Part shown: positions 1-32,000 of the stretch, one piece after another
Layout of the letters: every line of letters starts with the position of its first letter
How positions within the stretch are numbered: the stretch's first letter is position 1
Source: Phycisphaera mikurensis NBRC 102666
Lineage (GTDB): Bacteria > Planctomycetota > Phycisphaerae > Phycisphaerales > Phycisphaeraceae
Direction: 5' to 3'
Length of the DNA: 32,000 bases
Assembly: GCF_000284115.1 (NCBI RefSeq)
Contig: NC_017080.1
Span: forward strand, 570,001-602,000
Position numbers and translations under genes: made by a program
The notes under the pieces: model-generated
What the model was told of the DNA's origin: nothing
Database searches by the model: none
Seen by the model: the letters and a program-made list of their open reading frames with translations, nothing else

Positions 1-475
1 GCACGTAGCGTGTCTTCGCGTGGTCGCCCTTGCCGGTGAGCGTGACGCGCTCGCTCTCCCAGCGTGAGGAGAAGTCCAGCCCCTTGGGCTCGGTTGCGTT
101 GGCGTAGCCGCCGCCGTCCTCCTGAAGCGTCGTGAAGACGTTCAGCGGGCCGTCGGCCTTGCTGCTGAAGGTGAGCGTGTAGCGGACGCCGTCCTCGACG
201 GGGCTGCCGGCGTAGTTCATCAGCTGCACGTGCCAGGCCTTGTCCGTGACCTTCGTCACATCGATCACCAGCGCCGGCTTGCCGTCGGGCCCCCCCTCGG
301 GGTCGAGCCTGAGCGTCGCCTCGGCGCCGGCTTGGGTCTCCAGGCCCCAGCCGGCGGTGCCGGCCTCCAGCGAGGCGTTGGCGAGCGACGCCGCGGCGGC
401 GGGGCGGGCCGCCGGGGCGAGCGAGCAGGCGGCAAGGACGAGCAGCGGGAGGATCCGGCGGGAGAGCAGCACCAT
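1..475 (-). CDS. Secreted protein or lipoprotein with a CBM4/9-like carbohydrate-binding module (N-terminal part; gene continues past the window edge)
   Basis: Absent from the ORF track because it is open at the window edge. My translation of the minus strand from the ATG at 475-473 gives MVLLSRRILPLLVLAACSLAPAARP (signal peptide with an L-A-A-C lipobox-like site). It continues ...GKPALVIDVTKVTDKAWHVQLMNYAGSPVEDGVRYTLTFSSKADGPLNVFTT..., the W-x-V-Q-L / Y-T-L-x-F-x-x-K-A pattern typical of CBM_4_9 modules. Confidence 0.55.
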   Translation of the reverse strand, partial: MVLLSRRILPLLVLAACSLAPAARPAAAASLANASLEAGTAGWGLETQAGAEATLRLDPEGGPDGKPALVIDVTKVTDKAWHVQLMNYAGSPVEDGVRYTLTFSSKADGPLNVFTTLQEDGGGYANATEPKGLDFSSRWESERVTLTGKGDHAKTRYV

Positions 476-648
476 GAGGGAGAACCGATCGGGGGCGGGG
501 AAGCGGGCGCCCGGAGAGGAAGCCGTTCCAAGGTAAAGCCGGGGGAAGCGGCGTTCTCTGCGCTTCGGCGCGTGGGGTTCTTCGTCCCGCGCACCACGCC
601 CGCCCGTCGCCGCCACGCCGGCCGCCCGGCGGTAGCGTCGGGCGGCGT

Positions 649-1962
649 ATGCCGCCGCTGAACGTCCTCTACCTGCACTCCCACGACACCGGCCGCTTCG
701 TGCGGCCGCACGGCCACGCGGTGCCCACGCCCAACCTGCAGGCCTTCGCCGAGCGGGGCGTGCTGTTCCGCCAGGCCTTCTCCGCCGGCCCGACGTGCTC
801 GCCCAGCCGGGCGACGCTCTTCACGGGCCGGCCGCCGCACGCGGTGGGCATGTACGGGCTCGCCCACGAGGGCTGGTCGCTGGAGCCCGGGTGCGAGACC
901 CTCGTCACCACGCTCGGCCGCGCCGGCTACCGGACGGTGCTCGGCGGGTTCCAGCACCTCACCGCCTGGGCCGACGACGACTGGCGGACGCTCGGCTACG
1001 CCGCCGCCAGCCCCGCCCGCAACGGCACGGCCGCGGAGCGGACCGCGGCCGCGTGCGCCTTCCTGCGGGGCCCGCACGACCGCCCGTTCTTCCTGGACCT
1101 CGGCTTCATCGAGACCCACCGCCGGGGCGACGCGGACCGCGACGGCGAGCCGATCCAGTGGCACAACGGCCGGTCCGAACCACTCGGCGATCCGCGGTAC
1201 GTCCGCGTGCCCGCGACGCTCCCGGACACGCCTGCGACCCGCACCGACTTCGCCGACTTCCTCGCCTCCGCAGAGCGCCTGGACCGCTGCTGCGGCGAGG
1301 TGCTCGCAGCGCTCGACGCGGCCGGCCTCCGCGAAGACACGATCGTCCTGATCACCACCGACCACGGCATCGCCTTCCCCGGGATGAAGTGCAACCTCAC
1401 CGATCACGGCACCGGCGTGCTGATGATGCTCGCCGGGCCGGAGCGGCTCGGGCTCGCCGGCGGCCGCGTGATCGACGCGATGGTGACGCACGCCGACGTC
1501 TTCCCCTCGCTCTGCGGGTGGCTGGGCCTGCCCGAGCCTCCGGGCCTGACCGGCCGCTCGCTCGCGCCGCTGCTCGACGGGCGGCTGGATCCCGCGCAGC
1601 CCGACGCGCTCCACGACGCCGTCTTCACGCAGGTCAACCACCACCTCCGCCGCGAGGTGGAGCGTGCGATCCGCACCCCGCGCTTCAAGTACATCCGCCG
1701 GTACCAGGACGACCCGATCACGGCCCACAGCACCGACGCCTCGGTGTCGGAGCGGGTGATGCGTGAAGCCGGCTGGGGCGAGCAGCCGCTGCCCGCGGAG
1801 CGGCTGCACGACCTCTGGCTCGACCCGCAGGAGTCCTGCGACCTCGCCGCAGGAGCCGAGCACGCCGGCACGGTCGCCGCCCTGCGCGGAAGCCTCGAGG
1901 CGTGGATGCGACGCCACGGCGACCCGGCGCTGCGCCACGCGGTGCCCGAGCCCGCCCGCTGA
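649..1962 (+). CDS. Formylglycine-dependent sulfatase (type I sulfatase family)
   Basis: 437-aa ORF with N-terminal NVLYLHSHD and the sulfatase signature GPTCSPSRATLFTGR (C-x-P-x-R formylglycine motif). Downstream TTDHG and KCNL motifs are also present. No signal peptide is visible. Confidence 0.9.
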   Translation: MPPLNVLYLHSHDTGRFVRPHGHAVPTPNLQAFAERGVLFRQAFSAGPTCSPSRATLFTGRPPHAVGMYGLAHEGWSLEPGCETLVTTLGRAGYRTVLGGFQHLTAWADDDWRTLGYAAASPARNGTAAERTAAACAFLRGPHDRPFFLDLGFIETHRRGDADRDGEPIQWHNGRSEPLGDPRYVRVPATLPDTPATRTDFADFLASAERLDRCCGEVLAALDAAGLREDTIVLITTDHGIAFPGMKCNLTDHGTGVLMMLAGPERLGLAGGRVIDAMVTHADVFPSLCGWLGLPEPPGLTGRSLAPLLDGRLDPAQPDALHDAVFTQVNHHLRREVERAIRTPRFKYIRRYQDDPITAHSTDASVSERVMREAGWGEQPLPAERLHDLWLDPQESCDLAAGAEHAGTVAALRGSLEAWMRRHGDPALRHAVPEPAR

Positions 1963-2178
1963 GCGGGCTCCGCCACGCCCGCACCCGCTCCGACCCGCGG
2001 ACCGCCGGCGCCGTGGACGCGCAGACGCGGCGGTCCGCGGCGCCGGCTCGTAGGCATCCGAAGAACTCCTTGGGGGTGGCACCCGGTCGCCGGCCGGTTC
2101 CGGAAGACGTGCCGAAGGTTGAGCGTGGCACCCCGACCCGAGCGGGCTCGAACGCCCGGGCTCATCCGGTGCCGCGTG

Positions 2179-3096
2179 TCACTCCACGTTTTGAACCTGC
2201 TCCTTGAGCCGGTCGATCAGCGTCTTGAGATTCACGACCCGACGCGAGATCTCGGCGTCGGCGCTCTTGGCTCCCAGCGTGTTGACCTCGCGGAGCATCT
2301 CCTGGGCGAGGAAGTCCAGCGTGCGGCCGGCGGGCTCGCCGGTGTCGCGGGCGACCACCTCGGCGAACTGGTCGAGGTGGCCGCGCAGGCGGGCGAGCTC
2401 TTCGCTGACGTCGCAGCGGTCGGCGAAGAGCGCGACCTCGCGGGCGAGGTCGGCGGGCTCCAGGCGAGGAGCCCCGGCGGCGGGCAGGTCGACGCGGGCG
2501 AGCAGCTCGGCCACGCGCGCGGTGAGCCGGTCGTGGTGGCGGTGGACGGTGGAGGCGGCGGCGGCCGCCGCCGCCTCCACCTCGGCGGCCATCAGCTCGC
2601 GGTGCCGGGCGAGGTCGGCGGCAACGGTCTGGCCCTCCTCGGCCCGCATCGCGTTGAGGCGGTCGGCGGCCTCGTCCAGCAGCCCCAGCAGCACGGGCCG
2701 GGCGAGGTCCAGGGCGTCCCGGCCGCCGGCCGCCTCCTCCACCACGCCGGGCAGCGCCAGCAGGGCGGCGAGGTCGACGCGGGTCTCCTCGGCCCGCTCG
2801 CCCAGGTGCGACCGCAGCACGTCGAGCTGGCCGAGGTAGCCGCGGATCGCGGGCTCGTTGAGGCGGTGCGGGGCGTGGGTCCCGGTCTCGGTGATCCGCA
2901 CGGCGAGCGCGAAGGAGCCGCGGGCGAACCGTTTCCGCAGGGCCGCCTCGAGCTCGGCGTCCAGGCCGGCGAGCTGGTCGGGCAGCCGCGCGTGGCACTT
3001 GAAGAAGCGGTGGTTGAGGCTCCGCAGCTCGACGGCGTGATGGACGCCGCCGGCTTCGGTGGAGGCCTGGCCGAAGCCGGTCATCGAGAGGATCAT
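2179..3096 (-). CDS. yicC: YicC-family protein (stress-induced, endoribonuclease family; YicC_N plus DUF1732)
   Basis: 305-aa ORF. It starts MILSMTGFGQA...VELRSLNHRF and ends ...LAQEMLREVNTLGAKSADAEISRRVVNLKTLIDRLKEQVQNVE, which are the typical YicC N- and C-terminal motifs. Confidence 0.9.
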   Translation of the reverse strand: MILSMTGFGQASTEAGGVHHAVELRSLNHRFFKCHARLPDQLAGLDAELEAALRKRFARGSFALAVRITETGTHAPHRLNEPAIRGYLGQLDVLRSHLGERAEETRVDLAALLALPGVVEEAAGGRDALDLARPVLLGLLDEAADRLNAMRAEEGQTVAADLARHRELMAAEVEAAAAAAASTVHRHHDRLTARVAELLARVDLPAAGAPRLEPADLAREVALFADRCDVSEELARLRGHLDQFAEVVARDTGEPAGRTLDFLAQEMLREVNTLGAKSADAEISRRVVNLKTLIDRLKEQVQNVE

Positions 3097-3166
3097 GGAG
3101 CGGCTCGGCGGTGCGGAGGGGGTGCACCCGGAAGCGTTGGGGGCGCGATCCCGCCGACGCGCCGGA

Positions 3167-3745
3167 TCAGTCGGCCGCCGGCGCGGGGGTGCCGGGCCCC
3201 GGCTGCGGGTCCGCCGGCTCGCCGGCCACCGCGTCGAGCACGTCGTCGACGAGGTCGTGGGCGGTCATGTCGGCGGCGACGGGCTCGCGGTTGGCGTTGT
3301 TGGCGGTGGCCGAGTCGGGGTCGTCGCCGGTGGTGGGCGTGATGGGCGTCGCGCCGTCGGCTCCGTCCGCGGTGGCGGTCTCGGCGGCGTCGCCGGCGGG
3401 CGCGGCTTCCGCTTCCGCCGCAGCGGCGTCGTCCATCGGGATCTCGAAGACCGGCACCGCCGCCTCGGCCTCGGGCGTGGTGGTCCAGGTGAGGCCCATC
3501 GCCAGCAGCACGAAGACGACGAAGCACGAGGCGGTCACGATGGTGAGGAAGTCGCCGACCTTCGCTCCCACAAACGCCCCCTCGTTGCCGCCGGCGCCGC
3601 CGAAGGCGCCCGAGAGCCCGCCGCCCTTGGGCTTCTGCACGAGGATGATGAGCATCATCAACACCGAGACGAGCGCGAAGAGGGCGGCCAGGACGGTGAC
3701 GAGCACCGGGACGGCGAGGGTGAGCGGGAGGAGCGTGGCGGGCAT
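3167..3745 (-). CDS. secG: Preprotein translocase subunit SecG with a long C-terminal low-complexity extension
   Basis: The N-terminal 80 aa or so match SecG: TM1, then LVQKPKGGGLSGAFGGAGG, then TM2. The gene lies immediately downstream of tpiA, the classic tpiA-secG order. About 110 extra Ala/Asp/Pro-rich residues follow. Confidence 0.85.
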   Translation of the reverse strand: MPATLLPLTLAVPVLVTVLAALFALVSVLMMLIILVQKPKGGGLSGAFGGAGGNEGAFVGAKVGDFLTIVTASCFVVFVLLAMGLTWTTTPEAEAAVPVFEIPMDDAAAAEAEAAPAGDAAETATADGADGATPITPTTGDDPDSATANNANREPVAADMTAHDLVDDVLDAVAGEPADPQPGPGTPAPAAD

Positions 3746-3787
3746 GGCGGAGGGGCCGGCGGGGGCCGGGGGGCGGGGGCGGCCGGC

Positions 3788-4567
3788 TCAGGCCGCGGCG
3801 GAGACGATCGCGAGGAAGTCGGTGCTCTGGAGGGCGGCGCCGCCGATGAGGCCGCCGTCGACGTCGGCGCCGGCGAGCAGGTCCCCCGCGTTGCCGGGCT
3901 TCATCGACCCGCCGTACTGGATGCGCACGCCCGCGGCGGCGTCGGCGCCGTAGAGCGAGACGAGGGCCCGGCGGATCGCCGCGTGGGCGGCCTGGGCGTC
4001 TTCGGGGCTGGCGGTGCGGCCGGTGCCGATCGCCCAGACCGGCTCGTAAGCGACCGTGACGCGGGCGAGGCGCTCGGCGGGCACGCCGGCCAGCCCCAGC
4101 GCGAGCTGGCCGGCGTTGACGGCGTCGGTGCGGCCGTTCTCCCGCTGCTCGAGCTTCTCGCCGATCGCGAGCGTGACGTCGAGGCCGGCCTCCAGCGCCG
4201 CGAGCACCTTCTCGTTCACGAGGGCGTCGCTCTCGCCGAGGACGTGGCGGCGCTCGGAGTGGCCCACGAGCACGGAGGCGACGCCGAGGTCGCTCAGCAT
4301 CGACAGCGAGGTCTCGCCGGTGAAGGCCCCGTCGGGCTGGAAGTAGGCGTTCTGCGCGCCCACGGCGATCGGGGAACCCTTCAGCGTGTCCGCGACCGCC
4401 GCGAGGTGCGGCATCGCCGGGAACACCGTGACGTCGACCCGGTCCTGCGTCGCCCCGGCCACGCCGTCCCGCAGCGCCGCCGCGAGCGAGCGGGCGGCGT
4501 CGAGCGTCAGATTCATCTTCCAGTTGCCGCCGATGTGGGGGCGGCGGGTGGGGGTCGGCGTGGGCAA
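3788..4567 (-). CDS. tpiA: Triosephosphate isomerase
   Basis: Contains GGNWKMN near the N-terminus, plus VLVGHSERR, AYEPVWAIGTG and QYGGS motifs. The ORF track extends to 4726, but conserved TPI sequence begins at HIGGNWKMN. An in-frame TTG at 4567 gives about 259 aa, the normal TPI length. The start remains uncertain. Confidence 0.9.
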   Translation of the reverse strand: MPTPTPTRRPHIGGNWKMNLTLDAARSLAAALRDGVAGATQDRVDVTVFPAMPHLAAVADTLKGSPIAVGAQNAYFQPDGAFTGETSLSMLSDLGVASVLVGHSERRHVLGESDALVNEKVLAALEAGLDVTLAIGEKLEQRENGRTDAVNAGQLALGLAGVPAERLARVTVAYEPVWAIGTGRTASPEDAQAAHAAIRRALVSLYGADAAAGVRIQYGGSMKPGNAGDLLAGADVDGGLIGGAALQSTDFLAIVSAAA

Positions 4568-4847
4568 GCGGGGCTTCCGGGGGTTCAGGGGCGAAACAGC
4601 GGGCGGGGATGATAAAGGTTCCACCCGAGCCGCGGACCGCGACACTTCTCGCGCCGTGCGAGCCGCGGTCCGCGGGTGGCTGTCGATCGAGAGGACCGGC
4701 CGGTGGCGGAAGCCCGGTTCGGCCACGCGAGAGCATCGCGCACGACCATGGAGCCGTCACCGCCTCGCAGGAAGCCGGGCGGGTCCACGCCGAGCAAGGA
4801 GGCTCGCCGTGGCGTATTCGATCGTTCCGCCGGGTTTCGCGGGGTTC

Positions 4848-4875
4848 GCCGGGGCCTGGCCAACGCGGTTCGGGG
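4848..4875. repeat. Isolated copy of the REP-like motif GCCGGGGCCTGGCCA(A/C)CGCGGTTCGGGG
   Basis: Differs by one base from the units at 16681-16708 and 18797-18887. It lies in the tpiA / giant-gene divergent intergenic region. Confidence 0.6.
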
Positions 4876-5016
4876 CTCCCACGCCGGGAGCCTCACGATC
4901 CGCGGCGAACCCGGGTCTCGCGTACGCCTCGGAAGATCCTTAGGCTGCTGTAGCTGCTGCACCCGCCGCACACCGGCCTCCCCCACCGCACTTCCGGGAA
5001 TCCTGATGCCTCTCTG

Positions 5017-8000
5017 GTGGAACCTCCTGAACCGTCAGGCGAGCCTCGCCCTGCGCCGCGTGCGCAGCTCGGCCCGCCGCCCGCCGCCCGCCGCCCGGCC
5101 GACCTCGAGCCGCTCGAGCAGCGGATCCTGCTGTCCGGCACGTTGGTGTCCTCGCTGAAGGGCCACTGGCGGCTCGATGAAATCGCCGGCTCCACCGCGT
5201 CCAGCGGCGTGGCCGCCGTTCACGCGACTCTCCTCGCGGACGCCGCGTTCGCGCCCGCCGGGGGCCGCCTCGGCGGCGCCCTCTCCCTCTCCGGCTCCGG
5301 GAGCGCCGCCGTCGTCGGCAACGTGCACGACCCCGGCTCCGGCAGCCAGACCGCCAGCATCTGGTTCAGGCGGCCCGGCGGCGGCGCGATCGGCAACGAC
5401 CAGTTCCTCTTTTCCAAGGGCAATCGCTACTCGACCCGCGAGGGCTGGTCGCTGAACCTCGAATCCTCCACGCAGGAGATCCGCTTCCGCGTCAACGGCA
5501 GCGACAGCTCCGCCCAGCGAGCCAGCGTCGAGGCCGACCTGCCGCAGGACGACCGCTGGCACCACCTCGCGGCGGTCATCGATCGCGACGCCGGGACCCT
5601 CCGCGCCTACCTCGACGGCGACGGCTCCGTCTGGCGCACCGGCGGCGGCGGGCCGACCACCCGGAGCCTCGCGTCGGTCACCCACATCGACACCGACGAC
5701 CCGCTGACGCTCGGCGCCGTCCACGACGGCCACCTGCTCCGCGGCAACTTCACCGGCCTGCTCGACGACGCGAGGATCTACGACCGCGGCCTCGGCGAGC
5801 TGGAGATCCAGGCCCTCGCCTCCGGCGCCACCCGCTTCGAGCCTGAGGTTACCGCCACCGGCTCCTCGTCCACCCTCACCGCCGGCGCACCCTCCACGCT
5901 CGGACTCCACGCCGAGCACGCCCGCCCCGACCGCTGGGCCATCGACTGGGGCGACGGCACCAGCGAGGAGCTCGCCGGCGCCGCGGCCTCCCGCGTCCAC
6001 ACCTTCGCTGGCTCCGGCTCCCCGCAGCAGATCGCTGTCACCGCCTTCTACGGAACCGAGGCCTTCCAGGCCCCGATCCGCGACGGCGGCGCCGAGGCCG
6101 ACTTCGCGCTCGGCGGCCGGGCCGTTCTCGACACGGGCAGCCGGAGCTGGATCCGCGACGGCGCCGTGCAGCGCGACGGCAAGCTGGTCGTCGCCGGCGG
6201 CCCGAACTTCACCGTCGCCCGCTTCCTCGCCGACGGCACGCCCGACGCCTCCTTCGGACCGCACGGCACCGGGGTCGTGGAAATCCCCACCGCCGGAGAG
6301 GGCCAAGCGGTCGCCCTCCAGCGCGACGGCAAGATCGTCGTCGCCGGAGGCTCCTGGTTCTCGCTGGCCCGGCTGAACCTCGACGGCTCGCCGGACACGG
6401 GCTTCGGTTCCGCGGGCACCGGCGTCGTCGACGACACCTTCGGCTCGACCTTCGAGGCCAACGACCTTCTGATCCAGGACGACGGCCGCATCGTGCTCGC
6501 CGGCGACGGCGCCGGCGACTTCATCCTCGCCCGCTTCGACCCCGACGGCCGCCGCGACCACTCCTTCGGCGGACCCGGAGCCAACGGCCGCGTGCAGACC
6601 GACCTCTACGGCGCCCGCGACTCCGCCAACGCGATCGCCGCCGGCCGGGACGGACGGCTCTACGTCACCGGTCGCACCACCAGCGCCGGCAGCAGCGACT
6701 ACGACGTGGCGCTCGCCGCTTACTCCGCCGACGGCGGCCTGGACCGGAGCTTCGGCAGCAACGGCCGCGCCCGCGCCGACTTCGGCGACGACGACGAGGC
6801 CGCCTTCGGCATCGACGTGCAGCCCGACGGCCGCGTCGTCGTCGCCGGCCGCTCCCGCGTCTCCGACGCCAACAGCTACGACTTCGCCACCGCCCGCTTC
6901 ACCGCCGGCGGCTTCCTCGACGCCTCCTTCGGCGGCGACGGCACGGTCACCACGCACTTGGGCCGCGGGTACGACGCCGCGTACGGCGTCGTCGTGCTCA
7001 ACACCGGTCAGCTGCTCATCGGCGGCCGCACCTCCGGCCTCGGCACCACCAACGGCTACGACTACGGCGTGGTCCGCCTCGATGCCGACGGCTCGCGAGA
7101 TCTGACCTTCGGTGAGGGCGGCGTCTCCGCGATCGACTTCGAGGGCGAGCGGGACGACGCCGAGGCTCTGGTCGTCGGCAACGACGGGCGGATCTTCCTG
7201 ATCGGGCGAGCCGACGGCAAGATCGGCGTCGCCGCGACGACCGGCTTCGCGGCGCCGGATTCCGGCGGCAGCTTCGGCGCCGGGTGGCGGCTGGCCACGA
7301 TGAAGCCGCACCACGTCTACGGCCCCACCGGCTACGTCGGTGGCGCGCACTACGAGCACCTCCCCATCGTGGCCGAAGACGGCGTCGGTGTGGCCCGGGT
7401 GCTCGCCGGCCAGTCCTTCGTGCTGCCCGGCGACGAGAGCTCGGCGCTGGCCACCACCGGATCGCTGGATTTCACGGCGCAGGCCGGAGCCGCCGCCGCC
7501 TCGGCGGGGCTGATCCTGGCCGGCTTCGCGGAACTGGAAGGATTCGGCGACACACCGAAGCGCAGGCTGAACCTCCGCTGGACGCCCGGCGGCGGCCTCC
7601 TGCTCGAGCAAGGCGGCACGGAGGTGTTCCGGCTGGCCGGTCCATGGGCCGACGGCAACCTCCACCGCTTCACGCTCGCGTGGGAGGGCGATCGCGTCAC
7701 GTTCTTCGCCGACGGAGCCGTCGCCGCGTCCGGCACGCTGGTGGCCGCCACGGACTGGGCATCGTGTTCGCCGATGTTCGGGGACGAGAAGACGGACCAG
7801 CGGGGCACCGCCGCTGCCCAGGTGATCCGCGACGTGACCGTTGGCGAGGGATCTTTCTCGGTGGCGGACGCCGCGGCGGCGGTCGCTGCCGCATCGACCC
7901 CGCTGGCCACGGCTTCTCGAGAAGCCTTCATCGGGTACGAGGCGACCGACGGCAGCTTCTCGCAGAACTTCCTCGCCCAGCGCATCATCTCGCACGACGC

Positions 8001-11000
8001 GGGGGCGCTTGCCGACCCCGCCGAGATCGGCCGCGGCTGGATCCAGGACGGTTCCTTCACGCCGGACGTGCTCCTGCCCGGGCGACCCATCTACCAGACG
8101 CTGCTGTTCGGTGACCCCGGATCTTTTCAGAAAGTTTCGACGGTCTACACCACCGCGTCCGTCTCCGGCCGATCTGACGCCAACCAGATGGTCCGCGTGT
8201 CCAACGGGTGGATCACCGGAGAAGGATCGATGGCGCTGGATCTCACCTCGAAATCGCGGGAGATCCACTGGGGCCTGAACGTCTGGGACCACGATCGCTA
8301 CGTCCAGCACGGACGCTTCAGCCACTACGTGGCGGATGGTGGCGGCGCAGCGAGCACCAACGGCACCCACTCCGACCTCCACCTCGGCTGGACCGATGGC
8401 AAGCGTTTCATCACCTCCGTTCTGCAGGCACCCGCGCCGATCTTCCGCGGGCACGTGAGCATGACCCTCGGCGGTGACCACCGCTTGACCCGGATCGTCC
8501 ACTACCACGACCCCGCCGGATTCGTCGGCTCGGCCCCGATGACGCCGCTTGCCGCCGGTCTTCTGCGGGATCGCACCGGCGACAGCGTGCCGCTCTCGTT
8601 CATCGACGGCCCCGAAGCCGCGCCGGGTCAGACGGTCGGCTATGGCTCGGTGCGGTTGGCCGACGGCTCTTCGCTCGTCGGGATCGGCCTCGGCGCGTAC
8701 CACCACCCGCCGGCGCAGACGCTCGGTGCGTCGACGGCGTTGGGCTCGGGACACGCCCAGACCACCAGCGTCGCTTCGGTGCGTCCCACAGACGCCCGGC
8801 CGGTCTGGATGGGTGCCGCACAGGGCGGATCCACGGAGATCCTCCGTCTGACCTACGACCCGGACGATCTCAGCTCCGCCCGCACCCACCTGGGCACCGG
8901 CTGGATCGACGAGGCGTGGCTGAAGACCACCGACACGCTGAACACCCGCCACTTCATCTCCGCCAATCCCGCGAGCCGCTTCTACCTCGACCCCGACAGC
9001 GACGCCGACGGCGACGGCATCCGCCTTCTCGACGAGCGGCTTTGGTGGAACACCAACCCCGACAGCCTCGACACCGACGGCGACGGCCTGCACGACGACT
9101 ACGAGATCAGCTACCGCCCCGTCCTCGCCGGCCTCGGCGGCACGGTGAATCCTGGCGCTCCCGACGCCGCGAGCGCCTACGCCAGCCAGTCACCCCGGAC
9201 CCAGCTCCGCGAGCTGCAGGTCGGGCAGGGCGACCTCTTCAACCCGCTCGTAAAGGACGACCCCAAGGCCGACTTCGACCGCGACGGCCTGCCGAACTAC
9301 CTCGAATCCTCCTACGGCAGCCACCCCGGCCTCTCCGACACGGATGGCGATGGTGTCTCGGATCTCAAGGAGCACGAGCAGGGCTCCAGCCCGGTGGATC
9401 CCTCCGACCTGGGGCTCGCACCGCCGCTCGCCACAAAAGAGCGCGTGTCCGTCACGGTCGGCGACCCCAGCCCAAGCCACTCCGAGCAGTGGGCGCTGGA
9501 GTTCAACCGCACGACGCCGGGCGGCCCGGGTTCCACCGAGCGGGTCCGCCTGATGGCGCCCGACCACGGCCTGGTCATCACCGAGGACTTCTGGTTCGAC
9601 GTGGGTGCCGACTACACGGGCGTGATCCAGCACGTGGGGTCGAACACCGACCCGCCGGACTACGACTGGACGGCCGACGTCAAGCTGGCGACCGAGCTTC
9701 CGCCGGAGCAGGCGGACCGCCCCCGAGCGGCGTTGACGGTGACCGAGGTCAACAACAAGGATGAGCCGGTGCTGCCCGGAGGCAGCGACTTCAACATCGA
9801 CGAAGGGAAGATCATCGTGCGGCTTCGGCCATCTGTGGAGATTGATCTGGACGTAGATTCCGACAACACGGCCGGCCTGTACGGCGGCCCGGACGGGACC
9901 GACGAGGAGGATGAGCACGAAGACGCTTATGGAGATCCCGAGCACCCGGGAAAGATCCTGCTCGCCAACACGCTCGATCACGACCGCGACCTGATCCCCG
10001 ACTACGCCGACGGCTTCGGGCTCGACGTCGGCATGCCCACCGCAGACCGATCCACAGGCGCCCGCTTCACGCCGCTGAATCTGGAGGTCACCGGCGTCCT
10101 GGAGCTTGTGCCGGAGGCCGTGCTTCGCATCGACTACGCGGCGTCGGTTCCTTTGGAGATCCAGGCCACCCCGTCGGACCTCTTCGCCTTGCCCCAGACC
10201 GGCAACCTCCGGCTCTGGAACCTCGACGCCAGCACGGCACGCAACGGCGAGTCGTTGCTTAACGGGGGGAACTTCGTTGCCCCCGGCGTCTACAGCTTCG
10301 CTGAGCTTGGGCTTAGGCGAGGGGCCTCCAGCGGGCAGTTGTGGCTCGAAGCGGTGGGAGCGAGCGACGTGATTGGCGGCGACCGCATCACCGCATCCGT
10401 CGGGACGCTTCAGGAGGACGACGTCGCGGGTGAAACCTTCTTAACGCTCTTCAGCGACACGGTCGGCTTCACCGCGGTGGAGGTGCAGCTCGAGCAGCGC
10501 AACACCGCGGGCGGCGGCTGGGTAGACGCGAACGGATTCCTGGCCGCCGACCTTCGGCCATTTCCTGACGGCAGCGTTCCGGACCACTTCGTGTACCGCT
10601 TCGCCGTGGAGGACCCACGCTTTGAGGCAGAAACGATCACCCTCGGTAATCACGACCTCTCGCTGAGCGGCGGGTCGGTCCGCTACAGCGAAGAGTTCGG
10701 GGTGGCCCGACCAGGTCAGGCCGGGATGGCAGATTCGAGCTATCTGATCCTCTCGGCGGGCGAAGTCGACTTCTCCTACAACCCGAACGGCAGCTACCCG
10801 GTGGAGTGGGTGGACGACGTGGCCGCCGCGGACCGCGAGGTCGCTGCCGAGGTCGATCGGGCCGTGACGGACATGCACGGGAGGTGGGCGGCTCCGGCTC
10901 CGGAGCCGGGCAACTCGCCGAACCCCGGTGCGTTCGGCAACGAGGTGCATCGCCGCGTCAGCGAGCGGCTGCAGGGGCGGCCGGGTTGGCTCGTGGACGT

Positions 11001-11604
11001 CGTGGTGGACGAACAAACCAACCGCGTCGTGAAGATCGGGGGCGGACCCGGCGGCAGCGGCACCACGCAGGTGGACCTGATCAAGCTCAGGAGCGGGGTG
11101 TCGCCGGAGGTCGGCGACGTCTTGGCGAAAGAAGACATCAAGGGGGTTTACGACATCAAATCATCGGCTTCAGGAAACGTCCCGCGGGCTCAACGATTGA
11201 AGCTCAAGGTCGTGAGCCAGGGTGGTGCCGCTGCCAACCAGGGTGGCGCGGGAGAAGTGAAGGTGACGCGCACCCGGTACCGCTGGACCGCCGGAGGGGG
11301 CTGGACGGAAAATCTAAAAGTCGCTCGTTCGCTGAAGGTGATGTCGGCCTTCGGGCTGACCACCACGGCTTCGGCCTTCGTCCACGCGGACGAGCTCGAC
11401 GCGGAGCTGCTCGACGTGGTCGCCGCGTTCGAGGAAGCCAAGCGGGTGGACCTGACGCAGCGCCCCGGCGTGCTGGCCATCGCGACGGGCAAGTTCGCCA
11501 ACTACCTGAGCCACTTCGACCCGAGCGGCAACGTGCAGGCGCTCTCGCTCGCGGCCTTCCTGCAGGTGCTCAGCAGCGACGCCTTTGAGCGGGGGGACCT
11601 GTGA
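5017..11604 (+). CDS. Giant multidomain exoprotein; candidate polymorphic toxin with a C-terminal PD-(D/E)xK-like nuclease module
   Basis: 2195-aa ORF with the following regions.
- N-terminal LEPLEQRILLS motif (5104-5136).
- LamG/ConA-like domain ending LDDARIYDRGL (about 5167-5817).
- PKD-like WAIDWGDGTSE...HTF (about 5850-6060).
- About 7 delta-60-type repeats, DGK(I/L)VVAG...ARxxxDG(S/T)xDxSFG (about 6150-7240).
- Second LamG-like segment (about 7560-7760).
- Thrombospondin-type-3 Ca-binding repeats: DSDADGDG, DTDGDGLHD, DRDGLPN, DTDGDGVSD (about 8989-9410, with another acidic cluster at 9846-10020).
- Lower-GC C-terminal region (about 10800-11604) containing GNEVH, QVDLIKL and VYDIKSS, which I read as an H...D...(D)xK restriction-endonuclease-fold pattern.
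The toxin call is inference. The CDS itself is solid. Confidence 0.8.
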   Translation: MEPPEPSGEPRPAPRAQLGPPPAARRPADLEPLEQRILLSGTLVSSLKGHWRLDEIAGSTASSGVAAVHATLLADAAFAPAGGRLGGALSLSGSGSAAVVGNVHDPGSGSQTASIWFRRPGGGAIGNDQFLFSKGNRYSTREGWSLNLESSTQEIRFRVNGSDSSAQRASVEADLPQDDRWHHLAAVIDRDAGTLRAYLDGDGSVWRTGGGGPTTRSLASVTHIDTDDPLTLGAVHDGHLLRGNFTGLLDDARIYDRGLGELEIQALASGATRFEPEVTATGSSSTLTAGAPSTLGLHAEHARPDRWAIDWGDGTSEELAGAAASRVHTFAGSGSPQQIAVTAFYGTEAFQAPIRDGGAEADFALGGRAVLDTGSRSWIRDGAVQRDGKLVVAGGPNFTVARFLADGTPDASFGPHGTGVVEIPTAGEGQAVALQRDGKIVVAGGSWFSLARLNLDGSPDTGFGSAGTGVVDDTFGSTFEANDLLIQDDGRIVLAGDGAGDFILARFDPDGRRDHSFGGPGANGRVQTDLYGARDSANAIAAGRDGRLYVTGRTTSAGSSDYDVALAAYSADGGLDRSFGSNGRARADFGDDDEAAFGIDVQPDGRVVVAGRSRVSDANSYDFATARFTAGGFLDASFGGDGTVTTHLGRGYDAAYGVVVLNTGQLLIGGRTSGLGTTNGYDYGVVRLDADGSRDLTFGEGGVSAIDFEGERDDAEALVVGNDGRIFLIGRADGKIGVAATTGFAAPDSGGSFGAGWRLATMKPHHVYGPTGYVGGAHYEHLPIVAEDGVGVARVLAGQSFVLPGDESSALATTGSLDFTAQAGAAAASAGLILAGFAELEGFGDTPKRRLNLRWTPGGGLLLEQGGTEVFRLAGPWADGNLHRFTLAWEGDRVTFFADGAVAASGTLVAATDWASCSPMFGDEKTDQRGTAAAQVIRDVTVGEGSFSVADAAAAVAAASTPLATASREAFIGYEATDGSFSQNFLAQRIISHDAGALADPAEIGRGWIQDGSFTPDVLLPGRPIYQTLLFGDPGSFQKVSTVYTTASVSGRSDANQMVRVSNGWITGEGSMALDLTSKSREIHWGLNVWDHDRYVQHGRFSHYVADGGGAASTNGTHSDLHLGWTDGKRFITSVLQAPAPIFRGHVSMTLGGDHRLTRIVHYHDPAGFVGSAPMTPLAAGLLRDRTGDSVPLSFIDGPEAAPGQTVGYGSVRLADGSSLVGIGLGAYHHPPAQTLGASTALGSGHAQTTSVASVRPTDARPVWMGAAQGGSTEILRLTYDPDDLSSARTHLGTGWIDEAWLKTTDTLNTRHFISANPASRFYLDPDSDADGDGIRLLDERLWWNTNPDSLDTDGDGLHDDYEISYRPVLAGLGGTVNPGAPDAASAYASQSPRTQLRELQVGQGDLFNPLVKDDPKADFDRDGLPNYLESSYGSHPGLSDTDGDGVSDLKEHEQGSSPVDPSDLGLAPPLATKERVSVTVGDPSPSHSEQWALEFNRTTPGGPGSTERVRLMAPDHGLVITEDFWFDVGADYTGVIQHVGSNTDPPDYDWTADVKLATELPPEQADRPRAALTVTEVNNKDEPVLPGGSDFNIDEGKIIVRLRPSVEIDLDVDSDNTAGLYGGPDGTDEEDEHEDAYGDPEHPGKILLANTLDHDRDLIPDYADGFGLDVGMPTADRSTGARFTPLNLEVTGVLELVPEAVLRIDYAASVPLEIQATPSDLFALPQTGNLRLWNLDASTARNGESLLNGGNFVAPGVYSFAELGLRRGASSGQLWLEAVGASDVIGGDRITASVGTLQEDDVAGETFLTLFSDTVGFTAVEVQLEQRNTAGGGWVDANGFLAADLRPFPDGSVPDHFVYRFAVEDPRFEAETITLGNHDLSLSGGSVRYSEEFGVARPGQAGMADSSYLILSAGEVDFSYNPNGSYPVEWVDDVAAADREVAAEVDRAVTDMHGRWAAPAPEPGNSPNPGAFGNEVHRRVSERLQGRPGWLVDVVVDEQTNRVVKIGGGPGGSGTTQVDLIKLRSGVSPEVGDVLAKEDIKGVYDIKSSASGNVPRAQRLKLKVVSQGGAAANQGGAGEVKVTRTRYRWTAGGGWTENLKVARSLKVMSAFGLTTTASAFVHADELDAELLDVVAAFEEAKRVDLTQRPGVLAIATGKFANYLSHFDPSGNVQALSLAAFLQVLSSDAFERGDL

Positions 11605-12212
11605 ACGACGGCCGTCGAAGCTACATCCACTTGTTCTGGGACATCCCCATCCCGGACTGGAAGCGAACCCTGGTCGAGATGGTGCGGGTCGCGGAGCTGG
11701 GGCATCCAAGAGCGGAAGTCCACGCGTGCGAGATCGACGGCTACGACGTGTGGATGCGGGAGGACGAGTTTTACTCCGAGGAAGAACCCCTCGCCATGAT
11801 GCCGCGGTCCGACGTCCGAACGTCGGACGCCCCCCCCCTCCGCGGCTCCCGGCTCATGTACATCGACTTCATTGGGCAAGCCGAGAGAAGACTGCGGCTG
11901 GCGGAGCTGGTGGAGTCTCTACAGGCGCGGATCCCGGAGGAGATCAGCGGCGGCGTCTTCCCGCCCTGGGATCCCTTCGTCAAGATCGGCCGCCACACCG
12001 TCTGGCAGCGACTCGGCGAGCAACCCAACGGCACGTTCGGGCCGCTCCTGCACGGGCGGCCGACGCTGTCGCTGTCCATCTCGGGTGACAACGGGCCCAA
12101 GCGCCAGGACGAGTACCGAAAACTCGTGCTCAGCGATCCCGTTCTCGCTGCACTCCGCGGCGACCTCGAGGTGAAGTTCGGCCCTTCGCAGGTCGTGATG
12201 TTCTGGGATTGA
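11601..12212 (+). CDS. Hypothetical protein; candidate cognate immunity protein of the upstream C-terminal module
   Basis: 203-aa ORF. Its GTG start (11601) overlaps the giant gene's TGA (11602-11604), a GTGA 4-nt overlap indicating translational coupling. It has no signal peptide, no family I recognise, and lower GC, like the adjacent C-terminal module. Confidence 0.6.
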   Translation: MNDGRRSYIHLFWDIPIPDWKRTLVEMVRVAELGHPRAEVHACEIDGYDVWMREDEFYSEEEPLAMMPRSDVRTSDAPPLRGSRLMYIDFIGQAERRLRLAELVESLQARIPEEISGGVFPPWDPFVKIGRHTVWQRLGEQPNGTFGPLLHGRPTLSLSISGDNGPKRQDEYRKLVLSDPVLAALRGDLEVKFGPSQVVMFWD

Positions 12213-12237
12213 ATCCCAAGCTCTCATGAGGCCGCTT

Positions 12238-12347
12238 TCTCAAGGGAGCGGAAAAGGTGACAGCCACGGCCCGCCGGGGCCTGGGCTGAATGCCGTTGCG
12301 GGGGCGGAAAAGGGGGCGAATGGCGGGGCGGAAAAGGTGACAGCCAC
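12238..12347. repeat. Left boundary repeats: TCTCAAG...GCGGAAAAGGTGACAGCCAC (twice, direct) interspersed with GCCGGGGCCTGGGCT
   Basis: GCGGAAAAGGTGACAGCCAC occurs at 12248-12267 and 12328-12347. Its reverse complement occurs at 20256-20291. TCTCAAG at 12238-12244 matches CTTGAGA at 20306-20312. Confidence 0.7.
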
Positions 12348-12501
12348 GAATGGGGCTCGCCGGGGCCTGGGCTCGCCGGGCTCGCCGGGCTCGCCGGGGC
12401 CTGGCCACCTCGCAGGAGGCGTTGCTTCTTCCGGACGGTTTCTGTACGGTCCTCCTGCCGGGTCGCGTGACCCGCTCCCTCGCTCCTTCCGGAGGCTCCC
12501 T

Positions 12502-13503
12502 GTGCCGCGCCGCAACCGCTGCCTGATCGTCGACCCCGACCTCCCGCAGGCGTGGCACGTCAGCAACCGCTGCGCGAGGTCTCTGTTCCTGCTGGAGCCC
12601 GAGGCACAAGACCGCGGGGATCGGGAGCCGGAGGACCACCGCAAGGAGCTGCTGCTGGCGAGGCTGGAGAAGCTGGCGGCGGTCAGCTCCATCGAGGTGC
12701 TGGCCTTCAGCGTCGTGGGCAACCACCTGCACCTGGTCCTGCGCAACGTGCCCAAGGTCGGCCACGCCTGGTCGCCGCAGGAGGTGCTGGACCGCTGGCT
12801 GGCGCTGCACCCGCTGCGGAACCGCCAGGGCCCGCGGGAGCCCGAGGCCGGCGAGCTGGAGGCGCTGGTGGCCGACGAAGCGTGGGTTGCCGCCACGAGG
12901 CGGAAGCTGATGGACCTCTCGCAGTTCATGAAAGAGCTCAAGCAGCACGTGGCGGTGAAGGTGAACAAGCTCGAGAGCGGCAGCGGCGCCTTCTGGAGCG
13001 GTCGGTACAAGAGCAAGCCGATCGACGATCCCGAGGGTCACCAGCTGGTGCGTTCGATGGTGTACGTGGACCTGAACCCCCTGGCGGCGGGGCTGTGCGA
13101 TCGACCCGAGGACGGCCGCCACACCTCGCTGGAGGGGCGGCTGGGGCGGGACGGACCGGCCACGTCGGCCGGTGATCCTCTCGAGCGGGCACCCAGCGCC
13201 GCCTTCCGCCGCTCCCGCAGCGCCTCGTGGCTGGTGCCGCTGGTGGGCGAGGATCCCAGGTCGCGGATGCACGAAGCCGCCCGTGCCGCATCGGCGGCCG
13301 TGCCCGCTGCAGGCCGCACCGTCTTGGCCGGTCTGACCCTACGTCGGTACCTGCGTGTGGTGGACGCCGTTTCGCGTCTCTTGCGTGCAGGCAAGGCCTC
13401 GCTGGACCGCCGGCTGGCACCGATCCTCGAGCGTGTGGGCCTGGGCCCGGAGGACCTCCGCGTCGGCTTCACGCGTATGGCCACCGGCTCGCCGCACTTC
13501 TGA
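12502..13503 (+). CDS. HUH (Y1) transposase, IS200/IS605 TnpA-like / REP-associated tyrosine transposase (RAYT)-like, copy 1
   Basis: Motifs are WHVSNRCARSLFLL, the HUH motif GNHLHLVLR, FWSGRYKSKPI and VYVDLNPLAAGL (the tyrosine / Y-x-x-x-NP region). The start is placed at GTG 12502, preceded by GGAGG at 12491-12495. Sequence upstream of that is repeat DNA, and it differs between the copies further 5'. Confidence 0.8.
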   Translation: MPRRNRCLIVDPDLPQAWHVSNRCARSLFLLEPEAQDRGDREPEDHRKELLLARLEKLAAVSSIEVLAFSVVGNHLHLVLRNVPKVGHAWSPQEVLDRWLALHPLRNRQGPREPEAGELEALVADEAWVAATRRKLMDLSQFMKELKQHVAVKVNKLESGSGAFWSGRYKSKPIDDPEGHQLVRSMVYVDLNPLAAGLCDRPEDGRHTSLEGRLGRDGPATSAGDPLERAPSAAFRRSRSASWLVPLVGEDPRSRMHEAARAASAAVPAAGRTVLAGLTLRRYLRVVDAVSRLLRAGKASLDRRLAPILERVGLGPEDLRVGFTRMATGSPHF

Positions 13504-13700
13504 CGCCAGCGGATCCGGGTTCCAGCGTCCCCGGCCGGTAGGCTGGCGGGTGTGTCATGCGCCACGCCAGCGGCATCACCCAACGCGAGAGCCGCGCGGG
13601 CTCGCAAACGGCTGGCGCTTGCCCGCGAGGACGCGGGAGGCCGCGCAACCTGCCCGAGCGGTCCGATCCGCGTCGAATGTGGAGGGGGCACCCGGACAGG
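13504..13700 (+). repeat. Conserved right-end (RE) segment, copy 1, with nested hairpins
   Basis: CGCCAGC...GCTGGCG stems at 13504-13549 and 13565-13617. There is an inner palindrome GAGCCGCGCGGGCTC and a CCCGCG-AGGA-CGCGGG hairpin. The segment is near-identical at 15127-15320 and 16945-17160. Confidence 0.75.
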
Positions 13701-13995
13701 GTCTAGGCCCCGGCAGACACCCGGCAGACACCCGGCAGACACCGGCAGACACCGGCAGACACAGACAGACGGTGTCCAGGCCCCGGCAGATCCAGACGGT
13801 GTCCAGGCCCCGGCAGATCCCCGGCAGATCCGGCAGATCCAGACGGTGTCCAGGCCCCGGCAGATCCCGGCAGATCCAGACGGTGTCCAGGCCCCGGCAG
13901 ATCCGGCAGATCCGATCGGCAGATCCCAGGCCCCGGCAGATCCCGTGTCCAGGCCCCGGCAGCCCCCCAGACGGTGTCCAGGCCCCGGCAGATCC
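13701..13995. repeat. REP-like / microsatellite array A
   Basis: About 8 copies of (GACGGTGTC)CAGGCCCCGGCAGATCC, interleaved with 9-11-nt units (CCGGCAGACAC, CCGGCAGATC). Confidence 0.85.
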
Positions 13996-14121
13996 ACCTG
14001 GTCGCCGGGCTCGCCGGGGCCTGGCCAGCTCACAGGAGGCGTTGCTTCTTCCGGACGGTTTCTGTACGGTCCTCCTGCCGGGTCGCGTGACCCGCTCCCT
14101 CGCTCCTTCCGGAGGCTCCCT

Positions 14122-15126
14122 GTGCCGCGCCGCAACCGCTGCCTGATCGTCGACCCCGACCTCCCGCAGGCGTGGCACGTCAGCAACCGCTGCGCGAGGT
14201 CTCTGTTCCTGCTGGAGCCCGGAGCCCAAGACCGCGGGGATCGCGAGCCGGAGGACCACCGCAAGGAGCTGCTGCTGGCGAGGCTGGAGAAGCTGGCGGC
14301 GGTCAGCTCCATCGAGGTGCTGGCCTTCAGCGTCATGGGCAACCACCTGCACCTGGTCCTGCGCAACGTGCCCGAGGTCGGCCACGCCTGGTCGCCGCGG
14401 GAGGTGCTGGACCGCTGGCTCGCCCTGCACCCGCTGCGGAACCGCCAGGGCCCGCGGGAGCCCGAGCCCGGCGAGCTGGAGGCGCTGGTGGCCGACAAAG
14501 GGTGGGTCGCCGCCACGAGGCGGAAGCTGATGGACCTCTCGCAGTTCATGAAAGAGCTCAAGCAGCACGTGGCCGTGGCCGTCAACAAGCTCGAGAGCGG
14601 CAGCGGCGCCTTCTGGAGCGGTCGGTACAAGAGCAAGCCGATCGACGATCCCGAGGGTCACCAGCTGGTGCGTTCGATGGTGTACGTGGACCTGAACCCC
14701 CTGGCGGCGGGGCTGTGCGATCGACCCGAGGACGGCCGGCACACCTCGCTGGAGGGGCGGCTGGGGCGGGACCAGCCAGCAACCCCGCAGCAAGCCGAGC
14801 CCGCCGAGCGGGCACCCACCGCCGCCTTCCGCCGCTCCCGCAGCGCCTCGTGGCTGGTGCCGCTGGCGGGCGAGGATCCCAGGTCGCGGATGCACGAAGC
14901 CGCCCGTGCCGCATCGGCGGCCGTGCCCGCTGCAGGCCGCACCGTCTTGGCCGGTCTGACCCTGCGTCGGTACCTGCGTGTGGTGGACGCCGTGTCGCGT
15001 CTCCTGCGTTCGGGCAAGGCCTCGCTGGACCGCCGTCTCGCGCCGATCCTCGAGCGTGTGGGCCTGGGCCCGGAGGACCTCCGCGTCGGCTTCGCGCGGA
15101 TGGCCACCGGCTCGCCGCACTTCTGA
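14122..15126 (+). CDS. HUH (Y1) transposase, IS200/RAYT-like, copy 2
   Basis: Same motifs as copy 1 (GNHLHLVLR, FWSGRYKSKPI, VYVDLNPLAAGL), with scattered substitutions and one short indel region (GRDQPATPQQAEPAE versus GRDGPATSAGDPLE). GTG 14122 is homologous to 12502. Both copies are intact. Confidence 0.8.
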   Translation: MPRRNRCLIVDPDLPQAWHVSNRCARSLFLLEPGAQDRGDREPEDHRKELLLARLEKLAAVSSIEVLAFSVMGNHLHLVLRNVPEVGHAWSPREVLDRWLALHPLRNRQGPREPEPGELEALVADKGWVAATRRKLMDLSQFMKELKQHVAVAVNKLESGSGAFWSGRYKSKPIDDPEGHQLVRSMVYVDLNPLAAGLCDRPEDGRHTSLEGRLGRDQPATPQQAEPAERAPTAAFRRSRSASWLVPLAGEDPRSRMHEAARAASAAVPAAGRTVLAGLTLRRYLRVVDAVSRLLRSGKASLDRRLAPILERVGLGPEDLRVGFARMATGSPHF

Positions 15127-15292
15127 CGCCAGCGGATCCAGGTTCCAGCGTCCCCGGCCGGTAGGCTGGCGGGTGTGTCATGCGCCACGCCAGCGGCATC
15201 ACCCAACGCGAGAGCCGCGCGGGCTCGCGAACGGCTGGCGCTTGCCCGCGAGGACGCGGGAGGCCGCGCAGGATGCTCCGAGCGGTCCGATC

Positions 15293-15447
15293 CGCGTCGG
15301 ATGTGGAGGGGGCACCCGGACGGTGTCCAGGCCCCGGCAGATCCCGCGTCGGATGTGGAGGGGGCACCCGGACGGTGTCCAGGCCCCGGCAGATCCCCGG
15401 CAGATCCCGGCAGATCCGGCAGATCCGGCAGATCCCGGCAGATCCGG
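15293..15447. repeat. REP-like / microsatellite array B, including a perfect 52-nt tandem duplication
   Basis: The unit CGCGTCGGATGTGGAGGGGGCACCCGGACGGTGTCCAGGCCCCGGCAGATCC occurs at 15293-15344 and 15345-15396. About 5 units of C(C)(C)GGCAGATC follow. Confidence 0.85.
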
Positions 15448-15641
15448 ATGGGTTTCACGGAATCTTGATCGACATCCTTCCTGAGTCCCCGGCCGTACCG
15501 TTCAGCAAAGCACAAGTCAAGGATGGTCTTCGCGAGGCGTATCGAAGATGGGCACATAAGGAAAGTACTCCATTCAATGAGTCTGAAGGAGCGAGATTGG
15601 CGGACGTACTCGATGCCTTTATCGACCGACTGCCAGATTGA
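15447..15641 (+). pseudogene. Start-less C-terminal gene fragment (orphan toxin-tip candidate 1)
   Basis: GC drops to about 50% (121/240 by hand count over 15481-15720). The frame reads ...ILIDILPESPAVPFSKAQVKDGLREAYRRWAHKESTPFNESEGARLADVLDAFIDRLPD*. It stops 4 nt before the ATG of the next ORF and has no start codon of its own after the repeat junction. Confidence 0.45.
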
Positions 15642-15645
15642 TCGT

Positions 15646-16533
15646 ATGCCTGTCCACATAAAGATCACTGTCTTTGAGCATTCCATAGGCTCGGAACATT
15701 TTGCAGAACTCTGCAAAGCTTATCCAGAGAATTTGCTGCCCTCCGGGCTATTTCGGATTACCCGAGAGCCGACGGATGCGAGAATGGTCCAAGTCCAAAA
15801 GCACCTCGCAGAATACGGGCTCAGACCTGCGCAAATGGGAGAGTCTTCTGGTGACGATGTTTATTGGGCCGACCCCGTGTCAGTCCCGACGCCCAAACAG
15901 CTTGCGGAAGCCGAGTGGTTCTCAATTGAGAACATGCTTGCAACCCGCGGCGACCGACTGCACAACGAGGAACTCGAATGGAAGGTGGAAGAGTGCGAAG
16001 ATGAAGGCGATCGTGAACACTGGCAAGAAACTCCGGTCCACGGCTGCTACGGCGCCGCCATCATGGTGACGGAGCAGATCGCGGAGGTGATCCGCGGCTG
16101 GGAAGCGCCCGAGCTGCGGGTGCAGCCGGTCCACTATCACACGCGCGACTGGTCCTCGAACACCAAGGTGCCCATGGAGTGGCGGGAGGCGGGGCTCGAG
16201 CCGCGGTTCTCCGTCGCCAGCCGGCTCACGCTGCCGCTGATGTCGGAGACCTGTCAGCCGGTCCACCGCCGCAGGGGCACGCCCCTGCCGCGAGGTTCGG
16301 ACGAGCCCGCGGCCATGCGACGACCCGAGGGCGAAGAGCAGTTCTGGTGCTACAAGCAGTCGGAGGTGGAGCAAATGCCTCCGTTCGACCTGGCCATGAC
16401 CCACGAGCGCCTAGGAAACTCTTCTCGAGCTCCACTGAACCACGGGCTGGTCTTCTCGAGACGCCTCACCGAACTGCTCAGCAGCGAAGACCCCAACATC
16501 ACCTGGTGGCCGGTGATGTTCGAGGACGAGTAG
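15646..16533 (+). CDS. Hypothetical protein; candidate orphan immunity protein 1
   Basis: Begins ATG 15646 (MPVHIKITVFEHS...). About 295 aa, acidic, no signal peptide. It contains two segments ending in a pattern seen in some immunity families (AIMVTEQIAEVIRGWEAPELRVQPV and LVFSRRLTELLSSEDPNITWWPV); that family resemblance is weak. The ORF track's 15523 start would overlap the preceding fragment. Confidence 0.6.
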   Translation: MPVHIKITVFEHSIGSEHFAELCKAYPENLLPSGLFRITREPTDARMVQVQKHLAEYGLRPAQMGESSGDDVYWADPVSVPTPKQLAEAEWFSIENMLATRGDRLHNEELEWKVEECEDEGDREHWQETPVHGCYGAAIMVTEQIAEVIRGWEAPELRVQPVHYHTRDWSSNTKVPMEWREAGLEPRFSVASRLTLPLMSETCQPVHRRRGTPLPRGSDEPAAMRRPEGEEQFWCYKQSEVEQMPPFDLAMTHERLGNSSRAPLNHGLVFSRRLTELLSSEDPNITWWPVMFEDE

Positions 16534-16584
16534 CGCTACCACGCGAGAAGGTGGACGCCGGGAGACGCCGGGGCCTAAACACCG

Positions 16585-16735
16585 GGGCGGAAAAGGCGGA
16601 AGGGCGGAGCGGAAAATGAGCGGAAAAGATGCCGGCCACCAAACCCACACGACCGCTCTGATCAGCGCACGCTCGGCTTTGCCGGGGCCTGGCCACCGCG
16701 GTTCGGGGGTTCGGGGGCCTGGCCACCGCGGGTCG
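16585..16735. repeat. GCGGAAAAG motif cluster followed by two REP-like units
   Basis: GCGGAAAAGG, GCGGAAAATG and GCGGAAAAGA occur at 16586-16630. GCCGGGGCCTGGCCACCGCGG occurs twice at 16681-16733. This is the same motif order seen after the first immunity candidate (12246-12410). Confidence 0.7.
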
Positions 16736-16944
16736 CGGCCGTGCCCGCTGCAGGCCGCACCGTCCTGGCCGGTCTGACCCTGCGTCGGTACCTGCGTTCG
16801 GTGGACGCCGTTTCGCGTCTCTTGCGTGCAGGCAAGGCCTCGCTGGACCGCCGTCTCGCGCCGATCTTCGAGCGTGTGGGCCTGGGCCCGGAGGACCTCC
16901 GCGTCGGCTTCACGCGTATGGCCACCGGCTCGCCGCACTTCTGA
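16735..16944 (+). pseudogene. 3' remnant of a third IS200/RAYT-like transposase copy
   Basis: Encodes ...AVPAAGRTVLAGLTLRRYLRSVDAVSRLLRAGKASLDRRLAPIFERVGLGPEDLRVGFTRMATGSPHF*, matching the last 68 aa or so of copies 1 and 2. The REP unit is joined directly to internal transposase sequence, consistent with an internal deletion. Confidence 0.8.
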
Positions 16945-17174
16945 CGCCAGCGGATCCAGGTTCCAGCGTCCCCGGCCGGTAGGCTGGCGGGTGTGTCATG
17001 CGCCACGCCAGCGGCATCACCCAACGCGAGAGCCGCGCGGGCTCGCAAACGGCTGGCGCTTGCCCGCGAGGACGCGGGAGGCCGCGGGAGGCCGCGCAGG
17101 ATGCTCCGAGCGGTCCGATCCGCGTCGGATGTGGAGGGGGCACCCGGACGGTGTCCAGGCCCCGGCAGATCCCC
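16945..17174 (+). repeat. Conserved right-end (RE) segment, copy 3
   Basis: Near-identical to 13504-13700 and 15127-15344. It carries a 10-nt tandem duplication (GGGAGGCCGC twice, 17076-17095) and ends GGCCCCGGCAGATCCCC at the junction with orphan tip 2. Confidence 0.8.
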
Positions 17175-17588
17175 GCCTTCGTCCGATTCGTTAATCGCGC
17201 CGACTTCGAAGCCGGCAGCAACGCTCGCCTCGTCCCGGCCGCCGACGGCAGCGGCCGCCAGACGATCGTCCTCGGGACCGCGCAGGCCACGGGCGAGACC
17301 GCTACGCACGCCAATCAGGTCAACGCGATCGCGCAGCAGCTGGCCGAGTCCGGCGATTGGGCGCACATCTCCCTTGACCGCAACTACCGAACGGCGACGG
17401 GGCGGGTTTTCGACCCGAAAGTTGCCAATCCGCTGAATGGCAACCAAATGGTTTCGCCTCGGCCGGACATCGTTGCGGTGGGGCGGGATGGGAGGATGCA
17501 GGTGTTCGAGGTGCAGTCCGAGGGGCAGAACTTCGATCAGTTGGCCGAATACGTCAGAAGGCAGGAGGCCGCCGCCGTCCACGATTGA
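17175..17588 (+). pseudogene. Start-less C-terminal module with a PD-(D/E)xK-type nuclease motif (orphan toxin-tip candidate 2)
   Basis: Reads AFVRFVNRADFEAG...THANQVNAIAQQLAESGDWAHISLDRNYRTATGRV...SPRPDIVAVGRDGRMQVFEVQSEGQ...*. RPD-(x13)-E-V-Q-S is the classic restriction-endonuclease-fold core. There is no start codon of its own; the only in-frame ATG is inside the RE at 16998. Confidence 0.5.
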
Positions 17589-18622
17589 CCGGGGACCACC
17601 GTCACGTTCCGGACCATCGAAGCCGGAGGCTCGTTGTGATACTCGCTGACATCCAGCAGGATCCAGAGGGCCTTGCATACTTCCAGACGGTCAGCGATTG
17701 CGTGTTGGAGCCATGCAACGGCTGTGATCTTCGTTCAGTCTTCACTTGGGCGATGACGCTCAAGCCGATGGACGAGGTGCCTATCACGCAGGTTGCCGGG
17801 TCTGGAAAGAACATCCCGCGGAACAAGGTGGCGCCGTACCGGCGCGGGAAAGGTCAGCTGCCGACGGAATCGGATCATGAATTCCAGGGCGTCAGCGCGG
17901 CGCATCAGCTTCGCACTTCCGGTTATCAGCAAACGGATGCCGGGTTCTACCTCTCGCTCGATCGCGTCGATAAGTTCGGCTACGCTTGGCCAGATGGAGC
18001 GTATCTCCGCCTCAAGCTGCTGATCGACTGCGAGGAATACGCAATCCCTTTCGTCGAACATGTCGCAGAGTTCCTGCACGGCCCGTTCTCCGGTCAGATC
18101 CGACGGGGCAGTGTCTTTCGCATGTCGCGGTTTGCTGGACCCACCGGTTACCTGATCGGGGTCGGAACGGGCTTCGTGCCGAGTTCCACGCGTCCTCGGC
18201 ACAACGATCGGTTGCTTGAGGGTTACTTCAACAACCGAAGCGGCGGCGTCTCAAATCATGCTCCGCACCAGGTCATCCGCGAGGTCTACCCCGTCAACCT
18301 TTTGCCCAACGAGGTGCTGACGATGCCCTGGGGCAAGACGGCCCGGACGCTGGGCGAGGCACTGAAGGAACACCCCGGGACGGCCCGCTTCGAGCGGTAC
18401 AACGACCACTGCTGGCGCTGGGAGCCGCACTGGGAGGCGATCGAGACGCTGCGGGTCGACCTGTTCCGGGCCGGCCGGCTGTGGTACCAGAAGATGGACG
18501 CGTGGCAGCAGCCGGACTGGCACCGCCCCGACTGGTCGGCGCCGTACGAGTACACCGGCGAGCTGCCGGACTTCGTGAAGCCCGGCTGGTCGGACTTCTG
18601 GGCCCACGGGTACACGCCGTGA
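17585..18622 (+). CDS. Hypothetical protein; candidate orphan immunity protein 2
   Basis: The ORF begins at a TTG overlapping the preceding TGA (TTGA, 17585-17588). An alternative GTG lies at 17636. GC is about 59% over 17641-17880 by hand count. The third-codon-position G/C bias favours this frame over the antisense ORF at 17735-18202. The C-terminal half is Trp-rich (WRWEPHWEAIETL...WYQKMDAWQQPDWHRPDW). No family recognised. Confidence 0.6.
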   Translation: MTGDHRHVPDHRSRRLVVILADIQQDPEGLAYFQTVSDCVLEPCNGCDLRSVFTWAMTLKPMDEVPITQVAGSGKNIPRNKVAPYRRGKGQLPTESDHEFQGVSAAHQLRTSGYQQTDAGFYLSLDRVDKFGYAWPDGAYLRLKLLIDCEEYAIPFVEHVAEFLHGPFSGQIRRGSVFRMSRFAGPTGYLIGVGTGFVPSSTRPRHNDRLLEGYFNNRSGGVSNHAPHQVIREVYPVNLLPNEVLTMPWGKTARTLGEALKEHPGTARFERYNDHCWRWEPHWEAIETLRVDLFRAGRLWYQKMDAWQQPDWHRPDWSAPYEYTGELPDFVKPGWSDFWAHGYTP

Positions 18623-18704
18623 GAAGCACAACAGATCCACCATGCGACCGTTGGCTGCGCCCGCTGCGGGCGATGCTCCCAGCGACCAGGAACCTCGCGG
18701 AATG

Positions 18705-18887
18705 GGCCCCGGCAGCGCCAGGCCCCGGCAGCGCGGGCAGCGGTATCCAGGCCCCGGCAGCCCCCGGCAGCCCCGGCAGCCCCCGTGAATGGGCTTTGCC
18801 GGGGCCTGGCCACCGCGGTTCGGGGCCTGGCCACCGCGGTTCCGGGGCCTGGCCACCGCGGTTCCCGGGGCCTGGCCACCGCGGTTC
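18705..18887. repeat. Head-to-head REP cluster (array D)
   Basis: Positions 18705-18780 carry GGCCCCGGCAG(C) units in right-end orientation. Positions 18797-18887 carry four tandem 21-23-nt units, GGGGCCTGGCCACCGCGGTTC(C)(C), in left-end orientation. The cores CCAGGCCCCGG and CCGGGGCCTGG are reverse complements. Confidence 0.85.
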
Positions 18888-18950
18888 CACTTGCAAGATA
18901 CCCACTGCCTCGACCGCCACAACCCCGCCCTCACCGGCCTCACCGGCCTC

Positions 18951-20114
18951 ATGGACCTGCTGACCCAGCACGGCACCGACGCCATGGCCCAGGCCTTCGC
19001 CGCCACACTCAACATCGCCATGCGGCTCGAGCGTGAGCAACACCTCGGTGCCGCCGAGCACGAACGGTCGGCGGATCGCACCGGCTACGCCAACGGCTTC
19101 TCACCCAAGCAGCTGGACACGCCTGCCGGACGCGTCACCGTCGCCGTGCCCAAGACCCGACCGGTCCCCGGCCGCGGCGGGAGCTTCGAGCCCTTCTTCC
19201 CGCAAGCTCTGCAACGTGGCAGCCGCGCCTGCCGGGCCGTCAACGCCACGCTGGCCCAGATGTACGTCCAGGGCGTCTCCACCCGCGACGTCAAAGCCGT
19301 CATGGCCGAACTGGGCCTCGAGAACGTGACCTCCGCCCAGGTCAGCCGGGCCACCGCGGAACTGGACGAAGAGCTTCGTGCCTGGCGAGAGCGGCCCTTG
19401 GGCACCGTCGAGCGGCTGATCCTCGACGCCCGCTACGAGAAGGTCCGCGAAGGCGGAATCGTCCGCGACGTGGCCGTGCTCACCGCCGTGGGCGTCCTGC
19501 CCAACGGCTCCCGCTCGGTGCTGGGCGTCTCGGTGGCCCTCTCCGAGGCGGAGGTTCACTGGCGAGCGTTCCTCGACTCGCTGGTGGCTCGCGGCATGCG
19601 GGGCGTGGAGCTTGTCACCAGCGACGACCACGCCGGGCTGGCCGAAGCCCGGAAGGCCGTGCTGCCAGCGGTGCCGTGGCAGCGGTGCCAGTTCCATCTG
19701 GCCAACAACGCGATCCACCACGCACCCACGGCCGCCACACGCGAGAAGATCGGCAAGCAGCTCGGCCAAGTCTGGAACGCGCCCGCTCGGGCCGAGGCCG
19801 ACCGCCGGCTTGCCGACCTGATCGACGAGCACGAGCCAAAGAGCCCGCGGCTGGCGAAGTGGCTCGGCAAGAACGTGCCCGAAGGCCTCACCGTCTTCGC
19901 CTTCCCGCCGGCGCAGCGGAAGAAGCTTCGGACCTCCAACGGCATCGAGCGGCCGATCCAGCAGGAGCTCAAGCGTCGGACCCGCAAGATCCGCGTGTTC
20001 CCCAACGCCGAGTCGTTGCTTCGGCTGTGCTCGGCCTTGCTGGTCGAGATCGACGACGATTGGCAGGCCTCCACCCGCCGCTACCTGCCCGCTTCCGAGG
20101 AGGTGGCCCGCTGA
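18951..20114 (+). CDS. IS256-family (Mutator-type) transposase
   Basis: Contains MDLLTQHG...LNIAMRLEREQHLGA..ERSADRTGYANGF..KQLDTPAGRVTVAVPKTR, then ILDARYEKVRE, ...LVTSDDHAGL..A......WQRCQFHL...N, and ...SNGIERPIQQELKRRTRKIRVFPN. These are typical IS256 transposase blocks with DDE residues. ATG 18951 was chosen because the upstream part of the track ORF is translated REP DNA. Confidence 0.9.
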   Translation: MDLLTQHGTDAMAQAFAATLNIAMRLEREQHLGAAEHERSADRTGYANGFSPKQLDTPAGRVTVAVPKTRPVPGRGGSFEPFFPQALQRGSRACRAVNATLAQMYVQGVSTRDVKAVMAELGLENVTSAQVSRATAELDEELRAWRERPLGTVERLILDARYEKVREGGIVRDVAVLTAVGVLPNGSRSVLGVSVALSEAEVHWRAFLDSLVARGMRGVELVTSDDHAGLAEARKAVLPAVPWQRCQFHLANNAIHHAPTAATREKIGKQLGQVWNAPARAEADRRLADLIDEHEPKSPRLAKWLGKNVPEGLTVFAFPPAQRKKLRTSNGIERPIQQELKRRTRKIRVFPNAESLLRLCSALLVEIDDDWQASTRRYLPASEEVAR

Positions 20115-20255
20115 TCAAGCAGGAGCGGACTTACACGGCTGAAGTTGCACAATCCGTCCGCGTGGTGACGCGGAGTGGATGGAGACTGTGATCCCCCAGT
20201 TCGGCTTGGAGTCGACGCTACGGCCCAGGGATGGCCTCGGAAGAAAGGTTGATCG

Positions 20256-20312
20256 GTGGCTGTCACCTTTCCCGGCCCTGTCACCTTTCCCGGCCCCGGT
20301 GCAAGCTTGAGA
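20256..20312. repeat. Right boundary repeats: inverted copies of GGAAAGGTGACAG(CCAC), twice, plus CTTGAGA
   Basis: GTGGCTGTCACCTTTCCCGGCCCTGTCACCTTTCCCGGCC at 20256-20291 is the reverse complement of the 12248-12267 / 12328-12347 motif, with one A fewer. CTTGAGA at 20306-20312 mirrors TCTCAAG at 12238-12244. Confidence 0.7.
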
Positions 20313-20346
20313 CACGGAGGGAGGGATCGTCTCCCGGGCCGGCTGA

Positions 20347-21027
20347 TCATCCCGATCGGTCCTCGCCGTCTGCGGACGCGGACGCCGAGATCTCCTTCTC
20401 CGTCACCCCGAGCCACTCGAGCATGTGCTGCTCGTACACGTCCTGGTGCTCGGGGTTGGAGAAGTCCAGCCGCAGCTCGTTGATCACCTTGGTGCCCTGG
20501 CCGATCCACTGGGTCCAGGTGACCTGCCCGAAGTTCTCCACGATGTACTCGCCGATCGGGCCCCGCATGGGCGGGCCGTCGAGCCGGGGCTGGGGCTGGC
20601 CCGTCCGCTTGTCGAGCACCTGCGTCCCGCCGCTCTCCGCCTGCAGCGCGGCGGCCTTCTCCGCCGCGGACTCGACCTCGGGGATCGGCGCCCCCAGCCG
20701 CTTTAGCCGCTCTCCCATCGCGCGCATCGGCATCACGTCGCCGCGGCCGGCCGCGATGGCGTAGCCGCGGGTGAGGGTGTCGGTCGCCTCGGCCTCCTGC
20801 CCGAGCTTGAGCTGCGCCTCGCCGAGGTGCTGCAACGCCCGGGACATGTCCGGGTTGTGCACGAGGGCTTCCTTGTACGCGTCCGCCGCCTCCGCGTGCC
20901 GGCCCACCGCGCGGTAGGCCTCACCCAGCGAGAAGAAGGCCATGTCGTCGGGCGCCTCCTCCGCCATGCGCTGCCACTGGGCGATGCGGGCTTCGGCGGC
21001 TTCGTCGGCGGTCGCTTCGGTGCTCAT
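20347..21027 (-). CDS. TPR-repeat protein fused to a YggX-like (Fe(II)-trafficking / oxidative-damage protection) domain
   Basis: The N-terminal half has TPR-like helices (FFSLGEAYRAVGRHAEAADAYKEALVHNPDMSRALQHLGEAQLKLG). The C-terminus, GPIGEYIVENFGQVTWTQWIGQGTKVINELRLDFSNPEHQDVYEQHMLEWL, aligns by eye with E. coli YggX ([51 protein letters not shown]). Confidence 0.8.
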   Translation of the reverse strand: MSTEATADEAAEARIAQWQRMAEEAPDDMAFFSLGEAYRAVGRHAEAADAYKEALVHNPDMSRALQHLGEAQLKLGQEAEATDTLTRGYAIAAGRGDVMPMRAMGERLKRLGAPIPEVESAAEKAAALQAESGGTQVLDKRTGQPQPRLDGPPMRGPIGEYIVENFGQVTWTQWIGQGTKVINELRLDFSNPEHQDVYEQHMLEWLGVTEKEISASASADGEDRSG

Positions 21028-21054
21028 GCGGCGAGCGTACGCGCGGCGGGGGCC

Positions 21055-21651
21055 TCAACCGAAGCGGAAGGTCGGCGGGTCGCCCGGTCCGCAGCGGCCC
21101 CCCTCGATGAGCAGCGCGAGGTACCCGCGCGGCTCGCGCGGCGCGTCGCGGAGGCCCAGGCGGGCCAGCGTGGCCTCCACCGCGTCCGGGTCGGGCCCCT
21201 CGACCTCGACGAAGAAGCCCAGGCCCGGCAGCTCGTCGATCTCGACAACGCAGCCGCCGAGGCGGTGCCGGTCGCGGCGCTTCTCGAAGCGGAAGCGGGG
21301 GGCGTAGCCCAGGGCGGCAAGGAAGGCGGCGGCGCCGTCGGCGTCGGCAACCACGATCTCGTGCTCGGGGCGGCGCTTCAGGCCGTCGGCGGCGCCGCCG
21401 GCGCCGGGGAGGCGGGGCCCCTTGTGGCAGAGCACGTGGCGCGGGGGGCCGGCGTGGGGGCTCCCGGCGCGTGGGGTCTCGGTCCGCAGGCGGAGGGCGC
21501 GGTCGGCGCCGCGGAGGCGGTCGCCGGGGAGGTCGAAGAAGCGGTTGTCCTCGGTGAAGGCGGCGGCGAGCGGCGCGTCGAGCGCCGCCAGCCGCCGGCG
21601 GAGGCCTTCGGGATCGGCGAGCGGGAGCTTGGCTTCGGTCTCGATCGGCAT
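21055..21651 (-). CDS. CYTH-domain protein (class IV adenylate cyclase CyaB / triphosphatase family)
   Basis: Begins MPIETEAKLPL (the ExExK signature). Later ...ALRLR..., RRPEHEIVV, FEKRRDR and VVEIDELPGLGFFVEVE are present, matching the typical CYTH fold sequence. Confidence 0.8.
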   Translation of the reverse strand: MPIETEAKLPLADPEGLRRRLAALDAPLAAAFTEDNRFFDLPGDRLRGADRALRLRTETPRAGSPHAGPPRHVLCHKGPRLPGAGGAADGLKRRPEHEIVVADADGAAAFLAALGYAPRFRFEKRRDRHRLGGCVVEIDELPGLGFFVEVEGPDPDAVEATLARLGLRDAPREPRGYLALLIEGGRCGPGDPPTFRFG

Positions 21652-21657
21652 GGCGGG

Positions 21658-22233
21658 TCAGCGTGCCGGCGGCTCGGGAAGCCTGGCGGACGGGCGTGGG
21701 TCGCGGGCGCGCGTGCGGCGGTCCGGCGGCGGGGCGGCCGGGGGCGCCGGCGCGTCGGGGGCTGGCGGGTCGGGGCGGCCCTCGGCGAAGAGCTCGCGCT
21801 GCAGCCGCGACACGCCGCGGAGCACGCGGCGGCGGCGGCCGACCGGCCGGCCCGCGGCGTACTGCCGGCCGTGGTGGTAGAGCGTCCCGGAGGCGGCGAG
21901 CAGCGGCAGCGGGTTGGCCAGGCCCGTGCCCCGCGCCACGCGGTACAGCAAGAGCCGGCCGGGCCAGCCCACCCCGCGGGCGTGGCAGATGGACCGGAAC
22001 ACCGACCACCAGGCGTCGGGCGCGGCCGCGGAGGCGCTGCCGCCCGGCGCTCGGAGGCCGGCGCGGCGGGCGAGGGAACGCAGGGCGACGATCGCCAGCA
22101 CGAGCCCGGCGGCGATCAGCAGCGGCGCCAGCGGCACCGAGCGGGTTGCGGTGGCCGCGCGGCCGACGTCCTCGAGGCCGCCGGGCGTCTGGAGCAGGCG
22201 GGCCGCGAGGATGAGGGGCACCGAGCCGTTCAC
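21658..22233 (-). CDS. Hypothetical membrane protein
   Basis: The GTG start at 22233 overlaps the upstream gene's TGA (GTGA). Two hydrophobic segments are present (VPLILAARLL, LAPLLIAAGLVLAIVAL), followed by WWSVFRSICHARGVGWPGRLLLYRVA. It forms the tail of the track ORF 21658..22923. Confidence 0.55.
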   Translation of the reverse strand: MNGSVPLILAARLLQTPGGLEDVGRAATATRSVPLAPLLIAAGLVLAIVALRSLARRAGLRAPGGSASAAAPDAWWSVFRSICHARGVGWPGRLLLYRVARGTGLANPLPLLAASGTLYHHGRQYAAGRPVGRRRRVLRGVSRLQRELFAEGRPDPPAPDAPAPPAAPPPDRRTRARDPRPSARLPEPPAR

Positions 22234-23777
22234 GAGGCGAGCGCTCCGGGCATGCGCGGGAGGCGGAGCGCCGGCGGCGGGTCGCCCGCGTCGGGCAGCC
22301 GCGCCTCCAGGGCGGCCCAGGCCTCGTCCGCGGCCTCCACCCGGCCAAGCGGCGGGGCGGACCCCGCCGGCGTCCGCATCGCGGCCGCAAGCGCCACCAG
22401 CGCCCGGCGCCGGGCCGGCGTCGCGTCCGCGGCGGGGGCCAGGCGCGCCCGCAGGGCTCGCTCCCCCCCGGGCCGGGCCCGGCAGTCGGCCAGCGCTCGC
22501 GCGCGGGCCGGGCCGTCGAGTCGGTCCAGCTCCGCGAGGAGCCGCTGGGCGGCTTCCGCGGCCTCGGCGTCCTCCGCGGCGGCCCGAACCGCGGGATCGG
22601 CGGCGGCGTGCAGCGCCGCGAGGTGGGGGCCGCGGCGGGCCTCGGGCGCGGCGGCCACCACGCGCGCCGCCAGCCGCGCCTCGGGTGTCGCGGCGCTCGC
22701 GGCCAGCGCCGCGGCGGCGGCGAGCAGCGCCGGATCGCCGGCTTCGGCGAGGTCCCGCACCACCAGCTTCAGCGCGGCGGCGCGGACCGCGGGCTCGGGA
22801 TCGGCCAGCGCCAGCGCCACCCACCGCGACCGCGTCGCGGGGGGCAGCGGCAGTGCGGCGACGAGATCCACGAGGCAGCGCCGCTCCGTCGGCGAGGCTT
22901 CGGCCGGCCAGGCCCGCGGGCACAGCGAGCCGGGTTCGGCGGCCGCCGCGAGCGCGGCGGCGACGGCGGGCTCGGAGAGCAGGGCGGGCTGGGGGAAGAC
23001 GCCGCGCAGCGGCCGCTCGCGGGCGGCGCGGGCCAGCCCCGCGAGCGCCGCGGACCGCAGCGGCTCCACCGCCAGCAGAGGCAGCAGAGCCCCGCGCTCC
23101 GCCGCGCCGCCGGCCGCGGCGACCCGCCGGCGCAGGGGCGGCAGCGCCCCGTGCGAGGGCTCGGCAAAGGCGGCCTCGCAGAGCGGCGACGGCTCGCCCG
23201 CGAGCAGGAGGAAGGCCGTGAGCAGGCCTCCGTGCCCCTCAACCGGGCCGCCGGCGCCGCGGGGAGCGGGTCGGCCCCAGGCGGCGACGGCGGGGTCGAC
23301 GGCCGCCGCGAGCGTGGCCGCCTCGGTGGAGCCCGGGGCGGCGTCGCCCGCAAGGCTCACCAGCACGGCGGCGGCCTCGTCGGCGAGGTCGGGCCGCGGC
23401 AGGCTCGTCGCGTCCACCACGAGGTAGGCCAAGTGGCAGAGCCGCCGCTCCGCGATCAGCCGCAGCGCATTCCGGGTGGCGTCGGTTCCGGCGCCGAAGG
23501 CCCGGCGCACCGCCGCGTCGAGGGCGTGGTCGGGCACGGCGTAGACCCGCTCCGCCGCCCGCGGCCCCAGCCGGTGCAGGTGCCGGACCAGCGCGAGGCG
23601 GCCCCCGCCCTCCCCACGCCGGAGCAGCGCCGCGACCATCGCCTCGTGCTCCCGCGTGGCCGCGGTGGGCAACGCCGCCGCGAGCGCCGCCGACGCCGCC
23701 GGGCCGGGCGTCGCGGCGAGCAACGCGGCCGCCGTCGGGCGTTCGGCGGGGTCGGCGGCGGGGGTCCGGGGGCGCAT
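22230..23777 (-). CDS. Ala/Leu-rich HEAT/ARM-like repeat protein (hypothetical)
   Basis: 515-aa ORF, first gene of the minus-strand operon. It has repeated helical D-P-x-V-R-A-A-A-like segments (ADPEPAVRAAALKLV, AADPAVRAAAEDA). No catalytic motif recognised. Confidence 0.6.
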   Translation of the reverse strand: MRPRTPAADPAERPTAAALLAATPGPAASAALAAALPTAATREHEAMVAALLRRGEGGGRLALVRHLHRLGPRAAERVYAVPDHALDAAVRRAFGAGTDATRNALRLIAERRLCHLAYLVVDATSLPRPDLADEAAAVLVSLAGDAAPGSTEAATLAAAVDPAVAAWGRPAPRGAGGPVEGHGGLLTAFLLLAGEPSPLCEAAFAEPSHGALPPLRRRVAAAGGAAERGALLPLLAVEPLRSAALAGLARAARERPLRGVFPQPALLSEPAVAAALAAAAEPGSLCPRAWPAEASPTERRCLVDLVAALPLPPATRSRWVALALADPEPAVRAAALKLVVRDLAEAGDPALLAAAAALAASAATPEARLAARVVAAAPEARRGPHLAALHAAADPAVRAAAEDAEAAEAAQRLLAELDRLDGPARARALADCRARPGGERALRARLAPAADATPARRRALVALAAAMRTPAGSAPPLGRVEAADEAWAALEARLPDAGDPPPALRLPRMPGALAS

Positions 23778-24146
23778 GGGGCTCGGCGGCTATCGGCCCA
23801 ATCCGGGCGTCTGCTCGATCGGCGGGCCTCTGCTCCACGCCGCGGCGGCTCCCAACGCCGCGTTTGGGGGGGTTCCATTCGTCGGAAACTTGCACTAAAC
23901 TCCGTCGCATCCCGCGAGGGTGAACCGGGGTCCCGAGCCCGCCGTACCGGCGGCGGGGACGCCCCCGAGCCCCTTGCTCCCCGCTCCTCGCCCCGTCCGT
24001 CGAGTCCGCCCCCGCGCTTCCCGGGCCACGGTCGCCACTTTCGTCGCCCGCCGCCCCGCCGGGCCCGCCGCGCTCCGCCCCCGCCTCCCGCCCGACGGGC
24101 GGCGGAATCCCCCCCACCCCCCAGCCGCCGCGTCGCGGCCTCCGCC

Positions 24147-24692
24147 ATGAGCACCTCCAGCAAAACCGCCTCCGCCCCGCTGTTGCGGATGATGATCTAC
24201 AGCCGCCCGCTCCACCCCGAGCTCTTCCGGATCGAGGGGCGCCGTTCGGTGCAGCACGGCGGCTTCAAGGCAGAGCTGTGGCTGACCGCCGGCGGCCACG
24301 TCGCCCGCTTCCAAGCGCTGGGCCGGCAGCTGGCCGAGGTCGTCATCGACGGGGGCGAGGGTTTGCCCGAGAGCGGCCTGGTCCACGCCCTGCCGGCGAT
24401 CGGGGAGAAGGACTACGAGATGCCCGCGAGCGAGCCGCTGGGGTTCGTCACGACCGTGCAGACCGAGACGCTCAGCGACAACCTCTACCAGGGGACGCTC
24501 CGCGAGATGACCGACTTCGCCCGCGAGGTCGGTGCGCTCTCCTACGCCTACACCGACGCGGCGGGGCGGGACTCGCTTTCGCTGATCGATTGCCAGAAGT
24601 ACAAGCGGGAGCTGCACCTCCAGGCGTACCACCTGCTCGGCGGCTCCGGCGTGGTGCTGCGGACGCAGTCCATCTTCGAGATGCACGCCTGA
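24147..24692 (+). CDS. Conserved hypothetical protein (resembles the DUF2617 type)
   Basis: Starts at ATG 24147: MSTSSKTASAPLLRMMIYSRPLHPELFRIEG.... It forms the tail of a much longer spurious track ORF (22608..24692). The family assignment is from memory of the YxRxLHPELF N-terminal pattern and is tentative. Confidence 0.65.
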   Translation: MSTSSKTASAPLLRMMIYSRPLHPELFRIEGRRSVQHGGFKAELWLTAGGHVARFQALGRQLAEVVIDGGEGLPESGLVHALPAIGEKDYEMPASEPLGFVTTVQTETLSDNLYQGTLREMTDFAREVGALSYAYTDAAGRDSLSLIDCQKYKRELHLQAYHLLGGSGVVLRTQSIFEMHA

Positions 24693-24800
24693 AGCGGGCG
24701 TGCGGGCCGGGGAGCCGGGTTCCCGCGGACCGTCGACGTTTTCGGACGCTCGGGCTCGCGGTCCGCGGGTGCCCGGCGGCCGCGAGCCGATGGGGCGTGC

Positions 24801-25373
24801 GTGAACCCCGCAGCCGCATCCCGCGTCCGACCGCGCCGCGGCGTCGCCTGCGGGCTGGCGTTGCTGCTGGCCACGCTGCCGGGCTGTGAGGCCGTCAACG
24901 GCTTCTACTTCGGCCTGGAAGAGGACGTCGACGCGTTCGTCGGCGGGCTCGACGCCGCGGGCGAGCGCTTCCTCCCCCACGGGCCACGCCCGCCGCGGGA
25001 GGCCCGCCGGGCGGACCGCACGCGTGTCCGCTTCGAGCCCCAGCCGGACGCGGAGGGCAGCACCCGGCCGGCCGCGGGCGAGCGGGACCTGCGCCCGGGG
25101 CCGGGTTCCCGCGGCCTCGCCCGCGGCGTCTCCCGCGCGCCGGGGGCCGCTCCCGCCGCCGCCACCGCCGGTGGAACGCCGACCGCGGCGGAGGAGGACG
25201 TGCGGACGCCTCCGGCGCAACGCGTGCGGCCGCCGGCGGGCCGCCCGTCCGCTCCGCCCGCCGCCCCCGCGGAGGTGGCCTGGCCCCCGCGGCCGGACCA
25301 CGACCCGCCCCGGCACTTCCAGCTCGTGAACGACCCGCCGCCGGCCGCGTGGCGGCACGCCGCCGCGCCCTGA
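24801..25373 (+). CDS. Pro/Arg-rich putative lipoprotein
   Basis: GTG start. The sequence ACGLALLLATLPGCEA is a lipobox-like signal (L-P-G-C). The remainder is low-complexity. Confidence 0.5.
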   Translation: MNPAAASRVRPRRGVACGLALLLATLPGCEAVNGFYFGLEEDVDAFVGGLDAAGERFLPHGPRPPREARRADRTRVRFEPQPDAEGSTRPAAGERDLRPGPGSRGLARGVSRAPGAAPAAATAGGTPTAAEEDVRTPPAQRVRPPAGRPSAPPAAPAEVAWPPRPDHDPPRHFQLVNDPPPAAWRHAAAP

Positions 25374-25449
25374 CCGGGGGCGGGCGGCCGCCGCTTGGGA
25401 TCCAAGGCCCGGCACCGGGGTGCTCGCTGCAACCGCCCGCCCGCGGGCG

Positions 25450-26469
25450 TCATCCCGCGTCGGGGGCCGCCGCGGGCGGGCCCTCCCGCGGCAGGCGGAT
25501 CTGGAACGACGTCCCGCGGCCCGGCTCGCTGTCGACCGTCAGCGTCCCGCCGTGGAGCTCGACGATGCGGCGGGAGGTGGGCAGGCCCAGGCCGGTTCCG
25601 CCGCGGCGGCCGGAGTGGTAGGGCTCGAAGATGCGCTCCAGCGCGTCCGCGGCGATGCCCGGGCCGTTGTCGATGACCTCCAGGAGGACGCTCCGGGCGT
25701 CCGCGGGGTCGTCGCCGGTCCGCACGAGCAGCTCCCGCGCGGCGGCGGGGCCCTCCGCGCCGCGGCCGCCGCCGGGTGCCATCGCCTGCACCGCATTCAT
25801 CAGGAGGTTCAGGAGCGCCTGCTTCAGGAGCGCCCCGTCCGCGCGCAGCGGCCGGCCGCGGTTGCCGGGGTCGGTCCGCAGCCGCACCCCCCGCGCCTCG
25901 GCCTCGGGGTGGAAGAAGTCGACCAGCTCACCGACGACCCGGTCGGGATCGGTCGCGTTCAGGTCGAGCCGGATGCGGCCGGCGAAGCGGAGGAAGTCGT
26001 CGAGGATGTCGCGGAGGCGGGCGGTCTCGCGGTGGACGCCGTCGAGGCGCCGCTGGATGCGCTGCAGGCCGGCGAGGGCCTCGTCGCCGCCGGCCACGCC
26101 GCCCCCCGACGCGAGCAACCCGCCGACCTGGGCGACGTCCTCGCGGAGCAGCTGGACGTTGAGCCCGATGGTCGAAAGCGGATTCTTGATCTCGTGCGCC
26201 AGGCCGCCGGTCATGCGGCCGACCTCCGCGAGCCGGCGGTCGAGCCGGGCGCTGTCGCAGCGCGGGCCGCCGGCGCCGGCGGCTTCGGGCGCGGCGTTGC
26301 CGGGCCGCTCCGGCTCGGCGCGGGTTGCCGCCGCCGCCGCGGATCCCCCCGCCGGCGCAGACGCCCCGCGGCGGCGGAGGCGGGGCGTGAGGCACGCCCC
26401 CGCCGCCGCCCCGGCCGCAAACGCCGCGGCCAGCGCCGCCAGCGCAATCGGGAGAGCGAGATCCGCCAT
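25450..26469 (-). CDS. Sensor histidine kinase (HisKA plus HATPase_c), single N-terminal TM
   Basis: H-box GGLAHEIKNPLSTI, N-box LLNLLMNAVQAM, G1 DNGPGI and G2 GTGLGL are present. The start was chosen at MADLALPIALAALAAAFAAGAAAG (ATG 26469). No response regulator is adjacent. Confidence 0.85.
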   Translation of the reverse strand: MADLALPIALAALAAAFAAGAAAGACLTPRLRRRGASAPAGGSAAAAATRAEPERPGNAAPEAAGAGGPRCDSARLDRRLAEVGRMTGGLAHEIKNPLSTIGLNVQLLREDVAQVGGLLASGGGVAGGDEALAGLQRIQRRLDGVHRETARLRDILDDFLRFAGRIRLDLNATDPDRVVGELVDFFHPEAEARGVRLRTDPGNRGRPLRADGALLKQALLNLLMNAVQAMAPGGGRGAEGPAAARELLVRTGDDPADARSVLLEVIDNGPGIAADALERIFEPYHSGRRGGTGLGLPTSRRIVELHGGTLTVDSEPGRGTSFQIRLPREGPPAAAPDAG

Positions 26470-26603
26470 GGGGCGTAAGGTAGAAACGGCCCGCGTCCGG
26501 CCGCTCGCGGGCCGGCCGCGCCGCCGGTGCACGCACCCGCCGGCCGGCGTCTCGCCCCCTTCTGGCCCGGCTCCCGCCGCTTCTCTCCCCTCGCCCGCCG
26601 TTC

Positions 26604-28091
26604 ATGGCCCCGCCCCCGACCGCCCGATCGCTCACCCGCTGGCGTCCGCTGGACACGCTCTCGGTGGGCGGCTGGACGATCCTCGTCATCGCCGCGCTGA
26701 GCTCGGTCGCCATCGCGGCCTGGCCGGTGGCCACCCGCGACGGGCTGCAGATGTGGATCTTCGCGAAGAACCACCAGGTGCTCTACGAGCCGATGTTTGC
26801 CGAGCGGAACCTCCGGGCCGCCGAGGATCCCGACCAGGAGGCGGTGGTCTCGACGCTGCTCGACGGCTCGGCGATGCTGCGCCGCTTGCTCGCGGGCTTC
26901 TGGGGCGACACGCCGCTGCCGGACATGGTCGAGGTGGAGACCAACATGATGTCGCGCTTCACCAGCGGCCCGCTGGAGAGCATGGGCTTCGTGGACCTCA
27001 CCGACCGCCTCCGAGCGGAGGGGCTCGACGAGCGGATCAACCCGCCGTCGTTCACCCCCTGGACGACCCGCGGGCGGATCTTCGGGATCCCGCACGACGT
27101 GCACCCCACGGCGCTGGCCTACCGCGCCGACCTCTTCGCCGAGGCCGGCATCGACGTGGACGCGATCGAGACCTGGGACGACTTCGAGCGGCTGACCCAG
27201 CCGCTGCTCGCCGACGACGACGGCGACGGCGAGCCGGACCACTACCCGCTCGCGATCTGGTACAGCGACATCGGCACGATCGAGACGCTGCTCTTCCAGG
27301 CCGACGGCGGGTACTTCAGGCCCGACGGGACCCCGGCGCTGGACCGCGCGGCGAACGCGAGCGTCGTGGCGCGGGTGGTCGGCTGGTGCTTCGGCGAGGA
27401 CCGCATCGCCATCGACGCGCCCAAGTTCACCTTCTCGGGCAACCAGCTGAAGCTGCAGGGCCGGGTGGCTTGCGAGATCATGCCCGACTGGCTCATCGGC
27501 GTCTGGAAGCGCGAGCTGCCCGGGCTCGGGGGCAAGTTCAAGCTGATGCCGCTGCCGGCGTGGGAGCCCGGCGGCCGGCGGATCAGCGTGATGGGCGGCA
27601 CGATGCTCGGCTTCCCGAAGCGGACGCTTCGCAGCCGCGGCGATGGATCCGGCGAGCCGAGCTTCGAGGCCGCCTGGTCCTTCGCGATGGACCTGTACTT
27701 CGATCGCGACTACGCCCAGCGGCTCTACGAGAGCACCAGCATCATCTCCCCGCTCACCGACCTCTGGAGCGAGTCCTTCTACCACGAGCCCGACCCCTTC
27801 TTCGGCGGCCAGCGGGTCGGCACGCTGCTGCTCGGGCTGGCCCCCGACGTGCCCGCGCGGGTGCCCTCGCCCTTCATCGAGGCGGCGCGGCTGCGGATGA
27901 CCGAGGTGCTCGGCGCCGTGTACCGCCACGCCGAGGCCACGGGCGCCCACGACGCGGCCACGCTGGAGCCGCTGGCGATGGAGCTGCTCGCGGAGGCGCA
28001 AGCCCGGCTGGCGGAGGAGATGAGCCGCAACGTGTTCCTGCAGGCCGGCGCCGCCGGACCCGCCGCCGCCGCGGGAGGAGCCGTCCCTTGA
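26604..28091 (+). CDS. ABC transporter extracellular solute-binding protein (family 1, sugar type)
   Basis: 495 aa with an N-terminal TM anchor (WTILVIAALSSVAIAAW). GIPHDVHPTALAYRADLFAEAGIDVDAIETWDDFERL is a typical SBP_bac_1 block. Two permease genes follow. Confidence 0.8.
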   Translation: MAPPPTARSLTRWRPLDTLSVGGWTILVIAALSSVAIAAWPVATRDGLQMWIFAKNHQVLYEPMFAERNLRAAEDPDQEAVVSTLLDGSAMLRRLLAGFWGDTPLPDMVEVETNMMSRFTSGPLESMGFVDLTDRLRAEGLDERINPPSFTPWTTRGRIFGIPHDVHPTALAYRADLFAEAGIDVDAIETWDDFERLTQPLLADDDGDGEPDHYPLAIWYSDIGTIETLLFQADGGYFRPDGTPALDRAANASVVARVVGWCFGEDRIAIDAPKFTFSGNQLKLQGRVACEIMPDWLIGVWKRELPGLGGKFKLMPLPAWEPGGRRISVMGGTMLGFPKRTLRSRGDGSGEPSFEAAWSFAMDLYFDRDYAQRLYESTSIISPLTDLWSESFYHEPDPFFGGQRVGTLLLGLAPDVPARVPSPFIEAARLRMTEVLGAVYRHAEATGAHDAATLEPLAMELLAEAQARLAEEMSRNVFLQAGAAGPAAAAGGAVP

Positions 28092-29089
28092 GCGAGGCCT
28101 CTCCCCCCGGTTCCGCGGGCGGCGGCCCGGTCGCCGCGACGCCGACGGCGGTCGGCGTCGCGGCCGAGCCGGCGGCCGCGGCGGCGCCGGCCCGCAGAAG
28201 CCGCTCCACCGCCTGGGCCGGCTACTTCTTCGTGGCGCCGTTCGTGCTCCTCTTCGGGGTCTTCATCCTCTACCCGCTGGCGTCGTCGCTGCTGCTGGTG
28301 ACCCAGCAGACCAGCGGGCCCAACGACCGCGTCTACGTGGGCCTGGCGAACTTCGGCTGGCTGCTCTCCGACCCCGAGTTCCACCTCGCGGTGAAGAACT
28401 CGCTGCTCTTCACGCTCGGCTCGGTGGGGCTGCAGATCCCCGCGGCGTTGGGCTTGGCGATCCTGCTCAACCGGCCCGGGCTCCGGGGCCGCTCGGTCTT
28501 CCGGCTGATCTTCTTCGCGCCGATCCTGGTCGGCCTCGCCTTCGTGGCGGTGCTGTTCAGCCTCATCTTCGAGAAGAACACCGGGCTCCTGAACATCCTG
28601 CTCCACGGCCTCTCCGACTTCGTGCCCGGGTGGACGCACAGCATCGAGTTCCCCTGGCTGCAGGAGTACGGGCTGTGGGCGATCATCCTCGCGGCCTTCT
28701 GGCTGTCGACCGGCTACCACATGATCTACTTCCTCGCGGCGTTGCAGAACGTGAGCCGCGACCTGCTCGAGGCCGCCGAGATCGACGGCGCCGGCGCCTG
28801 GTCGCGCTTCGTGCACGTGACGGTGCCGGCGATCCGGCCCATCGCGACGTTCATCATCCTGCTCTCGTTCATCGGCAGCGTGCAGCTCTTCGAGCTGCCC
28901 TTCCTCCTGCTCGGACCCGGCGGCGGCCAGGAGGGCCGCGGCCTGACGGTGGTGATGTACCTCTACAACAAGGGCTTCGACGTCGGCGACCTGGGGATGA
29001 GCAGCACCGTGGGCTGGGTGATCTCGCTGTTCCTGCTGCTGGCCGCCGCGGCCCAGAAGCTGCTCGGCGACGCGGGGGGGCGGCGGTGA
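28088..29089 (+). CDS. ABC sugar transporter permease (MalF/UgpA-like)
   Basis: A TTG start at 28088 overlaps the SBP stop codon (TTGA). WAGYFFVAPFVLLFGVFILYPL is the typical N-terminus, and the EAA loop is LLEAAEIDGAGAWSRFVHVTVPAIRP. It forms the tail of a spurious 1152-aa track ORF. Confidence 0.85.
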   Translation: MSEASPPGSAGGGPVAATPTAVGVAAEPAAAAAPARRSRSTAWAGYFFVAPFVLLFGVFILYPLASSLLLVTQQTSGPNDRVYVGLANFGWLLSDPEFHLAVKNSLLFTLGSVGLQIPAALGLAILLNRPGLRGRSVFRLIFFAPILVGLAFVAVLFSLIFEKNTGLLNILLHGLSDFVPGWTHSIEFPWLQEYGLWAIILAAFWLSTGYHMIYFLAALQNVSRDLLEAAEIDGAGAWSRFVHVTVPAIRPIATFIILLSFIGSVQLFELPFLLLGPGGGQEGRGLTVVMYLYNKGFDVGDLGMSSTVGWVISLFLLLAAAAQKLLGDAGGRR

Positions 29090-30045
29090 GCCCGGCCCGC
29101 ACCCCCGGCCCCCGCGTCCCGCCGGCCGGCGCCCCCGGCTCGCTCCCGGAGGCGTCGCCGCCCCCCGCTGCGCCGCCGCACGACCCGCGGGCGGCCCGGG
29201 ACCGCTGGGTGCTCGCGCTGGTTTACGCGGTGCTTTCGGTGGCGGCGGTCGTCACGCTGATCCCCTTCGCGTACCTGATCTTCTCGTCGTTCAAGACCGA
29301 GGGCAGCTTCAGCTCCGGGCCCTTCTGGCCGGTGGGCGGCGGCGGGCCCTTCGACGTCGACTGGAGCGGCTTCACGCTCGACAACTACGCGAAGCTCTTC
29401 GGCGAGGCGAACGTCTTCCGGGCGATCGTCAACTCCTTCTTCTACGCGTCGGTCTCGGCGGTGCTCGGCACCCTGGGGGCGGCGATGGGCGGCTATGCGC
29501 TGGCGAAGCACCGCTTCGTCGGCCGCGGCGTCATCGATTCGGTGGTCCTGCTGGCGCTGGTGATCCCCGGCGCCCTGCTGATCGCGCCGGGGTACCAGCT
29601 GCTCTACCAGCTCGGCCTGCTGGACACCTACGCGGGGCTCATCCTCCCCGGCGTGGCCCCCGCGTTCGGCGTGTACCTCTTCCGGCAGGCGATGATCACC
29701 AGCCTGCCCGACGAGATGATCGAGGCGGCCCGGATCGATGGCTGCGGCGAGATCCGCATCTTCTTCATCATGGCGCTGCCGATGGTCCGCCCGATGATCG
29801 GCGCCTTCCTCCTGCTCACCTTCCTGGGGGCCTGGAACAACTTCATCGCCCCGCAGATCATCCTCGCCAGCCCCGAGAAGTTCCCCCTCTCGGTGTTCAT
29901 CGCGCAGCTCAAGGGCGTGTACGGGACGGACTACGGGCTGCTCACCGCGGGCACGCTGGTGGCGATCCTGCCGATCCTCGTGCTCTTCCTGCTGCTGCAA
30001 AAGGAGTTCATCAGCGGGCTGACCTCCGGCGCCGTGAAGGGCTGA
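29086..30045 (+). CDS. ABC sugar transporter permease (MalG/UgpE-like)
   Basis: A GTG start at 29086 overlaps the upstream TGA (GTGA). The EAA loop is MIEAARIDGCGEIRIFFIMALPMVRP, and the C-terminal LPILVLFLLLQKEFISGLTSGAVKG is typical. Confidence 0.85.
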   Translation: MSPARTPGPRVPPAGAPGSLPEASPPPAAPPHDPRAARDRWVLALVYAVLSVAAVVTLIPFAYLIFSSFKTEGSFSSGPFWPVGGGGPFDVDWSGFTLDNYAKLFGEANVFRAIVNSFFYASVSAVLGTLGAAMGGYALAKHRFVGRGVIDSVVLLALVIPGALLIAPGYQLLYQLGLLDTYAGLILPGVAPAFGVYLFRQAMITSLPDEMIEAARIDGCGEIRIFFIMALPMVRPMIGAFLLLTFLGAWNNFIAPQIILASPEKFPLSVFIAQLKGVYGTDYGLLTAGTLVAILPILVLFLLLQKEFISGLTSGAVKG

Positions 30046-30098
30046 GGCCGCGAGACGCCGGCCCGAAGAGGCGGTGGGCGACCGCGTAACCTCCGCCG

Positions 30099-32000
30099 AT
30101 GCACGCGGCCCTCGATTGGCTTCTGGGCCTCGGCGGCGGGCTGTCGACCCGCGAGGGCGGCCTGGAGCTCCAGGCGGCGCTGCCGGCTTGGGCCTGGGTG
30201 GCGGTGGTCGCGGCGGCGGCGGGGCTGGGCGTGCTGGCCTACCGCCGGGTGCCCGGCGCGGCCGCGCCGCGGGCCTTGGCCGCGGCCCTGCGGGCCCTCG
30301 CGCTGCTCGCGGTGGTCGTGCTGCTCTGCGGCCCGAGCTGGATCCAGCGGCGCGAGAAGGTGGAGCCGGACCGGGTCGTGCTGCTGATCGACCGCTCGGC
30401 GTCGCTGCTGACCGAGGACGCGGAGGCGCCGGCGTCGCTGGGTCTCGGCGACCGGGCCGATCCCGCGAGCGAGGCCCGCCGCTCGCGCGACGCGGCGCTG
30501 CGGGAGCGGCTTGCCGCGGACGGCCCGGCGATCGCGGCGTTGGAGGGCCCGCGGCGGCGGGTGCGGTGGCTGGGCTTCGGCGGCGGCGTCTTCCCGCTGC
30601 AGGGCGGAAGCGGGGGCGGGGGCGTGCCGGATCCGGGGCCGGCGGAGCGGGAGGCGACCGGCGTGCTCGCGGCGGTGCTCGAGGCGGCGGCGGACCCTTC
30701 GGGCGCGCCGGTGGCGGCGGTGATCCTGATGTCCGACGGGCGCAGCCGCGAGGCCATCGGGCCGGCCGCGGAGGCGCGGCTGGCGGAGGCGGGCGTGCCG
30801 GTCTTCGCCGTGCCGCTGGGCCCGGGCGGGGCCGCGCCCGACGCGTCGGTCGGACCCGTGGCCGCGCCGCCGCGGGCCTTCCGCGGCGACCGCGTGCCCG
30901 TGAGCGTGGAGGTGCAGGGGCTGGCGAGCGTCCCGCCGGGCGCGGGGGTGGTGGTGCGGTTGCTCGAGCCGGCGCCCGGCGGCGCGGACGCGGCGCCGGC
31001 GGTGCTCGACGAGCGGCGGGTCGACGCGGCTTCGCTCGCCGCGGCCGGCGGACGCGTCCGGCTGCGGGGCCGGGCCGCCGAGCCGGGCCGGCGGGCGTGG
31101 GAGGTGCGGGTCGAGCCTCTCGACGGCGAGCGGAACACCGCGAACAACCACCGGCCCGTCGCCGTGGAGGTGCTCGACCGGCCGCTCCGGGTGCTCTACG
31201 CCGAGGGCCCGCCGCGGTGGGAGTACCGGTACCTCAAGAACCTGCTGCTGCGGGAGGCCTCCGTCGAGGTGAGCGTGCTGCTGTTCTCGGCGGACGCCGG
31301 CTTCGCGCCCGAGGGCGATGCACGCATCGGCCGCTTCCCGGTCGACGCCGCCGAGCTCGCGGCCTACGACGTGGTGGTGGTCGGCGACGTCGAGCCGGGC
31401 TACCTCTCCGAGGCGCAGGAGCGGCTGATCGTCGACCGCGTGAGCGACGGCGGGGCGGGCGTGCTGTTCATCGGCGGGCCGCGGCGGATGCCGGCGGCCT
31501 GGGCGGGCCGCCCGCTCGCGGCGCTGCTGCCGCTGGCCGATCCGGGTGCGGTGACGCGGGCGCCCGGCGAGGCCTTCGGCGTCCGCACCGGCCCGCTCGC
31601 GGAGTCGCTCGCCGTGCTGGACCTCGTGGGGGACGATGCCGCGGACCGCGAGGGGCTTCCGGCCCGCGAGGCCGCGGTCCGCGGCGTGCTGCCGCTGCCG
31701 GAGCTGCGGTACGCGCAGCGGCTCGGGCCGCTCAAGCCGCTGGCGGAGACGCTCGCCAGCTGGCAGCGGGTGGGGGACGGGTCCGGCTCCGGCGACGCAC
31801 CGGCCTCCGGCCCGCTGGTCGTGCGGATGCGGGCCGGGGCGGGGCAGGTGCTGTACACCGGCACCGACGACGCCTGGGCGTGGCGGCGCGGCGTGGGCGA
31901 ACGCTACCCGGAGCGGTACTTCCTGCAGATGATCCGGCTGCTCGGCCGCGGCGTCGCCGGCACCGGCGACGGGCCCGCGGAGCTCGCCGTCGCCGACCGG
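30099..32000 (+). CDS. Large membrane protein with a vWA-like domain and a GATase1-like (DUF1355/BatA-type) region; 3' end beyond the window
   Basis: My translation from ATG 30099 gives MHAALDWLLGLGGG..., two TM segments, then VVLLIDRSASL ... VILMSDGRS ... GVPVFAVPLG (a vWA/MIDAS-like pattern). Later comes VLYAEGPPRWEYRYLKNLLLRE...YDVVVVGDVEP...AGVLFIGG. It is open to the window end and therefore absent from the ORF track. Confidence 0.7.
   Translation, partial: MHAALDWLLGLGGGLSTREGGLELQAALPAWAWVAVVAAAAGLGVLAYRRVPGAAAPRALAAALRALALLAVVVLLCGPSWIQRREKVEPDRVVLLIDRSASLLTEDAEAPASLGLGDRADPASEARRSRDAALRERLAADGPAIAALEGPRRRVRWLGFGGGVFPLQGGSGGGGVPDPGPAEREATGVLAAVLEAAADPSGAPVAAVILMSDGRSREAIGPAAEARLAEAGVPVFAVPLGPGGAAPDASVGPVAAPPRAFRGDRVPVSVEVQGLASVPPGAGVVVRLLEPAPGGADAAPAVLDERRVDAASLAAAGGRVRLRGRAAEPGRRAWEVRVEPLDGERNTANNHRPVAVEVLDRPLRVLYAEGPPRWEYRYLKNLLLREASVEVSVLLFSADAGFAPEGDARIGRFPVDAAELAAYDVVVVGDVEPGYLSEAQERLIVDRVSDGGAGVLFIGGPRRMPAAWAGRPLAALLPLADPGAVTRAPGEAFGVRTGPLAESLAVLDLVGDDAADREGLPAREAAVRGVLPLPELRYAQRLGPLKPLAETLASWQRVGDGSGSGDAPASGPLVVRMRAGAGQVLYTGTDDAWAWRRGVGERYPERYFLQMIRLLGRGVAGTGDGPAELAVADR

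Follow-up and report, generated by a model that had tools for sequence, protein, structure and literature searches.

The 2195-aa protein PSMK_05160 of Phycisphaera mikurensis is probably an exported surface protein that ends in a toxin tip of the PD-(D/E)xK type, with the product of the adjacent gene, PSMK_05170, as its cognate immunity protein and the pair as a mobile cassette. The tip belongs to a family with a C-terminal position, a small set of conserved residues, a distinct model topology and linkage to a partner gene; its carriers are diverse, and the module upstream of it occurs elsewhere in front of alternative C-termini. The pair looks like a new toxin/antidote family because a previously unnamed nuclease-like domain is combined with a conserved, overlapping partner gene. 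The family is new within a known kind, and the carrier on which it is mounted is partly new. Both genes lie in the window, the stretch of 32,000 nucleotides analysed here (positions 570,001 to 602,000 of NC_017080.1). We found no paper that mentions either protein, and their existing annotation reads only 'LamG-like' or 'hypothetical'.

The gene pair and its carrier

PSMK_05160 (WP_041377904.1) was assigned by sequence identity to the Phycisphaera mikurensis protein. Its gene starts with GTG and occupies 5017..11604 on the + strand, as do all features given below. PSMK_05170, the candidate immunity protein of 203 aa, is encoded at 11601..12212. The first-pass annotation had placed its GTG start over the stop codon of the giant gene, and this reading stands: the sequence at 11600-11604 is tGTGA, in which GTG occupies 11601-11603 and the TGA stop of PSMK_05160 occupies 11602-11604. 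The GTGA at 11601..11604 is a putative site of translational coupling, preceded at a distance of 4-10 nt by a run rich in G, GGGGGGA. We prefer this start to the TTG at 11631 used by RefSeq, since the alignment of the partner family, A3, aligns from residue 1. Both ORFs have coding-type composition, with GC3 values of 0.89 for the giant gene and 0.85 for the small one and GC2 values of 0.52 and 0.43, respectively. A lower GC content at the C-terminus of the giant protein had been claimed as well. The drop exists, but the count over 11101-11340 is 147 of 240 (61.3%) and not 150 of 240, and the drop is not confined to the tip; the shift begins about 3 kb upstream, where GC falls from 0.734 (5017-7998) to 0.687 (7999-9840), and GC is 0.660 in the pre-module, 0.678 in the tip and 0.655 in the small ORF. 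A scan for promoters and terminators around the operon found none, a result that is uninformative in a planctomycete of 73% GC.

The N-terminus of PSMK_05160 carries the LEPR-XLL motif LEPLEQRILLS (aa 30-44, 5104..5148), a putative export-related leader whose match to NCBIfam NF012209 lies at threshold (17.3 bits, cut-off 17). LEPR-like motifs are also present in the homologues P0023, P0055, P0073 and L043, and classical signal peptides are found in other homologues. The leader is followed by a LamG/concanavalin-like domain (aa 94-265, 5296..5811; Pfam Laminin_G_3, E = 1.3e-20) and by Delta-60/DUF5122 beta-propeller repeats at 6180..7300, with approximate limits (TIGR02608 2.3e-62 and PF17164 1.9e-33, six stretches each). 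Thrombospondin-type-3-like (TSP3-like) calcium-binding repeats at aa 1326-1462 (8992..9402) are indicated by DTDGDG motifs in the translation and by matches below threshold, NF047639 with 8e-06 (24.3 bits, cut-off 800) and TSP3_bac with E 0.18 (12.2 bits, cut-off 25). None of the carrier families Rhs, CdiA, LXG and MafB is present, as had been noted from the sequence by eye: Pfam and NCBIfam return no such match in PSMK_05160, and the VENN and DPxGL motifs are absent. Markers of T5SS, T6SS or T7SS were found neither with PSMK_05160 nor in the window ORFs scanned, and no close orthologue of its body was found.

Directly upstream of the tip lies a pre-module of 330 aa (aa 1609-1939, 9841..10830; local HMM 6e-122), which is kept in most tip-bearing homologues and has no model match in Pfam, NCBIfam or PADLOC. 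Its N-subdomain of about 205 aa contains DxDxDSDN, PGK, PDYADGF, LRLW and LxLEAV, its C-subdomain DPR ... YNP, and the N-subdomain is tandemly repeated in other proteins. Elsewhere the pre-module precedes some 20-21 clusters of other C-termini, among them PAD (4.6e-39), a lipase-like alpha/beta hydrolase and a near-threshold Ntox44. The first-pass annotation had expected a conserved body with a varying tip; the pattern observed is the reverse, one tip on many bodies and one upstream module with many different tips. Alternative C-termini behind a shared pre-toxin region are seen at the domain level only; near-identical carriers with different tips were not found, and a tip-bearing and a non-tip protein share at most 48% identity in the pre-domain. 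The only apparent recent tip swap, L021, was rejected as a truncated copy of L019.

The pre-module, or its N-subdomain, could conceivably define a class of polymorphic effector carriers that is centred on Planctomycetota and has not been described before, a suggestion that we make with more doubt than conviction. Such a class would combine a repeatable scaffold and more than 20 effector-type C-termini with Sec or LEPR-XLL export and delivery by an unknown route, and immunity would be provided by cytoplasmic A3 proteins or by periplasmic LRR/WD40 lipoproteins, depending on the clade. The effector types in a class of this kind would be the nuclease-like tip, PAD, lipase-like and Ntox44-like domains and many unknown ones.

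The tip family and its predicted fold

The tip comprises about 260 residues (aa ~1935/1939-2195, 10831..11601) and is supported as a domain by its homologue family, an AlphaFold model and the fold neighbours of that model. A helix at its N-terminus and a PD-(D/E)xK-like core extend as far as nt ~11300, and the remainder (~11300-11601) is a tail of five helices. Neither as a single sequence nor as a profile does it give a meaningful match in Pfam, NCBIfam, PADLOC or the PDB sequences, and no sequence profile in these libraries ties it to a named nuclease or Tox-REase family; matches to Mfa1 and MoaB-like proteins in the library searches with tip and partner (E ~0.03-0.2) were judged to be noise. 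A word-indexed homologue search with the tip found nothing and one with the tip profile at least three proteins, while an exhaustive search and locus scans, the latter built on a 7-sequence alignment, succeeded. The exhaustive search yielded 164 cluster representatives with E < 1e-3, 105 of them with E < 1e-10. In host proteins of 189-3019 aa the match is consistently C-terminal or nearly so, with 0-67 residues beyond it. A local HMM scan of the window found no further copies of the tip or of the immunity gene.

Three motifs, GNEVH (aa 1974-1978), QVDLIKL (2018-2024) and VYDIKSS (2044-2050), had been picked by eye as the H/D/(D/E)xK core of a restriction-endonuclease fold. The residues so picked are exactly those of the invariant or near-invariant columns of the 164-representative family. 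The 41-homologue alignment shows no exception at D2020 and K2048 and a conservation of at least 90% at H1978 and Q2059, which rules out a chance occurrence of the motifs; at position 2046 (model residue 92) the aligned sequences have either D or E. The codon of H1978 lies at 10948..10950 and its residue on helix 1. The codon of D2020 (TQVD; model D66) lies at 11074..11076 and its residue on the strand formed by model residues 62-70. D2046-I-K2048, the (D/E)xK motif with K2048 as model K94, is encoded at 11152..11160 and placed at the end of strand 87-94, and Q2059 (11191..11193) falls on the helix after this strand.

The AlphaFold model of the tip, built from the 41 sequences, reaches a pLDDT of 84 and a pTM of 0.73. 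It shows a helix at 18-31, strands at 37-44, 49-53, 62-70 and 87-94, a helix at 103-113 and then more strands. The core runs alpha-beta-beta-beta-beta-alpha, with H on helix 1, D on strand 3, a central strand, and DxK on strand 4, and it agrees with the PD-(D/E)xK fold, an alpha-beta-beta-beta-alpha-beta core around a central mixed sheet. As is typical of this fold, a conserved acidic residue and the (D/E)xK motif sit on successive core strands, here as D2020 and D2046-x-K2048. The nuclease-like fold read by the first-pass annotation finds support in fold searches of two libraries. In a Foldseek search of the PDB the top 17 matches are all PD-(D/E)xK nucleases (NucC, Cas4 SSO0001, Exo5 and AdnAB). 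In BFVD the named top matches are mostly Cas4-like, PD-(D/E)xK or RecB proteins with a best probability of 0.98, and phage Cas4-like proteins are among the neighbours. These matches are weak, with E values of 0.02-1; for NucC and the Cas4/RecB nucleases E is 0.03-1 at identities of 13-17%. Together, the model and the conserved residues support a nuclease-like domain with a PD-(D/E)xK-like core, previously unnamed.

The weakest part of the model is a Gly/Ala/Ser-rich hydrophobic helix after the core, with a pLDDT of 57 at residues 161-170. In 34 of the 41 members this helix stays under the usual transmembrane threshold. For PSMK_05160 the maximum Kyte-Doolittle value over 19 aa is 1.05, and a membrane anchor in its tip was ruled out on hydropathy.

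Partner genes and carriers

Of the 29 distinct tip loci for which downstream sequence is available, 27-28 have a same-strand gene that begins -48 to +66 nt from the tip stop. It belongs to the A3 family in 19-20 of these loci, encodes an LRR protein in six and a WD40 protein in two. The A3 family, aligned here with 12 sequences, consists of the homologues of the 203-aa protein (~190-210 aa), of which PSMK_05170 is a divergent member: blastp links it to the downstream genes of L001, L009 and L011 with 1e-6 to 1e-12, and A3-type partners match each other with values of up to 1e-28 to 1e-55. The local HMM match of PSMK_05170 (2.6e-53) includes its own sequence as a row of A3. The partner at the Rhs locus L013 matches A3 with an hhalign probability of 96%. 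Diverged partner paralogues stand in tandem at several loci, with three copies at L008 and two each at L011, L023 and L095. Clades of the tip follow the type of the partner, be it A3, LRR or WD40, so that an immunity-type gene is found directly downstream of the tip and co-varies with it, as in polymorphic toxin systems.

The small protein had been described as cytoplasmic and unrecognisable, and both attributes hold. Hydropathy gives neither a signal peptide nor a transmembrane segment for PSMK_05170, neither this protein nor the A3 profile matches a family in Pfam, NCBIfam, PADLOC or the PDB sequences, and a word-indexed search with PSMK_05170 retrieved only itself. Its single-sequence model (pLDDT 41) is unusable. 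Judged from its sequences, A3 appears to be a new partner family. Several of the LRR and WD40 partners have N-termini that look, by eye, like signal peptides or lipoprotein leaders; exported partners of this kind are atypical as immunity to a nuclease that acts in the cytoplasm.

The tip occurs on unrelated bodies with TSP3, FG-GAP, dockerin, fn3, LamG, RTX, RCC1, Calx-beta, cadherin-like or RHS domains, and the sharing of one C-terminal toxin-type domain by unrelated carriers is again a trait of polymorphic toxins. Two Rhs proteins, P0045 and P0129, carry it. In P0045 it follows directly after the end motif of the Rhs core, read as DKSGLES, and an A3-family gene lies downstream. Searches of plasmid and phage collections with tblastn gave no match to the tip, and a link to mobile elements is unsupported. 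The proposal of a toxin/immunity pair is supported by this context, namely by the A3 gene at 19-20 and the LRR or WD40 gene at eight of the 29 loci and by the tip on two Rhs proteins.

Proposed function and comparison with known systems

We propose that PSMK_05160 is exported to the surface as a multi-domain protein ending in a toxin domain of about 260 residues with a restriction-endonuclease-like core. H1978, D2020, D2046-x-K2048 and Q2059 would form the likely active site, and the tip would most likely be a metal-dependent nuclease that attacks DNA or RNA in a target cell. PSMK_05170, made by translational coupling at the overlapping GTGA, would serve as the cognate cytoplasmic immunity protein and, by binding the tip, neutralise it in producer and kin cells. 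Tip and partner gene would constitute a mobile cassette joined to many carriers, Rhs shells included; in PSMK_05160 this cassette would sit behind the 330-aa, putatively calcium-binding pre-module, which elsewhere carries other effector-like C-termini. In this proposal, nuclease chemistry, toxicity, neutralisation by binding, export and delivery are inferred.

The same residues and the same fold would equally suit a secreted nuclease for scavenging of extracellular DNA or RNA or for biofilm remodelling, with the small gene as a barstar- or NuiA-like inhibitor that guards the producer before export. The carriers, with their Sec or LEPR leaders, do resemble adhesins or surface proteins, and no known apparatus for contact-dependent delivery was identified alongside PSMK_05160 or among the window ORFs scanned. 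Yet the tip is also the C-terminal cargo of Rhs shells, with the same partner gene behind it there, and partner paralogues have diverged in tandem at L008, L095, L011 and L023. In addition, some partners are signal-peptide-like, and a periplasmic partner could not shield the cytoplasm from nascent enzyme. Rhs cargo, partner arrays and exported-type partners typify inter-cellular conflict and not nutrient scavenging, and we regard a scavenging role as rather unlikely. A toxin of PD-(D/E)xK fold that is not a usual nuclease, such as a tRNase of high specificity or a periplasmic enzyme acting on another phosphodiester, would agree with the apparent export of some LRR and WD40 partners and with the tRNases among the CdiA-CT toxins of this fold. 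PSMK_05170 and most other partners are, however, cytoplasmic and lack a signal peptide, and nearly all characterised PD-(D/E)xK proteins cut nucleic acids, as is well established; the chance of such a toxin appears very slim.

In every family member the tip lies at the C-terminus or close to it, a position that sorting domains also have. Together with the poorly modelled hydrophobic helix (pLDDT 57 at residues 161-170), the helical tail and the absence of a sequence match to named nuclease families, this could point to a conserved, non-enzymatic domain for the anchoring, sorting or assembly of planctomycete surface proteins, with the downstream gene as a dedicated chaperone or assembly factor. 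We consider this improbable. The invariant columns are not hydrophobic, but hold charged, catalytic-type D and K at the canonical PD-(D/E)xK positions, and the helix is sub-threshold for a transmembrane segment in 34 of 41 members (maximum of 1.05 in PSMK_05160). Three interchangeable, unrelated partner families (A3, LRR and WD40) suit inhibitors better than a conserved factor for assembly, and Rhs shells are generally known to enclose toxins and not anchors.

To our knowledge, antagonism between bacteria is virtually unexplored in Planctomycetota, and we know of no characterised contact-dependent antagonism in the phylum. The tip family with its 164 representative clusters, the main partner family and the recurrent upstream module are all without a model in Pfam, NCBIfam and PADLOC. 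If confirmed, the toxin/immunity reading would provide a new nuclease toxin/inhibitor pair for structural and biochemical work and markers for the annotation of effector loci in genomes and MAGs of planctomycetes, and the pre-module would become a handle to catalogue further effector types. One toxin family with three unrelated inhibitor architectures would also be useful for studying the evolution of immunity.

Among known systems, the tip core has its nearest structural neighbours in NucC (CBASS) and the Cas4/RecB nucleases, at the fold level only and with weak E values; these are intracellular defence or repair enzymes without an immunity partner. Barnase-barstar and NucA-NuiA likewise pair a secreted nuclease with a cytoplasmic inhibitor that is co-expressed; they differ in their unrelated folds and have neither giant-carrier tips nor inhibitor arrays. 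PD-(D/E)xK families of CdiA-CT are found in E. coli TA271 and Burkholderia pseudomallei, where an entry domain lies N-terminal to the nuclease. With CdiA-CT/CdiI the pair shares the giant exoprotein, the modular C-terminal PD-(D/E)xK toxin and the tightly linked immunity gene, toxin and immunity being putative in PSMK_05160 and PSMK_05170. In contrast to CdiA, PSMK_05160 has no FHA/haemagglutinin repeats, VENN motif or CdiB partner (Pfam, NCBIfam and motif search), and the extra helical domain of its tip is C-terminal instead of N-terminal. Rhs/YD-repeat toxins with RhsI-type genes likewise combine a variable C-terminal toxin with a small immunity gene behind it. PSMK_05160 itself is devoid of RHS repeats and DPxGL, its carrier being built from LamG, propeller, TSP3 and pre-module; an Rhs shell is seen only in the homologues P0045 and P0129.

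The restriction-endonuclease-fold toxin domains Tox-REase-1 to -10 belong to polymorphic toxin systems (Zhang et al. 2012, PMC3482391). Of these, Tox-REase-7 is described with GxxxE, IxD, ExK and Q, from planctomycetes and verrucomicrobia, and with HEAT-repeat, Imm23 or Imm54 immunity (PMC3482391). The tip resembles this group, and Tox-REase-7 in particular, in its C-terminal place on large secreted carriers, its D ... ExK ... Q signature, the candidate immunity gene directly 3' and the presumed use of repeat proteins as alternative immunity. However, Pfam Tox-REase models match neither the tip of PSMK_05160 nor the 41 family members even at E <= 1, the tip has a conserved His (G-x-E-V-H) instead of GxxxE and TQ(V/I)D instead of IxD, and it brings a helical tail of about 100 aa behind the core and a new partner family. 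For the carrier, a close parallel is offered by the TANFOR-domain polymorphic toxins of Bacteroidetes, which have a conserved N-terminal domain and diverse C-terminal toxins (PMC7073777). Common to both would be a phylum-centred carrier class in which a previously unnamed conserved domain is combined with varied C-terminal toxins. The TANFOR domain is N-terminal and unrelated, whereas the pre-module of PSMK_05160 stands directly upstream of the tip and can repeat in tandem.

The giant protein and its C-terminal tip

PSMK_05160 (WP_041377904.1; 5017-11604, + strand) encodes 2195 aa; its annotation goes no further than 'LamG-like jellyroll fold domain-containing protein'. In a window of 73% G+C, its ORF shows strong coding periodicity (GC3 0.89). 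A LEPR-XLL motif (aa 30-44) is followed by a LamG domain, and a delta-60/DUF5122 propeller of six repeats has another LamG-like stretch C-terminal to it; TSP3-like calcium-binding repeats give only sub-threshold matches. The final ~590 aa have no family match in Pfam or NCBIfam. GenBank and RefSeq conflict on the start sites of both this gene and the following PSMK_05170. For PSMK_05160 the annotated length is 2153 or 2195 aa (start region 5017-5145), and the shorter form begins past the LEPR-XLL motif, which is thereby lost.

The tip comprises the last ~260 aa. Word-indexed searches did not recover its family, and homologues were collected by exhaustive phmmer against 1.84 billion cluster representatives, giving 164 proteins of 189-3019 aa with E < 1e-3; for 105, E is below 1e-10. 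Between 0 and 67 residues follow the tip match in the 56 matches examined. In an alignment of 41 sequences, D66 (D2020 of the full protein) and K94 (K2048) are invariant, position 92 is D or E throughout, and conservation is 90% or more at H24 (H1978), Q105 (Q2059), W37, G79 and Y209/F213. The first-pass annotation had proposed a nuclease core from motifs that lie at aa 1974-1978, 2018-2024 and 2044-2050, and its H, D and (D/E)xK pattern coincides with conserved columns of this alignment, in which a conserved Q follows. No Pfam nuclease model, Tox-REase included, matches any of the 41 members, and the family profile finds no meaningful match among PDB sequences. The tip is a real, widespread and unnamed domain.

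The catalytic-type invariant residues lie on a PD-(D/E)xK-like core. In the AlphaFold2 model built on the alignment (mean pLDDT 84, pTM 0.73), a helix (18-31) bearing H24 precedes strands 37-44 and 49-53, a strand (62-70) bearing D66 and a strand (87-94) with D92-x-K94 at its end. Q105 sits on helix 103-113, after which come a short beta-meander and a five-helix tail. The best 17 PDB matches in Foldseek, namely NucC, Cas4 (SSO0001), Exo5 and AdnAB, are all PD-(D/E)xK nucleases (E 0.08 to 1, probability ≤0.84), and the best named BFVD matches are mostly phage Cas4-like, PD-(D/E)xK and RecB proteins (best E = 0.03, probability 0.98). These matches agree in direction and none is individually significant; the model thus points to a likely PD-(D/E)xK fold, in line with the nuclease-like fold first suggested, at weak E-values. 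A hydrophobic helix behind the core is not convincing as a membrane segment, given its maximum 19-aa Kyte-Doolittle values (family median 1.49; 1.05 in PSMK_05160).

Partner genes downstream of the tip

PSMK_05170 (11601-12212, + strand; 'hypothetical protein', 203 aa) shows strong coding periodicity (GC3 0.85) and shares GTGA at 11601-11604 with PSMK_05160. RefSeq annotates 193 aa from a TTG at 11631. The overlapping GTG at 11601 is favoured, because proteins homologous to PSMK_05170, here termed the A3 family, align from residue 1.

Scanning a single genome per species gave 12 tip loci, nearly all in Planctomycetota MAGs (Phycisphaerae, Tepidisphaeraceae, Pirellulales and Planctomycetaceae). 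In 10 of the 12, the tip gene is followed after 4-40 nt by an ORF of 183-211 aa. These ORFs are mutually homologous (blastp E down to 1e-28 to 1e-55), with PSMK_05170 as a divergent member (1e-6 to 1e-12). When metagenome loci and contig look-ups are included, 29 distinct tip loci have at least 500 nt downstream. An A3 partner directly follows in 19-20 of the 29, in tandem copies at L008 (three) and at L011, L023 and L095 (two each). Six have an LRR partner of 340-534 aa, two a WD40 partner, and one no recognised partner. Among the LRR partners are examples that overlap the tip-gene stop codon by 4 nt, examples with signal-peptide-like N-termini, and RI-type LRR_6 matches. In some tip clades the LRR or WD40 partners measure 340-450 aa, often overlap the stop codon and have N-termini that appear by eye signal-peptide-like or lipoprotein-like (L040 3333-4358, L043 5049-6074, L062 2114-3139, L014 3339-4448, L015 2000-3238, L024 2274-3614). 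The A3 family has neither signal peptide nor transmembrane segment and matches nothing in Pfam or PDB, and the single-sequence structure model of PSMK_05170 is poor.

The tip is tightly linked, often with overlap, to one of three partner families, and tip clusters track partner type. Candidate inhibitors of three unrelated architectures accompany a single tip family, and they may act in different cell compartments.

Carriers, upstream module and genomic setting

Tip carriers are diverse and apparently exported, and they include Rhs. Their bodies contain TSP3, FG-GAP, dockerin, fn3, LamG, RTX, RCC1, Calx-beta and cadherin-like domains, and homologous carriers have signal peptides or LEPR leaders. 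The absence of a known carrier family was borne out for PSMK_05160 by domain and motif searches but does not hold for the tip family, as two tip proteins are Rhs proteins. In P0045 the tip comes after the core-end motif '...DKSGLES' and the next gene is an A3 member (hhalign probability 96%, E = 2e-9); in P0129 the next gene encodes an LRR protein. This use of the tip as Rhs cargo is the strongest contextual argument for its toxin nature.

Most tip proteins share ~330 aa directly N-terminal to the tip (9841-10830, aa 1609-1939), and this recurrent module also bears other enzyme-like ends. Its N-subdomain (~205 aa) has the motifs DxDxDSDN, PGK, PDYADGF, LRLW and LYVEAV, its C-subdomain DPR and YNP. 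A metagenome scan with the module confirmed 216 loci; among the 80 listed, the C-subdomain mostly adjoins the tip and the N-subdomain repeats in tandem up to six times (L005, L027). The six ~205-aa copies lie in one 2278-aa protein (L005 2030-6022; the same protein in L027). This subdomain acts more like a stalk element that can be repeated than like a lone adaptor.

At least 44 complete proteins, in at least about 21 clusters, join the module to a different C-terminus, mostly without known family. Recognised ends are a protein-arginine deiminase (PAD, E = 4.6e-39), a lipase-like alpha/beta hydrolase, a slightly sub-threshold Ntox44 (23.3 bits vs 24) and two weak zincin matches. PAD-ending proteins with three tandem modules occur at the metagenome loci L037 (8029-9936) and L038; PAD is unexpected as C-terminal cargo of a planctomycete-type scaffold and might itself serve as an effector. 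Modules of tip and non-tip proteins match each other (identity up to 48%) roughly as well as those of tip proteins match one another (median 41%). This points to old domain shuffling; no pair of near-identical bodies with different tips, the mark of a recent swap, turned up among the proteins compared.

Reduced G+C had been reported for the tip, as 150/240 over 11101-11340. That figure is slightly off, the true count being 147/240 (61.3%), and the drop is not tip-specific: it begins near 8000 and spans the C-terminal half of the gene and the small ORF. The 5' neighbours are housekeeping genes (649-4726), namely a sulfatase (649-1962, +), a YicC-like endoribonuclease (2179-3096, -), SecG (3167-3745, -) and triosephosphate isomerase (3788-4726, -), so that the cassette lies where core genes give way to a stretch rich in mobile elements. 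Directly 3' of PSMK_05170, a ~1620-bp unit is duplicated in tandem (12226-15500; 12382-12681 vs 14002-14301 98%, 13182-13481 vs 14805-15104 96%). Both copies contain a long ORF (12226-13503, 13552-15126) whose similarity to the IS200-like Y1 transposase model is weak and below the cut-off (E about 5e-4 to 7e-4). The GC-rich short repeat GGTGTCCAGGCCCCGGCAGATCC forms arrays flanking the copies (13709-14022, 15301-15451), and GGAAAAGGTGACAGCCACG, present twice at 12245-12348, also brackets them; the region looks like a REP/RAYT-type element. Further 3', three ORFs (15523-16533, 16998-17588, 17585-18622) without match in Pfam or PADLOC, in a stretch with GC as low as 0.52, precede a Mutator-family transposase (18789-20114, E = 9e-93), and 15523-20114 looks like acquired or mobile DNA. 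Very high GC (0.78-0.85) with long overlapping ORFs on both strands marks 21000-23500 and 25000-25500.

A probable toxin/immunity pair and comparable known systems

Comparative and model-based structural evidence supports the toxin/immunity interpretation first put forward, and we consider the PSMK_05160 tip and PSMK_05170 to be probably such a pair. The giant protein would be exported, and its tip would act as a metal-dependent nuclease that damages nucleic acids of the recipient cell. Through the GTGA coupling, PSMK_05170 would be produced in step with the tip and would block its active site in the producer and its kin. A scavenging nuclease with a barstar-type safeguard before export is the alternative. 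Protection from an incoming toxin is the better fit for the apparently exported LRR/WD40 partners found in certain clades and for the tandemly arrayed, diverged partners, and we therefore rank the scavenging nuclease below a weapon.

No paper naming either gene was found, and none of tip, A3 partner and upstream module has a matching model in Pfam, NCBIfam or PADLOC. The nearest listed signature, Tox-REase-7, is present in planctomycetes (PMC3482391); its Pfam model matches none of the 41 tip-family members. The tip represents a new toxin-like family and its A3 partner a further new family, both of an already known kind, plausibly on a new planctomycete carrier class. The pair would work in the manner of Rhs, CdiA and further polymorphic toxin systems whose tips have an REase fold (Zhang et al. 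2012, PMC3482391).

Follow-up and report, generated by a model that had tools for sequence, protein, structure and literature searches.

RAYTs are usually single-copy genes, with tens to hundreds of dispersed REPs. TnpA_Y1 subclass 2.3 has been described mainly in Chromatiales and Alteromonadales, and no flanking REP-like structures were reported for it (Quentin, Siguier, Chandler, Fichant 2018, PMC6006769). In CDI/Rhs loci, orphan toxin arrays with intervening transposases are already on record (PMC4927057), whereas a first-pass annotation of the present locus had been aware of no described coupling of a RAYT/IS200-like element to toxin-cassette turnover.

Here we analyse a stretch of 32,000 nucleotides from Phycisphaera mikurensis (the window; features lie on the + strand unless stated). 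The layout proposed by that annotation for 12385-17174 was confirmed by repeat finding and alignment. Our main reading, to which we give a probability of about 0.5, is that the region at 12.2-20.3 kb forms the orphan-cassette tail of a polymorphic-toxin locus and has been colonised by three kinds of mobile DNA, with breakpoints at element ends, and that the toxin link reflects the locus and no dedicated role of an element in toxin turnover.

The toxin locus and its orphan cassettes

The main toxin-like protein, PSMK_05160 (5017..11604; 2195 aa as the longest ORF), contains LamG, DUF5122 beta-propeller and TSP3-like repeats (Pfam) and ends in a unique C-terminal region of ~460 aa. Its closest relative, P0036, has RHS repeats and aligns with it over residues 37-740 and 1326-1734 only. 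The GTG start of imm0 (11601..12212), an ORF named immunity-like from its position and without a family match in Pfam or NCBIfam, shares bases with the TGA stop of PSMK_05160 (GTGA).

Two orphan tips lie further downstream, neither with homology to PSMK_05160. Tip1 (15447..15641, 64 codons) is probably a truncated toxin domain of which the C-terminal end remains; it is homologous to the end of an L100 ORF located 5' of a homolog of imm1, the immunity-like ORF that follows tip1 in the window (15646..16533, 295 aa), and the tip1/imm1 pair is conserved in L100. Tip2 (17175..17588, 137 aa) reads on sequence comparison as a genuine polymorphic-toxin C-terminal domain. Besides the P. mikurensis self-match it has 48 relatives, and nearly all of these matches fall at the very C-terminus of the protein, either an RTX, RHS, PT-HINT or TSP3 carrier or a short orphan-like ORF, bearing out for tip2 the earlier designation as an orphan toxin tip. 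It is followed by imm2 (17636..18622), immunity-like by position and without a Pfam match. The tips had also been called low in GC, which is right for tip1 (0.52) and wrong for tip2 (0.66 versus 0.73 for the window).

Copies and ends of element B

Three copies of a Y1 element, here element B, occupy this tail. Copy 1 (12382..14001) comprises a left end (core GCCGGGGCCTGGCCACC at 12393-12409, with GCTCGCCGGG three times), an open ORF of 333 aa (12502-13503), a 3' spacer and a right-end array (13700-13995) of five CCGGCAGACAC followed by seven CCAGGCCCCGGCA cores, six of them inside a GTGTCCAGGCCCCGGC unit and most with AGATCC directly 3'. This array passes directly into the left end of copy 2 (14002..15446; left-end core 14013-14029), whose ORF of 334 aa (14122-15126) is also open and whose right end, reaching to 15445, consists of two 52-nt units and then CCGGCAGATCC repeats. 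The two copies are in tandem, 1620-1623 bp from start to start, and their ORFs are 95% identical in DNA, with 19 synonymous and 18 nonsynonymous codon differences. The third copy (16735..17174) shares 95% identity with copy 2 and retains the final 210 nt of the gene (16735-16944), all of the 3' spacer and a single right-end unit. This layout agrees with the first-pass annotation, which had listed two intact tandem copies, a 3' remnant and an array of copy 1 adjoining the left end of copy 2. The remnant is not the bare right end that it had been taken for, since a left-end-type repeat is joined directly to it on the 5' side; it is an internally deleted copy.

The 3' region of ~230 nt is common to all three copies and terminates in GGTGTCCAGGCCCCGGCAGATCC. 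Within the window, the CCAGGCCCCGGCA core occurs 22 times with at most one mismatch, versus 0.27 expected by chance. The left end matches the right-end core in inverted complement at 16 of 17 nt, a feature overlooked at first. A B unit of 1.45-1.6 kb is made up of a left inverted repeat of 17-20 nt (TCGCCGGGGCCTGGCCACC), a leader of ~120 nt, the Y1 gene, a 3' spacer of ~200 nt and a right inverted repeat (GGTGTCCAGGCCCCGGCAGA), and the terminal 9-11 nt tend to recur in short tandem arrays after both ends. The ends are family features: six members from four genomes have their first CCAGGCCC core 200-242 nt 3' of the stop codon; the spacer sequence between stop and core showed no conservation among these members. 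The right end had been described as shared and hairpin-rich: the sharing holds, but, folded as single strands, the right and left ends were no more stable than shuffled sequence (z = -0.28 and -0.49, respectively).

The B protein carries the motifs NHLH and YVDLNP; H75 and H77 are invariant and Y188 nearly invariant among 25 relatives. Its predicted structure (pLDDT 78.8, pTM 0.81) gave as best Foldseek match the E. coli RAYT 4ER8 (E = 1.3e-4), followed by IS608, ISDra2 and IS200 TnpA. Motif alignment and structural match together support a Y1 HUH enzyme of the IS200/RAYT superfamily, and the gene is of class 2 and resembles subclass 2.3. An IS200-like element was rejected on account of the 17-20 nt inverted repeat at the ends and a Y motif that is not of the IS200 type, so that of the original label the Y1 HUH part survives and the IS200-like part does not. 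If it acts like RAYT and IS200/IS605 enzymes, the protein would cut and rejoin single-stranded DNA at the B ends.

Other mobile DNA in the tail

Element A, a second and canonical RAYT-type element, is present as remnants. Its left-end repeats (12240..12350) include GCGGAAAAGGTGACAGCCAC twice (12253, 12333) and are homologous to the inverted repeat GCGAAGGTGTCAGGTAC of the A element in L017; a search with the A-left motif returned four matches versus 0.04 expected. Its right end (20155..20293) holds the 3'-terminal 32 codons of a gene for an A-type RAYT (20155-20250; 56% over 32 aa to the L017 A protein in tblastn, E = 1.7e-6) and, 3' of them, the A repeat twice in inverted orientation (20253-20293). 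The third kind is an IS256/Mutator-family insertion sequence with approximate boundaries 18890..20154 and a transposase at about 18954-20114 (Pfam Transposase_mut, 8.7e-93).

A repeat patch at 16560..16734 combines a left-end-like core (16567-16583), degenerate A-left GCGGAAAAG repeats (16587-16628) and a REP-B' array (16675-16734, GGGGCCTGGCCACCGCGG(T/G)TC twice). At 18690..18890, right-end-type cores (18718, 18747) precede four left-end-type REP-B' units (18792-18890), an arrangement that forms an RE-LE junction or an inverted pair resembling a REPIN. In direct orientation, 18792-18825 repeats the 34 nt of 16675-16708 without a mismatch, and the cassette of B remnant, tip2 and imm2 lies between these direct repeats and between the 37-nt arms of an inverted repeat. 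A solo left-end-type REP-B' (GCCGGGGCCTGGCCAACGCGGTTCGGGG; 4840..4876, - strand) stands upstream of the toxin-like gene.

Relatives of element B and their surroundings

In L017, a B relative of 70% identity sits in an Rhs toxin array. The B ortholog of L101 occupies the syntenic site shared with L017, but without Rhs genes. Housekeeping genes neighbour the P. mikurensis paralogs P0003 and P0007, a 54%-identical relative from the L101 MAG (P0011) and distant relatives at 34 metagenome loci. The 112 neighbour ORFs of these 34 loci contained no recurrent family and no known toxin family among the 25 families listed, and four large neighbour proteins, three of them outside that set, were not toxins. 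Within the B family, toxin association is the exception. The Y1-element repeats themselves are concentrated in the toxin tails of three independent sequences (the window, L017 and L103) and near-absent from ~60 kb of other P. mikurensis DNA.

The gene could instead be a domesticated RAYT with host REP-like repeats. The 'ends' would then be extragenic repeats of the regulatory or terminator type, segmental duplication would account for the gene copies and nothing would be mobile. In two related genomes the ortholog indeed keeps its syntenic site, with cores 3' of it; at the metagenome loci examined, distant relatives stand alone among housekeeping genes; and the copies are just ~95% identical, with synonymous change above that expected without selection. 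However, the four B genes of P. mikurensis, which form one 90% identity cluster and make the gene multi-copy, occupy at least three genomic places at >90% identity; one copy is internally deleted and some ends stand alone; cores number 0-1 per 20 kb outside the locus; and in L017 the B left end breaks into another gene, in frame. We consider domestication quite improbable.

Toxin fragments begin at element ends

The right end of copy 2 finishes at 15445/15446 after five extra CCGGCAGATCC units and the tip1 frame opens at 15447; that of the remnant finishes at 17172-17174 and the tip2 frame opens at 17175, just where the joints had been placed. Tip2 homology starts at the first residue past the junction. 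The KDVIKPxG motif, conserved just upstream in full-length relatives, is absent, with the element end in its place, and tip2 is cut ~10 residues into the conserved module. In L017, element A adjoins an orphan Rhs fragment just as exactly. At none of these three junctions does a toxin fragment remain on the other side of the element. Both points count against colonisation, since random insertion into junk DNA would not predict them. So do the concentration of Y1-element repeats in toxin tails and the repeats that bracket the cassette of B remnant, tip2 and imm2.

The right end might instead supply promoter and start codon to the tip, which would then be a leaderless intracellular toxin and form, with the immunity gene as antidote, an addiction module stabilising the element. 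ORFs beginning at ATG codons in the right end (15180, 16998) continue in frame into tip1 and tip2, and public annotation (P0155) starts the tip2 protein at a GTG within the right end. Yet continuity at both junctions has a chance of ~1 in 9, long open frames are common at 72% GC, and tip1 is probably too short for activity. This scenario appears highly improbable.

Alternatively, elements A and B may be a vehicle or recombination device for toxin-cassette turnover in the planctomycete clade. Tip-immunity modules would be captured 3' of the right end when read-through continues to a right-end-type site further downstream, like the transduction by IS91/ISCR or Helitrons, or exchanged with element copies serving as portable homology arms. 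Either way cassettes should be delimited by element ends, and the 5' boundary of the orphan is one in all three cases. Moreover, A-left-type repeats lie 3' of imm0 and imm1 and of both immunity genes in L017; the inverted arms around unit 16680-18785 (left-type repeat, B remnant, tip2, imm2, right-type cores) are 73% complementary; a tip2 orphan homolog in a third metagenome has A-type-repeat-like sequence 5' of it; and the tip2 junction falls within ~10 residues of the start of other orphan copies in its toxin family. Against this, imm1 has no right-type end 3' of it, and the tip of the main gene has no element end 5' of it, so homology cannot bring orphans bounded by such ends into the main gene. 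Toxin neighbours are lacking at the L101 ortholog and in most of the family, and the sample is three loci. Read-through transduction is known from Y2 rolling-circle HUH elements and not from Y1 enzymes. We regard functional coupling as unlikely. The first-pass suggestion that the element captured or targeted toxin tips likewise stays a hypothesis.

On balance, ordinary colonisation of a toxin locus prone to rearrangement fits the evidence better than a dedicated machine for shuffling toxins. Such a locus would be neutral, horizontally acquired, recombination-prone DNA, which would explain the element-toxin link. Tip1 and tip2 would be 5'-truncated remains of longer toxin genes whose upstream parts were lost by rearrangement with breakpoints exactly at the element end, either through HUH cleavage at the B right end, resolved against a downstream right-end-type site to give an adjacent deletion, or through recombination among the many direct copies of element ends.

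Comparison with known systems

Element B shares with IS200/IS605 (IS608, ISDra2) the fold of the Y1 HUH catalytic core and, presumably, the chemistry of ssDNA cleavage and joining. It differs in a Y...NP motif in place of Y...Q, a protein of twice the length, ends that form an inverted repeat instead of like-oriented subterminal hairpins, and the lack of tnpB; the Pfam Y1_Tnp score stays below the gathering threshold. RAYT/REPIN systems (REPtrons; E. coli TnpA_REP 4ER8; Bertels and Rainey) provide the best structural match, the Y...NP motif, repeats in inverted orientation on either side of the gene and a counterpart to the REPIN-like RE-LE pairs (18740-18816). In contrast to them, B has four near-identical genes and repeats that are rare outside the locus in the DNA sampled, and its proteins score 39-42 bits with the NCBIfam RAYT model (cut-off 80).

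As in CDI/Rhs orphan arrays (PMC4927057), a main toxin gene and its immunity gene are followed by 5'-truncated tip/immunity modules in the same orientation among mobile-element genes. Whereas classical orphans keep homology to the main gene that enables recombination, those of the window have none and start exactly at a Y1-element end, and instead of CdiA or Rhs the carrier is a LamG/DUF5122/TSP3 protein.

TIRtrons (TIRYT; Di Nocera, De Gregorio, Rocco 2013, PMC3733652) likewise have a RAYT-like gene between terminal inverted repeats and no REP hairpins, and their TIRs are small local families in dimers or clusters, as in the window. The A repeat GGTG(A/T)CAG matches the TIRtron motif GGGGWSAS at 7 of 8 positions, whereas the B core GGTGTCCAGGCCCCGGC does not fit it, and the tandem full copies, terminal 9-11-nt arrays and toxin-locus nesting of B are absent from the TIRtron description. 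With subclass 2.3 (PMC6006769), B has in common the YVDLNP tyrosine motif, the NHxH HuH motif, the W motif (FWEGRFK in the family consensus), a length of ~325 aa, an extra ~55 aa inserted between beta3 and alphaC, a C-terminal tail in two parts and several copies per genome; it departs from it in its host (Phycisphaerae), in the HuH hydrophobic residue (L, not Y) and in the conserved inverted-repeat core 200-242 nt past the stop with its inverted complement upstream. Matched by published descriptions, element B fits with TnpA_Y1 subclass 2.3 and the TIRYT/TIRtron kind (PMC6006769, PMC3733652).

Copies and ends of element B

The window carries two tandem units of element B, a RAYT-like Y1 HUH transposase unit (copy 1, 12382–14001; copy 2, 14002–15446), at a spacing of 1620–1623 bp, and a third, partial copy at 16735–17174. 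As the first-pass annotation had claimed, repeat finding and alignment gave three copies with a common right end and two open tandem reading frames. The ORFs of copies 1 and 2 (12502–13503 and 14122–15126) are intact and 95% identical in DNA, with 19 synonymous and 18 nonsynonymous codon differences. In a second, draft P. mikurensis assembly (L016; GCA_014207395.1, JACHEL010000012.1), the contig ends 690 nt past a single transposase copy, whose product (P0033) differs from both window copies; the assembler probably collapsed the tandem pair and broke the contig there.

All three copies share about 230 nt 3′ of the stop codon, ending in the terminus GGTGTCCAGGCCCCGGCAGATCC, and the core CCAGGCCCCGGCA occurs 22 times within the window against 0.27 expected. 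Both full copies have GCCGGGGCCTGGCCACC upstream and GGTGTCCAGGCCCCGGC downstream, an arrangement found likewise in L017, a metagenome locus with a relative of B. The left-end GCCGGGGCCTGGCCACC is the inverted complement of the right-end core, matching at 16 of its 17 nt. The right end runs ATGTGGAGGGGGCACCCGGAC...GGTGTCCAGGCCCCGGCAG, and the left-end-type repeat, REP-B′, is GCCGGGGCCTGGCCACCGCGGTTC. In six B members from four genomes (the three of the window and those of L017, of its syntenic ortholog locus L101 and of a further locus, L018), the first CCAGGCCC core lies 200–242 nt 3′ of the stop codon, which makes the core a family feature. The spacer between stop codon and CCAGGCCC core showed no sequence conservation between species. 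The ends had also been described as hairpin-rich, a claim that failed: as single-stranded DNA they fold no better than shuffled sequence (z = −0.28 and −0.49).

Short tandem arrays of the terminal 9–11 nt accompany both B ends. Terminal arrays at element ends, with units of the terminal 9–21 nt, lie at 13716–13995, 15386–15445, 12354–12395, 16681–16734 and 18798–18890, the units being CCGGCAGACAC (five copies), CCGGCAGATCC (two to six), GCTCGCCGGG (three) and GGGGCCTGGCCACCGCGGTTC (two and four). Such arrays could stem from slippage, or from repeated cleavage and rejoining. The partial copy adjoins a left-end-type repeat on its left side and is therefore an internally deleted copy.

In the P. 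mikurensis DNA sampled outside the locus, B cores are rare: two further loci of 21 kb contain none or one apiece, and the ~20 kb of the window beyond the tail (12.2–20.3 kb) contain a single clear core. On this sample a classical abundant REP family, with cognate REPs scattered in many copies across extragenic DNA, looks unlikely, and the idea was dropped. A scan for GGTGTCCAGGCCCCGGCAG in a genome contig collection that does not include P. mikurensis returned 15 single chance matches.

Right ends of element B abut orphan toxin tips

The right end of copy 2 stops at 15445 and the tip1 frame (15447–15641) opens at 15447, while the right end of the remnant stops at 17172–17174 and the tip2 frame (17175–17588) opens at 17175. 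What lies upstream is thus an element end in both cases, and the junctions first drawn by eye were correct to within two bases. Of the two tips, both first described as low in GC, tip1 is so (0.52) and tip2 is not (0.66); the GC content of the window is 73%. The segment formed by the B remnant, tip2 and the following ORF (imm2, 17636–18622) is enclosed both by an inverted repeat of 37 nt and by identical direct repeats of 34 nt.

Besides its self-match, tip2 (137 aa) has 48 relatives, nearly all matching at the extreme C-terminus of proteins of 105–3344 aa, with carriers of RTX, RHS, PT-HINT and TSP3 types among nine scanned with Pfam. A position at the C-terminus of such diverse carriers is characteristic of polymorphic-toxin domains. 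Homology with the full-length relatives starts at the first residue past the junction; directly upstream these proteins have a conserved KDVIKPxG, in whose place the window has the element end, so that tip2 is a 5′-truncated piece of a longer gene, cut ~10 residues into a conserved module. For tip1 (64 aa), the length suggests truncation; tip1 and the following ORF (imm1, 15646–16533) have homologs side by side on a single short metagenome contig, the sole relative found. Both tips are predicted toxins, and the ORFs downstream of them predicted immunity genes. In BLASTP against the C-terminal 534 aa of the main protein of the locus, neither tip showed homology (E ~1 or worse).

Within each right end an ATG opens an ORF in frame with the tip (15180–15641 for tip1, 16998–17588 for tip2), and the public annotation of the tip2 protein (P0155, 145 aa) has a GTG start located in the right end. 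Reading in frame from right ends into tips could be a chance feature of DNA with 72% GC.

Locus setting and other mobile DNA in the tail

PSMK_05160, the main toxin-like gene (5017–11604), encodes LamG, DUF5122 beta-propeller and TSP3-like repeats (Pfam). Its closest relative, P0036, has RHS repeats in addition and aligns only to residues 37–740 and 1326–1734, which leaves the last ~460 residues of PSMK_05160 unique. The 203-codon ORF downstream (imm0, 11601–12212) has a GTG start that overlaps the stop codon of PSMK_05160. A polymorphic toxin and its immunity gene are arranged in this way, the toxicity itself being presumed. A solo REP-B′ lies at 4840–4876, ~150 nt 5′ of the toxin gene start, and an A right repeat at 20253–20293, so that element-derived repeats stand at both limits of the 15-kb toxin locus. 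From 21000 to 26000 the GC content is very high (0.78–0.85) and long ORFs overlap on both strands.

Element A is a second element, complete in L017, where a canonical RAYT-type gene (230 aa) lies between perfect 27-nt inverted repeats; there it likewise has terminal arrays (GGTCCGCCGGG and GGTCCGCGAAGG). The A repeat is GGAAAAGGTGACAGCCAC. Its remains in the window comprise two copies of the left repeat directly after the first immunity gene (12253 and 12333), degenerate left-repeat copies after the second (16587–16628), the last 32 codons of the gene (20155–20250; 56% identity to L017 A, E = 1.7e-6) and, 3′ of this remnant, two inverted copies of the repeat (20253–20293). An insertion sequence of the IS256/Mutator family (18890–20154; transposase ~18954–20114, Pfam E = 8.7e-93) separates an array of left-end-type repeats from what is left of the A-type gene at its 3′ end. 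The long ORF listed for it (from 18789) has its start within this array and is probably drawn too long.

Toxin association in comparison loci

On the link between element and toxins proposed in the first-pass annotation, there is evidence on both sides. In its favour, an Rhs toxin array at L017 ends with a transposase 70% identical to that of the window. Element A is placed there between the main Rhs gene with its immunity gene and an orphan Rhs fragment, and the homology of this orphan to the main Rhs gene starts exactly at the A right repeat. All three orphans examined thus start at the end of a Y1 element, with no toxin fragment on the far side of the element. A further candidate case is L103 (positions 1–140), a 1.27-kb metagenome contig in which an orphan-like tip2 homolog has a frame opening just past a stop codon and is preceded by CGCGAAGCCGAGGGTGACACC, similar to the A-type repeat; across 522 kb of other loci, the background of the 10-mer core is ~1 per 100 kb.

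At the L017 junction (7471–7510), the A repeat end CCTTCGCGGACC is similar to the YD-repeat sequence GCCTTCGGCAACCG that the main Rhs gene has at the corresponding position, a similarity that may reflect microhomology or target preference. The L017 protein P0002 (499 aa; 9779–11326) is a chimera whose codons 1–142 come from an A-type RAYT gene and continue in frame into the B left end and gene, and the 3′ part of the interrupted A gene is missing downstream of B. That B inserted recently into this A gene is a reading weakened by L101, where B occupies the corresponding syntenic site with neither A nor Rhs present.

On the other side, L101 has the ortholog at the syntenic position of L017, with downstream genes 77–85% identical in DNA, and the Rhs array is absent. 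Housekeeping genes surround two paralogs in P. mikurensis and a further close relative. Around more distant relatives, the 25 families listed for 112 neighbour ORFs at 34 metagenome loci included no recurrent one and no known toxin family (0/25), and four large neighbour proteins checked separately were not toxins. Transposases between orphan cassettes have, moreover, already been described at CDI and Rhs loci (PMC4927057). A family-wide toxin association was dropped, the neighbours being diverse housekeeping genes.

Origin of the junctions

The general behaviour of B is not linked to toxins, and the layout of the window is tidier than chance insertion predicts. Most likely, Y1 elements and an IS256 element colonised a neutral, recombination-prone orphan tail. 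Rearrangement breakpoints at element ends could then have arisen in one of two ways: the HUH enzyme may have cut a right end, with resolution against an end-type site farther downstream, or the many direct copies of the ends may have recombined with one another.

A dedicated role of B in cassette capture or exchange seems unlikely. We put at about 0.15 the proposal that Y1 HUH (RAYT/TIRYT-like) elements of Phycisphaerae define and move toxin–immunity cassettes. Right-end cleavage resolved against a downstream end-type site would capture a 3′ tip–immunity module, or join the element end to the boundary of a toxin module, and cassettes would be bounded by element ends and travel with them. Such a process, if real, would be the counterpart, on single-stranded DNA and for polymorphic toxins, of cassette capture by ISCR elements or integrons. 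In 3′ transduction of the IS91/ISCR/Helitron type, the captured segment has the genuine right end on one side and a surrogate right end on its downstream side; in the window, right-type cores are present 3′ of imm2 (18718–18785) and none 3′ of imm1.

Homologous recombination within the conserved pre-toxin region is the usual explanation of how polymorphic-toxin loci gain and shelve tips. The orphans here are without pre-toxin homology and are bounded instead, in at least two genomes, by the ends of elements with a ssDNA transposase; if these ends help to make the junctions, they would provide a second route of cassette turnover. To our knowledge, the activity and DNA targets of TnpA_Y1 subclass 2.3 and TIRYT enzymes are undescribed, and the locus would therefore be a natural substrate for studying them, were the ends to make the junctions. 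Under ordinary colonisation, which seems more likely, it still gives a clear end set for a Y1 subclass that has been little characterised, with an inverted-repeat core whose distance from the gene is conserved, micro-arrays at the termini, two copies in tandem and one copy with an internal deletion.

Element B compared with known kinds

Four P. mikurensis NBRC 102666 genes (BAM02345, BAM02677, BAM02678 and BAM03177) form one 90% cluster, to which the window remnant is to be added; the transposase-like proteins of the window are identical to, or within the 90% cluster of, BAM02677 and BAM02678. In an alignment of 25 relatives both histidines of the HLH motif (H75, H77) are invariant and Y188 of YVDLNP is nearly so. 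The AlphaFold model of the B protein (pLDDT 78.8, pTM 0.81) matched RAYT or IS200/IS605 TnpA structures at all of Foldseek ranks 1–28, with probability 1.00, led by the E. coli REP-associated tyrosine transposase 4ER8 and followed by IS608, ISDra2 and IS200 transposase structures. With its HuH motif, single catalytic tyrosine and alpha/beta core fold, the B protein belongs to the Y1 HUH superfamily (TnpA_Y1). Sequence models scored lower: Pfam Y1_Tnp gave 21–22.3 bits, under its gathering score of 23, and NCBIfam REP_Tyr_transpos (NF047646; cut-off 80) gave 38.9 and 42.3 bits, with the C-terminal half of the model alone matched. A PDB sequence profile search with the B protein returned no TnpA match, a plasmid collection had no match to B, viral contigs held no B relatives and only chance DNA matches, and Rfam had no match anywhere in the window.

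Of the original description as an IS200/RAYT-like HUH transposase, the Y1 HUH fold and the RAYT likeness (4ER8 as top match) stood, whereas the ends, tyrosine motif and length are not IS200-like. IS200/IS605 enzymes (subclass 1.1) have Y-x-x-x-Q and a core of ~150 aa only, against YVDLNP and 333–334 aa in B; their ends are same-strand subterminal imperfect hairpins without terminal inverted repeats, against an inverted 17-nt core at the ends of B. With RAYTs and REPtrons B shares the class 2 Y-x-x-x-N-P motif and a gene flanked by repeats in inverted orientation, but these occur as one copy per genome whereas B has four genes, and B falls below the NF047646 cut-off.

As for the toxin side, tip2 resembles polymorphic-toxin loci in having its domain at the C-terminus of unrelated carriers, whereas orphans of orphan-cassette toxin loci keep main-gene homology upstream of the tip and those of the window do not.

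Since its ends are inverted complements and not IS200-like, the B unit resembles TIRtrons, which are defined by a tyrosine-transposase (TIRYT) gene between terminal inverted repeats, as in B (PMC3733652). According to Di Nocera et al. (PMC3733652), the TIRs of TIRtrons can also make up small families of repeats, grouped as dimers or clusters. With TnpA_Y1 subclass 2.3 of Quentin et al., B shares YVDLNP, NHxH and several copies per genome, as well as ~325 residues, a ~55-aa beta3–alphaC insertion and a long two-part C-terminal tail; it differs in the middle residue of HuH, which is L and not Y (PMC6006769). This comparison set the alignment and the secondary structure of the model against Table 1 of PMC6006769, and so follows the published description rather than subclass HMMs or phylogeny. 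B belongs to a described kind of element, and the closest published kind is TnpA_Y1 subclass 2.3 (PMC6006769).

Follow-up and report, generated by a model that had tools for sequence, protein, structure and literature searches.

Predicted toxin–immunity cassettes, probably truncated by a REP/RAYT-like element, in Phycisphaera mikurensis

Putative orphan cassettes behind a giant gene

In Phycisphaera mikurensis, what are two gene tails, each followed closely by an intact ORF, doing 3' of a gene for a giant secreted protein? The front of each tail appears to have been cut off by a repeated mobile element. A sequence-only reading of the window – the whole stretch of 32,000 nucleotides that was analyzed – had taken them for orphan C-terminal toxin tips (CTs) with immunity genes. 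Our analyses make this interpretation firm for the second cassette, but establish the first only as a conserved, coupled gene pair. The coordinates and spacing of both cassettes given by that reading, including a 4-nt gap in cassette 1 and a TTGA overlap in cassette 2, were reproduced (Table 1).

Judged from sequence, the region between 11.6 and 18.6 kb is probably a polymorphic-toxin C-terminal-domain/immunity cassette array. Loci of this type have been described before, but its toxin and antidote families have yet to be catalogued. The GC content of the cassettes is 0.52–0.67, against ~0.74 for the 5' third of the giant gene.

Table 1. Features of the array and its surroundings (window coordinates).
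Feature	Position	Strand	Details
Candidate 'main' gene, giant 2195-aa ORF	5017..11604	+	LamG domain and DUF5122 beta-propeller repeats
203-aa ORF (ORF203)	11601..12212	+	GTG start overlaps main-gene stop (GTGA)
Repeat copy A	12226..13720	+	RAYT-like (HUH Y1 transposase-like) ORF 12226-13503; REP-like motifs at both ends
REP-unit array (CCAGGCCCCGGCAG, GGCAGATCC), then repeat copy B	13721..15446	+	RAYT-like ORF 13552-15126
Tail 1, 64-codon conserved 3' end of truncated gene	15447..15641	+	In frame to TGA 15639-15641
295-aa ORF (ORF295), partner of tail 1	15646..16533	+	ATG at 15646, 4 nt past tail 1 stop; hypothetical protein P0050
Repeat copy C, internally deleted	16560..17174	+	Left-end motifs, left-type REPs and last 439 bp of element kept
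Tail 2, predicted polymorphic-toxin C-terminal domain	17175..17588	+	TGA at 17586-17588; N-terminal boundary complete
345-aa ORF (ORF345), predicted cognate immunity-family gene	17585..18622	+	TTG start overlaps tail 2 stop (TTGA)
REP array closing the cassette region	18640..18890	.	Core motif in both orientations
IS256/Mutator-family transposase gene	18789..20114	+	Pfam Transposase_mut E 8.7e-93; inserted at the array's distal end

Cassette 2 pairs a predicted toxin domain with its predicted immunity gene

We observed a GC content by codon position of 0.69/0.46/0.82 in tail 2, and a family HMM built without tail 2 recovered it with an i-E of 7.5e-31. Because of these two signals, we consider tail 2 a real coding sequence rather than a chance ORF. 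Among its 49 relatives, most matches fall at the very C-terminal end of proteins 300 to 3,400 aa long, and carriers of the domain include proteins with RHS repeats (P0008 and the RHS toxin of locus L006), PT-HINT (P0030) and RTX repeats. The expected homology to the C-terminal tips of much larger proteins was therefore found for tail 2. All eight family-invariant residues are kept (H45, G60, T73, P97, D98, G106, E112 and S115), the last ~20 family positions are absent, and the AF2 model has an alpha/beta core with a pLDDT of 87. The family comprises about 50 clusters at 50% identity and is absent from Pfam and NCBIfam. These comparisons assign tail 2 as the predicted toxin domain of an uncurated family that, in other bacteria, serves as a swappable tip on secreted proteins of the RHS, PT-HINT and RTX types. 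Orphan arrays of the family occur elsewhere (L012 and L003), and an orphan-like copy in L010 has in-frame stops upstream.

The partner of tail 2 recurs with the toxin domain. BLASTP matched aa 44-332 of ORF345 to a Fontivita ORF that overlaps the stop of a homologous toxin (E 9e-11), and at six further loci (L002, L003, L004, L006, L010 and L011) ORF345-family genes come directly 3' of the toxin domain, either overlapping its stop by ATGA/TTGA or starting ~10 nt away. The stop-start overlap is a conserved feature through which toxin and immunity gene are translationally coupled. The homologues are hosted by Fontivita, Aliidongia, two Planctomycetia genomes and two metagenome contigs. Because its family directly follows the toxin domain in these six loci, ORF345 is predicted to be the cognate immunity gene of tail 2. 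Membership of a known non-immunity family had been named as grounds for abandoning the interpretation; we found instead this toxin-following family, which is absent from Pfam and NCBIfam.

ORF345 is the most divergent family member, with a best pairwise E-value of 5e-10 and mostly weak matches otherwise. In another assembly, gene calling places two genes in its region, one of 114 aa on the minus strand and one of 136 aa on the plus strand. The N-terminal 209 aa of ORF345 are collinear with the family profile (E 0.0057; the minus-strand ORF gives 0.53), and ORF345 is likely a single plus-strand gene; this reading corrects what is likely a mis-annotation.

A nuclease fold is plausible for tail 2

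The sequence-only reading had also seen a PD-ExQ/K nuclease core, RPDIVAV...VFEVQS, in tail 2. The motif is present, but its 'Q/K' position (114) is not conserved and the PD-ExK assignment is below significance. As in Tox-REase-1 to -10 and the archaeal Hjc resolvase, a PD...E motif lies on two adjacent predicted beta-strands following a long helix (family alignment and AF2 model). At the positions of a PD-(D/E)xK triad, D98 and E112 are invariant in the family, as is the neighboring S115; in contrast to the PD-(D/E)xK superfamily, the lysine position, 114, is variable and is Q in tail 2. None of the 10 published Tox-REase signatures matches the family's RTATGR motif or its invariant H45, T73 and S115.

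The profile 'PDiiav..G.v..fEV.S' aligns with 'PDIIAL..G.I.LIEMKS' of Hjc (D42, E55, K57), though only at E 0.75, and 1 of 34 family members matched Pfam Hjc (E 0.015). A Foldseek search with the tail 2 model returned no significant match (best E 0.46), and there was no significant Pfam or PDB-sequence match for the domain. We consider a restriction-endonuclease-like/PD-(D/E)xK fold, which has an alpha-beta-beta-beta-alpha-beta core, plausible.

Cassette 1 is probably a shorter remnant of a second module

Over 39 aa, tail 1 shares 56% identity (E 1e-15) with the end of the ORF situated ahead of an ORF295 homologue in contig L009. Aligned in the frame of tail 1, the window and L009 show 19/17/37 nucleotide differences at the three codon positions and 13 synonymous codon changes; the other frames lack conservation between the two. 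The identity to L009 and the third-position excess of differences lead us to regard tail 1, too, as real coding sequence rather than a chance ORF. The ORF295 homologue (P0051) is 49% identical, has the same start (MPxH) and begins 5 nt past the upstream stop, and the pairing of tail 1 with ORF295, tightly spaced as in the window, is thus found again on this one metagenomic contig.

Neither tail 1 nor ORF295 matched Pfam or NCBIfam. The search of tail 1 against full-length proteins returned the conserved coding end on L009 but neither a full-length parent nor a toxin family, the only homologue being cut at the contig end. Because no full-length parent was found, we infer the toxin identity of tail 1, and describe it as a putative toxin remnant and ORF295 as a putative orphan immunity gene that is intact. 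Cassette 1 as a whole is likely, in part by inference, to be a shorter remnant of a second toxin/immunity module – a 64-codon 3' end and its intact partner.

A less probable alternative is that cassette 1 derives from an unrelated two-gene operon of which the 3' part is left, placed by chance among the mobile-element copies beside a true orphan cassette. Tail 1 and ORF295 are without family, structure or parent assignment, the single known homologous locus ends at a contig edge, and ORF295 is unrelated to ORF345 save for a short YPxNLL motif (E 0.076-0.39). Several features argue against a chance neighbor, however: the stop-start spacing is tight and conserved (4-5 nt), GC is low (0.52-0.55), the same element end truncates both tails, and the cassette sits in the array between the giant-protein/ORF203 pair and the predicted toxin–immunity pair of cassette 2. 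We therefore favor the second-module reading of cassette 1.

The giant gene is a candidate toxin carrier

No RHS, FHA or pretoxin domain was found in the 2195-aa product of the main gene. GC content falls from 0.74 over its first 800 aa to 0.67 over its last 400, and its C-terminal ~250 aa are uncharacterised and hold a QVDLI...YDIKS (D...DxK-like) motif. This C-terminus matched no Pfam or NCBIfam family and no toxin family, and lies outside the tail 2 family; its AF2 single-sequence model was unusable (pLDDT 48). The gene is a candidate toxin carrier, not demonstrably one. The adjoining ORF203 has a strong coding signal (GC by codon position 0.68/0.43/0.86) and no family match in Pfam or NCBIfam; from its position only, it is the putative immunity partner of the main-gene C-terminus.

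Both tails adjoin a REP/RAYT-like element

Self-BLASTN of the window showed that repeat copies A and B are 95.5% identical (12382-13717 to 14002-15341) and that copy C is 95% identical to copy B (16735-17173 to 14917-15345). Copy B ends in a tandem run of GGCAGATCC adjoining tail 1; copy C holds a 67-aa RAYT C-terminal remnant (16741-16944), the motif GGAAAAGATGCCGGCCAC at 16622 and REP matches at 16679 (-) and 17155 (+). The RAYT-like ORF scored 20 bits against Pfam Y1_Tnp (E 7e-4; cut-off 23) and 37.8 bits against NCBIfam REP_Tyr_transpos (E 1.6e-9; cut-off 80), and its HUH region aligns with a canonical RAYT-like ORF of L004 (E 2e-7).

Minus-strand copies of the REP core, CCAGGCCCCGGCAG, lie at 12271 and 16679, and plus-strand copies at 13703-13991, 15327, 15379 and 17155; around copy A the core is inverted upstream (12271) and direct downstream (13703 onward). 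A scan of the 32-kb window gave 16 core matches against 0.12 expected, all inside 12271-18809. Short repeats in inverted orientation flank a RAYT-like gene, as in REP/RAYT systems.

Both tails start exactly at the right end (…CCGGCAGATCC) of this element. The 'repeat junction' of the earlier reading is this right end, a mobile-element boundary with in-frame start codons that had gone unrecognised. The claim that no main-gene homology precedes the orphans was borne out: self-BLASTN of 5017-11604 against the sequence upstream of the tails gave no similarity, and the REP/RAYT-like repeat is found there instead.

We propose that a REP/RAYT-like element inserted and that recombination or deletion between its copies then removed the 5' bodies of both tails, which would account for the fusion of each tail to the element's defined right end. 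The intact immunity genes could protect the cell from kin or competitors with corresponding toxins. The tails themselves are probably silent or decaying, since tail 1 is truncated and tail 2 has no native start codon and is missing ~20 conserved residues at its C-terminus.

Start codons within the repeat

The term 'start-less' needs a qualifier, because the public annotation (NCBI) starts tail 2 within the repeat, as a 145-aa protein from an in-frame GTG at 17151. There is no ATG or GTG near the 5' end of either tail after the junction, but the repeat supplies in-frame starts – GTG 15375 and ATG 15180 for tail 1, GTG 17151 and ATG 16998 for tail 2 – and in-frame TTG codons are present within tail 1.

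It is conceivable, though we think it unlikely, that the tails are functional stand-alone genes started at these element-borne codons, small pairs of an intracellular toxin and its antidote that would stabilise the locus as toxin–antitoxin-like addiction modules or cargo effectors. Each tail shares its frame with a GTG and an ATG of the repeat, the annotated 145-aa protein begins at one of them, GGAGG lies ~14 nt 5' of GTG 17151, and short family proteins that start at the domain boundary exist (P0006 begins 'MAVLRRNM'). The shared frame, however, has a one-in-three chance of arising at random, and the repeat is without codon-position signal (0.70/0.74/0.70). Tail 1 is below typical toxin-domain length, tail 2 ends short of its last conserved positions, and no promoter-like site was found in a scan that is weak for this phylum.

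Least probable, and in our view improbable, is that the REP/RAYT-like elements are not incidental but a cassette exchange scaffold: inverted-REP-bracketed cassettes would be mobilised or shuffled by the HUH transposase or by REP-REP recombination, which would replace main-gene homology, and the element's right end would give an in-frame start and perhaps expression signals. REP cores of opposite orientation do bracket each cassette (15379(+)/16679(-) and 17155(+)/18796(-)), the same element end is joined to both tails, the REP motif is limited to the array within the window, and L004 has a RAYT-like duplication 1.3 kb from a homologous toxin–immunity pair; yet RAYT elements inserted between cassettes would trivially give the same alternating pattern, the L004 copies are not followed by a start-less tail, the internal deletion of one element copy here and the insertion of an IS256 look like decay, and REP sequence is absent from the C-terminal boundary of the main gene and its surroundings, which leaves no obvious path for a tail swap onto that gene. 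If true, such a scaffold would capture, shuffle and express tips without main-gene homology, an integron-like alternative to Rhs/CdiA orphan recombination.

Comparison with known systems

The locus would extend orphan toxin–immunity arrays to Phycisphaerae, a planctomycete class. On the favored reading, element insertion followed by recombination or deletion, it would also indicate that start-less orphan toxin tails are made by mobile REP/RAYT-like elements too, not by tip displacement alone. The analysis also defines a predicted toxin C-terminal domain family and its predicted cognate immunity family; the toxin family's invariant residues (H, T, PD, G, E and S) are targets for mutagenesis.

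The element resembles REP/RAYT systems (IS200/IS605-like Y1 HUH enzymes) in its HUH-motif ORF, inverted GC-rich short flanking repeats and local repeat arrays. It differs in scoring under curated family cut-offs, in its more IS-like behavior (two complete copies in tandem plus a third with an internal deletion), and in forming the 5' junction of truncated, predicted toxin genes.

The orphan array of metagenome contig L012 (Ga0498938_0000020) has the same C-terminal toxin family (E 2e-15) and places two orphans after a full-length toxin; one of them shares with tail 2 a start precisely at the N-terminal boundary of the domain. In contrast to the array described here, an ATG is retained at the boundary of the L012 orphans, their junctions are without a REP/RAYT element, and the partner of this toxin subfamily is a different gene of 229-237 aa, convergent on the minus strand and outside the ORF345 family.

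The closest models are the orphan rhs-CT/rhsI and cdiA-CT/cdiI modules (Zhang et al. 2012, PMC3482391). In the classical route a new tip displaces the old one and leaves main-gene (pretoxin/core) homology, which permits recombination, before the orphan, whereas here element insertion and recombination or deletion would have acted, and each orphan adjoins a REP/RAYT-like right end in place of such homology. The main gene also differs from Rhs and CdiA, with LamG and beta-propeller repeats rather than RHS or FHA. As in those modules, start-less tips with tightly coupled, predicted immunity genes lie 3' of a very large secreted-protein gene, and their GC is under that of the host genome. The tail 2 domain itself occurs on RHS proteins, and in L006 a classical Rhs orphan comes right after the immunity gene.

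Organization of the locus

We observed two cassettes, each formed by the tail of a gene and a tightly coupled downstream ORF: tail 1 with a 295-aa ORF (ORF295) in cassette 1, and tail 2 with a 345-aa ORF (ORF345) in cassette 2. An earlier sequence-only reading had placed the tails at exactly these coordinates, with a 4-nt gap in cassette 1 and a TTGA overlap in cassette 2. It also called both tails start-less, a description that needs qualifying: within the preceding repeat, each is open to an in-frame GTG (15375 and 17151, respectively) and ATG (15180 and 16998), and the annotated start of tail 2 in the public record is the GTG at 17151, inside the repeat. A hypothetical protein of Phycisphaera mikurensis, 145 aa long, matches tail 2 with 100% identity, which places the window in this planctomycete. 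Judged from the sequence, both tails are genuine coding regions.

Features of the cassette array and the genes that flank it
Feature	Position	Strand
Main gene: giant 2195-aa ORF, LamG domain and DUF5122 beta-propeller repeats	5017-11604	
ORF203: 203-aa ORF, GTG overlaps stop of main gene	11601-12212	
Two ~1.6-kb repeat copies, 95.5% identical, RAYT-like ORF in each	about 12226-15446	
Tail 1	15447-15641	
ORF295	15646-16533	
Third repeat copy, internally deleted	about 16560-17174	
Tail 2	17175-17588	
ORF345	17585-18622	+
REP array	about 18640-18890	
IS256/Mutator transposase gene	18789-20114	

Between 21000 and 24500, where GC is extremely high (0.80–0.83), very long ORFs overlap in several frames on both strands; ORF length by itself is thus poor evidence in this genome. 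A scan for sigma-70 promoters and terminators, which is uninformative for this phylum, gave no match, and a literature search retrieved no work on toxins in P. mikurensis.

Tail 2 carries a C-terminal domain found on large RHS, PT-HINT, and RTX proteins

An exhaustive HMMER search identified 49 relatives of tail 2, and most matches stop 20–45 residues short of the C-terminus of proteins measuring 300 to 3,400 aa. Carriers of the domain include proteins with RHS repeats (P0008), a PT-HINT domain (P0030), and RTX repeats (P0003, P0004, P0007, P0012, and P0028). At a Gemmataceae locus the domain sits on an RHS protein of >2,100 aa, directly past the end of the DPLGL core. A family HMM made without tail 2 matched 17196–17564 (i-E 7.5e-31), its sole match in the six frames of the window, and GC by codon position in tail 2 is 0.69/0.46/0.82. 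Residues invariant in a 34-sequence alignment (H45, G60, T73, P97, D98, G106, E112, and S115) are all kept in tail 2. No Pfam or NCBIfam model gave a significant match to the domain, and a tblastn search of tail 2 against plasmids returned no match.

Family homology begins at tail residue ~3–5, which is the repeat junction, and one orphan copy on a metagenome contig (L012; ‘MAVLRRNM’) starts at the same domain boundary, so tail 2 is N-terminally complete, without any pre-toxin region. At its other end (17540–17588) it stops early, without the last ~20 family positions (…SLPxxxRGxxxVIPP) present in aligned homologues – possibly a sign of decay. We rejected a frameshift concealing this missing C-terminus, as the six-frame HMM search found no remnant beyond the single match. 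On the L012 contig (3319–8338), a complete tail 2-type toxin of 637 aa is followed by two orphan copies, and each toxin copy is paired with a convergent minus-strand gene (229–237 aa) that overlaps the toxin 3′ end and putatively represents a different immunity family from ORF345.

The sequence-only reading had assigned tail 2 to the PD-ExQ/K nucleases. AlphaFold2 with an alignment gave an alpha/beta model (pLDDT 87) with helices at 43–59 and 120–134 and strands at 62–67, 99–103, and 108–111. In a profile search of PDB sequences, the PD…E motif aligned weakly with D42/E55 of Hjc (E 0.75), and the Pfam Hjc model touched one of 34 family members (E 0.015). The lysine position varies across the family. 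Foldseek comparison of the model with the PDB gave nothing significant, with a few PD-(D/E)xK nucleases at low probability. Zhang et al. 2012 (PMC3482391) list ten Tox-REase motifs, and the family signature fits none of them. The fold is probably restriction-endonuclease-like, though unproven, and the nuclease claim is likewise unproven.

ORF345 is a conserved partner of the tail 2 domain

In Fontivita pretiosa, the stop of a toxin bearing a tail 2-type C-terminal domain is overlapped (ATGA) by a 323-aa ORF that aligns to residues 44–332 of ORF345 (E 9e-11). Members of the ORF345 family also lie 3′ of the toxin domain in a tandem toxin/immunity array of Aliidongia, in a Planctomycetia MAG, at the Gemmataceae RHS locus, and on two metagenome contigs. 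The family, which has no Pfam entry, is united by a common LRDVYPWNFL motif and 21 invariant columns spread over its full length. Because the Aliidongia (L003) and Gemmataceae (L006) loci share the TTGA overlap seen in the window, and because their N-termini are similar (MTxxxRxVxDxxS), TTG 17585 is a credible start for ORF345.

Gene calls of another assembly, GCA_014207395.1, instead put two genes in place of ORF345, one of 114 aa on the minus strand and one of 136 aa on the plus strand. Over its contested first 209 aa, ORF345 is collinear with the family profile (E 0.0057). The minus-strand ORF (17735–18202), by contrast, has no family similarity (E 0.53) and none to the minus-strand neighbour in L012, and we rejected it as a real gene. 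We conclude that 17585–18622 forms a single plus-strand gene; the split calls are a likely mis-annotation, caused by an antisense ORF whose second codon positions coincide with those of the gene.

The Aliidongia array (2225–7234) consists of tandem near-identical toxin/immunity units of the same families as cassette 2, and its second immunity copy is frameshift-split (6387–6932 and 6929–7234). Both putative immunity genes of the window have a strong internal GC3 gradient (ORF295, 0.61 to 0.86; ORF345, 0.70 to 0.93).

Cassette 1 has a single known counterpart

The one ORF295 homologue (49% identical) lies on a 1,154-bp metagenome contig, L009. There, the final residues of the preceding ORF are 56% identical to tail 1 (E 1e-15), and this tail 1 homologue ends 5 nt before the ORF295 homologue. 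Comparing the window with L009 in the tail 1 frame, we counted 19/17/37 differences at the three codon positions, the other frames being unconserved, and the ORF295 homologue confirms the ORF295 start at ATG 15646 (MPVH/MPLH). By eye, the L009 homologue, like the two putative immunity genes of the window, looks AT-richer at its 5′ end. Cassette 1 is thus a conserved, tightly coupled gene pair.

Two metagenome scans with the ORF295 and tail 1 families yielded zero relatives, and tblastn of ORF295 against plasmids gave no match. Neither tail 1 nor ORF295 matched a Pfam or NCBIfam family. With its 64 codons, tail 1 probably covers no more than a portion of a domain. Cassette 1 sits in the array, is tightly coupled, has low GC (0.52–0.55), and is cut short by the element end that also truncates tail 2; from this context we infer that it is a toxin/immunity pair. 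ORF295 and ORF345 were rejected as paralogues; they have only a YPxNLL motif in common, which is not significant.

The orphan toxin/immunity reading has strong support in the case of cassette 2; for cassette 1 it is plausible. Its proposed kinship of the tails with C-termini of larger proteins is borne out by the RHS, PT-HINT, and RTX carriers of the tail 2 domain; for tail 1, no full-length parent was found.

REP/RAYT-like elements form the junctions

The right end of the repeat, …CCGGCAGATCC, lies immediately 5′ of both tails. The repeat codes for an HUH-motif ORF that scores under the cut-offs of Y1_Tnp and REP_Tyr_transpos, and whose HUH region aligns with a canonical homologue (E 2e-7). 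A core, CCAGGCCCCGGCAG, is inverted on either side of this RAYT-like ORF and has 16 matches versus 0.12 expected, all inside 12271–18809; no REP was found in the main gene. As the sequence-only reading had noted, main-gene homology is absent 5′ of either tail; our analysis places the REP/RAYT-like repeat there.

The most economical history of the junctions is that the element inserted and its copies then recombined, or the sequence between them was deleted, which would have stripped the 5′ bodies of the tail genes. The internally deleted third copy and the IS256 copy at the array end are consistent with a decaying locus.

The HUH Y1 transposase-like element occurs as two full copies in tandem and the internally deleted one, each with inverted REP-like cores at its flanks. 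At 13715–14000 and 15397–15446, microsatellite-like tandem runs of 9–10-bp units (GGCAGACACC, GGCAGATCC[C]) alternate with 27–47-bp REP units at the element right end, and their copy number varies between element copies. An 18-nt motif, GGAAAAGGTGACAGCCAC, occurs just 3′ of ORF203 (12250–12267 and 12330–12347, plus strand) and ORF295 (16622–16639, plus strand, 3 mismatches), and inverted past the IS256 copy (20256–20273, minus strand), with 4 matches versus 0.02 expected; it thus brackets the whole 12.2–20.3 kb array. In the Planctomycetia MAG (8107–10597), RAYT-like genes are locally duplicated with 51-nt and ~200–300-nt direct repeats, 1.3 kb 3′ of a homologous toxin–immunity pair; no start-less tail follows this duplication.

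The main gene as a candidate toxin carrier

The main gene is at most a candidate toxin carrier. Its GTGA-coupled downstream ORF, 3′-ward GC drop, and D…DxK-like motif speak for such a role; against it, the protein has no pretoxin, RHS, or FHA domain and no family match. A single-sequence AlphaFold2 model of its C-terminus was too poor to use. Neither tail resembles this C-terminus, and the pre-toxin body of the main protein has no counterpart in P0003 and P0004, the closest parents of tail 2.

Relation to known orphan modules

The locus belongs to the known orphan polymorphic-toxin/immunity modules; its likeness to orphans downstream of a main toxin is an analogy that is unproven. Two aspects are modestly new: the toxin/immunity family pair, which is not yet curated, and the presence of REP/RAYT-like elements, not main-gene homology, at orphan junctions. 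Classical orphan modules carry main-gene homology at the junction, whereas here that position is occupied by the end of a REP/RAYT-like element.
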